Shown here: one piece after another, positions 1 through 64,000 of the stretch | Position numbering within the stretch: the stretch's first letter is position 1 | Layout of the letters: every line of letters starts with the position of its first letter | The notes under the pieces: model-generated | Told to the model about the DNA's origin: nothing | Database searches by the model: none | Seen by the model: the letters and a program-made list of their open reading frames with translations, nothing else | DNA from: Porphyridium purpureum | Taxonomy: Eukaryota | Assembly (NCBI GenBank): GCA_008690995.1 | Contig: VRMN01000014.1 | Location: forward strand, 1-64,000 | Reading direction: 5' to 3' | Length of the DNA stretch: 64,000 bases | Translations under genes and position numbers: made by a program

Positions 1-740
1 TGCGTTTTACTATAAACACCAAACGGTTCCAACGCAGTGCGGCGAATCGGATAGGCGCGAATTCGCCGCGACACGGGGGAGGCGATACGACAGGCGGTGC
101 GGCGGTGGTGCACGCAGCTGAAGGCGTGAGGGAATTCTAAGCTTGGCGGCGGAAGATGCGTCGCATTGGTTTGCCCCAGCGCAAAGCTTGCATTGGTAGT
201 TATCGGGCGCGTCTTCTGCGATAGCTCAGCCTGTCTTGTACGCAAAAGGACCATCAGGTTCAGAATGGTAAAGATCATATTACGGCCTGCTCAGGTTGTA
301 GTGCTGCTGAACAATTCCCAAGAACGCAAGCTTCTCACCGCGAAACCTCGCGGCCACGCGATACATGATTAGTCAGCTGGCGCGCCCGTGAAGCGCATGT
401 GATTATCTTCACGTGAGACGAACTCGTCCAGGTATGGATCAAAGATGCTCTTGCGCTTGATAAGCTCGAAAGCTACTTGCTTGAATACGCTGCATCTGGC
501 CTAGCTCCATCTCCACTCGGTCGAGGACTGCTCTTACCCACTGTACCCGTAAATCTCTTGGGTCCTCCCGTCATATTATCCTGTCAGAAACCAAAGTATG
601 AATTCAACCCAGTTTGAACAATTTACGAGCGTCGTGGTACTCAAATAAGCTTTTCTTAGCTTGATATTAATGAAGGCAGGTGTCTTTGAGCATTTGTAAA
701 ATAGTGAACGTACTGAAACATAGTGAAAGGGTGGTTTACT

Positions 741-1536
741 CTTGGAATTTCTCCCTTTCTGCTTTGTAACCGAATCAACAAAACCGGATCGCTTCACCGA
801 TAACAGGAACTGGAAACCGCCACACCCCGGAAACTGACAAACCGACGACGAACCGACACACCGAAACGAACGGAAGGACAAGCAGGACAATCAGAGAAAA
901 GTGGCTAGAAAGGAAGAGAGGACAGAAAATTCAACTTATAGGGGACTACGAGAGGGAGTGGACCGGTCTTGACAAGTGAAGGGTGATGGAAGGTACGTTT
1001 AAACCCCAGCTGCCTTTTTAAAACACTCCAGACCGATATCCGCTCGCACAACACGCTAGCGTGCCTCTCCCGCAAATCCAACCCAAGTCTTCCAACGACT
1101 GCCTCAATCCAACTAACCAATTCTCTTTTTATTCTATTTGCCCTTACCTCTTCTTCTACCTTGACCTGGAAATTCCTGGGAACCAGCTTGCCCCTTCGTC
1201 CTTTTATACCCTTCGTCCTTGCTCTTTCCAGCAAGGACGGGAGAACAAATTTCTCCAACAGGACGAATTTCCACCACAGGTTTTGATTCGTTCCACAACT
1301 CGCAACCACAGCCGGCCACGTATCCGAAAAATGGCCGGGAAGGCGCGTCAAGAACGAATCCAGAAGCTTCGGCCGGCCTTTGACCTTTGCACAAGGTCAC
1401 ACAAAACGACAATGACAAACATTTCGCAGGTCCGAGATCATCACGCTTCTCGAACAATCTTTCATCATAGAACTTTCTAGGGTTTTGTACTCAAAACCCT
1501 ACGGCGTCTCTCGGGGCGGAACCCTAAAATTCCACG
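741..1536 (-). repeat. 3' LTR of element A1 (~796 bp)
   Basis: Direct repeat of 5704-6455 and inverted copy of 59796-60592; begins CGTGGAATTT and ends AAATTCCAAG on minus; contains TATAAAA and AATAAA. Confidence 0.95.
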
Positions 1537-4500
1537 CTCCTCCTTCCGGTCTGAGGGACGCGTAACTTCTCCCAGCACTTAATGTGGCCCTCCGGAAATA
1601 AGGCCTTGGTCATTAAGTCCGCCACATTTTCGTCCGTCTTCACAAATGCCAGTTTCACAAGTTTCTGCTTTTCGCACACCTGATGCAACCAGGCCAAATC
1701 TGTTGCTCGGGTTATCGCCATATGATGCAACTTTGGCGAGTACCCCATCTCTATTGCTCGCATCACAGCTTGATTGTCACACATCAAAATCACCGAGAAC
1801 TCTCCGTCACGTATACTTCGCAAGAAAGACAATGCAGGAAACAACGAGAGTTGCACAGTTTCCTCTAGGGCAGCCAACTCCGACTCTGAAGTCGACGAGC
1901 TCACGAAACGCTGCTTTCTCGAAGACCAATCCACTAGGTACTTGTAATCTCCAGCAACTAAGTACGTTGCTCTTCCAGAAGTCGACACACGACTCTCTGG
2001 ACAACCAGCAAAGTCAGCATCCGTGTATCCAAGAATGTTCACCCCTCTGATGCCTTCCTTGAGATTCCCCAACACGTGATACTCCAATGCTTCCCGAGGT
2101 GTTTTCAAATACTGCACGACTCGTACGAGCAGCCTTTCTGCTGCCACATTCCACTTGTCAACGTACCGGGCAATCATACCGACTGCATACGCAATATCAG
2201 GTCGAACCGTTCTGGCGAGCTACATCAGCCTCCCGACGTGTTCTCTTACTTTCAAAGTCTTCCAGATGACTTGATAATTCAGAACTTCCTCGCCATCTAG
2301 CTTCTCAGATGGTGACTTCACGGCACGCAATACGCGTCTAATATCCTGCTCAAATTCCCGAATGACCACATCTTGATACTCTTGATTCGCCAAACTCACG
2401 CTCCCATTTTTGAGGGAAATGCTCGTCCCCAGGAATCTCAAGGATCCTCCTTCCGTCAATAGTTCTGGTGCTTTTTCTATGAGAAACTCTTGTTTCAATT
2501 CTTCGATGATTCCTGGGCGTTCCTCCTCTCGACAGGCTAATAGACCATCATCCACGTACAGAGCCAACAACGCAACTGACGAACTTGCAGCATTTCTCCG
2601 GACGTACACATTCTTTTCACCATGCACGAGCTTCCACTGGAACTTTTGCAATCTCCTCCGAGCATCTTGTGAGAAATCCGAGCCGCTCCTGGGCAAGCCA
2701 TACAGCGCCTTTCTCAGCCTGACTACTGTGTCTTTTGAATCACAAATTTCACGCGGTAAGTATGCAAACGTAGGTGGCCCAGACAGGTCCGCATGGAGGT
2801 ATGCCGAGCTGATGTCGAAACTAACAATCTGAAGGCCCAGAATTGCAGCCACAGCTATTATCATTCGGATAGCTGACAAACCAGCAGGCGTCTCATAATC
2901 AAAAATGTCATTCGTCGCAGCTCCATCGGACCCCCATATCCTGTTTCCCCCGGCCACCAAGCGGCACTTCACCTTGCGAAATTCTTCCGGCATCTCAGCA
3001 AATTTCAGACCGAAAATGAAATGTGTGCGTACGAAACGAGCACCAGGTTGCCTCCGGGCCTCCTCCAGCGTCAAGGGACTCTCATCCCATACCCCAAATT
3101 TCAGCATGGATTTGACTTCTTTTTCCATCGCGGCTCGTCCTTGCTCAGACGCCAACGCCGCTCCAGTTTTCAGCAAAGTCGTTAAGTTCAACTGTGGGAT
3201 CGTCACTGGACCACCCGTGCCTGCTGCCCGTTCTTCGTCAACCACTCTCACTTTCAATGCCTCGATCTCTTTCTCAAGCTCCGCTTCTCTAGCTCTGAGA
3301 GCATCGATACGACGATCCAAGTCCTGCACCGCTTCAACCGCGGATGGTTCGTCCACTTCTGGCAACTCTTCCTGCTGGCTCAGGCTCACCACCTCTCGTT
3401 CAATTCCCTTTAAAGGGAACTCATGGGTAAATGCCTTAAAATCCTGAGTGCGAATTACTTTTGGGGTCTCACTCGTCCAGTCATCCCGAGGAAGCACCAA
3501 AATTGCCATCGGATGCTCTCCAACGCCGACGAGAATGCCAACTTTTCCTCGCGGTGCATACTTATTGTCAGGCTGATCATCTTTGTAGACCACCTTGCAC
3601 CCGAATGGCAAACTAAGATTTCTCGGCGACCATTTTTCACCACGTCGTAATTCAAACGGCGTCTTTCCAGACTTCCTGCCCACGTGAAGTCTATTCGTCA
3701 TGAACGCAAAATGCTGCGCGGCGTGCATGAACCAACGCTTCCCGAGTCCGGCCTGCACAAGATTCGCACGGATTCCCTGATTCAGCGTGTGGGGAAACCG
3801 CTCCTGTTCAGCATGACTGTTTGGCCTGTACGGAATCCCCACCTCGTGCTTTATGAGGTGTTCACGCACCAGTCTCCCCACATCTCCCTTGAACTCATTC
3901 CCATCATCCGTTCGCAAAACCTTCGGCCATCCTCTCCCGGCTTGCACACTTTTCCAAGCGTCCGCAACCGCCGTGTGGGTTTTCGCACGTAGCCCCGCCA
4001 ATGTCACCCATCCTGTGGCTCTGTCGATATGCGTCAAAATAAACTTTGAACCATCTACCGACTTCACATTTCGCCCAGGCTCCACCAAGTCAATTCCGAC
4101 TTCATCATTGAATGACAATGCACTGACATCTTTCTCCAGCCTTCGGGCCGGGCGTCGCTTTATCTTCGCCACGACACACGTCTCACAGTCTCTTTGCATA
4201 GGCATGTGAGTCAACTCGTGTTCCGAAGCAGCCACGCTCTGATTTTTCCCGTCAAGCTCGGGAACCACTTCTTCAACATTTTCCAACGTGCATATTTCCT
4301 TCCCCTCGGGCCTCGTTTCCATCAGTCCCTTCTGCCAATCAATCTTAGGATTCACCATCTTGAGCCATTTCCACCCTAAGATGGCATCCATACGAATGGG
4401 ACCGATATAAAACTCGACGTTCCCTATCCAGAAACCGAGGTCCACCGCAAGCACAATGGGGCCGTGCACCTTCATTCTCTGTCCTCCCGCAAGCTCGACC

Positions 4501-4730
4501 ATGCATTCATCGCAACTGGACTTTACGCTTGCGTCCAAGAATCGGGACCCCAGGAAATTATGCGACGCTCCACTGTCAATCAAGAAGTCGATTTTTGAAC
4601 CACTCACTTTCCCATGTTTGTAGAAGAGCCTTGACCTCGCACCCTCGTGCGCAACACCTTCCACAACACCCATTACAGGAGGCTCCATTCCCCTCGAGAT
4701 CTCCTCCTGTCTTGGCTCTCGAGGTCTTAG
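1524..4730 (-). pseudogene. pol: pol of A1 (protease-integrase-RT-RNaseH) with an in-frame nonsense codon
   Basis: FLIDSGASHNF protease; HELTH..CETC and DDE residues (GIDLVE, RTDDGNEF, QERF); copia RT (KCRLVAGGN, KALYGL, LYVDD); RNaseH (YTDADFAG, STSESEL). ORFs 2220-4688 and 1524-2177 share a frame, split by TAG at 2220-2222 where family B has Trp (GRLLWLART). Confidence 0.9.
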
Positions 4731-5674
4731 TTTTCCGGCTCTGGCGGACCACCTGCCAAGCGCTCCTTCAATTTAGGGCATTTGGGCTTAATGTGTCCAC
4801 GTTCTCCACAATGGTAACACTTCACTTTGGTCTTGCCAGACTTCCGCTTGTCCATGGCTCCCAAATCCATTGGTGCGCTACCAGAATGCGACGAGAACGC
4901 CCTGCTATGAGTCGATGACGAGTTCTTGATCACTTGACTCATATCTCCTCCGAACTTTGCAACCTGCTCAGCTGCCAACGCAACTTTCAGTGATTCTTCC
5001 AAGGTCCTTGTGTCCTGACGGGCCACCTCAATACGCAGTTTCTCCTTCAAGCCCAGCGTGAAGATGGTGTTCAGTTCTGCATCTGTCACATCTTCAACTG
5101 ATAACGCTGTCATCCTGAGATTCTGCTCAAATTCTGCGACCGTCATTTTCCCTTGCTTCAACTGATACAGATTGGTGCGCGCTGTCAAATGCGCCTGCGG
5201 CGGCTCAAACGCTGTGCGCACGAAGTTTGCGAACGCATCCCATCCGGCCTCTGCAAGGCCCTTTCTCTGCTCCTCCGGACGAGCTGCCCAAAGCAGCGCT
5301 GCGTCCCTCTCGAAAAAGCGACTTGCAACAATCACTTTCTGCGAGTCCAAAGCATCTGCGGGCATGCAGATATCCAGGTCGCTCTTCATTCGCATCAGCC
5401 ATTCATTGACAACGAGCTTGTCACGCTGACCATCAAACTTTCTCAAACTGCGCCCAATTAACGCGGCCATGGCACGATCGTTGTCACCAGACCCAGACGC
5501 CACGGTCTGCTGGCGCAACAAAACATGCATCATTTCATGGAGGTTACGATTCGCTTCCTGCACTTGTGCCATCATCATCTCCTGTCCCGCAATGCGCGCA
5601 TGCAGCTGATTAGCTGCCTCAATCCATGCCGCATTCTCCTGCGGGACATTCATTTCCATTTCATGGCTTTCCAT
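4727..5674 (-). CDS. gag: Gag of A1, Ty3/gypsy-like capsid with CCHC zinc knuckle
   Basis: LYQLKQGKMTVAEF motif, PMDLG motif, CYHCGERGHIKPKC knuckle; first ATG after the PBS. Confidence 0.9.
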   Translation of the reverse strand: MESHEMEMNVPQENAAWIEAANQLHARIAGQEMMMAQVQEANRNLHEMMHVLLRQQTVASGSGDNDRAMAALIGRSLRKFDGQRDKLVVNEWLMRMKSDLDICMPADALDSQKVIVASRFFERDAALLWAARPEEQRKGLAEAGWDAFANFVRTAFEPPQAHLTARTNLYQLKQGKMTVAEFEQNLRMTALSVEDVTDAELNTIFTLGLKEKLRIEVARQDTRTLEESLKVALAAEQVAKFGGDMSQVIKNSSSTHSRAFSSHSGSAPMDLGAMDKRKSGKTKVKCYHCGERGHIKPKCPKLKERLAGGPPEPEN

Positions 5675-5691
5675 TTTCTCCAAACAACCGG

Positions 5692-5703
5692 GCGATGATA
5701 CCA
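5692..5703 (-). promoter_or_regulatory. Primer binding site TGGTATCATCGC (tRNA-iMet-like)
   Basis: Directly follows the LTR end; identical 12-mer in A and B copies; TGGTATCA matches the common iMet PBS. Confidence 0.8.
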
Positions 5704-6455
5704 CTTGGAATTTCTCCCTTTCTGCTTTGTAACCGAATCAACAAAACCGGACCGCTTCACCGATAACAGGAACTGGAAACCGCCACACCCCGGAAACTGA
5801 CAAACCGACGACGAACCGAGACACCGAAACGAACGGAAGGACAAGCAGGACAATCAGAGAAAAGTGGCTAGAAAGGAAGAGAGGACAGAAAATTCAACTT
5901 ATAGGGGACTACGAGAGGGAGTGGACCGGTCTTGACAAGTGAAGGGTGATGGAAGGTACGTTTAAACCCCAGCTGCCTTTTTAAAAACACTCCAGACCGA
6001 TATCCGCTCGCACAACACGCTAGCCTGCCTCTCCCGCAAATCCAACCCAAGTCTTCCAACGACTGCCTCAATCCAACTAACCAATTCTCTTTTTATTCTA
6101 TTTGCCCTTACCTCTTCTTCTACCTTGACCTGGAAATTCCTGGGAACCAGCTTGCCCCTTCGTCCTTTTATACCCTTCGTCCTTGCTCTTTCCAGCAAGG
6201 ACGGGAGAACAAATTTCTCCAACAGGACGAATTTCCACCACAGGTTTTGATTCGTTCCACAGCTCGCAACCACAGCCGGCCACGTATCCGGAAAATGGCC
6301 GGGAGGGCGCGTCAAGAACGAATCCAGAAGCTTCGGCCGGCCTTTGACCTTTGCACAAGGCCACACAAAACGACAATGACAAACATTTCGCAGGTCCGAG
6401 ATCATCACGCTTCTCGAACAATCTTTCATCATAGAACTTTCTAGGGTTTTGTACT
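5704..6455 (-). repeat. 5' LTR of A1, missing its first 45 nt
   Basis: Matches 741-1491 with about 7 substitutions; ends at GTACT, where the telomeric array begins. Confidence 0.9.
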
Positions 6456-6920
6456 AGAGTAACCCTAGAGTAACCCTAGAGTAACCCTAGAGTAACCCTA
6501 GAGTAACCCTAGAGTGTAACCCTAGAGTAACCCTAGAGTAACCCTAGAGTAACCCTAGAGTGTAACCCTAGAGTAACCCTAGAGTAACCCTAGAGTAACC
6601 CTAGAGTAACCCTAGAGTAACCCTAGAGTAACCCTAGAGTAACCCTAGAGTAACCCTAGAGTAACCCTAGAGTAACCCTAGAGTAACCCTAGAGTAACCC
6701 TAGAGTAACCCTAGAGTAACCCTAGAGTAACCCTAGAGTAACCCTAACCCTAGAGTAACCCTAGAGTAACCCTAGAGTAACCCTAGAGTAACCCTAGAGT
6801 AACCCTAGAGTAACCCTAGAGTAACCCTAGAGTAACCCTAGAGTAACCCTAGAGTAACCCTAGAGTAACCCTAACCCTAGAGTAACCCTAGAGTAACCCT
6901 AGAGTAACCCCACAGAGTAA
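6454..6920 (+). repeat. Telomere-like tandem array (TAACCCTAGAG)n, ~42 units, C-rich strand on +
   Basis: Near-perfect 11-mer tandem repeat containing TAACCCTA; variants are two units with an extra GT and two short TAACCC units; degenerate at the right end. Confidence 0.9.
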
Positions 6921-9120
6921 CACGGGATTCCAAACCAAACCTTTGACCGCGTTTGCTAAGGGACACAAAGCGCAACCCATCGTATATCCAAGCAGAAGAC
7001 TTTTGTCCCGCTTTTCTTGACTCTCTACACAGTCCTCTCTCCATCAAAATCGAATACCTTCTCTCAGAGTCAATTCTTTACATATTATTGTGAACGGCTG
7101 CCCCACCTCAAGCTGTTCTTGAGCTCAATTGCATGTAGAAATCCGACAACGAAGTTTCTTTGTGCACCTGAATGATTTTGCATACAACGAGCTATACGAT
7201 CTCGACGCTTTGCAGCTAGAGAGCTTAAAATAGTACACGTCTTGGTAATGAAATTGACACGCCTTTGTCCTTTCCATCGTTCGAATGCATGCACTTTCGA
7301 GAGAATACCGTCGGACTCTGCTAGGCTTTGGTCCTTTAGCAAAGTCTTTCTTCGTACCCCTCCCATACTTGTGTTGAGATTTGTGCAAGCTGTGCTAGTG
7401 AAGCGCTAAGACGAAGCGCAAGTGGGGCGCGCGTGTATGAGCTGGAATGGAGTATGGAATTGAAACGCAGTCCAAAGCTCATGGCCCTTCTGTCCTTGTT
7501 TGTACGATTACGCAGTTTATAATAATCGTCCCTATTGGTTGTCATTAAATATGATATGTGGACTTGGCATATGGTGTACAAGTCCACGGTACGTACAAAA
7601 TGAGGAGCAAGCTCTTCACCGCACGAAGAGGCCTTGAGAAACATTGCGAGAGGTTAGAATGATCTATAAGAAAATGAATTTCTGACTATTGCAGCCGAAA
7701 GTCGAAGCTCGAGCGCTTGTGCCTGTCAACATGTGAGCTTCTGCGCAAGTCTTGCAGGCAGAGTTTAAAATGGCTATTTGACATGCTTGAAGCTATTGTA
7801 TGCGAGAAGGAGCATGTGCGCGTAGGCATACAAGTAGCTGACGCAAGGAATGGGTGAGATGGCATGCCAGAGGCGCTGAAGCCGCTTGCTCTCGGACATT
7901 GATTTGTGGAATTCTTGTTCCGGGACGGAAAATGAGTCGCGCTCATCATTGTTAAGAGCTATCCTTTCAGAGCAACCAAGACAGGCTTATGAGCCATGTC
8001 CAAAGTCCCGCACAATCTGTATGTGCTTTTTTTTTCACGCACTCGTGTATACCTTTCTCTTGTGGGGCAATGTCGATTAAATTCAGAAACACTTGTCCCA
8101 AAACGCAATCACATGAGCCTGTTTCCTGACATACATGTACACTGATCCCTGCAAGGCTACGGCGAAGGGGCTCTTTCGTGAATAGATGCAGAGAATATCA
8201 TTGAAAGCGGACACAAGATTCAGAACGTAGCTGATAAGTATCGTGCAGTACGAGAGTATGTTGGCAAGTCAGAGAGTTGCTGGACCGCGCATGTGCTCAT
8301 TGCACGTGTGGGTTACGTTTAACAAGTGAGCAAAAGTGACTGACCGACGTATCCTTTACATGCATCTGTATGAACAGCGATCTTTAAGAAGAGAAAACAG
8401 AGCTTGGACGCGGAGGGTTGCGAGGGTGCAAAGCCTTTACTTGGTGCGAAAAGCACACGTGATCGCAGACTCGCCTGTCTGCATCAAGCACTTACACTTG
8501 CTGAACAGTTTCAGGACCTGCAGGTCTGGAGTCTAGTCTGCGTGGTTTTCCTATCAATGTTGGGAGTCCCGACGCACAGTCTACACCCTGTTGGGGAAAA
8601 GGGGCAAACCCAAAAAAAGAAAAAAACTGGGAGCATAGCTGAAAGTGGGGCATGGTCTCCCGACATAAGCTCCAGTGCGCGGCACGTCCCCCAAAGACAC
8701 ACCACGTGCCTAGTGTAGCTCCCGCCACACCTCAAGAACAGTACGGTTTTATTCAATGCTCCACAGAGGAAACTTGACGACGTAAAATCTTGAGTTTTTT
8801 ACACAACAATTTTAGCTACTTTTTTATTTTCCACTATCTTTTCCGTCACCCGTCATCTTTTTTCGCTCTTGTATTGATGCAGTTGTCATTAGTAGATTGA
8901 TAGCGAGACTTGCGATACAGTCGAGTGCCAGTCGCATGATCGTATTGACGAGGATTTCGACACTCCCACAACATTTTCCTTGCACGAGTGCAATCACAAA
9001 TATCTCAACGAACCGCAGAAAAGTCGGACGTATTCACAATGAAAATGTACCAATGAACCGATCGGCTTGATCTTACGTAAATTGATTCGGCATGGACAGT
9101 ATCAGAATTCGTCTTTTTGA

Positions 9121-10923
9121 CTACGTTTGTTTAAAATGGATGGACATGTTTGCGTTTGGCAACATTCCGCTGCTCATACATTGATCCCAGTGCCTGGGCG
9201 CCTGTTCCTTGGTGCGTTCGTCTGCGATATTCTCCAGTCCAGATACATGCTCCAGCCTTGTAATCTCCTTGTCGTTGAAGGCATTACGAACTACAAGTAT
9301 TCGGATGATAAGCCTTCTCTCCACAAAGATGGTTTTTGTAGACACCGCGTCTGTTGTCGATTTTGAATCTGTCATCAACCTGAGTCCCGCATTTGCACCC
9401 TTTCATTATGTATCGCTGACGCGTCGTCGTATGACTTGTACAGGGCAAGCAGGTCAGGCCCCAACACAACATTTGTAAGCTTTTTTGCTTTAAAGTTTCG
9501 CGCTACTATGCAGTGTGCTCAGCGATTCTGTTTTGACATCATGAATACCGCCAAACCAATTTGCGACGTCTTCTCCCTGTTCAACGCATGAGATGCATCC
9601 AAAATCACGCAGACGCTTAGCTGTTCTGCTAGAAAGACGAAAGGCAAATATAATTCCGAGCCGGACTAGACAATTTTGAGCTTTTGTAGGTGGCCTTCGC
9701 CTGTCTGAGTTAAAAGTTCCTCTCGGTCATGTGAGATAAAAGGTTTATATTTCTCTGAATGTCAGGCCGTCCAGAGTATGCCAAGTAAAATTGTTGTCCT
9801 CTGACTCGTCGGAGGTCCTCATACATCTTGTCATACGGCACTAGCTTTCGTACTTGCTCTATCTGGCACATCTCCACTCCTCCCCTGCTGGTCTGAACAT
9901 GCAGCACTTTGTTGAATACGAAAGGAAGATCCGAAGTTTCCTTCTTAATTGAAGAGAAGGCCACTTTCCCCTGTGTTTCATCGACCTCATCTGTTTCACA
10001 AACCAGTGTGTCGTCTACTACTGATCCGAGAACGCCGATGGCAGACTGGCTTATTCTAATCCCTGAACATGAGATCCGTTTTTTATGCACTGGGGCTCAA
10101 TTCTGCCGCTTTCAACCTGTCACGCATGGTTTGAAACCAATGTGCGCCAGCCTCTGTCAAACCGTACAAAGGCTATAGTAGTCGCAGAGACGTTACGTTC
10201 ATCCCAGTTCCACTTTCCGTTGCAATCGTTTTCCGCATGTCTTCAGAAACTCTGATGTCGACGGTCCTCGCGAGCGGAAAGGAGGACTGCGCGTACGCTT
10301 GGTAATTGTCACGGTAGAAAAAGTGCCAGTCGAAGACAGCGGGTATCGACTCAATTATTCTGTGCATGGGACGGGAAAAGGTTGGTGCTTCAATGCATGT
10401 CGCCTTTCCGTCTGGTTCGTTGAACCCGCGTGCAACAAACCTGGCCCGGTATGCTCTGCCATGGCTCATCGTCAACTCGAATCTAGCTTCGATAACTTTT
10501 GTACCAGTGACTGCTTCCTCTTCGCGAAAGACACATTTTATTCTTCGTCCAAGGTATTCATCGAGGATAGCAGGCAGACAGGTATTCATTTGTTCAGTGG
10601 ATCTGATAGCCAGCATGGGCCCAGCATTTAGTCGCACGTTATTGATGTGATACGTCCGCCGCCTCCCAGCGGCCAGTGGCTTCTCGACAATTTGATTGTC
10701 CTCAGCCTTTGAGCAACAGTACGGCCCTCGCCACCCATACTGTCATCTCGCCTAACAATACCGCATTTCCCACGAGGCTTTCACATGAGGGGTACTCTGG
10801 CACTCATGAGTATTTAGCCGCAGCTAGTCTCGCTCGCGCGGTGAGCTCATACTCGTTTCGTGCCGCCTCCAGACGGAGTAAACGGGAGTCTTGTCAGTTG
10901 GATTGTACAGTATTATACATTCT
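9121..10923 (-). pseudogene. Degraded Ty1/copia RT-RNaseH remnant (host of the B1 insertion)
   Basis: Fragmented ORFs with YRARFVARGF, RPDI, HVSGLENIAD; LYGL in a shifted frame. Confidence 0.7.
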
Positions 10924-11696
10924 CATGGCTTTAAATTCTCGCACGCTTGATGATGACAAGCGCACGAGCCCGGATGACACAACCCTTCTCAGATGACCGA
11001 ACCCCAGCAACACGACGCACACAACACAGACGACGAATACCCGGGGCGTGGAAAATCCAACGTATAGGGCCTCTACTATTGCCTTTCGCGTCGGCACAGA
11101 CAGCACCGGTCTCGACAGGGGCAGGGTGTCGTAACGGACAAAGCCGCCGTCTGCCTTCAGTGCTCTAAGAGCACCGAAACCCCCCAGACACGATGTGCTG
11201 CTGGCTCTGCTACACAGGCTCAGCAAAAGGCCCCACGCCTTCCGACGACCACGCCCAGGCACCCGACACCAAAGAACAAACTCCTCTTTTATTCTCTGTG
11301 TCCTACTCCCTTGCCTCTCCTTCTTCCGCTCTAAAGAAAATCCGGGGAACCGCACAGGCCCGCGCCCATTATATACCCCGCCGTCCTTGCTGTCCTTGAC
11401 GCGGAAGGGAGAAATTATTTCTCCCAAAGGCTGGGCTTTCCTCCGTTCGTTCCACAGAACGAAGCCACAGCCAGCCACGTCAGCAAGCGGCTCAATGGGT
11501 GCTGGCCGGCCGCCAAGCGGCTCCTGCTTCCCTCGGACACGCGACTCCGGCTCCTCGGGGCGAAAGACAACAATGCACAAACCAGAGGTACAGGGTAAAA
11601 AAACCACGTGGGCGAAAAAGCCCCTGTACCTCAAACAATTCCGAGACGCCGTACCTCCGGGTGTACACCCAGGGCGTCTCTCGGACCGGAACACTT

Positions 11697-14600
11697 TTAA
11701 TCCATGCTCCTCCTTCCGATCTGAGGGACGCGTAACATAGTCCAACACCTGATATGACCTTCCGGAAACAAAGGTTTTGTCATCAAGTCGGACACGTTTT
11801 CCCCCGTCCTCACATATTCCAATCTCACCAGCTTTTGCTTCTCGCAAACTTGGTGTATCCACGCCAAGTCCGTGGCTCTGGTCACTGCCATGTGATGCAA
11901 CTTTGGCGAGTAGCCCATCTTGACCGCACGGAGAACAACTTGACTATCACAAAGCAGGGTCAACGCATAATCACCCTCCTGCACGCTTCGAAGAAACGAC
12001 AATGCCGGAAACAGAGACAACTGCACCGCTTCTTCCAGAGCGGCCATCTCAGACTCAGAGGTCGAAGAGCTCACAAAGCGTTGCCTTCTGGAGCTCCAGT
12101 CGACCAGATACTTGTTTCCACCCGCGACCAAGTACGTCACTCGTCCAGACGTCGACTTGCGCGTTTCCGGACATCCAGCGAAGTCGGCATCAGCATAGCC
12201 CAAGACGCTTACGTCACCGACCTTCAATGACGTCATCCGCAAATACTCAAGTGGTTCACGAGGAACCTTCAAGTATTGCATGACGCGAACCAGGAGTCTC
12301 TCAGCTGCGACGTTCCAGCTATCCACGTACCGAGCCACCACTCCAACTGCGTACGAGATATCCGGTCTGACCGTCCTGGCCAACCACAGCAGCCGCCCAA
12401 CATGCTCGCGTATTTTCAGATGTCCATGTTCGACTTGAACATCCAATACAGCGTCAGCATTCATCTTCTCACCTGGTGATTTCACCGCTCGCAGCACCTG
12501 CCCAAGTTCTTCTTCGAATTCCTTCACCACCAAAGCTTGGTAGTGATCATGATCCAACGAAAGCCGTGCCGCCGACTCCGAGATCGTGAGACCTAGGAAC
12601 CTCAACGGGGTACCTTCCGAGAGGACTTCTGGCTCCTTCTCAATGAGGAACTCTGACCTCAACTCTCGAAATATCTCACCCCGATCCTTCTCGGCACACG
12701 CGAGCAGGCCATCATCGACATACAAGGCCAAGAGTGCAACAGATGCACTTCCCGCCATCTTTTTCACGTATACATTCTTCTCGCCGTGAATCAAATCCCA
12801 CCCGAACTTCTGAAGTTTTCTGCGGGCATCGATGGAAAAGTCAGACCCGCTTCTTGGCAAGCCATAAAGCGCCCTTCTCAAGCGAACGAGAAGTCCATCA
12901 CCCCCTCCTGGAACATGAGGGGGCAACATGGCAAACGTCGGTGGTCCTGACAAGTCAGCGTGTAAGTACGCCGACGTCACATCGAACGACACGATTTTCA
13001 ATCCCAGGATCGCGGCCAAAGCTATCAACATTCTGATTGCAGACAGGCCCGCGGGCACCTCATAGTCAAACACATCCTGAGTGACCTTCCCTGAGGCATC
13101 CCAAATCCTATTTCCACCAGCAACAAGCCGACACTTGACCTTGCGAAACTCCTCCGGAAGCTCAGCGAACTTCAATCCGAATATAAAGTGTGTCCGCACA
13201 AATCGTGCGCCTGGGACCTTGAGAGCTTCTTCCCTTGAAATAGGTTGCTCATCCCATACCTTGAATCGAATCATCAAGTCCACTTCTTTTTGCATGGCTT
13301 CTCTTCCAGCCGAAGAAGCCAGAGCTTGGCTCGTCTGCAACAAAGTTGTCAAGTTCAATTGCGGTGTTTCTGGAGCAACTCCTGCGCGTTGCCTCCAATT
13401 TTCCTCCGAGAGGCCCATATTATGAGCCCGGGCTCGCACATCCTTTCCGTTTCTTGAATCGCGGAACACTGCCTTGTATTCTTGCAGAGTTCTTTCCCAC
13501 TTCCCCCAGCCAAAGAGCCGTAAGCCATCCATGATGGCCTGATCCTCTTCCCGGCTCCAAGATACCCTGGGTTTTCGTTTCCCCCTTCTTCCAACAGGTA
13601 GGGGAACATCCTCCTCCAAGTTCCCGGATTCACGCGCCTCGGCCGTATTCGTAGGCAACACCATAGTCTCTTGACTATCCGGTTCTTCCTGCCTAGAGTG
13701 AAAGTCGATTTCACCCTCACGTGCCGAGACCTCCTCGTCATCCCTTGTTTCCAAAGTCCGCATTGGAAACACTTCAGGGAACGCCTTGAAGTCCTGAGTG
13801 CGAGTCAGCCTCGGTGCCGCACTCGTCCACTCCTCCTGAGGAAGGACCCAGATTGCCAGCGGATGCTCCGCAACTCCAACAAGGACTCCAATCTTTCCTC
13901 TGGGTGCATACTTGTTCTCAGGTTGATCATTCTTGAACACCACCTTGCATCCAAATGGTACTGCTACCTTCCCCCGCTTCCATCTCTCACCGTACCTCAT
14001 TTCATACGGAGACTTCCCAGACCTCTTGTCTGGGTGCAGCCGATTGAACATGAAGACGAAATGCTGAGCGGCATGCAAAAACCACCGCTTTCCCAGCCCA
14101 GACTGCAGGAGATTTGCTCGTACCCCCTGATTCAAAGTATGATGGAAACGTTCCTGTTCAGCGTGGCTATTTGGTCTATGTGGGACGCCAATCTCATGCT
14201 TCACGAGATTCTCCCGTACCAAATTGCTCACATTTCCCCTGAACTCGTTTCCATCATCTGTCCTCAGTACCTTTGGCCATCCTCGCCCGGCTTGCACGCT
14301 TGTCCAAGCTTCAGCAACCGCCGTATGCGTTTTGGCTCTCAATCCTGCCAGTGTGGCCCACCTCGTCGCTCTATCGATGTGCGTCAGTATATACTTTGCT
14401 CCATCGATGGCTTCCACGTTACGTCCGGGCTCCACCAGGTCGATCCCAACTTCGTCATTGAACGACAAAGTGGACAAGTCCTTCTCCAGCCTTCTTGCTG
14501 GTCGGCTCTTGATCTTGGCCACAACACACGTCTCACAATCATCCCGCATCGGCATGTAAGTCAACGCATGTTCCATCCCGGCCATCTTTCCTTCGACCCC

Positions 14601-15116
14601 TTCACTGGCACTCTCCTCTTCTCCATCGTACGCTTGATTTCCGCTTGACTCGGAAAGAGCGTCCACGACATTCACCATCGCACAATCTTCCACATTTTCA
14701 AGTCCCAAGTCCATCGAACCCCTCTGCCAATCAATCCTCGGGTTCACGCGACTCAGCCAGTCCCACCCGAGAATTGCATCCATTTGCAGCGGTCCGACAT
14801 AAAACTTGACCGGCCCTTTCCAGAACCCAAGATCAACATGCTGCAACACCGGGCCATGCACTAAGACACTTTGCCCACCCGCAAGCTTGACCATTCCGTT
14901 CTCGCGCCCTTCAAATCTGCCGACAAAGCGAGATCCAAGAAAATTGTGCGATGCTCCGCTGTCCACCAGAAATTGGACAGACTCGCCATCTAAAGTTCCA
15001 CGCTTGTAGAGCAACCTCGACGCCGCATCAGCGCGCCAGACCTCACCTACAAAGCCCATCCCGGGAGGTTCCGTTCCCCTCGAGTGCACCTCCCAACTTC
15101 TCCCTCGAGGTTTTAG
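11697..15116 (-). CDS. pol: Pol of B1 (protease, integrase, Myb-like domain, copia RT, RNaseH), predicted Gag-Pol fusion by -1 frameshift
   Basis: Uninterrupted frame with FLVDSGASHNF, DDE motifs, WSREEDQAIMDGLRLFGWGKW, LYVDD, YADADFAG; stop lies just inside the 3' LTR. Confidence 0.92.
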   Translation of the reverse strand, partial: LKPRGRSWEVHSRGTEPPGMGFVGEVWRADAASRLLYKRGTLDGESVQFLVDSGASHNFLGSRFVGRFEGRENGMVKLAGGQSVLVHGPVLQHVDLGFWKGPVKFYVGPLQMDAILGWDWLSRVNPRIDWQRGSMDLGLENVEDCAMVNVVDALSESSGNQAYDGEEESASEGVEGKMAGMEHALTYMPMRDDCETCVVAKIKSRPARRLEKDLSTLSFNDEVGIDLVEPGRNVEAIDGAKYILTHIDRATRWATLAGLRAKTHTAVAEAWTSVQAGRGWPKVLRTDDGNEFRGNVSNLVRENLVKHEIGVPHRPNSHAEQERFHHTLNQGVRANLLQSGLGKRWFLHAAQHFVFMFNRLHPDKRSGKSPYEMRYGERWKRGKVAVPFGCKVVFKNDQPENKYAPRGKIGVLVGVAEHPLAIWVLPQEEWTSAAPRLTRTQDFKAFPEVFPMRTLETRDDEEVSAREGEIDFHSRQEEPDSQETMVLPTNTAEARESGNLEEDVPLPVGRRGKRKPRVSWSREEDQAIMDGLRLFGWGKWERTLQEYKAVFRDSRNGKDVRARAHNMGLSEENWRQRAGVAPETPQLNLTTLLQTSQALASSAGREAMQKEVDLMIRFKVWDEQPISREEALKVPGARFVRTHFIFGLKFAELPEEFRKVKCRLVAGGNRIWDASGKVTQDVFDYEVPAGLSAIRMLIALAAILGLKIVSFDVTSAYLHADLSGPPTFAMLPPHVPGGGDGLLVRLRRALYGLPRSGSDFSIDARRKLQKFGWDLIHGEKNVYVKKMAGSASVALLALYVDDGLLACAEKDRGEIFRELRSEFLIEKEPEVLSEGTPLRFLGLTISESAARLSLDHDHYQALVVKEFEEELGQVLRAVKSPGEKMNADAVLDVQVEHGHLKIREHVGRLLWLARTVRPDISYAVGVVARYVDSWNVAAERLLVRVMQYLKVPREPLEYLRMTSLKVGDVSVLGYADADFAGCPETRKSTSGRVTYLVAGGNKYLVDWSSRRQRFVSSSTSESEMAALEEAVQLSLFPALSFLRSVQEGDYALTLLCDSQVVLRAVKMGYSPKLHHMAVTRATDLAWIHQVCEKQKLVRLEYVRTGENVSDLMTKPLFPEGHIRCWTMLRVPQIGRRSMD

Positions 15117-16069
15117 TTTTCCGGGCCTCCCGCCAAGTGCCCATTCCGCTTTGGGCAATTGGGTTTGATGTGGCCGCGCTGCCCGCAATGGTAGCATCTG
15201 ACTTTGCCCATGTCCGCATGCTTGCGCTTCTCCGGCTGGCGTTTCTCCACGACGCCCAAATCCATTGGCGCCGTCCCGGCATACGACGAGCTGTTCCGGT
15301 AGTTTGGACTCGAGGCGCCATGAAAAGCCTCCCTCATGTCTCCTCCAAACCTACCAACCTGCTCCGCAGCCAACGCCGCCCTCAGCGACTCTTCCAGCGT
15401 CTTCGTGTCCTGACGCGCCACCTCAAGGCGAAGCTTCTCCTTCAGGCCGAGAGTGAAGATGGTGTTGAGCTCGGCATCTGTCACACTATCCACGGACAGA
15501 GCCACCATCCTCAGGCGCTGCTCAAACTCAGCAACAGTCATCTTGCCCTGCTTCAGCTGATACAAGTTCGTTCGAGCAGTCAGGTATGCCTGCGGCGGCT
15601 CAAATGCCGTCCGCACGAAGCTCGCGAACGCATTCCAACCGGACTCGGCCAATGCCATCCTCTGTTCTTCAGGGCGAGCTGCCCACAACAGCGCGGCATC
15701 CTTCTCAAAGAAGCGCGACGCTACGATCACCTTCTGCGACTCGAGCGCTCCAGCTGGCATGCACATGTCCAAGTCTTGCTTCATCCTCGACAACCACTCG
15801 TTCACAACGAGTTTGTCGCGCTGTCCGTCGTATTTCCTCAAGCTGCGTCCAATCAGCGATGCAACGGTCCTTTCCGTCTCGCCGGGACCAGCTGACACAG
15901 ATGCCTGATGCATCACATTCTGCAGCATCTCCTGCAAGAGGCGATTTCCCTCCTGCAGCTGCACAATCATCATTTCTTGTCCTCCGATACGAGCATGAAG
16001 CTGGTTGAAAGCTTCAATCCACGACGCGCCGCCCTGCAGGCCCTGCACGTCCATTCCCTCAGAATCCAT
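15113..16069 (-). CDS. gag: Gag of B1
   Basis: 318 aa, clearly homologous to A gag; PMDLG and CYHCGQRGHIKPNC. Confidence 0.92.
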   Translation of the reverse strand: MDSEGMDVQGLQGGASWIEAFNQLHARIGGQEMMIVQLQEGNRLLQEMLQNVMHQASVSAGPGETERTVASLIGRSLRKYDGQRDKLVVNEWLSRMKQDLDMCMPAGALESQKVIVASRFFEKDAALLWAARPEEQRMALAESGWNAFASFVRTAFEPPQAYLTARTNLYQLKQGKMTVAEFEQRLRMVALSVDSVTDAELNTIFTLGLKEKLRLEVARQDTKTLEESLRAALAAEQVGRFGGDMREAFHGASSPNYRNSSSYAGTAPMDLGVVEKRQPEKRKHADMGKVRCYHCGQRGHIKPNCPKRNGHLAGGPEN

Positions 16070-16903
16070 CTTCGCCGATGCGATGATACCACTTTAAATT
16101 CTCGCACGCTTGATGATGACAAGCGCACGAACCCGGATGACACAACCCTTCTCAGATGACCGAACCCCAGCAACACGACGCACACAGCACAGAGAACACA
16201 ACCACACGACGCACACAACACAGACGACGAATACCCGGGGCGTGGAAAATCCAACGTATAGGGCCTCTACTATTGCCCTTCGCGTCGGCACAGACAGCAC
16301 CGGTCTCGACAGGGGCAGGGTGTCGTAACGGACAAAGCCGCCGTCTGCCTTCAGTGCTCTAAGAGCACCGAAACCCCCAGACACGATGTGCTGCTGGCTC
16401 TGCTACACAGGCTCAGCAAAAGGCCCCACGCCTTCCGACGACCACGCCCAGGCACCCGACACCAAAGAACAAACTCCTCTTTTATTCTCTGTGTCCTACT
16501 CCCTTGCCTCTCCTTCTTCCGCTCTAAAGAAAATCCGGGGAACCGCACAGGCCCGCGCCCATTATATACCCCGCCGTCCTTGCTGTCCTTGACGCGGAAG
16601 GGAGAAATTATTTCTCCCAAAGGCTGGGCTTTCCTCCGTTCGTTCCACAGAACGAAGCCACAGCCAGCCACGTCAGCAAGCGGCTCAATGGGTGCTGGCC
16701 GGCCGCCAAGCGGCTCCTGCTTCCCTCGGACACGCGACTCCGGCTCCTCGGGGCGAAAGACAACAATGCACAAACCAGAGGTACAGGGTAAAAAACCACG
16801 TGGGCGAAAAAGCCCCTGTACCTCAAACAATTCCGAGACGCCGTACCTCCGGGTGTACACCCAGGGCGTCTCTCGGACCGGAACACTTTTAATCCATGCA
16901 TGG

Positions 16904-17795
16904 CCCTTGCTGTCGTACTGTATGCGAGAAGATTCGGAACGAGCTTGTCACGCCCGATAGTGCGACTAAGACTCCAAAAGGCAGTCGGGAGCAGTGTTTT
17001 TTTCACTCGCCTCGGCCTCTTGTCGCTTGGCGTGTGACAGCAACGTCCGCAAGGGCTCGTTTGATCTTTCGCTATTTTGTTGAACCAGTGCGCATTCGTC
17101 GGCACCGCGTCCAATGAAAAAAAAATCCTTAATGCGGAGATCACGTTCCTCGCGCACACATATGAATATCTGATCAGCGACCAACCTTGCCAGTACTCCA
17201 AAACGTCTCATCCATTTCGTCTGAACCGAAAGGGCCAATGCATCAGATTTAAAGCCTGAAGTAATGACGCATCCGGTGCTCAGATGCATGCTCGTGCATA
17301 CTATGTGCAGAAGTTTCACTCCGTCGATGAAGACAAAGTCTGCATGCATAGAATCATTGAATGACGTCTCTGTGTCTACGGATAACTTCAAGCCCGTACG
17401 GTGACCGCAATACTACGTCCAAATCCCACAATCTTGACAAAGCTGTCCGAATGTCTTGACCTCATCGAATGTCATCGGCTTGCTCGTTCAACTCGGCAAA
17501 TGCTCAATTTTCTTGTAATGCGCTAACCCTAAACGCATGTAAATGTTTGGCTTTTCGTTGGCAGTACAACACAGTATTGTGTCGATCTTTTCCCCCTTTC
17601 CGCTGGAAATCACAAAATGTCAACCGTCGTACGAAAGGTCGCGTGTCGACCAGGGCGATTTGAATTAGCATGGATTATTTGAGTTCGAGTTGTTTCTCGA
17701 GAAATGCCAGTCCAAGGAAAAGTGGACGCTCCGCATGAAACTTTTGCTGTGCATCCTTGGTTGTGGTGGTCCGCCTTCACAAAGCATCCGCACAC
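16904..17795 (-). pseudogene. Degraded copia integrase remnant, probably the upstream half of the element interrupted by B1
   Basis: HADFVFIDGVKLLHIVC, W...FG..RLVAD integrase-core-like motifs; collinear with the RT remnant across the B1 TSD. Confidence 0.55.
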
Positions 17796-17803
17796 GAATT
17801 CTG

Positions 17804-20800
17804 TTACAGCGCATGCTTGGGTTCCAGAGTCGCAGATTGCAGCGTCTCTTGTTCTACATCACGCCGCTCCATCACGACTGGGAGATTCGTGACGCTCGGA
17901 ACGTCCCTCTGCTCAGCCACTCCAACTGCCACCTTACCATCCGGTGTCACAGATGCTTTGCTCGACATCATCGCATGCTCTAGATCCCGTCTCGCACCAT
18001 CTTCCATCGACTCTTCCCAATCGCCCTCCAGCATGTCTGGGAGTTCGTTTTCCGACTGTTCTTCCAACTCTCCCTCTTCGCCTGCGCCCTCCGCGGGGAG
18101 CCCTTGCTGTTGCTCGTCCAGGCTGACGCTCGCATTTCCCTCGATGCCGACTTCCACTTGCCCTCTTGTCGCCGCGAGCTCGTTGAGCCTATCAAGTACA
18201 AAATCAGGCGTCGGCAAACTAGTCCAGCTTTGCCGCACAGTCATTGCTACTGTATTCAGATTCAAGAAGTTCCACGCCCCGGACAAGTTTTCAGTGGGAT
18301 GTAGTGCGATGCACCCCACTGTGCGCTCCGCCATGCTATTGTCCACATGCGCGGCGTGCACTTCCACGTAGTCCCCGAACCCGAGGGCAAGGTCCCTTTG
18401 CGCGTCCAATACACGACCCGTCATCTCCTCTTTCGGGGACCTACCCGAAAGAGCGCCACTGGACACACTGCTCTGCAGGCCATGTATGCGCTGAACGCAA
18501 TATTCAACAAGGGCAGGCCCGAGCAGGCGAGGCAACACAAACGGCAACCCGCTGATCACCGCGCGGGCACGTTCTTTCACCAGTCGAATGCCGCGCTCGG
18601 CTGCTTGAACCGCTTCCCCTGCCCCGATCAACTCTGGCAATATCCCGTTCTCGTGCATCCAGTCAACCACGGCCTTTACGCCACTCTCTCGATCCGAGTG
18701 TATCATTCTCACGATCACTTGGTGCCCACGCAACGTCTTCAGCTGCTTCGTCAGGGCCGCGTGAATGTCCTCCGCTGATTGGTTCCTAATTGGCGTGGCC
18801 ATGAAAAACTGAAATGGTTTGACTACTGAAATCAAGAACAGGTTTCGGTCCACGGCCATAATATCGCAACACATTTGTGCGTCCCTGAACGGCATCGTCA
18901 GAGGAGCTTCGGGCACGGCAGGTGTTTTGTGACCCGTCGTACGTCCTTTCAAGGCAGGAAGTGCAGGTCCCCAGAGCGCGATGCTTCTATCGATGTCGCG
19001 TACTGTCACATCGCAGTTCTTGATCGCACCGCTAATCATTCCTTGCCTCACCGCGCGAATAGAAGGATATCCTAGTTTCCGCACGAGTTCCAAAGCCTCT
19101 TTCGCCGCAGCCACCTGCCTCGGTGTGAATTGTGCCTCGCGCTCACCGACCGTGGTCAGTATGGCTGGGCACGCCGCCGCTCTTCGCGTGTTGGCAGAGT
19201 CGAGGGTGTTGTCTCTATTAGTATAAATGAAGTCGGGTCGCATTTGAAAGTAAGATGCAGATTTACTGTCGCTCACTCTAAAGCAATTAGAGTTCGCTCA
19301 GTAGTCTACTCTGTATCCATCCGCTCGCAACTTACCCAGCGAAACAACATTTCCTCCCACGCGATGCGACGTGTATGCGACGCCATACCTTCCCAATCCT
19401 TCTCGTTTCAGCAGCAGTCCAGACGACGAGTCTATCCCACTCACCAACAGGTGACAGTCAGACTCTTTCACGTCCGCCAGCAGACTACTGTCCCGATATA
19501 TGTGGTCGCTCGAGCACGTGTCGAGTCCCACTTCTCCATGGTCAAACACGGCATTCTGCATCACTGTCGCACGGTGGGTCCGTTCAGGACCCAACGTGCC
19601 GCCCCGTCACTCATCGTTTTCAGACGTGCTTTCGTCGTCCAGCACGCTTAGCCCGCCAAGCAGTGCGGCCCCCGTCTTCTTCTTGTACTTACGGTGGGCG
19701 CGCACAGGCGCATCACGTTCGGCCATCAGCGAGGCAACTTGCTCCTTCAGCAGAGCTATGGTCTCCTCTTCCGGGTGCGCTCGGCGGCCGGCCGCAGGTG
19801 CGGCGACGTCGCAATTTGCAAACATGTGCCCGAACTGGCCGCAACCATAGCATTTGCCTTTAAATGCTCTGTCGGGCTTTGCCGCTTTTGCATCCTCGGT
19901 GTCGCTGTCACTCTCCCGAGCACCACCCGCGGCGAATGTTGTGCCGGGGCGAGGGCGGTTTTGCCACATGGGCGACACGTACTCGCCTACCTCGAACACC
20001 GCCTCTTCAACCGTGTTCATGTCGGTCTGAGAGTTCTTCAACCACACTACCGGCTCTCGGTACTGCGTGCTCATCTGAAGCTTGCCCAGGAAGTCCACGG
20101 TCTGTCGCGCCTGATCGGGAGGTGCCTCCCCGACCACAATCATGGCTCGGATCGCTGCATAAAACCTGCCCTTGAACGCCGTCAACCCTTCGCCAACACC
20201 CACCGCGAGCGAATCGTAATGCTTCCTGGCGTGGCTCTGATTCCCAACCAAGCTTTTCGCTCCCTTCGTCAGATGTGTCGACAGTATGGCCTCCAGCAGC
20301 TTCTTCGGGTCGTTCCCGTCCACCATGACAGCTTCCATACCTGCAACCCTGACAATCGCTGCTTCCGACTCCAAGCTCAGTTGGCCTCTGATGAGCCCGA
20401 ACACTTGCCTTTTGTGTTCTTCCTGCTCGTTCGTTTTCTTGTAGTAATGTGCTATCTGGTGCTTGACCCTTTCTCAGGCCACGAAGGACTCAACGCTCGA
20501 CGGATCTACAATCATGGCCTCACCCTGGCCAATGACGGAGATGTCTTCATACACTGGGTATGTCATTCCACCTTCCCCAAGATAGAAAAGACGCGCTACT
20601 TCGCCGTGCTCTCGCTGCGAGTGCGTCTCCAGTGCATTAAACCAAGTCACAACCTCAACCGCTGGAAGTTCGCCGCGCGGTAGGTAGCGCAAGGTCGGCA
20701 ATTTGGCAACCCCCCGGTCTGCTGCTTGCCTGTCCTCGTCGACGTAAGGACTTTGTACCGCGCCGCGGCCCCGCCGCGCGCTCCTGCGCCGCCCCTTGCG

Positions 20801-20846
20801 GCCGCAGTTGGCTGTCCCTTGGGAGCCATCGCAAAGAGTAACTTTG
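17804..20846 (-). mobile_element. Copia element C, 3'-truncated and degraded (gag, protease, integrase; no RT)
   Basis: Frameshifted gag from ATG 20829 with CYGCGQFGHMFANC; protease GLDTCSSDH (19298-19594); integrase CDIM, HSDRES, AAERGI (17804-19276); homologous to element D. Confidence 0.85.
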
Positions 20847-22107
20847 TGTTATGGTTTCTGTCACTATTGAGATGTTCGTTGAAATAAAGCAAACAAATTA
20901 TACTCGCCAGTGCAAAGTTACGCTTTCACTCCCTGAATCCGTAGCCGCACTTTTTCGTTGCACTGCCCCCCGGGCCGCTCTTCAGATCAAGCTTTTACAC
21001 CCAAAAAGTCCCAAACTTGCCATTGCTAAATTCCCCTGCTCGGGCACAGGAGCGCCGACCGCCACAGGACACGTGCATCAGCACAAGCATATAGATTGTT
21101 CTCAAAAAAGGCCTTGAGCGCATGAGCCAGGTCTGCCGCAATGCATAAGCTGTGCAGTGGCTTGTCGGCTCAAACTCAAACCCGCAACTTTGTTGGCATC
21201 CTGTGCACCAACTTGTGCTGCGTGAATTGTTTCTGGAGCAAGGCTGTTGGTGATTGGTATGGGGTACACCGCAAATTCTGGCGGGGTGACGATCCTGCGG
21301 CGATGTGCTTTATAGGAATGACCGGCGTTGTGTGCGGAGGGTTTGGCAAAGAGCTTTGATCTATTGTGAGAAGCGGAGCGCGGCAGTGGAAGGGGGGATC
21401 TGCCCGACAGCGGGCAAGGATAGAGGGAGTGTTAGTTTCTGTTTTACACCTTGAGAGTAAAAAAAAGCGTGTGTTAGTTTCGTACTTGACCACCATGTCC
21501 GCGAGAGATTTCTTAGCAGATTGTCGAGGAATAACGAGGGCGAGCAGGTTTAGTCCAGTCCTGCGCACAACGGAGTCCTGGAGCTCGGCGACAGTAGCGA
21601 GGCCAAAGCTGCTGCCGGAGATCACGGCGTCTGGCTCCCCGATTCACATCCCTCCAACTCTTTAGGCCATCCACCTTCCAGAGAGACCGTCTTTTCGTAA
21701 ATTACTCTTAGGTAGGGGCAGAGAAAAACGATAGTGAAAGTTACATCTTTGACCTTTCGTAAAGAAGTGGACGTTCGTCAGATTGGAAGCGTTGGGAATT
21801 CTTCTCTCCTCGCTCGTGTTCTGTGCACTCGAACTAATTTATCACGTTATAAAACTACAATTCTCGCACTTTCACGCCCTACCAAAAAGATCAGGGACCT
21901 CGGCACTGTTTGCGCCTCGTGCAGTCTCTACTTATGCAGCAAGTCAAACACGGCTTTCGCTCGTGCGATCCGGCCGAGCCCCCGTAACCGACAGTGAGCT
22001 TATGAGTACACTGATGGCTGTACATTGCCTCTCTCACGGCCATCGTGCTCGATCTTCAACACACTCCCTCACTCATAGCTTGCTGATCGGAAGGGTAACT
22101 CGAAACA

Positions 22108-25100
22108 TCATTTCTGAACGATCTTGTTCAATTTCGAATAATTCGTACCTAAACTCCACAGAAGCCTGTCCCTGTGTGCCGTGAATCTCTCACCTTGCAA
22201 TGGCTTGGTGAGTGTGTCTGCAACCAAATCTGCGGTCGGCCAGTATACAATTCTCTTTTCACCCTTGTTGGCTGCATCGTGCACCACAAAGTATCTATCA
22301 CTTATGTGCTTCGTACGCGCGGAGCTGGGACGTCCATTTTTCATCAGCGCAATCGCCGATTTGCTGTCTTGTAACAAGATCGACTCCGTAACCTTGTAAC
22401 CTTGGGCTTTGAGAAAACGAGCTGCCCACACTATCTGACCGAGGCTGTCGCTAGCCGCCACTAATTCTGCCTCGGTCGAGCTTTTGGTTACTAAGCGCTG
22501 TTTGCCACGCCGAGCGTAGACGGCTCCGGTCCCGAGAGTGACGTAGGCACCTGTTACACTTTTGAAGTAATCACTGGCCGCGTACGAAGCGTCCACACCG
22601 CTGATCACCATTCCATGCTTACAGGCCGCTAGCTTCAACTTCAAGTCCCTCGTTGCGTTCAAATACTTGATCACTCTTCGCAGCTTGTCCCAATCCCGCG
22701 CTGTCGGCTCTTGCACTCTTGTTGTCAGGTAGCCAACCGCCGTGAGTAAGTCTGGGCGTGTACGCTTTGCCACGTACAAAAGTTTACATGAGTAAGTATG
22801 GAACCTCTCTCTGTCTTTCGCGCTCAGAGGCTCCCCTGTTCCCACTTCATACAATCCTGTGCCAGCTGGCGTCTTGGCAGTACCACGTTCCCCAAAGTCC
22901 TGTATTAGCGCATGTACATACCCGTTCATGCTTACACTCACTTCGCCTTTTCGACTAAAATCAAATTTCATTCCCAGATACTCAATAAAGTCGCCCTGCT
23001 CAGTCTTGAGGTCCGGGTATCTCGTACGCATCTCGTTCAGAACCTTCTTCACTCCGTGCGCAGTAGGAGCAAACACTATAACATCGTCCACATGTATTGC
23101 CAAGGTGACTGCGCCTTTCTTGAACACGCACTGGTCATACTTGTTTTCCGAAAATCCCATCTCCAGAAACATTTTGCGCACTGTGGCGAACCACTGCTTT
23201 TCTGCCATCACGGTACCGTAGAGCGCTTTGTTAAGCACGCAGGTCAAAGATCCATCTTTTCGTACGAACGATCTGTACTTATCATCCAGCTCACAACGCA
23301 CTTGCGACAAGTATCTATTCAACGTCACGTGCACTTTCGGCCCTTCCTCCGGCATCGGCGCATTGAGGAATGCACCCGGGAAGTCCGCTTTGCCCACCGC
23401 GCAGTTCGAGCTAGCGCCGACCGCTGCCAGCAGCAGCACGCTGTCCGTGCCGACCGTCGGGGATGATCGCTGTGGATACAGAGTCGGATCTTGATGGTTG
23501 CCTCCGGCAACGACTCTCGCCTTCAAGCCCGTCATTTTTCCGCCGCTGTCGAGTTTCTCTTTCAGAAATATATGTGTCGGCAAAATGCGCATCCTCTCCT
23601 CGGCTGTCAGATCACGCACATTCACTGGAGCTACCACACCAAACCCATGACGATTGTCAACTTGTGCAACTTCTCGCACTGTCGCTTTTGCAGCCTCGGG
23701 CCCGTATTTTCGAAATGCAGATCTTAAATTCATGTTCATCGCAAGTCCGTCCCTCGTTTTGATCATAACGAACGCTCTACCCTTTTTTGTTCTTTTTGCT
23801 TGCTTCGTGTCTTCAGTTTTCCTCTTCGTCCCACGAAATTCCTGCTCCGCCGCTTCCGTCAACTGCTTCTTTCGCTTTTCCAGTTCCTCGATACGCATGG
23901 AAATTTTCTCGGCCTCTTGTTTGTACCTTACGATCAGCTGTGTTTTGAGTTTTGACTCTCGTTCTTCAATTTGCTCCAGACGCTGGTCTATCTCACGATT
24001 TCACTTTCCTGCTAGCTGATCTATTTGAGTGCCAATATAAATTTGTTCGCTTGCGAAGGATAGTGGGTCCGCATTTCCATTCGTTCTTTCATCTTGAAGC
24101 GTATTCTCGGACACGATGCCCATCTCGTCGACGTTTTTATTCTCTTCCGGTCCTGGCTTTGCAGCTCGTTCGGTGACTGCCGCTGGGCTCAAGGACTGCT
24201 CTGTGGCATTGAATTGTCGTGTCGTCGCCGATGTGCTCTTAATCTCTGGTGCAATGCCAAGATCGCAAGGGTCAACGATATCCTCTGTGCTGAGTTCGTG
24301 AACTTCATTCTTTTCATCATTGAAGTCAACATCCTGCTTCAAACTTAACGCTTCACTCCGTGCGCTGATTTCGTCTTGTCTTCTCTCATAAGGCAGACTG
24401 AGGTCGGAATCGTGTATGTTCCCGAGTTTCGCCCCGTCTTCATTTGGAAGGCCAGCTTCTACATCAGTTTCTGGAATCGGAACTGACTCTACCTCTGCAC
24501 CGCGATTGTCTATTTCTTCTTCTGGCTGACCATCGACATCATTCTGCGGTTCAGATTCCTTTCTGTGCGAGTCCAGAGACTCTTTGATTTCTTCTGCACT
24601 GCCTTTTGATTCTGCAATTTCGTTGACTCTCCCAACGACATCTTCAGGCGCTGGTAACTGTATCCACTTCTGCCTCACTGTCGTGCGCTTAGTGTGCAAA
24701 TCAAAAAACAACCAAGAGCCGGCTAAATTCATGGTCGGCCGCAGTGCTATGCACCCAACTGAACGCTCTTGCATTGTGTTGTTGACTGTCTTGCTTAGAA
24801 CTTGACAGTAGTCGCCAAAACCTAACGCTAGGTCTTCGCCGGCATCTATCAGTCGGCCCGTGACATCTTCATGTGGTTATCGACCTTCGCAGGTTTCCAC
24901 AGGGGACACACTACTCCTCATCATATTGACTCGCTGCACACAGTATTCGGCTAAGAAAGGAGTCCACGATTTTGGCATGACGAATCGCAGTCCACTTAGC
25001 ACGCAGCGCATGCGCTCTTTGATCTGCTTGATCGCTCTCTCTGCTGCTTGCACCATTTCACCGGCCTCCAAAATTTCAGGGATCACTTTCTGCGCTTTCT

Positions 25101-26004
25101 TCCATTCTATCACGGATTCGACTCCGCTTTCCGGATCGCTTCTTATCTCTTTCACTGTCACGCCATGGCCTTTCATCCTACTGATTTGACTCGTGAGCCC
25201 CGCACGCAGGTGTTCACTGCTCTTGCTCCGTACACGATCTATCAATACATACTGCTGTGGTTTGCATACGCTCACGAGGAACGCGTACCCGTTTACAAAC
25301 ATGATATCTGTGCGCAGAGCCTCGTCTTGTTCCGTTTGCTGCGCTCGCTCTGACTCCATTGGGCTGACGTGTCCTGTGCTGCGCCCTTTTATCACCGCGA
25401 GGGCAGGTCCCCATATTGCTTCGGCCCTATCCACATCACGCACGGTAATACCACTGTTCAGGATGCCTCCGTTTCGTATCGCTTCCTTTAGGTTCTTGAT
25501 GGATGGGTAGGCCAACCTTCTCGAAAGGTCGCGCGCTGCCTTCACTGCACGAATCTGTCTAGTGGTATAGTCTTTCTCTCGTTCGGCTGCCGTGCTTCCC
25601 ATGGGTGCAGTAGTACCTTCCTTGAAGGCTGGTGCAGCGGTGTAGATATAGTCTGCGCGCGGTTTGAAAACTAATGTATCTTTACCATTGGTCAAACTGA
25701 AGCTGTTTGATCCAGTGTGGTATCGTACCTTGTGGCCATCCGCACGCAGTCTACCAAGGCTGAACACATTTCCGCACACTCTGTTGGCGTGATGTGCTGT
25801 ACCAAATGCCGTGTCTCCTATTTGCGTCACGCTCACCAGCTTTCGCTTGTTGATCCCGCTTAGTGACAAAACTTGCAAAGCAGGTCGGTTGTTCACCAAC
25901 AAGTGACCGTCTCTAAAGACATGATCTGAGGAACAGCTGTCCAATCCAATCTCACCCTGTGCGAAAGCTGCACTATCGGCCAACGTAGTCGCGCGCCGCT
26001 TCAA
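22108..26004 (-). pseudogene. pol: pol of D (protease, integrase, RT, RNaseH), broken into at least three ORFs
   Basis: GLDSCSSDH; TDIM, RSDPES, AAERAI; KARVVAGGN, KALYG, IHVDD; VDASYA, SSTEAEL, RTKHI. Confidence 0.9.
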
Positions 26005-26022
26005 TTGCGACGCGCCGCGCCG

Positions 26023-27201
26023 TCACTCACTTTCCGAAGTCGACGCAGCGTCCAGGCTCTCTTCGTCTTCCGCGAACCCCACTTGCGTCATGCCCCTGCG
26101 TTTCGAATCTTTCTTGAGCTTCTGTTTCATATCCTCCACTTCTTTATTAAGCGCCTCCACCATGTCCGGCTGTGGACAATCATCACGTATATGTTCAAGT
26201 TTTCCGCACCCAAAACAACGAATTTGCTTGCGCTTTGAGTGCTCCCTTTTCGTCGTAGGTTCAGTGTGCTCGCCATGGTCGTCGTCACTGACTGTTCCTC
26301 TTTCAACTAAGAACGAAATCCCCCCACGTGGAACTACGGGCTGCGGTAGCGTTTTGTACTCGGACACTATGCGCACGGCCGCATCGACAGTATCCATCGA
26401 TACGCGACTGTTCATCAGCTGAACAATCGTCTGTCGGTAGCCACCGGACAGTTCCAATTTGCGAGTGAATTCAATCGCGAGTCTCTTCGGATCACCGGTC
26501 GGCTCTCCCACTGCTTTCATGGCCCGCACAGTCGCGTCAAATCTTCCTCGAAATTGTGCGATAAGATCGCCGGGCTCTACCGCCAACCTGTGATACATTT
26601 CGCACGCATACTGCTGGTTTTTCACAGGGTCGCTCGAACCCCGTGTCATATGCACCGACAGCACCAGCTCAGCGAGCTTCAACGGATCATTCGCTGACGC
26701 TGCCATTTCAGCATACTGTTCAGTACGCTTCATCGCATCGATGGACGCCGCGCTCAACTGTCCCATGATCAGCGCGTACACTTTGGCTTTCTGTTCGCTC
26801 AAATCTCTTTTCTTCTTGTGATATTCATGCAATATCATCTTTACTCGCTCGACATTTATGAGGGAGGCAAGGTCTTGGGGAAACCCGTCGAGCCCATCTT
26901 CAGTAAACTCTTCGACTGACGGTGGGTCCACCACAGGATACTTCATCCCGCAGTCACTCAGGTCTAAGATTACACCGATCTCCCCAACATGGTGACGCAC
27001 GTAGTTCTCCATCGAAGAGAACCACGACACCACGGCAAAAGCCGGCGTGGCGCCTCTTGCGGAGTATTGCAGCAGTGGCAATTCTGCTAGTGCTCCGCGC
27101 TCACGAGACGATGCAGAAGTCTGTCCCTTTCCACGCGTGCTTCCGCGCATACGCATCGTCCCTCCGGCTCCGCGTCCAACCGCTCCGCCCCTGGTAGCCA
27201 T
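26023..27201 (-). CDS. gag: Gag of D
   Basis: 392 aa ORF starting 13 nt after the 5' LTR; CFGCGKLEHIRDDC knuckle. Confidence 0.85.
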   Translation of the reverse strand: MATRGGAVGRGAGGTMRMRGSTRGKGQTSASSRERGALAELPLLQYSARGATPAFAVVSWFSSMENYVRHHVGEIGVILDLSDCGMKYPVVDPPSVEEFTEDGLDGFPQDLASLINVERVKMILHEYHKKKRDLSEQKAKVYALIMGQLSAASIDAMKRTEQYAEMAASANDPLKLAELVLSVHMTRGSSDPVKNQQYACEMYHRLAVEPGDLIAQFRGRFDATVRAMKAVGEPTGDPKRLAIEFTRKLELSGGYRQTIVQLMNSRVSMDTVDAAVRIVSEYKTLPQPVVPRGGISFLVERGTVSDDDHGEHTEPTTKREHSKRKQIRCFGCGKLEHIRDDCPQPDMVEALNKEVEDMKQKLKKDSKRRGMTQVGFAEDEESLDAASTSESE

Positions 27202-28580
27202 CGCTATAGTTTTGCGTTGGGAATTCTTCTCTCCCCGCTCGTGTTCTGTCCACTCGAACTAGTTCATCACGTTAACAAGACTACAGTTTTCGCACCTTCA
27301 CTCCCTGCCGAAAAGATCAGGGACCTCGGCACTGTTTGCGCCTCGTGCAGTCTCTACTTATGTAGCAAGTCAAACACGGCTTTCGTTCGTGCGATCCGGC
27401 CGAGCCCCTGTAACCGACATTGAGCTCATGAGTACACTGATCGTGGTAAAATCGGTCCCGCTAAACCGCGAACGGCCGCTTGACGCTGTATAAATAGGTC
27501 GCAAGAAACGACCATGCGGCGATCCGCAGCTTAGAAGCAAGAGACTCTCTTTGTGGGTGAGGTAAAAGTTCATCGCGTTTCGAAGCGATTGGGAGGTAGC
27601 GTTGAGTAGTATCCGCGCCTCGTAGAGTCCGCCACATTGTGTGGCCCACGCGTTGTCTGTCTTGTTGCTTGCACCCTACGCACCCTTCGAGGGCAGCGGC
27701 GATCACTCTCGGTCGATGTCTTGGGGCACCTCTCCAAGCTGATGACTGTACATTGCCTCTCTCACGGCCATCGTGCTTGATTTTCAACAGGAAGGTTTCA
27801 ACGAAGAGGCATTTGTGTTGGCTCAAGCTCGATTATGAAACCTAGGTACTGGAGGTGGACATGCGCGCCGCTGGCTGTGGCCGTCAGATAAGGAGTGTAT
27901 GTTATTTGTTTCCCGACAGACCTTCACAAGTAAACGTCGTTGTTGCAACTCCGTGTCAACCAGGGCGCTCGGAGCGAGGTTATACACCTACAATTTGTGC
28001 TCTAGGAAACTTCAGGGAAATAAAGTCCCCCGAAGTTTCCTAAGGCACAGCGACGAGCTCACGGCAGCGTATAAAGTCCGCGCGGTAACCTTTCCTTTCC
28101 CCTTCCGCCGACCGCTTGGGATGCGCGCGCGTGCCGCCGGCTCGGTGGTGGGCTAGACTGAGTGATGGGCGCTCACACGTCGACGCGTGATCTCGCCGCC
28201 CCGCTTTGCAACTCTCAACACACAGGGAGAACAAACACTTTACGCCACCGTACGCCTCTAGCCTCTTACCTTTAAAAAACGGAGAGCTGCCCGCCGGCGA
28301 TCTCCACACCATCACTTGTAAAGTGCTCTACCCTGGCGGCGAACACCAAGCGCAATCATCATTGTTTGCTCGGTGCTAACTGTACTGAGGAGTACACTAC
28401 CAGACGGACGTACAGTAGGTCGTTCGGGTGCGTTTTGGCGCGAAGGGGCGAGTGGTCGCGCAGGGAGTCTCTCTTGCGCTCGACGCACGGCTCGCGTGGA
28501 GATAGGCTTTCATCTGCTGGGGCAGCGGTCGAGCTTCAACCTGGCGACTCGGCGGGGACAGAGCCGCAGCTCAGATAGAG

Positions 28581-29969
28581 ATGTGCTCAGAAGAGAGTAC
28601 GCGCGCTGAGTGCGCGTACGCGGCGTGTGGGAGACCCGGCGACGAGTCCGCGCCGCCTTCGTTCCAAGTGCAGTTCTCGCAATTGTACTTTACGCGTCTT
28701 ATGCAGCTGCGCCCGCACATTGCGCGCGCGGCACGCGCCCAGTGTTGCGATAGCCATGTGGCTCCCGACGGCGACGGCACAAGTGGTGGCTCAGCTGCCT
28801 CGCCAGGCGCGCCGTCGACGCACTTTGCTCAACGCATTCTCGAGGCACGCAGGGACGCGGTCAGCAATGTGCTCATTGGCGTGGCATTCCGCAGCATGAT
28901 TGGCAAGCCGTCCATTCTCGCTGAGTATGCTGCACAGGAACAAAACGGAACGTCGCTCGTGCCACGGCCCCCGCAACACAGCGCGCACAAGTACGAACAA
29001 AGCGCATCGGACACTGTCATTCTCGAGGACGAGACGTCGCGAGTCACGCTCGATCTTAGCCACTTCTCCGGTCCGACGGTTGTCTCTGGATTGGTGATAG
29101 GTGTGCGCGGCTCCGAGTCGCTCATCTCGAAGGGCACCTTTGTGGTACAGGATGTCATATTTCCCGGACTCGCACCGCAGCCACCGTTGAGCTCCACCGG
29201 AGACGTCAAAGGTTTCCGCAAGACAGTTTGCCTGGTGTCTGGGCTAAATTTTGAGCACAAGACGAGTAGTACGTCGCAAACACTGGCGCTGAATATGCTT
29301 CACGAGCTCCTGATGGGAAACGTGGGAATGCACACGTCGTCTGCACAAATTGCGCGTTTGATCGTACTTGGGAATTCCACGGCCGCGCGCTCAGAGCAGG
29401 ACAAGGATGCTGAATATGTGCGCGCGGTGCAGCGGCTTGACTCCTTTTTATCTGGTGTTTGTGCGTCGCTGCCAGTGCACCTTTTGCCCGGGCCTTCGGA
29501 TCCAACAAGCCTGCTGATGCCCCAGCTGCCCTTTCACCAAAGTCTGCTTAAGCAATCAGCGATGACGGGACGCCTTCATCGCGAAATGAACCCGAGCTTC
29601 TTCCAACTCGATGGTGCTACGTTCTTGTGCACGGGCGGACAGTCAGTTGTAGACTTTTTAAAGTACTGCCCCGATGAAGGCGCATCTGCTGCATGCGCAA
29701 TGGACCAGATGTTGCAATGTCGGCATGTGGCGCCAACGGGTCCTGACACGGTGCCGGTGCAGCCGCTCTCGGCCAAGGACCCATTCGTGCTCGATGAGAC
29801 TCCGCGCGTGTTTGTGGCGGGCAACCAGGCAGAGTTTAGCACGTGCCTCGTTCAACAGGATGACATCACGTGCCGCTGTATTGGAATTCCAGCCTTCTCG
29901 GAAAAGCCGTCGGCAGTGCTTTTGGACCTTGATTCACTTGAGGTCAATCAAATCGATCTGAGTGTCTGA
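28581..29969 (+). CDS. POLD2: DNA polymerase delta small (B) subunit
   Basis: QFSQLYFTRL, LEDETSRV, PGPSDPT..MPQ.PFH, RHVAPTGPDT, DPFVL..TP.VFVAGNQ motifs typical of POLD2/Pol31. Confidence 0.93.
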   Translation: MCSEESTRAECAYAACGRPGDESAPPSFQVQFSQLYFTRLMQLRPHIARAARAQCCDSHVAPDGDGTSGGSAASPGAPSTHFAQRILEARRDAVSNVLIGVAFRSMIGKPSILAEYAAQEQNGTSLVPRPPQHSAHKYEQSASDTVILEDETSRVTLDLSHFSGPTVVSGLVIGVRGSESLISKGTFVVQDVIFPGLAPQPPLSSTGDVKGFRKTVCLVSGLNFEHKTSSTSQTLALNMLHELLMGNVGMHTSSAQIARLIVLGNSTAARSEQDKDAEYVRAVQRLDSFLSGVCASLPVHLLPGPSDPTSLLMPQLPFHQSLLKQSAMTGRLHREMNPSFFQLDGATFLCTGGQSVVDFLKYCPDEGASAACAMDQMLQCRHVAPTGPDTVPVQPLSAKDPFVLDETPRVFVAGNQAEFSTCLVQQDDITCRCIGIPAFSEKPSAVLLDLDSLEVNQIDLSV

Positions 29970-30274
29970 ACTTTGACACTGAAAAATTATACTCTAGACC
30001 ACGTGCTGTATGCTGTCACATGCGCGACTCGGCTCTATCGCCATCCGATTCTCCGGCTCGCTTGCACGGTAGTGAAATAGGAAAAATACACAACGTTGCC
30101 TTTCTTGTCCGTCCTGAAGGGAACGAAAACATTCGCGATGGTGTCGCACATTAAAGATTTGACTGCATGGTAACAAGAACAGTCGGTCAAACAAAGTCGT
30201 ACGCGTCTCGGTGCCACAAATGAATCACTGATTCGTTTGCACCCAATACGTACAAACGCAGGCGCGGATTCGCA

Positions 30275-31201
30275 TCATTCACCGAAAGCCTTGGGCACGG
30301 GCGCCGCCCAGGCTGTGCATCGTGGGCATGGTGTCCGCTTAGCCCCGCGGCAAACATGGCACGTCGCAAGATCGGGAGAAATAAGTATACCCACGCCCTT
30401 GCAACGCTCGCAATCAGCCTCTTGTGAGCCGAAGCACAGTTGACATTCTCGCCCCTCGTGCCGCACCGACGCTTCCGCGAGCTTGTCCTTTAAAGCAGTG
30501 TCTACATAGCGGTCAACACGGTCGCGCAGCGCCACAAGAAGATGCGCGCGGGCTGCTAGAGCTTTCATGTCTGCCCGATTGAGACGACCGTCATGGTCGT
30601 ACGGGCAATGGCGGCATCGATGTGTGCGCTTTGGAGCCGCACCAAGAGGAGCATCTTCGGCTGAAATTCCACAGCAGCCAGTTGGGCGCTGCAGCAGGCT
30701 CAGAGCCGTAAATACTGTGTATCCTGTCGCCGGGTCGATATACGTAGCTGCCCCCTTGCTCACTGCAACCTCATGCAATACTCTGATCGCTTTCCTCTGC
30801 TCCATCGGCTTTCCTTCACTCTCGGACCAGGCGGCTGGGGAGGCCGCAGAAAGCACAGACTGCCCGACTTGTACATCTCCGACAATAGCTGCGACCATGT
30901 GCGTGTGTGTCATACCCTTGCACGTCTCGGGGCCCATTTGTATGGTCAAATACGCGCGCAGGTTGGAGCCCGGCAAGTTCAGCAACCTCGCGCAGAGTCT
31001 GTCCGGTTCGTGGCGGAGCTCTGCGCAATGCACCGCCACCGAGAACGCTTGGTCCAGCACGTGTTCGTCGTGTTCATTCTGCGCGCTGCGACTCCACGGA
31101 CTGACTCTGCGCCTGGTGCGATCGAGTCCCACGCACGGGCGCAAGCGCTCGATCCCGCGCGCGTCGTTGTCGCTGGGGCGGCGGCGCACGAGCGCCGGCA
31201 C
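30275..31201 (-). CDS. Cys-rich protein: DUF5522-like domain plus DnaJ-type CxxCxGxG zinc finger; start uncertain
   Basis: LHEVAV..G..TYIDPATGYTVFT...L.R..CCG...CRHCPY, then CQLCFG/CERCKGVG/CHVCRG/CPRC. Confidence 0.7.
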   Translation of the reverse strand: MPALVRRRPSDNDARGIERLRPCVGLDRTRRRVSPWSRSAQNEHDEHVLDQAFSVAVHCAELRHEPDRLCARLLNLPGSNLRAYLTIQMGPETCKGMTHTHMVAAIVGDVQVGQSVLSAASPAAWSESEGKPMEQRKAIRVLHEVAVSKGAATYIDPATGYTVFTALSLLQRPTGCCGISAEDAPLGAAPKRTHRCRHCPYDHDGRLNRADMKALAARAHLLVALRDRVDRYVDTALKDKLAEASVRHEGRECQLCFGSQEADCERCKGVGILISPDLATCHVCRGAKRTPCPRCTAWAAPVPKAFGE

Positions 31202-31577
31202 CGCACCGCGGCGCGGCTGTCACTGCTGCGAGGCCCGCGCGCGCCCTGCGCAGCCACAAACGCCACGGCGGGCATTTCCTGCGGGCGCGCGCAGTCTCGC
31301 GGCTCCTCCCGGACGCACGCCGCGCGCAGCATTCCGCCACGCTCGCGCCACAGGGCTCGCGGCCCTGCCGCGAACGCTTCACGCCTTCGAACGCCTTTTC
31401 TCGGCGGAAATCGCCGGCGGAGCTGTACCCCATGGTACAGCGCCAACGGGTGGAACTGTACCTCAGGTACAGCGCGAGTGCGCACCGGCCGACTTTTGTG
31501 CGGCGCGTCGCTGCGTCCACTGGTGCGGAGCGACGGCGGCACACGGGTCGACGAGCAGAGCGCAGCCGGCAGACAGG

Positions 31578-34343
31578 ATGGGCAAGAAGGGGAAGAAGAC
31601 TGGCCGCGACCGCCAGGACAAGTTCTACCACTTGGCGAAGGAGCAGGGCTACCGCTCGCGCGCGGCGTTCAAGCTCGTGCAGTTGAACAAGCGGCACGAC
31701 GTGCTGTCGACCGCGCAACATGGCGTCCTGGACCTGTGCGCAGCGCCGGGAGGATGGATGCAGGTAGCGCGCAAGCTCATTCCGGCGCACGCGCCCTGCG
31801 TGGGCGTCGACCTGGTCCCCATTAAACCTATCGTCGGCTGCATTGCCTTGCAGCACGATATCACCTCGGAGTCGTGTCGTGCCGCGGTGAAGCGCGCTCT
31901 GCAGGAACACCATCAGTACAGAGAGCGCGTGGGGTCGGGCCAGGACAGCAAGCTGTCGCAGAAAGTGGACGTCGTGCTGAGTGACGGCTCGCCGAACATG
32001 GGAGCCGCCTGGATCCAGGATGCGTTCACGCAAGCTGAGGTGACGCTGGCGGCGCTCAAGCTCGCGGTCGAGTTTCTCACCCCGAACGGTGCGTTTGTGA
32101 CCAAGGTGTTCCGTTCCAGTGACTACCACTCGCTTCTGTTTGTGATGAACCAGCTCTTCGCAAAGGTATACGCGACAAAGCCGCAGGCGTCCCGCTCAAG
32201 CTCGGCGGAAATTTATCTCGTCTGCCTGGGCTTTCTTGCGCCGCAAAAGGTGGACCCACGCTTGCTTGACCCCAAAACTGTGTTCAAGGATCTTTCAGCC
32301 TTGAAGGCCGCGGCTGGCGACCCAAACAGCTCAGAGGCAAGGGCGATGCATGCACTCATTGCGGGTCGCAAGGTGAAGAAGGTTGCCGAAGGGTATGAAG
32401 ACGGCGCGGTACTTGTGCACAAGCGCGACTCTGTCCTGTCATTCATTCGCTCTAGCACGCCAATTCAACTACTCAGCGGTGTGCACTCCCTTCACTTTGA
32501 CGTTTCTGACGCTTCTGCACTTGAGGCGTCGGCGTCGGCTCCAGATGCCAGCGATCGAGCGCTCACAGACGCTGCTGCCGCGCGAGAAGCCGACGGCAAG
32601 AATGCAAATGACTCCTTTGCATCTGTGTCTGCCAGAGAGATGATGGATCTGGTTGCAAGTATGCCGGGCACCACGGAAGAGATTCGCGAGTTGTTCGCAG
32701 ACTTGCGCGTGCTAGGTCGTCGGGAGTTCAAGAAAATTCTGAAATGGCGCCAGGCTGTCCGCAAGGCGCTCGAAGAGTACGTCAAGATTGGCGATGTCGA
32801 AGACAACGCGTCAAGAACAGACAGCGAGGCATCACCAAATGCAGAAAGGGACGAGGAGGACGAGTTGGATGATATTCGAAAGCGCGTGGAGCAACGCCGA
32901 CGCCGTGAGCGCAAACGCGAAAGTAAGCTTCGAGTCAAGGCGCAGCGAAGAATTGATATGAAGATGGTGCTTCCGGATGATGAGCTGGACATGCCGACCG
33001 CTGATGGTCTTTTCAGCCTTGCGTTGGCGGAAAGGGCGAACAAGACGGTGCGCGATCGTGCGAAGGACTCATCTGTGCCAGTTGATAGTGCTACTGTACA
33101 GTACGAGTCCATCAGCGAGGACGAGGACGGCCTGAGTGCGGACGAGAGGCTTCAACGAGAGAAGGAGGAGAGCCGCGCGGCCGAGGCAGGCTCTGACAGC
33201 GAGGCCGATCCGTATGATGCTATTGAGCGACAGCTCGACATATTGTACGATGAATATCTTGATCGGAAAGGTTCTGGCAAGAAAACCAAGGCAGCTCAAC
33301 CTGACGACGCTGCAGCTCCCCAAGACGATTTGGAAATGGAGGTTGTGTCTGACGATGAGAGTGTTCTGTCATCCAACTCTGATGAGTCGAGCGGCGCCGA
33401 AGATGAGCCCGGGGTGAGGGGATCGAAGCGCATGGAAAAGGTCACAGAGCTTACACCAGAAGCGGAGATTTGGTTCTCAAATCCGATTTTTCAACAAGGC
33501 ATCCGAGATGCTGGCTCCGATGCTCGACCAGCGCGCGACGACCGAAAGGATGCTCCTCGTGACTCTCGTCGCACCGAAGCTAAGCAGTTGTCGAGTCACG
33601 ATGCAGGGAATGGTGTCGATTCGCCGAGCCTTCGTGCCACGAAGAAACAGGCAAAATCGGCTGACTCTGAGGGCGCATCGATCCCTGAGTTGAGTCACGG
33701 TGCCCCGGCAAATCAAGCAGGCGCAGAAGGCCGCCCGGAAATATTTGATCCGGCGAAATATACAGTGGATGAATTGGCAGAGATCGCAGCCATCGGCAAA
33801 AAAATGGTTCTTGGTGGAAAGCGGGCCCGGCAGCAGCTAGAGGACGACGCGTACAATCGGTACATGAAGAACGACGCAGACGAGATCCCACGTTGGTTTG
33901 GAGACGAAGATTTCTTGCACAGCCAGCGCATTATGCCCGTCACCAAGGCCGAAGTGGACGAAATGAAGTTGCGCATCCAAACGCTTGAGGCGCTTCCCAC
34001 AAAGAAGGAGCAGGAGGCAGTGGCGCGGAAAAAGATGAAGCAGGCCAGACGCATGGAAGTGGTCCGAAACAAGGCCAATGCTATCGTAAATCAAGAATCA
34101 TCGTCCAGCATTGAAAAGGTGCGGGCCATGGAAGCATTGTATAAGAACAGTGGTGTGCTGAAGAAGAAGAAGTCCTTTGCCGGCAAGACTTACATGGTGG
34201 CGAGTGCGGACGGAACGAAAAAGCAAGTTGGCAAGGGTGGACGTGGGAACCGCATTAAGTATGTGGACAAACGAATGCTCAAGGACAAGCGTGGGGCCGC
34301 GCGAGCAGCGAAAAAGGCGGGCCACAAGCGGCAAAAAAAGTAA
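31578..34343 (+). CDS. SPB1: Pre-rRNA 2'-O-ribose methyltransferase Spb1/FTSJ3
   Basis: MGKKGK...DKFYHLAKEQGYRSRAAFKL, LDLCAAPGGW, DG.PN.G..W..DA, FVTKVFRS, KPQASR..SAEI; Spb1 C-terminal DDAYNRY, P.WF, VDKRM.KD.R. Confidence 0.96.
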   Translation: MGKKGKKTGRDRQDKFYHLAKEQGYRSRAAFKLVQLNKRHDVLSTAQHGVLDLCAAPGGWMQVARKLIPAHAPCVGVDLVPIKPIVGCIALQHDITSESCRAAVKRALQEHHQYRERVGSGQDSKLSQKVDVVLSDGSPNMGAAWIQDAFTQAEVTLAALKLAVEFLTPNGAFVTKVFRSSDYHSLLFVMNQLFAKVYATKPQASRSSSAEIYLVCLGFLAPQKVDPRLLDPKTVFKDLSALKAAAGDPNSSEARAMHALIAGRKVKKVAEGYEDGAVLVHKRDSVLSFIRSSTPIQLLSGVHSLHFDVSDASALEASASAPDASDRALTDAAAAREADGKNANDSFASVSAREMMDLVASMPGTTEEIRELFADLRVLGRREFKKILKWRQAVRKALEEYVKIGDVEDNASRTDSEASPNAERDEEDELDDIRKRVEQRRRRERKRESKLRVKAQRRIDMKMVLPDDELDMPTADGLFSLALAERANKTVRDRAKDSSVPVDSATVQYESISEDEDGLSADERLQREKEESRAAEAGSDSEADPYDAIERQLDILYDEYLDRKGSGKKTKAAQPDDAAAPQDDLEMEVVSDDESVLSSNSDESSGAEDEPGVRGSKRMEKVTELTPEAEIWFSNPIFQQGIRDAGSDARPARDDRKDAPRDSRRTEAKQLSSHDAGNGVDSPSLRATKKQAKSADSEGASIPELSHGAPANQAGAEGRPEIFDPAKYTVDELAEIAAIGKKMVLGGKRARQQLEDDAYNRYMKNDADEIPRWFGDEDFLHSQRIMPVTKAEVDEMKLRIQTLEALPTKKEQEAVARKKMKQARRMEVVRNKANAIVNQESSSSIEKVRAMEALYKNSGVLKKKKSFAGKTYMVASADGTKKQVGKGGRGNRIKYVDKRMLKDKRGAARAAKKAGHKRQKK

Positions 34344-34924
34344 AGCGCCCTCCAGGCATGTTTATTCTGGGAATGCACGAGAATGATGTTCTGCTGAACG
34401 GCATGCGTGGGAAAATAAGTGAAGGAAAAAAAGAAATGGCAGAACGGAAAAGGGGATACTTTTTTCTCCTGGATCTTTGTGCGTTCGATGCAGCCGGGAA
34501 TTAAAGGGCACGTGGGTAAGTGCAGCTGCAGACCACGCATTTTTCTGTTCCGCACCTTTCTCAGCATCGAAGTGACGGAGGGTACTGGAATCGATGAGCA
34601 AGGCGCCCGCGAACGAACTTGAGCAGAGCACGCGAGGGAAACACGTTTTCCCTTCTTGTGAAGTTTTATCACCTCTTCACACCAGAGACTGAGCAAAGAG
34701 CTGATTCTCAACCCTGCTGGGCTACTATCCGAACTGTCGGAGACCTTGTCGCCCGCGCAATTTCAATTGGCGCCTCACTCCTTCCCTTTCCGATTGATCT
34801 TCCTCGAACCGTGCAAAGATGAAGTACAAAAGAAAGCCTGAACATGCATTGAGCTTTAAGTTTGGGTTTAATTTATGCCAAAGTCAAAGATCGACTTGAA
34901 GGGAGCTACGGGTCTGATCAACAC

Positions 34925-36103
34925 TCATCTTGCGCCCGTCTGCTTCGCACCGTAGAAGCTTTTCAGGTACTCGAGCTCCTTGCGCAGTGCCACATTCTCA
35001 AGCTCCAGCTTTTGTACATTTCTTGATCGCTTTTCGTTCTCGAACTGCAGTACGCACATGCGCTCGCGCTGTGACAGCCTTGAGCGCTCTGCCGCAAGCC
35101 TATTCTTGACAATCCGAATTTCCCTCTTGTCTGTTATTGTTTCGAGCTCGCGCTCAAGCCGCTCGATGTTCTCTGTGTTTTTCGAGAATTTTCTCTGCAC
35201 AGCCGAGCGTGCGTCCGCTAGAGCATCCGAGTCGTCGTCTTTACGCTGGGGAACAACTCTCTGTTTCTTCACTGTTTGCCGCTCGACGGGCTTTGGCGAG
35301 AGTAGCGGGCGGACATGCCCGAACTGTGGCAAGGAAGTCTTAACCGTGTGATCTGATGCTCCATGTGTGCCCTGCCCTGACTGTGCTGCCTGTGAGCCCC
35401 CATATGCATGTCCTTGATGTTCTACAAGCCCCTTTCGATTTTGTGCCTGATACTGAGATTGGTCATTTTGCATGTGCTCGTTCTCATGATGTTTCACATG
35501 ATGCAGAGCACGCGCGTGCTGCTTCTCCATTTGCTCCTGGCGTCCTAGTCGGTCATGATACGTACGGCGCTGCTCGTCCATCACGCGAGGAGGGGTGGCC
35601 AGATTCGCCACTTGTCGTTGCTGCGACGAGCGCGCATTGCACATGTGCGCTTCAAGCGGAAGGCTGGATGCGCGACGAGCGCTCCCCAGAGCAGAGGGCT
35701 CGGCCTTGAACGGCACGCCCGGGCGCCTGGGTGTCGGAGGGAGACCCGAGCTCACCGGTGCTGCGGCGGTCGACATCTCGACGCCGAGGCTCCGAGGCGT
35801 GGCATGGAACGGCGCGGCGTCGTGCGCCTGATGCGGAAACCCGCCCATGGGCGTGAGAAGCGGAAACCCGGACGTCATTCCTTCAAACGCGGAAGGCGAC
35901 GGCAGCGCCGCTAGGCGCTCTGCGATTAGCACTATTTCTTCTGCGGGCCGATTCACGCCCGCCGCTGCCCGCAGCGCTTCGCTGCTCGTGCTGGTGCTGC
36001 CGAGCTCGCTGTCGAACGATGTGTTATTTGTGGGCACTTGCAACATGCCTGGCATCGACGCCACGCGCTCGCGCAGCGACCGCTTCTTTTCGCGGCTGCT
36101 CAT
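34925..36103 (-). CDS. bZIP transcription factor
   Basis: KREIRIVKNRLAAERSRLSQR basic region followed by Leu heptads; ATG 36103 taken as likely start. Confidence 0.85.
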   Translation of the reverse strand: MSSREKKRSLRERVASMPGMLQVPTNNTSFDSELGSTSTSSEALRAAAGVNRPAEEIVLIAERLAALPSPSAFEGMTSGFPLLTPMGGFPHQAHDAAPFHATPRSLGVEMSTAAAPVSSGLPPTPRRPGVPFKAEPSALGSARRASSLPLEAHMCNARSSQQRQVANLATPPRVMDEQRRTYHDRLGRQEQMEKQHARALHHVKHHENEHMQNDQSQYQAQNRKGLVEHQGHAYGGSQAAQSGQGTHGASDHTVKTSLPQFGHVRPLLSPKPVERQTVKKQRVVPQRKDDDSDALADARSAVQRKFSKNTENIERLERELETITDKREIRIVKNRLAAERSRLSQRERMCVLQFENEKRSRNVQKLELENVALRKELEYLKSFYGAKQTGAR

Positions 36104-37288
36104 GGCGTCGCGCGTCGAGGGGTCCTCGTACGCTTGAGACTCCCGCGCGCGCGAGCTCGGAGAGAATGCAACGCCAACCTCGCTCAGAGCGCCGCCACCG
36201 AGTTGCCAAGCCAAGGGACGGCACGACGCGCCAAGCTCGCCAAGCTCGCCCAGCGTGCCCGCAGCCAGCCACCAGCCGCGCTGACCAAAGATATAATACC
36301 GTGCGGCCGTGCCGCTGCGAGGTGAAAACACGTGTTGCGCCCCGCACGCGCGCACGTGGACCCTGCGCACAGACGCCTGCCAAGTCGCGCCGCAATCGCA
36401 CAAGCCCGCACGTCACACCCCGCACAGCGCGTCCCGTCTGTGTCAGCACCGCACCTGCCGGCCACCCGCGAGCGTCGCGCTATTTTTAGGCGCGCGCCGC
36501 TTACTACGGTGGGAACCCGCGCGTGCGGTGGAGCGTGGGATGCGTGGCGGGCTGGTGGCACGGAGCGAGTGCGTGCGCGCTGTGCTGCAGCTTTCCGTCG
36601 CCGCGGCTTGCTGCGCGCGGCCGCGGCTGCGACGCCGCCGAGCCGTGGTCAGCGGATGGCGTACAAGTGTCGTTGAGCTGCGCGTCAGTTCCGCGCGGCG
36701 GGCGCGGCGACCAACGCAGGCAGCGGCGCACCGACTCCTCGAGGCGGGCCCCGCGTACCGGCGCGTGATGCCACGCGGCAGCCGGTCGCGAGATTCATTT
36801 CCAGCGCCCGCTTGGTGCAGAAAGACTCCCTGGAGCCTGGTTCGGCCGCGTGTCAGGACGCCATTTGGCAGTGGGGCGATGGGGCTCGCGCAGAGACCGC
36901 GGCGAGCGAGTCAGACACAGGGGGCACGTCGAGCGCACGGTGAAGAGGGCGCCGCATGAAACAGGCAGAGTCACCTGAGCTGTGCTCAGGCAGAGCCTGC
37001 ATCGCCAGATGGCCGCCTGCACTGTCGCGCATGTTCAAGCCGGGCTGCTTTCAGAGTGGCCCTCTAGGTCGCCAGCCAACATTGATGATTCCCACGAGCA
37101 CCATTGCGGCGAGGCCAAGTCGTGTAACCCTGTGTGCAGTTCTCTGAGTTTACAAGTACCGCAAACGCTTGCCTGTGCAGTGGCACCCGACCGCACGACG
37201 GACGTGTGGCGTTGCAGCAGAGACCCATTCTTTGGTCCACGCAGTTTGCGCAAGCGCAACCGTGTGCGTCGCGCAAGTTCGCACACGC

Positions 37289-37336
37289 CGGTCTATCGGT
37301 CTGCCGGTCTATCGGTCTATCGGTCTATCGGCCCAA
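37289..37336 (+). repeat. Short tandem repeat, 8-nt unit CGGTCTAT
   Basis: Imperfect tandem copies in the intergenic region between divergent genes. Confidence 0.8.
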
Positions 37337-37730
37337 CGGTCTATCGGTCTATCGGACCTTGTGTCAGCTCGCGCGCATAACCACTGCACATGGCGTGCGG
37401 ATTGTCTATCAAATCGGGGCGGATTTACTTGCAGACGGCGCGCCCGCTTTTGGTGACGCGCGAGGCGCGTGCCGGCGCAAGTTCAAAAATAGAGCGCCGC
37501 ATTCCGGGGGCCAGGTGTGGCAGGGAAGAGGGAAGCGCGGTCCGCAGTGCAGCGCGCGCAAGGGGAGGAGCGCGCCGCGGGAGGGTTTCAGTCGCATCGC
37601 AGCTGCGACGTGTGCGCGTGGTCGAGGGCGAGGCGACCACGGCGTGGAGGCTCCGCGCCCGTCCGGTCGGCGCGCGCGCTCCTGCACAGAACGCGCTGCC
37701 CAGCGCTCCGCAGACGGCTGCAGCCCAGCG

Positions 37731-39733
37731 ATGGCGCAGTCGCGGCGCGCGGACATTGCCCTCGTGCTTGCCGTCCTCTGTGCAGCTGTGCGCGCAGAGC
37801 CTCGCCGGTGCACGCGGGCGTGTGGCTCAGGGAGATTCCCTCAAGCTCCGATGAGGATGTGAACGAGCCAAGCGGCTTGGTGGTCGTCGATCGCGCGGGC
37901 TACTCCATTGCCGTGGGCACCACGTCAGGCGATTTGGGACAGGAGGGCTTTCCGGTGACCAACAACGGCGGCTTGGATGTGTTCTTATGGTATCTGAACG
38001 CCACGAGCGGCGAGACGCTCCGCGTGCTTTTGATTGGGACCGATGGCGACGAGGTCGCGCAGGACATTGCGTACGACCGTGCGGGTGGTCGGATTGCGAT
38101 CTTAGGCTCGACGACGGGCCAATTTCCTGGCGCGCCAGACCTGCAGGGCTCGTCGGATATGTTCGTTGCCGTTTTAAATGACACGATAGAGAGTACGCCG
38201 ACCGTTTTCGTGGCCGGCACTCCAGGTCGGGACGACCCTGTGAAGGTGATTTTTGTTGCAAATCAGTACTTTATAGCGGTCGGCAACGGGCGCAACACGA
38301 CGCCGCAACCTACAACGGCACTGTTTCTGCGCATTGACGCCGACCTCCTGCAACTCTTGACTTCGGTGCAACTGATTACGCCCGAACCGGACGGCTACTT
38401 TTCCTTCCAGACCATCACACCCAAAGGCACCTTGTCTGGATTTGGGGCAACCTATGAGCTGTGGAACGTGAGCGAAGAATCGGACGCCGTGCAGACGTAC
38501 AATTTGACAGACTATTCGGTGACTTTTGAACCGATCGAGTCACGCGCTATGGAAGCAGTGCTTGCGAGTCCAAGCGGTAGAATTGTACGGCCGATCGATG
38601 GCTCGAATCTGGAGTACGCTCAAAATCGATACTACTATTTTGGCTCGTATCCGGGCTGGTCCAACCCACTGATTGAGCCCAACTCAAGTCTGGTGAACGT
38701 GACAAGAAACTACATTGGCTTTGAGGATGGCCGCTCGAGCAACGACAACCTCGTGGTCGGCAATGGCGAGAATGCGGTGATCGAACTGTATTGGCCGCCT
38801 ACAGCGCTCTCCATCGACCACACGGCCGCTGGGACAAGCAACACGTACTACGCCTTCCGGTCATTCCTGGATCGCGATGTCCTGAACGGCGGAATTGAAG
38901 TATGGGTGACCGGATGGGAGCAAGGCCCGTTGAGCCTTCTTGGGCCCACGCAGCAAGAAGTTATTGACTCGTTTGTACCGGGTGACAATTGGTTTTTAAC
39001 GTCGGCCACGCAGATTGACGCCGTTGACAAGACCTTCTTGATGTACGGACAGCGCTGGAATCTCACGGAGAGCCCGTTTGACTGCATGGGTTCGGAAATG
39101 CGCCGCAATATGTCGTGGGCAGTGGGCGTGAGCGACTCTGTCCTCGGGTACGCCGATCTCGGCACGCAATGCCCGGAGGCAAACGTGGACACGAAGCGCG
39201 GTGAAGATGCGGACGGCGATGGACAGGCATGGTACTACTACACGATTGGAGCCACGACAGGAAGTATGACGGGTCAGGTCAGAAACAACGCTGGCCAGAC
39301 AAACACGACTGTCGTGGTGGGGGTGCTCTTCAATCGCACCTTGTCGCTCGATTCGCCCGGCGAAACGTTTACGGTGCCGAGCATTGACGTAACGTGTGAG
39401 CTGCCGTGCATGAGCATTCCGCCGTCCATTCCGCCGTCGCCGAGCCCAAGTCCGAGCCCCAGCCCGACTCCGTTTATCCCCACACCGTCGCCGTCTCCAA
39501 GCCCGTCGCCGTCGCCGACGCCGTCGCCGACGCCAACACCGACGCCAACCATCGGGCCTCTTCCCGTGGAAGGTAACACAGACTGGGGCGTGATTGTGGG
39601 GAGCGTCATTGGAGCGGTTGCAGCGAGTGTGCTGGTGGTTGGACTCGGAGTGGCATTATTTACTTTTTGCGTGGCGGGCACAGCGAGCGCCGCAGGTGCC
39701 GCCGCTGCAGCCTCGACTGATTATTATGGATGA
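37731..39733 (+). CDS. Predicted single-pass cell-surface protein (signal peptide, beta-propeller-like repeats, Ser/Thr-Pro stalk, TM helix); frame discontinuity near 37800-37830
   Basis: MAQSRRADIALVLAVLCAAVRA signal-like peptide in one frame; main ORF has G.T.G...G..D.F repeats, (SP/TP)n and WGVIVGSVIGAVAASVLVVGLGVALF. Confidence 0.75.
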
Positions 39734-42700
39734 TCACACTAAGGTATAGTAATTGGAAACTGAAACTGAACTTGAGCGGTGCGGCTAAATGTGCTGAACG
39801 ATGCTTTCACGCTTGCTCCAGGCCAGACCTGTACGAAAACGCATTTTCGCTGCCCTTCTCACCTACTCAGGATTCTAGTCCTCTGGTGCCCGAAACGTGC
39901 TGTTCACAGGTTTTCGCTAGGACGGAAAAGGCGTTCCATGCCAGGGACCCAAATCATAAAGCGCTTCATTTTTGGACAAAAAAATCTTCACTCTCTAGTG
40001 ACAAACATGTCGCGATCTATGGCCGCAAAGCACTCTTCAGGACAGTACCTGAACACCTCGGCACCGCTCAGACTTACTCTGATGGTCCTGTTTGTGCTGC
40101 ACGTCTCGGGCCTGCACGTTTCATTGGCCAGGACAACTTTGGATCCACGCTGGCGTGCGTCGAACGCAAGCCACCTCTGAAAGCGACAATGGTCCTGAGA
40201 GACCCTCTCACGCGCGCGCAGTCTTTGCGTGGAAGATTTTGATCACGGCTGTACATCACGTTTAAAACCTCGAATGTAGGCCATATGATGAGGTTATTTC
40301 CGAACACAAGAGATTCAGCAAGCTACTTGTGATGCCCATCGATCCAGTTGCGCACATGTTCGCGAGCACGGCGTCCGGCACTACGAAGCGCAGAAAGCGA
40401 CAAGTACCTATCAGCGCCAGAAACAGGCATGGATCACGATTGTCTGAGAGTCCTGGCACTGCATGTTTCGGCAGAGTCGGAGCTGATGCGTGAAAGGCTC
40501 GCGTTTATTTTTGTACGGATAAAGTTGTCAGAACGACAATGTATGTGCAAATACTTTCGAGGGAGGTTGGCACGGGCGGCTGCCGACGACCTTACACGTG
40601 TTGTCTGTCTCTTCATCATATATGATTGCAGTATCATCATCGACAAGCCTGGATTCAGCGTTGATGACAGAAACCCAGTCTGACGTGCTATGAACCGGAA
40701 TGAGACGCTACCCTGTCAATGGAAAAGTGGCTTTCATCTGGTATCTGGGCTTTTGTACTCTTGTTTGCAGAAACGGATACTGAGCCGGCAGATGAGCTGA
40801 CACTCACCATGCCACGAACTATGATTTCCTCCACTGCACTTGTAGAAACTGCCACCGTCCTCCAATGTTGTGGAGGTAAGAGCAAACGACATGTGAAATA
40901 TGGTTTTTAGCTCATTGGCGAGGTTGGGCACAGAAGTAAACATCACGACACGGACGGAGCTAATGACAGAAATCCGTGTCTTATAATTTTGGTGCTTTTC
41001 TGGTCGGCAAGACTGCAAGGGAAGAGCTCCAAATGAAGTACAAGTCCGGTGAAAGCCCGTTTTTCCGAAAAATCTGAGACTTCTTTCATTTTTTGCATGC
41101 TATTCCTGCGCTGCTAGCGCCAAGAAATACCTTGGCAGCCACTACCAGCTTGCCCAAATTACAACGTGGTGCAGTGCTAGATTTTGGGACCGAGACCTTT
41201 CACGATTCGATTTCATTTGGAAGGTAAAAAACAAAAAGCCAAAGTAAACTATTGAGAGAGTCTTCAACTTTTGCAAATCCATAGGTGTCTGTGTGTTTGC
41301 AGACAAAGATTCAGGGTTTTATCGGTCAGTACTATGATGACTGGATGCATTCTCACTGCTATGACGGCTTACCATACAATTCGGCGTGCTAGCCCCAGTC
41401 CTTTCACCTGCGGCAGTCTCTTGCTTTACTTGCTTCCACGCCAAACACAGATCAAACGCCTTCTCCACGGCCCTCCTTGCCCAAAAGCCACAATATTCAA
41501 TAAACAATTAAAGATATTCCTTGTTCTTCTGTTTACAGGCGCCTTCGACCGACCTAGGCATCAAATGCTTTTCCAAGAATCCTAGCAAAGCAAAAACTCC
41601 TGATTTTGTGTCTGTTGCGCATGGTGCAGCAATTTATTCTACCGTAAAAAAAGGTTGAAACCAACCGCACGGGTCCATAGAAGAGATTTGGTACAGCAGA
41701 TTTCGTGTGCAAAAGACACCTGGCCATAGGAGACTTCGTCCCGCTTCTGGGTTTGGGTTGTCAGGCGATCATGCAAACGCATATTCATCCTTCCAGAGTT
41801 CGCCGGTGGAGCCGTTCTGGTCATTTGATTCAGAGTCCAATCATACATCCTTTGTGAAAGCAATCCTGGAACATTCAACTGAGCGAATTCGCAAAAACAT
41901 CGCAAATTTACGAACGGTCTAGGTTTCGATGCATTTTCCGTAAGCATTGCACCCTCAGAGATACCTCAAGATTTTTTCATTCTTGGCCAGCAGACCTGGC
42001 TTGACGTTTACCTTTCAGACGATGAGGAAGTGCGGAGATGGGTTAAACCCAGTGAACAACTTTGGCGCGCCACTCAATATAGCGCGGGAATATTTGGCCT
42101 TGTGTGATGCCAGCGTTAAGATTTTCGTGCTTGGTGGTATTTTGCGTGGTAATCTACATTACAAGCAGCAGCGCTGTTCGGACATGAACATTGAAATAAT
42201 GCTATGTCAAGTGGAAATGTGCCCCTAGTTCACCGCTTCCGATCGCGAAGGCCATCGTCTGTCCTTATCTAGCGCGTTCTTCCTGTAAATATCCGCTCGT
42301 CATCGCGCGAGATAATGTCGAACGCATGCCAGCCGTACATCAAGGCTTCGCTTTTGATGACTCTTGCCACAAACACAGGCTAAAGTTTGCCATTCTCGAC
42401 TCATTTTACCGTGTGGAGTGCCAATGGATACGATGAAGTGGTTCTCTCGGAAGTCAGGGTTTCTTGCGTCCCACTTGTGTCTGCGTACTGCTGCAGCACC
42501 GGATCAGATTGTGGCTCAGTGATACCCATCTCTTATGTAAGCAGCTCCGCGCGGATTAACCTTTCGCAATTAATATGTACGAGTGGCATTAGTGATTGTT
42601 TTGATAAACACATGCTCATTTTTTGCCGATTCCGGCTTCTGTCGATGCGAAAACTCCTGTCGCACGAATACGTTTCAACACGGGTGCTTCGCCTCTCGCA

Positions 42701-45700
42701 TCTGATCTTTGATGGGATGAGCTGGAAAACTCGACCAAATTCCAGGCAGTCTCGAAAACGTTGCTTAAAAGCTAAACTCATCGCTAGCGCATGCGGCTCG
42801 AACATCATAGTTTTGGTCTTCGCCGTAGGGCTCGTGCGTGCACCGCTGGGGCAATATTCAATGTGTGCCTGAGCTCCCTGTAGGGCGCATACCATAACCT
42901 GCAACTGTAACGCAAGCGTTTCAACGTGGTTTACTTTGCCAAACACGTGACGCAAGTCGGCAAGATTACATGTATTGCTTGATTGCCAATGGGCTGGGAG
43001 AAAAACGTGCATCAGAATCTAGGTAGCGCATTTACCACACTTGTCACACTCCATGCCATCAGAAGCTGTTGTCCTTTCTATTCTCTGGACTGATTCTTAC
43101 CTCGACCATATCCGAGTAAGAATTGGCCTATTAATTCGGGCAGGCCGGTACCTTTCTAAACGCTTACTTCCCACCAGGAGCAGCAAGGCCCCGAAATAAT
43201 CGACACCGCTAATCACTGTCATTTCTACACATGGAGAAATTTCAAGAGCGCCCCGAAACTTCTATAAACAGTTTTCCACTTTTCCGAGTTCGAAGAAATC
43301 GAACCGTTCAGGATGAATGGGGTTGAAGGGATTGCATACAATTCAGTAAGATCCCATGCCAGTGATGTATTTCGTACCGTCCATATGAATGCTTCGCCGT
43401 CTGGTACTTCCATCCTCTCAGCAAGTCACGGACTCTGAACCTTTTTCAGTGTCTCTCTGGCATTCGCATGAAGGCGTCCTTGGAAACCTTACTGCTTCTT
43501 CGCACCGAGTTGCGGCACTTCCTGGAGGACCCACCAGGCAGCATTGGCTTTCTAACATGCTGCATTGGTGGCGATCATGAGAAGATCATTAAAAAATATG
43601 TTTTCGATCAAAAACTCCATAAAATAGATTGTCGAGTACGGATCCGCAAAACAGAGGCTGGTTTCCGAAAAAACTATGAAACGTTTCTTGCGCACTCTCG
43701 TTTGAGAGGGAATCGCAAAGTCCGACGAAAATGAAGTTCAATGTTTCGCACAACATCGATAATCTTCATAGTTGCGTCCTTGTTTTTCTCGTCTAGGCGC
43801 TTGATGAGCGACTCATTAGTGCTGTCTTGGAGGGCGTCATGTTGAAACTCATCCTGCGAGCGATGTCACGTGAAGAAAAAGGCGTCTTCGAATCGTTGGC
43901 AACCCTGGCACAGGATGGATCCGCGACGCGCTACTCGAAGACACACGATAGCGCTTCGCACCTCGTTTATTATCGAAAGGTCCGCAATGCTTCGAATCAC
44001 GGCGCATGTAGACCGACCCCTTTAGTGTGCATCCCCGATGCCTGTGCAAGCATTGCCCGCTTTGCACTCGAAGTTTCAGTGGCTGTATTGATGGATCCGT
44101 AGCCAGGACATCGTTGCTTATCCGAAGCGTAAGACCATCACTGCGTCAGACAGTCGCTCTAGTCATCGAAGCGACGGGCCGGCTTTCGTCGATGAGACGA
44201 CGCTACGTACCGTACTCTTTTGATGAGGGAGCCCTCATCATCTATGCGTCCACCCCCATTTCTCAAAGCGAAAGAATATGTAATAACCATAAGCGTGTGC
44301 CTCGTGTGTAAGCTGCACCGGAACGTCACAATCACTTTTCTATGCGTTGCAGTGTATCCCACGCTGTTCTGCCGACAAGTTTCGGAGAGGTTGCATCATC
44401 AGTCTCTCGCTGGATACCTTAAAAAGGTTTCATGTGATTAAAAAGTCCTTGAGTGAACACTGGCTGAGGCGATGAGGAAAAGACAAGAGAATTGCGCGCA
44501 TCGAGAATATATCCGCCTGAAAAGCACTAAGACTCTGGACAGCAGAACGGTTGTGCTATTTGAGGCTCTGTCGTCATGATCGAAAAATTGCCACGTCATG
44601 AACAACCAGCAATGTCCCGCGGGCGCAGTAAATAGTCAAGTTTTCTGGCAAAAACAACGCCATCTGCTTTCCTAAAGTCTATACTCTCATGCGAACTTTG
44701 ATGCGGGAAATATCCCGCGTAGGAATGGTATTGCTGCTTACCAAGCTGCAGCTTTGCTGTTGGCAAAACCAACTGTTCAATTTTGCAAGCCTATACAATT
44801 TTAGCGAGACACACTCATACTGATCGGTTCAGAGTGAAAAGGACTCAAAAGCATATTTACTCTCATGCAAATATTCTCTTCCCCATTCCTGTTTGTACTT
44901 TGCTTGAAAAAAGTGGAGAGAAACTCCCTACCGCGACGTGCCTGCCTGCATCTGCATGCTGATACGTGTGCCGTGACACAATGTATCACAGCAAAGACAT
45001 CCGAAAGACTTTTGATGGATAACGAGTAGCAGTAGACACCGATAGATGGTTGTGCAATATTTTTCTCACCATTTAGGCCGCTGCCACTAAATTGGCCCCT
45101 AGACAGCGACACGAATGGTCAAGACTCCTATTATAGATCATGACGTCCATGTGCAGACTTCTACACATCAATATGATTGCCCAGAGTAGCGTCACCATCG
45201 TGCATACGAAAAGATTTGCGATGAACTTGTGGCCCCACCGATGTAAACGTGTCGTGATCGGCTCAGCTGGCAGACGCACTTTTATGCCTGCTCTCAGCAC
45301 ATGCCCTACTACTGCACGATCAACAAGCATATCGTCCAGCATAGTAATTCACACTTGCCCAAATTCGGCTGCTGATAAATTCGCAAGTCTGAGCACTGCA
45401 GGTTGAGAAGTCTGTGGTCAAGTATTTTTATGGCGGCATGAGGGTAGGGCATGTTATCAACCTGTCTTCCCTTTTTACTTTTCTTCTCCTTTTTACCTCT
45501 TCTGTCTCCGAGCAAGGCCTGACCGGCTAGTCCGGGCACGCGCGTCGCCTTTTTATACTCTTACTTCCGCCAGAGACAGCAAGGCGCCAAGAGAAATGAC
45601 AATGCAAGTCATTGTCATTTCTGCACGTCTAAAAGTTTCTGGAACCTCTAGAAGCTTCTAGAAACGGTTAAACGGTCCACCGGGTTAACGGCTTACAGGT

Positions 45701-48700
45701 TTCGGGTCAACAAAACCGTTCTAGGTGACTGGGGTCGAACGGATAACAGGGCAAGTGTTCCTCCAAGGCTTTCTTTCTGTGTAAAGGTCACTGTACGGTA
45801 TCGGTACAGTTGAGAAGTACTCCAGACGGTGCAGCCGATGAATGGGTATCGTGGCTCGCCTTTACTGTGGAGCGTCTGGCCGCGTTCTACTTCGATACCT
45901 GATCCTACGTTGGATGACTGCCTTGTCCAAGTTTACAATGGTCCGCTCTTGCATATCTGGGTCTTCCTTGACAATTTCGTAAAATTCGCTTGCCTCTTCC
46001 AGGAGAAACTCAATCTAGCGCATGCAATTTGTGTGTCGGCGCTCCAGAAAAATGCTTATTAGCTTGTGGCGCACCGCTTGTTCGAGATACGTTAAGGTAT
46101 TCCTGCCTTCAAGTGGAGCGGGACTCGATCGCGCCCAGACACGTCCTTCTTTAAACGCTTGGAATATACCGATTTATGTCTGCTCAAAACTGATTGCCGC
46201 GTTCCCGGATCTTGCCTGCCGCAGCAGGGGCTGCAAGTGAAGCTCCAGTCTCTCGTAGTGCCCATTCTCACCGTTTTTGCGACTGACAATCTGGCCTCTA
46301 TGTCGAATGTGGAAAGCTGTGGTCTTCTTGTCCTTCTGTGAGTTCATATCCGGAAGTCTGGATACCAAATTTTGTTATTCGTTCATCAGGCATCGGCCCA
46401 AAACATTCAACAAATCCAGCTCGTTGGCCCACCCGATGCGTGTTCGTTCCGAAAAGCTCTTAAACTTTGGCGCAATCTCGCCAAACCTCTCAAGCTCAAA
46501 CATTTCCTGCATCATGAAACCGCAGACCCATTTTCGAGCATTGCCTTGCTGATTCAGTTTCTGGCTGAAAATCTCTGTCCGGCGAAACTCGTACTGAGCA
46601 TATCGTCGAGGATCTTTCACCACTTTGAACCAATGGTTTTTTCCCCCCAGCTGTCGCCAGAAGAGCTTGCCGAAAAGAAAGCTGTCAATCGTCATTCCTT
46701 CACTGAAGAAGCAAACTGACTGCATACCCAAGAAAAAAATGCGCACAAATGCGGACCAGAAGTCTGCAACGCTTGGATCTACTTTTGCAAGGGCGGCGAA
46801 CAGCCGTTGGCGGTCGGGCGGCCCCTTATTCTCCTGCGTAAAGTCTGTAGTTGGTACTGCACGACCTCCGAAGTAAGTTTCATGGACTCTCTGACCTGAA
46901 ACGCGCGCCTGCACGAAATCGGGCTCTTTCAAAGCCCCGCAGCCTCGCTCGCTGGCTATTCTCAGAGGATGCACTGAACGTTCACGGTCCTCGTGATCAG
47001 CACCCTGAAAGAGAATCTTTGGACTCCTGTCGGCAGCGAGCGCTTCGCCCTCCAGAATCTGTGTGAGATAATTCTCGAGTCCTTGTCACTGTTTGATGCG
47101 CATTCCATCCTGTAATTTCGGAATGGACACGAAGCCAGAGACTTGAAGCACAATTTGGCATAACCAAGGCTCATCGCTTAGCTGCCGATGCCAAAGACCA
47201 TTTTGCAAAGTGTGCATTGATATCATGAGCGCATGAAGGGGCCTGCGGGCAAACGCCAGGTCTGGGATAGACATTCCGTCTCTGAACTCACTCATTTGAC
47301 CAAGCTGCTCATTGACTCATCTCGCCGTGGCCCTGTAACACTCGGACGTCAGCAGAAAATAAGCATTCAGGTCTTTCGTCGCACAAACGATGAGCGTGCT
47401 AGAGCTGAAAAGGTCGCAAGCCCACTTCCAAGCGATATCCCACAAGTTCATGTTGGCACCTTCCTGTGTGTTAGGCTGAGCGAAGAAAGAAACTGCCACG
47501 GCACTTCCGCCTGACCTTGATACTGTAGGATATCTCTTCAAGCGAAAGCGGAACTTTAGCCTGACTCCATGATCTGCTTTATCTGGCTCCGTCTCCTCTC
47601 GAATGGCTTCCGCCAAGTCGCGGATAGAGTTGTAGATTTCGACCGCATCATCCCACGTGACATGATGGTGGTTTCGTATCCATTCCAAGGATCGAAGTGC
47701 TCTTGTCGCTGATCTGCAACGTGACGTATGATATGCTTGTACATACGTCATTCTTCAGGATCGGTCAAACAGAAAGGATCTCTCAGCTTCACCAGCTTCG
47801 ATTGCCGTAATTGTCCTGTGCGCTGTCCGATCCATACGCGCTCGAACTCCTAGCGGTCTAAAAGCTCTTCGTGCAGCTTATCGCGCACATGCTCAAGAAA
47901 CACATGGGCAAAGTCACCGCCGACAACAGACGTGAGCTGAGCATCCGTGCCGTGCTTGGTCTGCGCTCGCCTTTCCATGCTCTTGTACGACGCACGCAGC
48001 CGTGTCAGCAGTTCCGCATTTCCAACTGCTCTCATACGTGGCAAGATGGACTGCTCGCAGAACTGTGCTCGAACGGCTTCTGGCTCCTCAACATGGCTCC
48101 GACGAATCACGACAAAGACGCGTTGGTTCGAACTAGCCGCCCGAAAATATCAGAAGTGACTGACAGTTGATGTCTCCGCGCGGATCTCAGGGAACGAGTC
48201 ACTGTGTATGCGTAAGTTTTTCGCACAATCCACAATGTCAGGCGGCCCGTGCCCAACAAATGTAAAAGGGGCTCCGTGCCGAGCGCAGAGGTCCCTAGTC
48301 ATCATGATGAGGAGGTCCTAATCGATTGCACACGCTAAGTTAAGCTCATCGTTGACGCCAGCAACTGGGCGACCTGCAGCCAATACTCTTGAACCTGTTA
48401 CGTTTCAGGTAACAGCCAACGCAGCGTCGTGCACACTGAATCCTTCATCCTCTATGCCTCGCTCGGTAGTACCATGGATCGTCCAGCATATCTTCTCATC
48501 CTCAGTGCGGAGAGAATGCAGCGTCTCGACAGTTGTCGCGAACTTCATCACAGTAACAAAAAAGATGCACAAAATAAGGAGGGAAAGCACAAGAACGAGT
48601 CAGTCACAGAACGGAAAATCCCACGTATAGCGGGGCTACAAGATGCTTTTCCCATCGGCACCTACAGGACTGGTATAGACAGGGGGCAGAGTGATGCAAC

Positions 48701-49273
48701 CCGTTTCTCAGGGCCAGCTGTCTACCCCCCCTCAGACGCGCTTTGTTACACAAGCTCTGCAAACCCCGTCACGCTTTCCAACGACCGCTCGTGCTCACTC
48801 CACTCTCTCGCGCTCAACCTTTACTTTTGCAATTGTCTTTCCTACTTGTCCCTCGCTTTACGTATCCCCGGTTTACATATACTCTGTCTCACACATGTTT
48901 CCCACTCCTGCACCCCCTTCTCCTATCACCTTCTCGGTCACCCTCTTCTCTACTCACCTATCCTTTATCGTCTTCCTCTCGCCTCCTCTCCGTCCCCAAT
49001 CTGCTCGTTGGTGGCCACCCCCTTCTATAGACTGCTCTCTGGTTTTCAGCAAACTTCCGTCCATTTTCCAGCCACTGACTCTAGAGCAAAAGGACGGTCT
49101 GTGGGATGGTGTACAGGCGGCTTTTGGGTCGGGTTCACTCTGCTCTACATTTCAAAGCGTAGTACTGCTCAAGAGTGCAGGAGTAGTGTGAACCCGCAAG
49201 GACTCTGTGCTTTACGAGCGCTCGAGGGGTTCACGGTACTCTAGGATGCAAGTGGGAGATATTCAACACAAAT

Positions 49274-49295
49274 GTTAGGGTTACTCTAGGGTTAG
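49274..49295 (+). repeat. Interstitial telomeric motif GTTAGGGTTACTCTAGGGTTAG
   Basis: Reverse complement of the array repeat, including its TAACCC variant context. Confidence 0.8.
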
Positions 49296-50209
49296 AGGCG
49301 TTTTTCAGGTAGGGTGGGCCCTGCGGTTCGGCCATACCATAGTACAGTTGCTTCGGGCTACAGTACAGTTGCGTCGGACCATGGATTAAAAGTGTTCCGG
49401 TCCGAGAGACGCCCTGGGTGTACACCCGGAGGTACGGCGTCTCGGAATTGTTTGAGGTACAGGGGCTTTTTCGCCCGCGTGGTTTTTTACCCTGTACCTC
49501 TGGTTTTGTGCATTGTTGTCTTTCGCCCCGAGGAGCCGTAGTCGCGTGTCCGAGGGAAGCAGGAGCCGCTTGGCGGCCGGCCGGCACCCATTGAGCCGCT
49601 TGCTGACGTGGCTGGCTGTGGCTTCGTTCCGTGGAACGAACGGAGGAAAGCCCAGCCTTTTGGGAGAAATAATTTCTCCCTTCCGCGTCAAGGACAGCAA
49701 GGACGGCGGGGTATATAATGGGCGCGGGCCCGTGCGGTTCCCCGGATTTCTAGAGAGCGGAAGAAGTAGAGGCAAGGGAGAAGGACACAGAGAATAAAGG
49801 AAGAGTTGTTCTTTGGTGTCGGGTGCCTGGGCGTGGTCGTCGGAAGGCGTGGGGCCTTTTGCTGAGCCTGTGTAGCAGAGCCAGCAGCACATCGTGTCTG
49901 GGGGGTTTCGGTGCTCTTAGAGCACTGAAGGCAGACGGCGGCTTTGTCCGTTACGACACCCTGCCCCTGTCGAGACCGGTGCTGTCTGTGCCGACGCGAA
50001 GGGCAATAGTAGAGGCCCTATACGTTGGATTTTCCACGCCCCGGGTATTCGTCGTCTGTGTTGTGTGCGTCGTGTGGTTGTGTTCTCTGTGCTGTGTGCG
50101 TCGTGTTGCTGGGGTTCGGTCATCTGAGAAGGGTTGTGTCATCCGGGTTCGTGCGCTTGTCATCATCAAGCGTGCGAGAATTTAAAGTGGTATCATCGCA
50201 TCGGCGAAG

Positions 50210-51166
50210 ATGGATTCTGAGGGAATGGACGTGCAGGGCCTGCAGGGCGGCGCGTCGTGGATTGAAGCTTTCAACCAGCTTCATGCTCGTATCGGAGGAC
50301 AAGAAATGATGATTGTGCAGCTGCAGGAGGGAAATCGCCTCTTGCAGGAGATGCTGCAGAATGTGATGCATCAGGCATCTGTGTCAGCTGGTCCCGGCGA
50401 AACGGAAAGGACCGTTGCATCGCTGATTGGACGCAGCTTGAGGAAATACGACGGACAGCGCGACAAACTCGTTGTGAACGAGTGGTTGTCGAGGATGAAG
50501 CAAGACTTGGACATGTGCATGCCAGCTGGAGCGCTCGAGTCGCAGAAGGTGATCGTAGCGTCGCGCTTCTTTGAGAAGGATGCCGCGCTGTTGTGGGCAG
50601 CTCGCCCTGAAGAACAGAGGATGGCATTGGCCGAGTCCGGTTGGAATGCGTTCGCGAGCTTCGTGCGGACGGCATTTGAGCCGCCGCAGGCATACCTGAC
50701 TGCTCGAACGAACTTGTATCAGCTGAAGCAGGGCAAGATGACTGTTGCTGAGTTTGAGCAGCGCCTGAGGATGGTGGCTCTGTCCGTGGATAGTGTGACA
50801 GATGCCGAGCTCAACACCATCTTCACTCTCGGCCTGAAGGAGAAGCTTCGCCTTGAGGTGGCGCGTCAGGACACGAAGACGCTGGAAGAGTCGCTGAGGG
50901 CGGCGTTGGCTGCGGAGCAGGTTGGTAGGTTTGGAGGAGACATGAGGGAGGCTTTTCATGGCGCCTCGAGTCCAAACTACCGGAACAGCTCGTCGTATGC
51001 CGGGACGGCGCCAATGGATTTGGGCGTCGTGGAGAAACGCCAGCCGGAGAAGCGCAAGCATGCGGACATGGGCAAAGTCAGATGCTACCATTGCGGGCAG
51101 CGCGGCCACATCAAACCCAATTGCCCAAAGCGGAATGGGCACTTGGCGGGAGGCCCGGAAAACTAA
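50210..51166 (+). CDS. gag: Gag of B2
   Basis: Same protein as B1 gag. Confidence 0.92.
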   Translation: MDSEGMDVQGLQGGASWIEAFNQLHARIGGQEMMIVQLQEGNRLLQEMLQNVMHQASVSAGPGETERTVASLIGRSLRKYDGQRDKLVVNEWLSRMKQDLDMCMPAGALESQKVIVASRFFEKDAALLWAARPEEQRMALAESGWNAFASFVRTAFEPPQAYLTARTNLYQLKQGKMTVAEFEQRLRMVALSVDSVTDAELNTIFTLGLKEKLRLEVARQDTKTLEESLRAALAAEQVGRFGGDMREAFHGASSPNYRNSSSYAGTAPMDLGVVEKRQPEKRKHADMGKVRCYHCGQRGHIKPNCPKRNGHLAGGPEN

Positions 51167-51216
51167 AACCTCGAGGGAGAAGTTGGGAGGTGCACTCGAG
51201 GGGAACGGAACCTCCC
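51157..51216 (+). promoter_or_regulatory. Predicted -1 ribosomal frameshift signal (G_GAA_AAC plus H-type pseudoknot)
   Basis: pol is in the -1 frame relative to gag; stems CCTCGAG/CTCGAGG and GGGAGGT/ACCTCCC; equivalent structure in family A. Confidence 0.8.
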
Positions 51217-54200
51217 GGGATGGGCTTTGTAGGTGAGGTCTGGCGCGCTGATGCGGCGTCGAGGTTGCTCTACAAGCGTGGAACTTTAGATGGCGAGTCT
51301 GTCCAATTTCTGGTGGACAGCGGAGCATCGCACAATTTTCTTGGATCTCGCTTTGTCGGCAGATTTGAAGGGCGCGAGAACGGAATGGTCAAGCTTGCGG
51401 GTGGGCAAAGTGTCTTAGTGCATGGCCCGGTGTTGCAGCATGTTGATCTTGGGTTCTGGAAAGGGCCGGTCAAGTTTTATGTCGGACCGCTGCAAATGGA
51501 TGCAATTCTCGGGTGGGACTGGCTGAGTCGCGTGAACCCGAGGATTGATTGGCAGAGGGGTTCGATGGACTTGGGACTTGAAAATGTGGAAGATTGTGCG
51601 ATGGTGAATGTCGTGGACGCTCTTTCCGAGTCAAGCGGAAATCAAGCGTACGATGGAGAAGAGGAGAGTGCCAGTGAAGGGGTCGAAGGAAAGATGGCCG
51701 GGATGGAACATGCGTTGACTTACATGCCGATGCGGGATGATTGTGAGACGTGTGTTGTGGCCAAGATCAAGAGCCGACCAGCAAGAAGGCTGGAGAAGGA
51801 CTTGTCCACTTTGTCGTTCAATGACGAAGTTGGGATCGACCTGGTGGAGCCCGGACGTAACGTGGAAGCCATCGATGGAGCAAAGTATATACTGACGCAC
51901 ATCGATAGAGCGACGAGGTGGGCCACACTGGCAGGATTGAGAGCCAAAACGCATACGGCGGTTGCTGAAGCTTGGACAAGCGTGCAAGCCGGGCGAGGAT
52001 GGCCAAAGGTACTGAGGACAGATGATGGAAACGAGTTCAGGGGAAATGTGAGCAATTTGGTACGGGAGAATCTCGTGAAGCATGAGATTGGCGTCCCACA
52101 TAGACCAAATAGCCACGCTGAACAGGAACGTTTCCATCATACTTTGAATCAGGGGGTACGAGCAAATCTCCTGCAGTCTGGGCTGGGAAAGCGGTGGTTT
52201 TTGCATGCCGCTCAGCATTTCGTCTTCATGTTCAATCGGCTGCACCCAGACAAGAGGTCTGGGAAGTCTCCGTATGAAATGAGGTACGGTGAGAGATGGA
52301 AGCGGGGGAAGGTAGCAGTACCATTTGGATGCAAGGTGGTGTTCAAGAATGATCAACCTGAGAACAAGTATGCACCCAGAGGAAAGATTGGAGTCCTTGT
52401 TGGAGTTGCGGAGCATCCGCTGGCAATCTGGGTCCTTCCTCAGGAGGAGTGGACGAGTGCGGCACCGAGGCTGACTCGCACTCAGGACTTCAAGGCGTTC
52501 CCTGAAGTGTTTCCAATGCGGACTTTGGAAACAAGGGATGACGAGGAGGTCTCGGCACGTGAGGGTGAAATCGACTTTCACTCTAGGCAGGAAGAACCGG
52601 ATAGTCAAGAGACTATGGTGTTGCCTACGAATACGGCCGAGGCGCGTGAATCCGGGAACTTGGAGGAGGATGTTCCCCTACCTGTTGGAAGAAGGGGGAA
52701 ACGAAAACCCAGGGTATCTTGGAGCCGGGAAGAGGATCAGGCCATCATGGATGGCTTACGGCTCTTTGGCTGGGGGAAGTGGGAAAGAACTCTGCAAGAA
52801 TACAAGGCAGTGTTCCGCGATTCAAGAAACGGAAAGGATGTGCGAGCCCGGGCTCATAATATGGGCCTCTCGGAGGAAAATTGGAGGCAACGCGCAGGAG
52901 TTGCTCCAGAAACACCGCAATTGAACTTGACAACTTTGTTGCAGACGAGCCAAGCTCTGGCTTCTTCGGCTGGAAGAGAAGCCATGCAAAAAGAAGTGGA
53001 CTTGATGATCCGATTCAAGGTATGGGATGAGCAACCTATTTCAAGGGAAGAAGCTCTCAAGGTCCCAGGCGCACGATTTGTGCGGACACACTTTATATTC
53101 GGATTGAAGTTCGCTGAGCTTCCGGAGGAGTTTCGCAAGGTCAAGTGTCGGCTTGTTGCTGGTGGAAATAGGATTTGGGATGCCTCAGGGAAGGTCACTC
53201 AGGATGTGTTTGACTATGAGGTGCCCGCGGGCCTGTCTGCAATCAGAATGTTGATAGCTTTGGCCGCGATCCTGGGATTGAAAATCGTGTCGTTCGATGT
53301 GACGTCGGCGTACTTACACGCTGACTTGTCAGGACCACCGACGTTTGCCATGTTGCCCCCTCATGTTCCAGGAGGAGGTGATGGACTTCTCGTTCGCTTG
53401 AGAAGGGCGCTTTATGGCTTGCCAAGAAGCGGGTCTGACTTTTCCATCGATGCCCGCAGAAAACTTCAGAAGTTCGGGTGGGATTTGATTCACGGCGAGA
53501 AGAATGTATACGTGAAAAAGATGGCGGGAAGTGCATCTGTTGCACTCTTGGCCTTGTATGTCGATGATGGCCTGCTCGCGTGTGCCGAGAAGGATCGGGG
53601 TGAGATATTTCGAGAGTTGAGGTCAGAGTTCCTCATTGAGAAGGAGCCAGAAGTCCTCTCGGAAGGTACCCCGTTGAGGTTCCTAGGTCTCACGATCTCG
53701 GAGTCGGCGGCACGGCTTTCGTTGGATCATGATCACTACCAAGCTTTGGTGGTGAAGGAATTCGAAGAAGAACTTGGGCAGGTGCTGCGAGCGGTGAAAT
53801 CACCAGGTGAGAAGATGAATGCTGACGCTGTATTGGATGTTCAAGTCGAACATGGACATCTGAAAATACGCGAGCATGTTGGGCGGCTGCTGTGGTTGGC
53901 CAGGACGGTCAGACCGGATATCTCGTACGCAGTTGGAGTGGTGGCTCGGTACGTGGATAGCTGGAACGTCGCAGCTGAGAGACTCCTGGTTCGCGTCATG
54001 CAATACTTGAAGGTTCCTCGTGAACCACTTGAGTATTTGCGGATGACGTCATTGAAGGTCGGTGACGTAAGCGTCTTGGGCTATGCTGATGCCGACTTCG
54101 CTGGATGTCCGGAAACGCGCAAGTCGACGTCTGGACGAGTGACGTACTTGGTCGCGGGTGGAAACAAGTATCTGGTCGACTGGAGCTCCAGAAGGCAACG

Positions 54201-54582
54201 CTTTGTGAGCTCTTCGACCTCTGAGTCTGAGATGGCCGCTCTGGAAGAAGCGGTGCAGTTGTCTCTGTTTCCGGCATTGTCGTTTCTTCGAAGCGTGCAG
54301 GAGGGTGATTATGCGTTGACCCTGCTTTGTGATAGTCAAGTTGTTCTCCGTGCGGTCAAGATGGGCTACTCGCCAAAGTTGCATCACATGGCAGTGACCA
54401 GAGCCACGGACTTGGCGTGGATACACCAAGTTTGCGAGAAGCAAAAGCTGGTGAGATTGGAATATGTGAGGACGGGGGAAAACGTGTCCGACTTGATGAC
54501 AAAACCTTTGTTTCCGGAAGGTCATATCAGGTGTTGGACTATGTTACGCGTCCCTCAGATCGGAAGGAGGAGCATGGATTAA
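51163..54582 (+). CDS. pol: Pol of B2 (protease, integrase, Myb-like domain, RT, RNaseH)
   Basis: Same protein as B1 pol; open frame. Confidence 0.92.
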   Translation, partial: LKPRGRSWEVHSRGTEPPGMGFVGEVWRADAASRLLYKRGTLDGESVQFLVDSGASHNFLGSRFVGRFEGRENGMVKLAGGQSVLVHGPVLQHVDLGFWKGPVKFYVGPLQMDAILGWDWLSRVNPRIDWQRGSMDLGLENVEDCAMVNVVDALSESSGNQAYDGEEESASEGVEGKMAGMEHALTYMPMRDDCETCVVAKIKSRPARRLEKDLSTLSFNDEVGIDLVEPGRNVEAIDGAKYILTHIDRATRWATLAGLRAKTHTAVAEAWTSVQAGRGWPKVLRTDDGNEFRGNVSNLVRENLVKHEIGVPHRPNSHAEQERFHHTLNQGVRANLLQSGLGKRWFLHAAQHFVFMFNRLHPDKRSGKSPYEMRYGERWKRGKVAVPFGCKVVFKNDQPENKYAPRGKIGVLVGVAEHPLAIWVLPQEEWTSAAPRLTRTQDFKAFPEVFPMRTLETRDDEEVSAREGEIDFHSRQEEPDSQETMVLPTNTAEARESGNLEEDVPLPVGRRGKRKPRVSWSREEDQAIMDGLRLFGWGKWERTLQEYKAVFRDSRNGKDVRARAHNMGLSEENWRQRAGVAPETPQLNLTTLLQTSQALASSAGREAMQKEVDLMIRFKVWDEQPISREEALKVPGARFVRTHFIFGLKFAELPEEFRKVKCRLVAGGNRIWDASGKVTQDVFDYEVPAGLSAIRMLIALAAILGLKIVSFDVTSAYLHADLSGPPTFAMLPPHVPGGGDGLLVRLRRALYGLPRSGSDFSIDARRKLQKFGWDLIHGEKNVYVKKMAGSASVALLALYVDDGLLACAEKDRGEIFRELRSEFLIEKEPEVLSEGTPLRFLGLTISESAARLSLDHDHYQALVVKEFEEELGQVLRAVKSPGEKMNADAVLDVQVEHGHLKIREHVGRLLWLARTVRPDISYAVGVVARYVDSWNVAAERLLVRVMQYLKVPREPLEYLRMTSLKVGDVSVLGYADADFAGCPETRKSTSGRVTYLVAGGNKYLVDWSSRRQRFVSSSTSESEMAALEEAVQLSLFPALSFLRSVQEGDYALTLLCDSQVVLRAVKMGYSPKLHHMAVTRATDLAWIHQVCEKQKLVRLEYVRTGENVSDLMTKPLFPEGHIRCWTMLRVPQIGRRSMD

Positions 54583-55354
54583 AAGTGTTCCGGTCCGAGA
54601 GACGCCCTGGGTGTACACCCGGAGGTACGGCGTCTCGGAATTGTTTGAGGTACAGGGGCTTTTTCGCCCACGTGGTTTTTTACCCTGTACCTCTGGTTTG
54701 TGCATTGTTGTCTTTCGCCCCGAGGAGCCGGAGTCGCGTGTCCGAGGGAAGCAGGAGCCGCTTGGCGGCCGGCCAGCACCCATTGAGCCGCTTGCTGACG
54801 TGGCTGGCTGTGGCTTCGTTCTGTGGAACGAACGGAGGAAAGCCCAGCCTTTGGGAGAAATAATTTCTCCCTTCCGCGTCAAGGACAGCAAGGACGGCGG
54901 GGTATATAATGGGCGCGGGCCTGTGCGGTTCCCCGGATTTTCTTTAGAGCGGAAGAAGGAGAGGCAAGGGAGTAGGACACAGAGAATAAAAGAGGAGTTT
55001 GTTCTTTGGTGTCGGGTGCCTGGGCGTGGTCGTCGGAAGGCGTGGGGCCTTTTGCTGAGCCTGTGTAGCAGAGCCAGCAGCACATCGTGTCTGGGGGGTT
55101 TCGGTGCTCTTAGAGCACTGAAGGCAGACGGCGGCTTTGTCCGTTACGACACCCTGCCCCTGTCGAGACCGGTGCTGTCTGTGCCGACGCGAAAGGCAAT
55201 AGTAGAGGCCCTATACGTTGGATTTTCCACGCCCCGGGTATTCGTCGTCTGTGTTGTGTGCGTCGTGTTGCTGGGGTTCGGTCATCTGAGAAGGGTTGTG
55301 TCATCCGGGCTCGTGCGCTTGTCATCATCAAGCGTGCGAGAATTTAAAGCCATG

Positions 55355-57157
55355 AGAATGTATAATACTGTACAATCCAACTGACAAGACTCCCGTTTAC
55401 TCCGTCTGGAGGCGGCACGAAACGAGTATGAGCTCACCGCGCGAGCGAGACTAGCTGCGGCTAAATACTCATGAGTGCCAGAGTACCCCTCATGTGAAAG
55501 CCTCGTGGGAAATGCGGTATTGTTAGGCGAGATGACAGTATGGGTGGCGAGGGCCGTACTGTTGCTCAAAGGCTGAGGACAATCAAATTGTCGAGAAGCC
55601 ACTGGCCGCTGGGAGGCGGCGGACGTATCACATCAATAACGTGCGACTAAATGCTGGGCCCATGCTGGCTATCAGATCCACTGAACAAATGAATACCTGT
55701 CTGCCTGCTATCCTCGATGAATACCTTGGACGAAGAATAAAATGTGTCTTTCGCGAAGAGGAAGCAGTCACTGGTACAAAAGTTATCGAAGCTAGATTCG
55801 AGTTGACGATGAGCCATGGCAGAGCATACCGGGCCAGGTTTGTTGCACGCGGGTTCAACGAACCAGACGGAAAGGCGACATGCATTGAAGCACCAACCTT
55901 TTCCCGTCCCATGCACAGAATAATTGAGTCGATACCCGCTGTCTTCGACTGGCACTTTTTCTACCGTGACAATTACCAAGCGTACGCGCAGTCCTCCTTT
56001 CCGCTCGCGAGGACCGTCGACATCAGAGTTTCTGAAGACATGCGGAAAACGATTGCAACGGAAAGTGGAACTGGGATGAACGTAACGTCTCTGCGACTAC
56101 TATAGCCTTTGTACGGTTTGACAGAGGCTGGCGCACATTGGTTTCAAACCATGCGTGACAGGTTGAAAGCGGCAGAATTGAGCCCCAGTGCATAAAAAAC
56201 GGATCTCATGTTCAGGGATTAGAATAAGCCAGTCTGCCATCGGCGTTCTCGGATCAGTAGTAGACGACACACTGGTTTGTGAAACAGATGAGGTCGATGA
56301 AACACAGGGGAAAGTGGCCTTCTCTTCAATTAAGAAGGAAACTTCGGATCTTCCTTTCGTATTCAACAAAGTGCTGCATGTTCAGACCAGCAGGGGAGGA
56401 GTGGAGATGTGCCAGATAGAGCAAGTACGAAAGCTAGTGCCGTATGACAAGATGTATGAGGACCTCCGACGAGTCAGAGGACAACAATTTTACTTGGCAT
56501 ACTCTGGACGGCCTGACATTCAGAGAAATATAAACCTTTTATCTCACATGACCGAGAGGAACTTTTAACTCAGACAGGCGAAGGCCACCTACAAAAGCTC
56601 AAAATTGTCTAGTCCGGCTCGGAATTATATTTGCCTTTCGTCTTTCTAGCAGAACAGCTAAGCGTCTGCGTGATTTTGGATGCATCTCATGCGTTGAACA
56701 GGGAGAAGACGTCGCAAATTGGTTTGGCGGTATTCATGATGTCAAAACAGAATCGCTGAGCACACTGCATAGTAGCGCGAAACTTTAAAGCAAAAAAGCT
56801 TACAAATGTTGTGTTGGGGCCTGACCTGCTTGCCCTGTACAAGTCATACGACGACGCGTCAGCGATACATAATGAAAGGGTGCAAATGCGGGACTCAGGT
56901 TGATGACAGATTCAAAATCGACAACAGACGCGGTGTCTACAAAAACCATCTTTGTGGAGAGAAGGCTTATCATCCGAATACTTGTAGTTCGTAATGCCTT
57001 CAACGACAAGGAGATTACAAGGCTGGAGCATGTATCTGGACTGGAGAATATCGCAGACGAACGCACCAAGGAACAGGCGCCCAGGCACTGGGATCAATGT
57101 ATGAGCAGCGGAATGTTGCCAAACGCAAACATGTCCATCCATTTTAAACAAACGTAG
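55355..57157 (+). pseudogene. Duplicate of the degraded copia RT-RNaseH remnant
   Basis: Inverted copy of 9121-10923. Confidence 0.7.
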
Positions 57158-60100
57158 TCAAAAAGACGAATTCTGATACTGTCCATGCCGAATCAATTTA
57201 CGTAAGATCAAGCCGATCGGTTCATTGGTACATTTTCATTGTGAATACGTCCGACTTTTCTGCGGTTCGTTGAGATATTTGTGATTGCACTCGTGCAAGG
57301 AAAATGTTGTGGGAGTGTCGAAATCCTCGTCAATACGATCATGCGACTGGCACTCGACTGTATCGCAAGTCTCGCTATCAATCTACTAATGACAACTGCA
57401 TCAATACAAGAGCGAAAAAAGATGACGGGTGACGGAAAAGATAGTGGAAAATAAAAAAGTAGCTAAAATTGTTGTGTAAAAAACTCAAGATTTTACGTCG
57501 TCAAGTTTCCTCTGTGGAGCATTGAATAAAACCGTACTGTTCTTGAGGTGTGGCGGGAGCTACACTAGGCACGTGGTGTGTCTTTGGGGGACGTGCCGCG
57601 CACTGGAGCTTATGTCGGGAGACCATGCCCCACTTTCAGCTATGCTCCCAGTTTTTTTCTTTTTTTGGGTTTGCCCCTTTTCCCCAACAGGGTGTAGACT
57701 GTGCGTCGGGACTCCCAACATTGATAGGAAAACCACGCAGACTAGACTCCAGACCTGCAGGTCCTGAAACTGTTCAGCAAGTGTAAGTGCTTGATGCAGA
57801 CAGGCGAGTCTGCGATCACGTGTGCTTTTCGCACCAAGTAAAGGCTTTGCACCCTCGCAACCCTCCGCGTCCAAGCTCTGTTTTCTCTTCTTAAAGATCG
57901 CTGTTCATACAGATGCATGTAAAGGATACGTCGGTCAGTCACTTTTGCTCACTTGTTAAACGTAACCCACACGTGCAATGAGCACATGCGCGGTCCAGCA
58001 ACTCTCTGACTTGCCAACATACTCTCGTACTGCACGATACTTATCAGCTACGTTCTGAATCTTGTGTCCGCTTTCAATGATATTCTCTGCATCTATTCAC
58101 GAAAGAGCCCCTTCGCCGTAGCCTTGCAGGGATCAGTGTACATGTATGTCAGGAAACAGGCTCATGTGATTGCGTTTTGGGACAAGTGTTTCTGAATTTA
58201 ATCGACATTGCCCCACAAGAGAAAGGTATACACGAGTGCGTGAAAAAAAAAGCACATACAGATTGTGCGGGACTTTGGACATGGCTCATAAGCCTGTCTT
58301 GGTTGCTCTGAAAGGATAGCTCTTAACAATGATGAGCGCGACTCATTTTCCGTCCCGGAACAAGAATTCCACAAATCAATGTCCGAGAGCAAGCGGCTTC
58401 AGCGCCTCTGGCATGCCATCTCACCCATTCCTTGCGTCAGCTACTTGTATGCCTACGCGCACATGCTCCTTCTCGCATACAATAGCTTCAAGCATGTCAA
58501 ATAGCCATTTTAAACTCTGCCTGCAAGACTTGCGCAGAAGCTCACATGTTGACAGGCACAAGCGCTCGAGCTTCGACTTTCGGCTGCAATAGTCAGAAAT
58601 TCATTTTCTTATAGATCATTCTAACCTCTCGCAATGTTTCTCAAGGCCTCTTCGTGCGGTGAAGAGCTTGCTCCTCATTTTGTACGTACCGTGGACTTGT
58701 ACACCATATGCCAAGTCCACATATCATATTTAATGACAACCAATAGGGACGATTATTATAAACTGCGTAATCGTACAAACAAGGACAGAAGGGCCATGAG
58801 CTTTGGACTGCGTTTCAATTCCATACTCCATTCCAGCTCATACACGCGCGCCCCACTTGCGCTTCGTCTTAGCGCTTCACTAGCACAGCTTGCACAAATC
58901 TCAACACAAGTATGGGAGGGGTACGAAGAAAGACTTTGCTAAAGGACCAAAGCCTAGCAGAGTCCGACGGTATTCTCTCGAAAGTGCATGCATTCGAACG
59001 ATGGAAAGGACAAAGGCGTGTCAATTTCATTACCAAGACGTGTACTATTTTAAGCTCTCTAGCTGCAAAGCGTCGAGATCGTATAGCTCGTTGTATGCAA
59101 AATCATTCAGGTGCACAAAGAAACTTCGTTGTCGGATTTCTACATGCAATTGAGCTCAAGAACAGCTTGAGGTGGGGCAGCCGTTCACAATAATATGTAA
59201 AGAATTGACTCTGAGAGAAGGTATTCGATTTTGATGGAGAGAGGACTGTGTAGAGAGTCAAGAAAAGCGGGACAAAAGTCTTCTGCTTGGATATACGATG
59301 GGTTGCGCTTTGTGTCCCTTAGCAAACGCGGTCAAAGGTTTGGAATCCGTGAGGTAGCCCTCTGCAGCGTAGCTGGACTTGTCTTTGATCGCGGGCGTCG
59401 GAAGTAGGAACGCGCTGGATTGGGATTCTATCAATTCCGGCATTGTATACGGCGCGAGCTATCAGTGCCGCAAAAGTTAGAGCAGTAAACGCTGGCAGAG
59501 TAAGGTTTCGAAAGTGTGATAGCTGGCCTAAGGAACGAGCAGAGCCCAAGCACGTTAAACATGGGAACAGCCCTGCCCGTTGCATCCGTCTCCGGAATTG
59601 CGCAACGCGTGTTCTGGGGTGAAGCAATAAGTGAGGGAGAAAGCAAAACGAACACAGATGTCTTTCATCCAGTGGGCCAGACGAACGCGTCGTCGTCTAA
59701 AATTCTGTACGAACGTCTAGCATTCGCAACCGAACTTCCAGCGTTCTACGCACCTTGGCGTTGACTGTACATCACGTTTGAAGTGTTAAAAGTAACGTGG
59801 AATTTTAGGGTTCCGCCCCGAGAGACGCCGTAGGGTTTTGAGTACAAAACCCTAGAAAGTTCTATGATGAAAGATTGTTCGAGAAGCGTGATGATCTCGG
59901 ACCTGCGAAATGTTTGTCATTGTCGTTTTGTGTGACCTTGTGCAAAGGTCAAAGGCCGGCCGAAGCTTCTGGATTCGTTCTTGACGCGCCTTCCCGGCCA
60001 TTTTTCGGATACGTGGCCGGCTGTGGTTGCGAGTTGTGGAACGAATCAAAACCTGTGGTGGAAATTCGTCCTGTTGGAGAAATTTGTTCTCCCGTCCTTG

Positions 60101-60621
60101 CTGGAAAGAGCAAGGACGAAGGGTATAAAAGGACGAAGGGGCAAGCTGGTTCCCAGGAATTTCCAGGTCAAGGTAGAAGAAGAGGTAAGGGCAAATAGAA
60201 TAAAAAGAGAATTGGTTAGTTGGATTGAGGCAGTCGTTGGAAGACTTGGGTTGGATTTGCGGGAGAGGCACGCTAGCGTGTTGTGCGAGCGGATATCGGT
60301 CTGGAGTGTTTTTAAAAAGGCAGCTGGGGTTTAAACGTACCTTCCATCACCCTTCACTTGTCAAGACCGGTCCACTCCCTCTCGTAGTCCCCTATAAGTT
60401 GAATTTTCTGTCCTCTCTTCCTTTCTAGCCACTTTTCTCTGATTGTCCTGCTTGTCCTTCCGTTCGTTTCGGTGTGTCGGTTCGTCGTCGGTTTGTCAGT
60501 TTCCGGGGTGTGGCGGTTTCCAGTTCCTGTTATCGGTGAAGCGATCCGGTTTTGTTGATTCGGTTACAAAGCAGAAAGGGAGAAATTCCAAGTGGTATCA
60601 TCGCCCGGTTGTTTGGAGAAA

Positions 60622-61569
60622 ATGGAAAGCCATGAAATGGAAATGAATGTCCCGCAGGAGAATGCGGCATGGATTGAGGCAGCTAATCAGCTGCATGCGC
60701 GCATTGCGGGACAGGAGATGATGATGGCACAAGTGCAGGAAGCGAATCGTAACCTCCATGAAATGATGCATGTTTTGTTGCGCCAGCAGACCGTGGCGTC
60801 TGGGTCTGGTGACAACGATCGTGCCATGGCCGCGTTAATTGGGCGCAGTTTGAGAAAGTTTGATGGTCAGCGTGACAAGCTCGTTGTCAATGAATGGCTG
60901 ATGCGAATGAAGAGCGACCTGGATATCTGCATGCCCGCAGATGCTTTGGACTCGCAGAAAGTGATTGTTGCAAGTCGCTTTTTCGAGAGGGACGCAGCGC
61001 TGCTTTGGGCAGCTCGTCCGGAGGAGCAGAGAAAGGGCCTTGCAGAGGCCGGATGGGATGCGTTCGCAAACTTCGTGCGCACAGCGTTTGAGCCGCCGCA
61101 GGCGCATTTGACAGCGCGCACCAATCTGTATCAGTTGAAGCAAGGGAAAATGACGGTCGCAGAATTTGAGCAGAATCTCAGGATGACAGCGTTATCAGTT
61201 GAAGATGTGACAGATGCAGAACTGAACACCATCTTCACGCTGGGCTTGAAGGAGAAACTGCGTATTGAGGTGGCCCGTCAGGACACAAGGACCTTGGAAG
61301 AATCACTGAAAGTTGCGTTGGCAGCTGAGCAGGTTGCAAAGTTCGGAGGAGATATGAGTCAAGTGATCAAGAACTCGTCATCGACTCATAGCAGGGCGTT
61401 CTCGTCGCATTCTGGTAGCGCACCAATGGATTTGGGAGCCATGGACAAGCGGAAGTCTGGCAAGACCAAAGTGAAGTGTTACCATTGTGGAGAACGTGGA
61501 CACATTAAGCCCAAATGCCCTAAATTGAAGGAGCGCTTGGCAGGTGGTCCGCCAGAGCCGGAAAACTAA
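60622..61569 (+). CDS. gag: Gag of A2
   Basis: Same protein as A1 gag. Confidence 0.9.
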   Translation: MESHEMEMNVPQENAAWIEAANQLHARIAGQEMMMAQVQEANRNLHEMMHVLLRQQTVASGSGDNDRAMAALIGRSLRKFDGQRDKLVVNEWLMRMKSDLDICMPADALDSQKVIVASRFFERDAALLWAARPEEQRKGLAEAGWDAFANFVRTAFEPPQAHLTARTNLYQLKQGKMTVAEFEQNLRMTALSVEDVTDAELNTIFTLGLKEKLRIEVARQDTRTLEESLKVALAAEQVAKFGGDMSQVIKNSSSTHSRAFSSHSGSAPMDLGAMDKRKSGKTKVKCYHCGERGHIKPKCPKLKERLAGGPPEPEN

Positions 61570-64000
61570 GACCTCGAGAGCCAAGACAGGAGGAGATCTC
61601 GAGGGGAATGGAGCCTCCTGTAATGGGTGTTGTGGAAGGTGTTGCGCACGAGGGTGCGAGGTCAAGGCTCTTCTACAAACATGGGAAAGTGAGTGGTTCA
61701 AAAATCGACTTCTTGATTGACAGTGGAGCGTCGCATAATTTCCTGGGGTCCCGATTCTTGGACGCAAGCGTAAAGTCCAGTTGCGATGAATGCATGGTCG
61801 AGCTTGCGGGAGGACAGAGAATGAAGGTGCACGGCCCCATTGTGCTTGCGGTGGACCTCGGTTTCTGGATAGGGAACGTCGAGTTTTATATCGGTCCCAT
61901 TCGTATGGATGCCATCTTAGGGTGGAAATGGCTCAAGATGGTGAATCCTAAGATTGATTGGCAGAAGGGACTGATGGAAACGAGGCCCGAGGGGAAGGAA
62001 ATATGCACGTTGGAAAATGTTGAAGAAGTGGTTCCCGAGCTTGACGGGAAAAATCAGAGCGTGGCTGCTTCGGAACACGAGTTGACTCACATGCCTATGC
62101 AAAGAGACTGTGAGACGTGTGTCGTGGCGAAGATAAAGCGACGCCCGGCCCGAAGGCTGGAGAAAGATGTCAGTGCATTGTCATTCAATGATGAAGTCGG
62201 AATTGACTTGGTGGAGCCTGGGCGAAATGTGAAGTCGGTAGATGGTTCAAAGTTTATTTTGACGCATATCGACAGAGCCACAGGATGGGTGACATTGGCG
62301 GGGCTACGTGCGAAAACCCACACGGCGGTTGCGGACGCTTGGAAAAGTGTGCAAGCCGGGAGAGGATGGCCGAAGGTTTTGCGAACGGATGATGGGAATG
62401 AGTTCAAGGGAGATGTGGGGAGACTGGTGCGTGAACACCTCATAAAGCACGAGGTGGGGATTCCGTACAGGCCAAACAGTCATGCTGAACAGGAGCGGTT
62501 TCACCACACGCTGAATCAGGGAATCCGTGCGAATCTTGTGCAGGCCGGACTCGGGAAGCGTTGGTTCATGCACGCCGCGCAGCATTTTGCGTTCATGACG
62601 AATAGACTTCACGTGGGCAGGAAGTCTGGAAAGACGCCGTTTGAATTACGACATGGTGAAAAATGGTCGCCGAGAAATCTTAGTTTGCCATTCGGGTGCA
62701 AGGTGGTCTACAAAGATGATCAGCCTGACAATAAGTATGCACCGCGAGGAAAAGTTGGCATTCTCGTCGGCGTTGGAGAGCATCCGATGGCAATTTTGGT
62801 GCTTCCTCGGGATGACTGGACGAGTGAGACCCCAAAAGTAATTCGCACTCAGGATTTTAAGGCATTTACCCATGAGTTCCCTTTAAAGGGAATTGAACGA
62901 GAGGTGGTGAGCCTGAGCCAGCAGGAAGAGTTGCCAGAAGTGGACGAACCATCCGCGGTTGAAGCGGTGCAGGACTTGGATCGTCGTATCGATGCTCTCA
63001 GAGCTAGAGAAGCGGAGCTTGAGAAAGAGATCGAGGCATTGAAAGTGAGAGTGGTTGACGAAGAACGGGCAGCAGGCACGGGTGGTCCAGTGACGATCCC
63101 ACAGTTGAACTTAACGACTTTGCTGAAAACTGGAGCGGCGTTGGCGTCTGAGCAAGGACGAGCCGCGATGGAAAAAGAAGTCAAATCCATGCTGAAATTT
63201 GGGGTATGGGATGAGAGTCCCTTGACGCTGGAGGAGGCCCGGAGGCAACCTGGTGCTCGTTTCGTACGCACACATTTCATTTTCGGTCTGAAATTTGCTG
63301 AGATGCCGGAAGAATTTCGCAAGGTGAAGTGCCGCTTGGTGGCCGGGGGAAACAGGATATGGGGGTCCGATGGAGCTGCGACGAATGACATTTTTGATTA
63401 TGAGACGCCTGCTGGTTTGTCAGCTATCCGAATGATAATAGCTGTGGCTGCAATTCTGGGCCTTCAGATTGTTAGTTTCGACATCAGCTCGGCATACCTC
63501 CATGCGGACCTGTCTGGGCCACCTACGTTTGCATACTTACCGCGTGAAATTTGTGATTCAAAAGACACAGTAGTCAGGCTGAGAAAGGCGCTGTATGGCT
63601 TGCCCAGGAGCGGCTCGGATTTCTCACAAGATGCTCGGAGGAGATTGCAAAAGTTCCAGTGGAAGCTCGTGCATGGTGAAAAGAATGTGTACGTCCGGAG
63701 AAATGCTGCAAGTTCGTCAGTTGCGTTGTTGGCTCTGTACGTGGATGATGGTCTATTAGCCTGTCGAGAGGAGGAACGCCCAGGAATCATCGAAGAATTG
63801 AAACAAGAGTTTCTCATAGAAAAAGCACCAGAACTATTGACGGAAGGAGGATCCTTGAGATTCCTGGGGACGAGCATTTCCCTCAAAAATGGGAGCGTGA
63901 GTTTGGCGAATCAAGAGTATCAAGATGTGGTCATTCGGGAATTTGAGCAGGATATTAGACGCGTATTGCGTGCCGTGAAGTCACCATCTGAGAAGCTAGA
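61566..64000 (+). CDS. pol: Pol of A2, partial (protease, integrase, coiled-coil linker, part of RT)
   Basis: Inverted copy of A1 pol with a few SNPs (e.g. FHHT here versus FPHT in A1). Confidence 0.88.

Follow-up and report, generated by a model that had tools for sequence, protein, structure and literature searches.

A Porphyridium purpureum LTR retrotransposon combining a Ty3/gypsy-type Gag and protease with Ty1/copia-type integrase, reverse transcriptase and RNase H

The window analysed, a 64,000-nt stretch of Porphyridium purpureum contig VRMN01000014.1 (forward strand), contains at positions 49380-55349 an LTR retrotransposon, here called element A1, in which a Ty3/gypsy-type Gag and protease are followed by a Ty1/copia-type integrase, reverse transcriptase (RT) and RNase H (RH). 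Table 1 reports its features and the related copies found in the window.

Table 1. Positions of the features of element A1 and of its relatives in the window.
Feature	Positions	Strand	Remarks
5' LTR	49380-50187	+	808 nt, ends CATGG...TTTAAAG; contig loose ends at 49379 and 50187
Primer binding site (PBS)	50188-50199	+	TGGTATCATCGC; abuts 5' LTR directly; same 12 nt in family B
gag	50210-51166	+	318 aa; Ty3-type capsid (Retrotrans_gag, Ty3_capsid), PMDLG, one CCHC knuckle
pol frame	50929-54582	+	1217 aa, stop-to-stop open, -1 to gag; crosses polypurine tract, ends within 3' LTR
Predicted -1 frameshift signal	51157-51218	+	GGAAAAC, 5-nt spacer with gag stop, H-type pseudoknot geometry
Protease	51253-51573	+	gypsy-type aspartic protease (DSGAS ... 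DAILG)
Integrase	51709-52518	+	copia-type; short H-x3-H-x6-C-x2-C finger, DDE core, weak SH3 match
Myb-like domain	52711-52860	+	integrase-RT interval; PF00249 6e-5, just below cut-off
RT and RNase H	52969-54543	+	copia-type (RVT_2)
Polypurine tract	54562-54572	+	GGAAGGAGGAG; abuts 3' LTR directly; same in family B
3' LTR	54573-55349	+	777 nt, then CCATG (= target duplication of twin copy)
Twin copy A2	10929-16898	-	5-bp target-site duplication CCATG; internal region differs from A1 at 3/4385 nt
Family B, copy B1	741-6467	-	5' LTR cut by 11-nt array; one in-frame stop in pol
Family B, copy B2	59796-64000	+	runs off window; LTR ends CGTGG...TTCCAAG

The motifs that the initial annotation had attributed to this element are all in place. 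Specifically, Gag carries LYQLKQGKMTVAEF (50714), PMDLG (51011) and CCHC (51083), the protease LVDSGAS (51310) and DAILGWDWL (51499), the RT KCRLVAGG (53143), DVTSAYL (53296), ALYGL (53407) and YVDD (53557), and the RNase H side YADADFAG (54082), SESE (54220) and SDLMTKPL (54487). As had also been claimed, the integrase lies upstream of the RT, according to both the reading-frame translation and Pfam; the RT-RH-INT order and RVT_1-type RT of Ty3/gypsy are absent. In Pfam searches, Gag scored above cut-off with Retrotrans_gag (1.6e-10) and Ty3_capsid (3.1e-8), while Pol matched gag-asp_proteas (3e-5, below cut-off), Asp_protease_2 (3e-5, above), rve (2.7e-4, below) and RVT_2 (2.3e-16, above). 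Copia Gag profiles gave no score on A1, with no Pfam match to copia Gag (Retrotran_gag_2/3) or Pol_BBD at E<=0.1, and family B gave a similar Pfam result. In the integrase finger of A1 a Tyr replaces the second His, which is kept in P0010 and in four public runs.

Gag and protease had been described as fused; we found instead separate reading frames, pol overlapping gag in the -1 frame. In the predicted pseudoknot downstream of GGAAAAC, stem 1 would pair 51169-51175 with 51195-51201 and stem 2 would comprise 9 bp, and in family B (61560-61621) the same geometry recurs with a changed stem-2 sequence. Plain folding of this region, by a method that cannot form pseudoknots, gave a stability not above that of shuffles (z 0.5). 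From these sequence features we infer that the Gag-Pol of A1 is made by -1 frameshifting. PEG10 uses a -1 frameshift with a pseudoknot, like the signal predicted here.

The LTR termini are C..G and not TG..CA, those of families A and B both beginning with C and ending in AG. The primer binding site is putatively of the tRNA-Met type. The LTR pair of A1 differs by 13 mismatches and 35 gap columns, and the first ~424 nt of its 5' LTR derive from another copy, with 11 mismatches against the 5' LTR of the twin in this part and none beyond it; the LTR pair of A2 shows 2 mismatches and one indel of ~31 nt. The near-identity of LTRs reported by the initial annotation holds for A2 and for family B; those of A1 are less alike. 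The pol frame is open in A1, the pol of B1 carries its in-frame stop at ~2220 and B2 leaves the window. The proposed recent activity holds at the family level, with near-identical LTRs in A2 and family B and several different flanks in public contigs, and is weaker for A1. No target-site duplication is present at A1, which sits on the border of a large inverted duplication; AGTAA flanks B2 on the left and its duplicate B1 on the right.

The gypsy affinity of the front end was evaluated by several approaches. Among 7994 candidates, the sole non-self match to Gag plus protease of A1 was P0034, a full gypsy polyprotein from an oomycete. The 10 Atlas matches listed for Gag belong to Retrotrans_gag, Ty3_capsid, CCHC, RTL4, PNMA or unnamed clusters, and none of these 10 to a copia Gag family; the combined protease and integrase query returned mostly unnamed or copia-integrase clusters. 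A Gag profile built from the hybrids only gave 44.7 bits on one gypsy Gag, compared to 3.0 for the best of 102 copia-type polyproteins, and just 8.6 bits on the other gypsy reference with a Gag. In the protease tree, all hybrids (8/8) join two gypsy and four caulimovirid-type proteases (100/98), apart from 38 copia-type ones; five of these six references were chosen by RT motif and not by protease likeness. The gypsy references were three in all, one of them chosen for its likeness to the A1 Gag and protease. Set against copia lineages, therefore, the gypsy assignment made in the initial annotation stands for the protease by its tree and is favoured for Gag by its profile. Asp_protease_2 also matches two copia-type proteases, weakly, and the pairwise domain scores agree with the hybrid assignment but are circular, since the references were selected by those same domains.

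Gypsy and copia Gags are barely alignable (hhalign 45%), and the predicted capsid fold does not appear to separate them: a low-confidence model of the A1 capsid (pLDDT 57) superposed on PEG10 with Z 12.7 and rmsd 2.4 over 84 aligned residues, and on Drosophila Copia with Z 11.4 and rmsd 1.7 over 83. Foldseek retrieved nothing at E<=0.001, and a PDB sequence search gave for Gag a best E of 0.063, on the CCHC only, and weak matches for Pol. One gypsy match and the Atlas neighbours point to a likely chromovirus-like donor of gag and protease.

The enzymes behave differently from the front end. RT-RH fall on the copia side against six outgroups (100/100), and so does the integrase against three gypsy integrases (100/100). 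In gypsy-rooted trees of integrase plus RT-RH, the hybrids sit at a depth of three nodes among relatives whose protease is copia-type (100/96, 96/96, 89/93), and a mixture model recovered the same nesting (97, 95, 98). These relatives include a P. purpureum cluster (P0058/P0201) with a short-finger integrase like that of the hybrids and a copia-type protease, and by hhalign the proteases of the relatives correspond to classical copia ones (97.8%). This nesting within a divergent copia lineage speaks for an old swap rather than for ancestral retention. A single origin of the hybrids has moderate support (83/86 for integrase plus RT-RH, 89 under the mixture model, 77/81 for integrase); their monophyly is missing from the rooted RT-RH tree, yet it is not rejected by the AU test (p=0.20). 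A position sister to all short-finger copia is likewise not rejected on the concatenation (p=0.175).

The closest named relatives of A1 are P. purpureum proteins. The initial annotation had proposed at least two families, and five with all domains were seen, their RT-RH identity ranging from 31 to 71% and reaching only 31-36% between A/B, the P0013 group and the P0186 group. Three further Porphyridium families combine the hybrids' RT-RH type with a classical copia front end. Between A and B, pN is 0.09-0.27 and pS 0.67-0.82 in all five domains, showing that both halves of the hybrid are under purifying selection. Neither the pol alignment nor P0034 found a match in viral contigs. One metagenome scan returned 34 loci (22-34% identity); the profile for classical copia proteases scored 8 of them and those for gypsy-type Gag and protease none (0/34), so that the host range is not extended.

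Inter-superfamily recombination, as originally proposed, is the best reading of these data, though unproven. We consider it probable that a gypsy block replaced, long ago, the gag and protease of a divergent copia ancestor, by a single crossover in the protease-integrase interval. If instead no swap occurred, an early-branching copia lineage would have retained an ancestral gypsy-like Gag and protease while other copia elements changed theirs. Such a history appears improbable: the capsid fold common to all these groups would suit it, and a position of the hybrids basal to all copia survives the AU tests on integrase (p=0.21) and on the concatenation (p=0.071), but RT-RH rejects it (p=0.032), a weak rejection overall on these sequence data, and all rooted best trees put the hybrids within the copia side, beside relatives whose proteases are of the copia type.

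Several independent captures of gypsy gag and protease by related copia elements in one host are unlikely, even if the low RT-RH identity between the three hybrid groups, the failure of the A/B proteases to join the other six hybrid proteases, the non-monophyly in the rooted RT-RH tree and a second kind of swap in the same clade all speak for them; a single origin is more parsimonious and comes out as the best tree in five analyses. An artefact, be it a misassembly or a one-off gypsy front end nested inside a dead copia element, is scarcely credible. The missing target duplication, the recombinant 5' LTR and the duplication edge would fit it, as would the fact that several database relatives are gene-model products; nevertheless, protease and integrase of A1 share one open frame, the build is common to five families with selection on both halves, and contigs from three public runs independently bridge the junction from Gag through protease and integrase to RT, so that the architecture is not an assembly artefact. 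The element was also found in RNA-labelled runs as contigs only, which alone are no proof of transcription.

According to the life cycle that we propose, Gag would be translated from the ATG at 50210, and a pseudoknot-stimulated -1 ribosomal frameshift at GGAAAAC would yield Gag-Pol as a minority product. The gypsy-type capsid would build the particle, the gypsy-type protease would release the copia-type enzymes by cleavage, and tRNA-Met would prime reverse transcription at the PBS. The integrase would likely join blunt cDNA ends with the terminal two bases kept, leading to C..G ends and a duplication of 5 bp.

With Ty1/copia (Pseudoviridae) the element shares the INT-RT-RH order and phylogeny, RVT_2, the 5-bp duplication and a putatively tRNA-Met-type PBS. 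Nearest to it there is a marine lineage, still unnamed, that combines a short HHCC finger with a copia-type protease (P0042, P0044, P0045; in P. purpureum, P0058/P0201); the gypsy-type Gag and protease, the -1 frame overlap, the C..G ends and the Myb domain set A1 apart. With Ty3/gypsy (Metaviridae; oomycete P0034, Sushi-derived PEG10/RTL4) it shares capsid family, PM(D/E)LG and protease type, but its integrase precedes the RT, and RT, RH and integrase are copia-type. As far as the accessible part of the source describes it, the Gmr1 group (PMC2774666) resembles A1 in its integrase-before-RT order and gypsy parts; it is, however, a gypsy lineage with rearranged order, while the RT, RH and integrase of A1 are copia by phylogeny. 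Plant non-TGCA copia elements, in the portion of the survey available (bioRxiv 10.1101/137141), likewise have non-canonical LTR ends and a 5-bp duplication, with the first T invariable, whereas families A and B start with C.

No description of the hybrid architecture, and no clade already showing it, was found in the literature searched. That the lineage has nevertheless been described, for instance as red-algal PyRE10G/PyRE1G1, as CoPorcru elements or in Repbase, is quite improbable. The literature does contain a red-algal copia element whose integrase is gypsy-like, PyRE10G/PyRE1G1 of Porphyra yezoensis (Peddigari et al. 2008), which is reported, like A1, to be of mixed copia and gypsy make-up, and PMC3587641 names two copia elements from Porphyridium. 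By their descriptions, however, the published elements are GalEa, with the TG..CA ends and HX4HX30CX2C finger described for CoRex1 (PMC3587641), and A1 has neither. Going by the title of the Porphyra work, the gypsy-like portion is the integrase of a GalEa-like element, while A1 has C..G ends and an integrase of the copia type whose finger is short.

A broader reading, which we hold only as a tentative possibility, is that gag-protease is a freely exchangeable module across Metaviridae and Pseudoviridae. One Porphyridium RT-RNase H lineage would then have borne three front ends (its own, gypsy Gag-protease, and classical copia Gag-protease-integrase), its integrase would insert unprocessed C..G ends, and a captured Myb domain might steer integration, possibly to telomeric repeats. 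As to the latter, Myb-driven telomere targeting finds no support other than proximity: the best PDB sequence matches of the domain tie (TRF1 23.5 bits, B-Myb 22.6), and family B lacks it.

LTR retrotransposons are classified on the assumption that Gag and protease stay with the enzymes of their own superfamily. Databases go by the RT alone in labelling such hybrid proteins 'Copia protein'. If the exchangeable-module reading were true, swaps would be masked by RT-only classification. A long-lived, multi-family hybrid would imply that a gypsy capsid and protease are able to package and process copia enzymes, and would also bear on the need for TG..CA ends and 3' processing in integration. Porphyridium, a small cultured alga, may therefore offer a natural system for the limits on module exchange and for cleavage-site co-adaptation.

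The A1 element carries a gag ORF of 318 aa and a pol frame of 1217 aa, overlapping gag in the −1 frame. Pfam identified Retrotrans_gag, Ty3_capsid and a CCHC knuckle in Gag and, in order along Pol, retropepsin families, rve, a Myb domain and RVT_2; no copia Gag or Pol_BBD match was found in A1 by Pfam. The Gag, protease, RT and RH motifs quoted in the initial annotation were found in A1, and the proposed arrangement of a Ty3/gypsy-type Gag–protease (front end) ahead of a Ty1/copia-type integrase (INT)–RT–RH (back end) was confirmed by Pfam, motifs and trees. Single contigs from three of four runs cross the junction (49796-53399, 50158-51871 and 50976-53666), and therefore the join is real DNA. 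In A1, Tyr replaces the second His of the INT finger, which is His in the homologue P0010 and in the four compared runs. In A1 and in the related family B, of which two copies lie within the 64-kb window, pol reads across the polypurine tract and ends within the 3′ LTR (54562-54582; 1524-1547, minus strand).

Features of the window (nt positions)
Feature	Position	Strand	Remarks
Complete LTR element A1	49380-55349	+	
A2, inverted twin of A1	10929-16898	-	
Third copia-like LTR element, unrelated, with stops	21789-27441	-	LTRs ~92% alike
Gag-like and INT-like ORFs similar to their counterparts in the third element	17804-20473	-	Pfam: weak CCHC only
Host genes between the duplicated arms	28506-39733		By-eye reading

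Among named homologues, the nearest are Porphyridium purpureum proteins, with P0010 being 94% identical over RT-RH, and the host is deduced from their names. Searched with a profile of the pol alignment, 1.84 billion representatives yielded a list of 150 proteins, 147 of which were sorted by front end into gypsy-type Gag or protease (G, 5), divergent copia-type protease or Gag (S, 29, most with the same short INT finger), classical copia (C, 56) and no callable front end (57). A gypsy front end was absent from all 56 C hits. These labels are partly circular, as the profiles started from single sequences and grew by iteration over the same 147 proteins; Pfam concurs with the G label for those G members run. 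The presence of at least two hybrid families had been claimed, and five carrying Gag, protease, INT and RT together were seen (A, B, P0013, P0037 and P0186; RT-RH identity 31-71%). Of 30 hits whose clusters were inspected, all G members bear the name P. purpureum, excepting P0162 and the Gag-only P0007. Ahead of the protease, four S proteins (P0075, P0077, P0085 and P0170) have CCCH zinc fingers in place of a CCHC knuckle.

Clustering of Gag and protease with copia, named beforehand as the result that would speak against the claim, was checked and the opposite was found. Specifically, the single non-self match of Gag plus protease among 7994 candidates was P0034, a complete oomycete gypsy polyprotein. 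With a Gag profile made solely from seven hybrid sequences, the scores were 44.7 bits for P0034, 8.6 for another gypsy Gag (L035) and 3.0 for the top-ranking of 102 copia-type polyproteins. In the atlas, Gag has Retrotrans_gag, Ty3_capsid, RTL4 and PNMA clusters as neighbours. In a protease tree of 52 rows and 100 columns (8 G, 2 gypsy, four of five caulimovirid-type loci, 20 of 29 S and a random draw of 18 C), all G proteases group with the gypsy and caulimovirid rows (support 100/98). The predicted Gag model, of low quality (pLDDT 57), matches PEG10 (Z 12.7) and Copia (Z 11.4); at this level it confirms a capsid C-terminal domain and does not tell the superfamilies apart.

Both RT-RH and INT fall on the copia side of the gypsy outgroups (100/100 each), three gypsy references being available for placing the donor lineage. 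G forms one group inside S in an 81-row RT-RH tree (22 of 63 C rows retained; duplicates, concatemers and short rows removed) and in an 80-row INT tree; in the rooted RT-RH tree G is split. In a 33-row concatenation, G (83/86) adjoins three S rows (89/93), within a 12-row clade (96/96) and then S+G (100/96), whose sister is C. An alternative is that G is basal to copia, with no nesting inside S. This placement is rejected by RT-RH (p=0.032), but not by INT (p=0.21) or the concatenation (p=0.071), which also does not reject S as a single clade (p=0.175). Against it, the rooted concatenation and a mixture model nest G alike within S, whose proteases are copia-type, being closer to classical copia proteases (hhalign 97.8%) than to G (58.8%). 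In addition, the P. purpureum cluster P0058/P0201 pairs the short INT finger with an S-type protease, suggesting that an unrecombined relative is present in the same host. All together, a recombinant origin, with a gypsy-type Gag–protease on a copia pol, is the best supported reading, and we consider it probable.

The heptamer GGAAAAC, a 5-nt spacer with the gag stop, a 7-bp stem and a 19-nt loop recur in families A and B, together with a second stem of 9 (A) or 8 (B) bp in which the sequences differ and pairing is kept. Such a layout is that of a −1 frameshift pseudoknot, as in retroviruses and PEG10, and a predicted frameshift of this kind would yield Gag–Pol across the overlap; simple folding gave no excess stability for the region. 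Described solutions in copia-type elements include frameshifting in Ty1, readthrough, splicing and single ORFs (PMC5580714). Between A and B, pN (0.09-0.27) is below pS (0.67-0.82) across Gag, PR, INT, RT and RH, indicating that both halves have been selected and inherited jointly since the A/B split.

The LTRs start with CATGG or CGTGG and finish with AAG. These ends are set by the 5-bp duplications seen at A2 (CCATG) and across the duplicated copies of B (AGTAA), and by contig loose ends from several runs, which fall exactly there. PBS and PPT directly adjoin the LTRs with no spacer, and family B has a perfect inverted repeat (TGGAATT/AATTCCA) two bases inside each end. In the simplest reading, INT would join the whole blunt cDNA with no dinucleotide removed, and Ty1 integrase acts in this way. 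A Myb-like domain follows INT by Pfam in A, P0013, P0012, P0035 and P0191, with a coiled coil at this position in family B; by its placement it resembles a targeting module.

A1 and A2 differ at 11 positions of the 5′ LTR, all within the first 424 nt, and at 3 of 4385 internal nt. A1 has no target site duplication, and the inverted duplication 6935-16898/49380-59343 terminates at the LTR. A1 is likely the result of recombination between the LTRs of two insertions, or an assembly product. The large inverted duplication (741-16898 versus 49380-64000) shows 99.7-99.8% identity, its inner edge being the LTR of element A. Contigs of two runs depart from the window at 49379 into a common different sequence, which probably represents the unoccupied site of a repeated flank. 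An 11-nt unit with TTAGGG/GGGTTA, repeated about 42 times at 6454-6910 and likely forming an internal telomere-type array, stands in place of ~450 nt present in the duplicate and of the start of the 5′ LTR of B1, a family B copy; this unit recurs in a few degenerate versions at 49230-49300, ~100 nt left of A1. To the right of element A, a degenerate copia-type RT fragment was read by eye at 55536-56200. The RT-RH of the third element is a long branch outside S+G. As read by eye, the host genes encode DNA polymerase delta small subunit-like, Spb1-like rRNA methyltransferase, bZIP and Pro/Ser-rich surface proteins.

No published report of a gypsy Gag–protease on a copia pol was found in a search outside Repbase and most subscription journals. 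A Porphyra study reportedly concerns an element with a gypsy-like integrase. Ancient recombination inside copia has been reported (PMC6317226), and P. purpureum is described as having ~8% LTR DNA with recent expansion (PMC6811547), in a paper whose main text uses neither the word copia nor the word gypsy.

In conclusion, the element likely operates as an ordinary LTR retrotransposon; its enzymes place it in Ty1/copia and its particle proteins in Ty3/gypsy, and it is a full member of neither. Three further P. purpureum polyproteins, P0191, P0193 and P0194, known at the protein level as gene-model products, carry, according to Pfam, Gag and protease of the classical copia type and are 36-38% identical to one another in RT-RH. 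Their INT adjoins C (91/96), their RT-RH joins G (92/80), and P0191 retains the Myb domain. If these are right, the hybrid RT-RH lineage would have swapped its front end at least twice.
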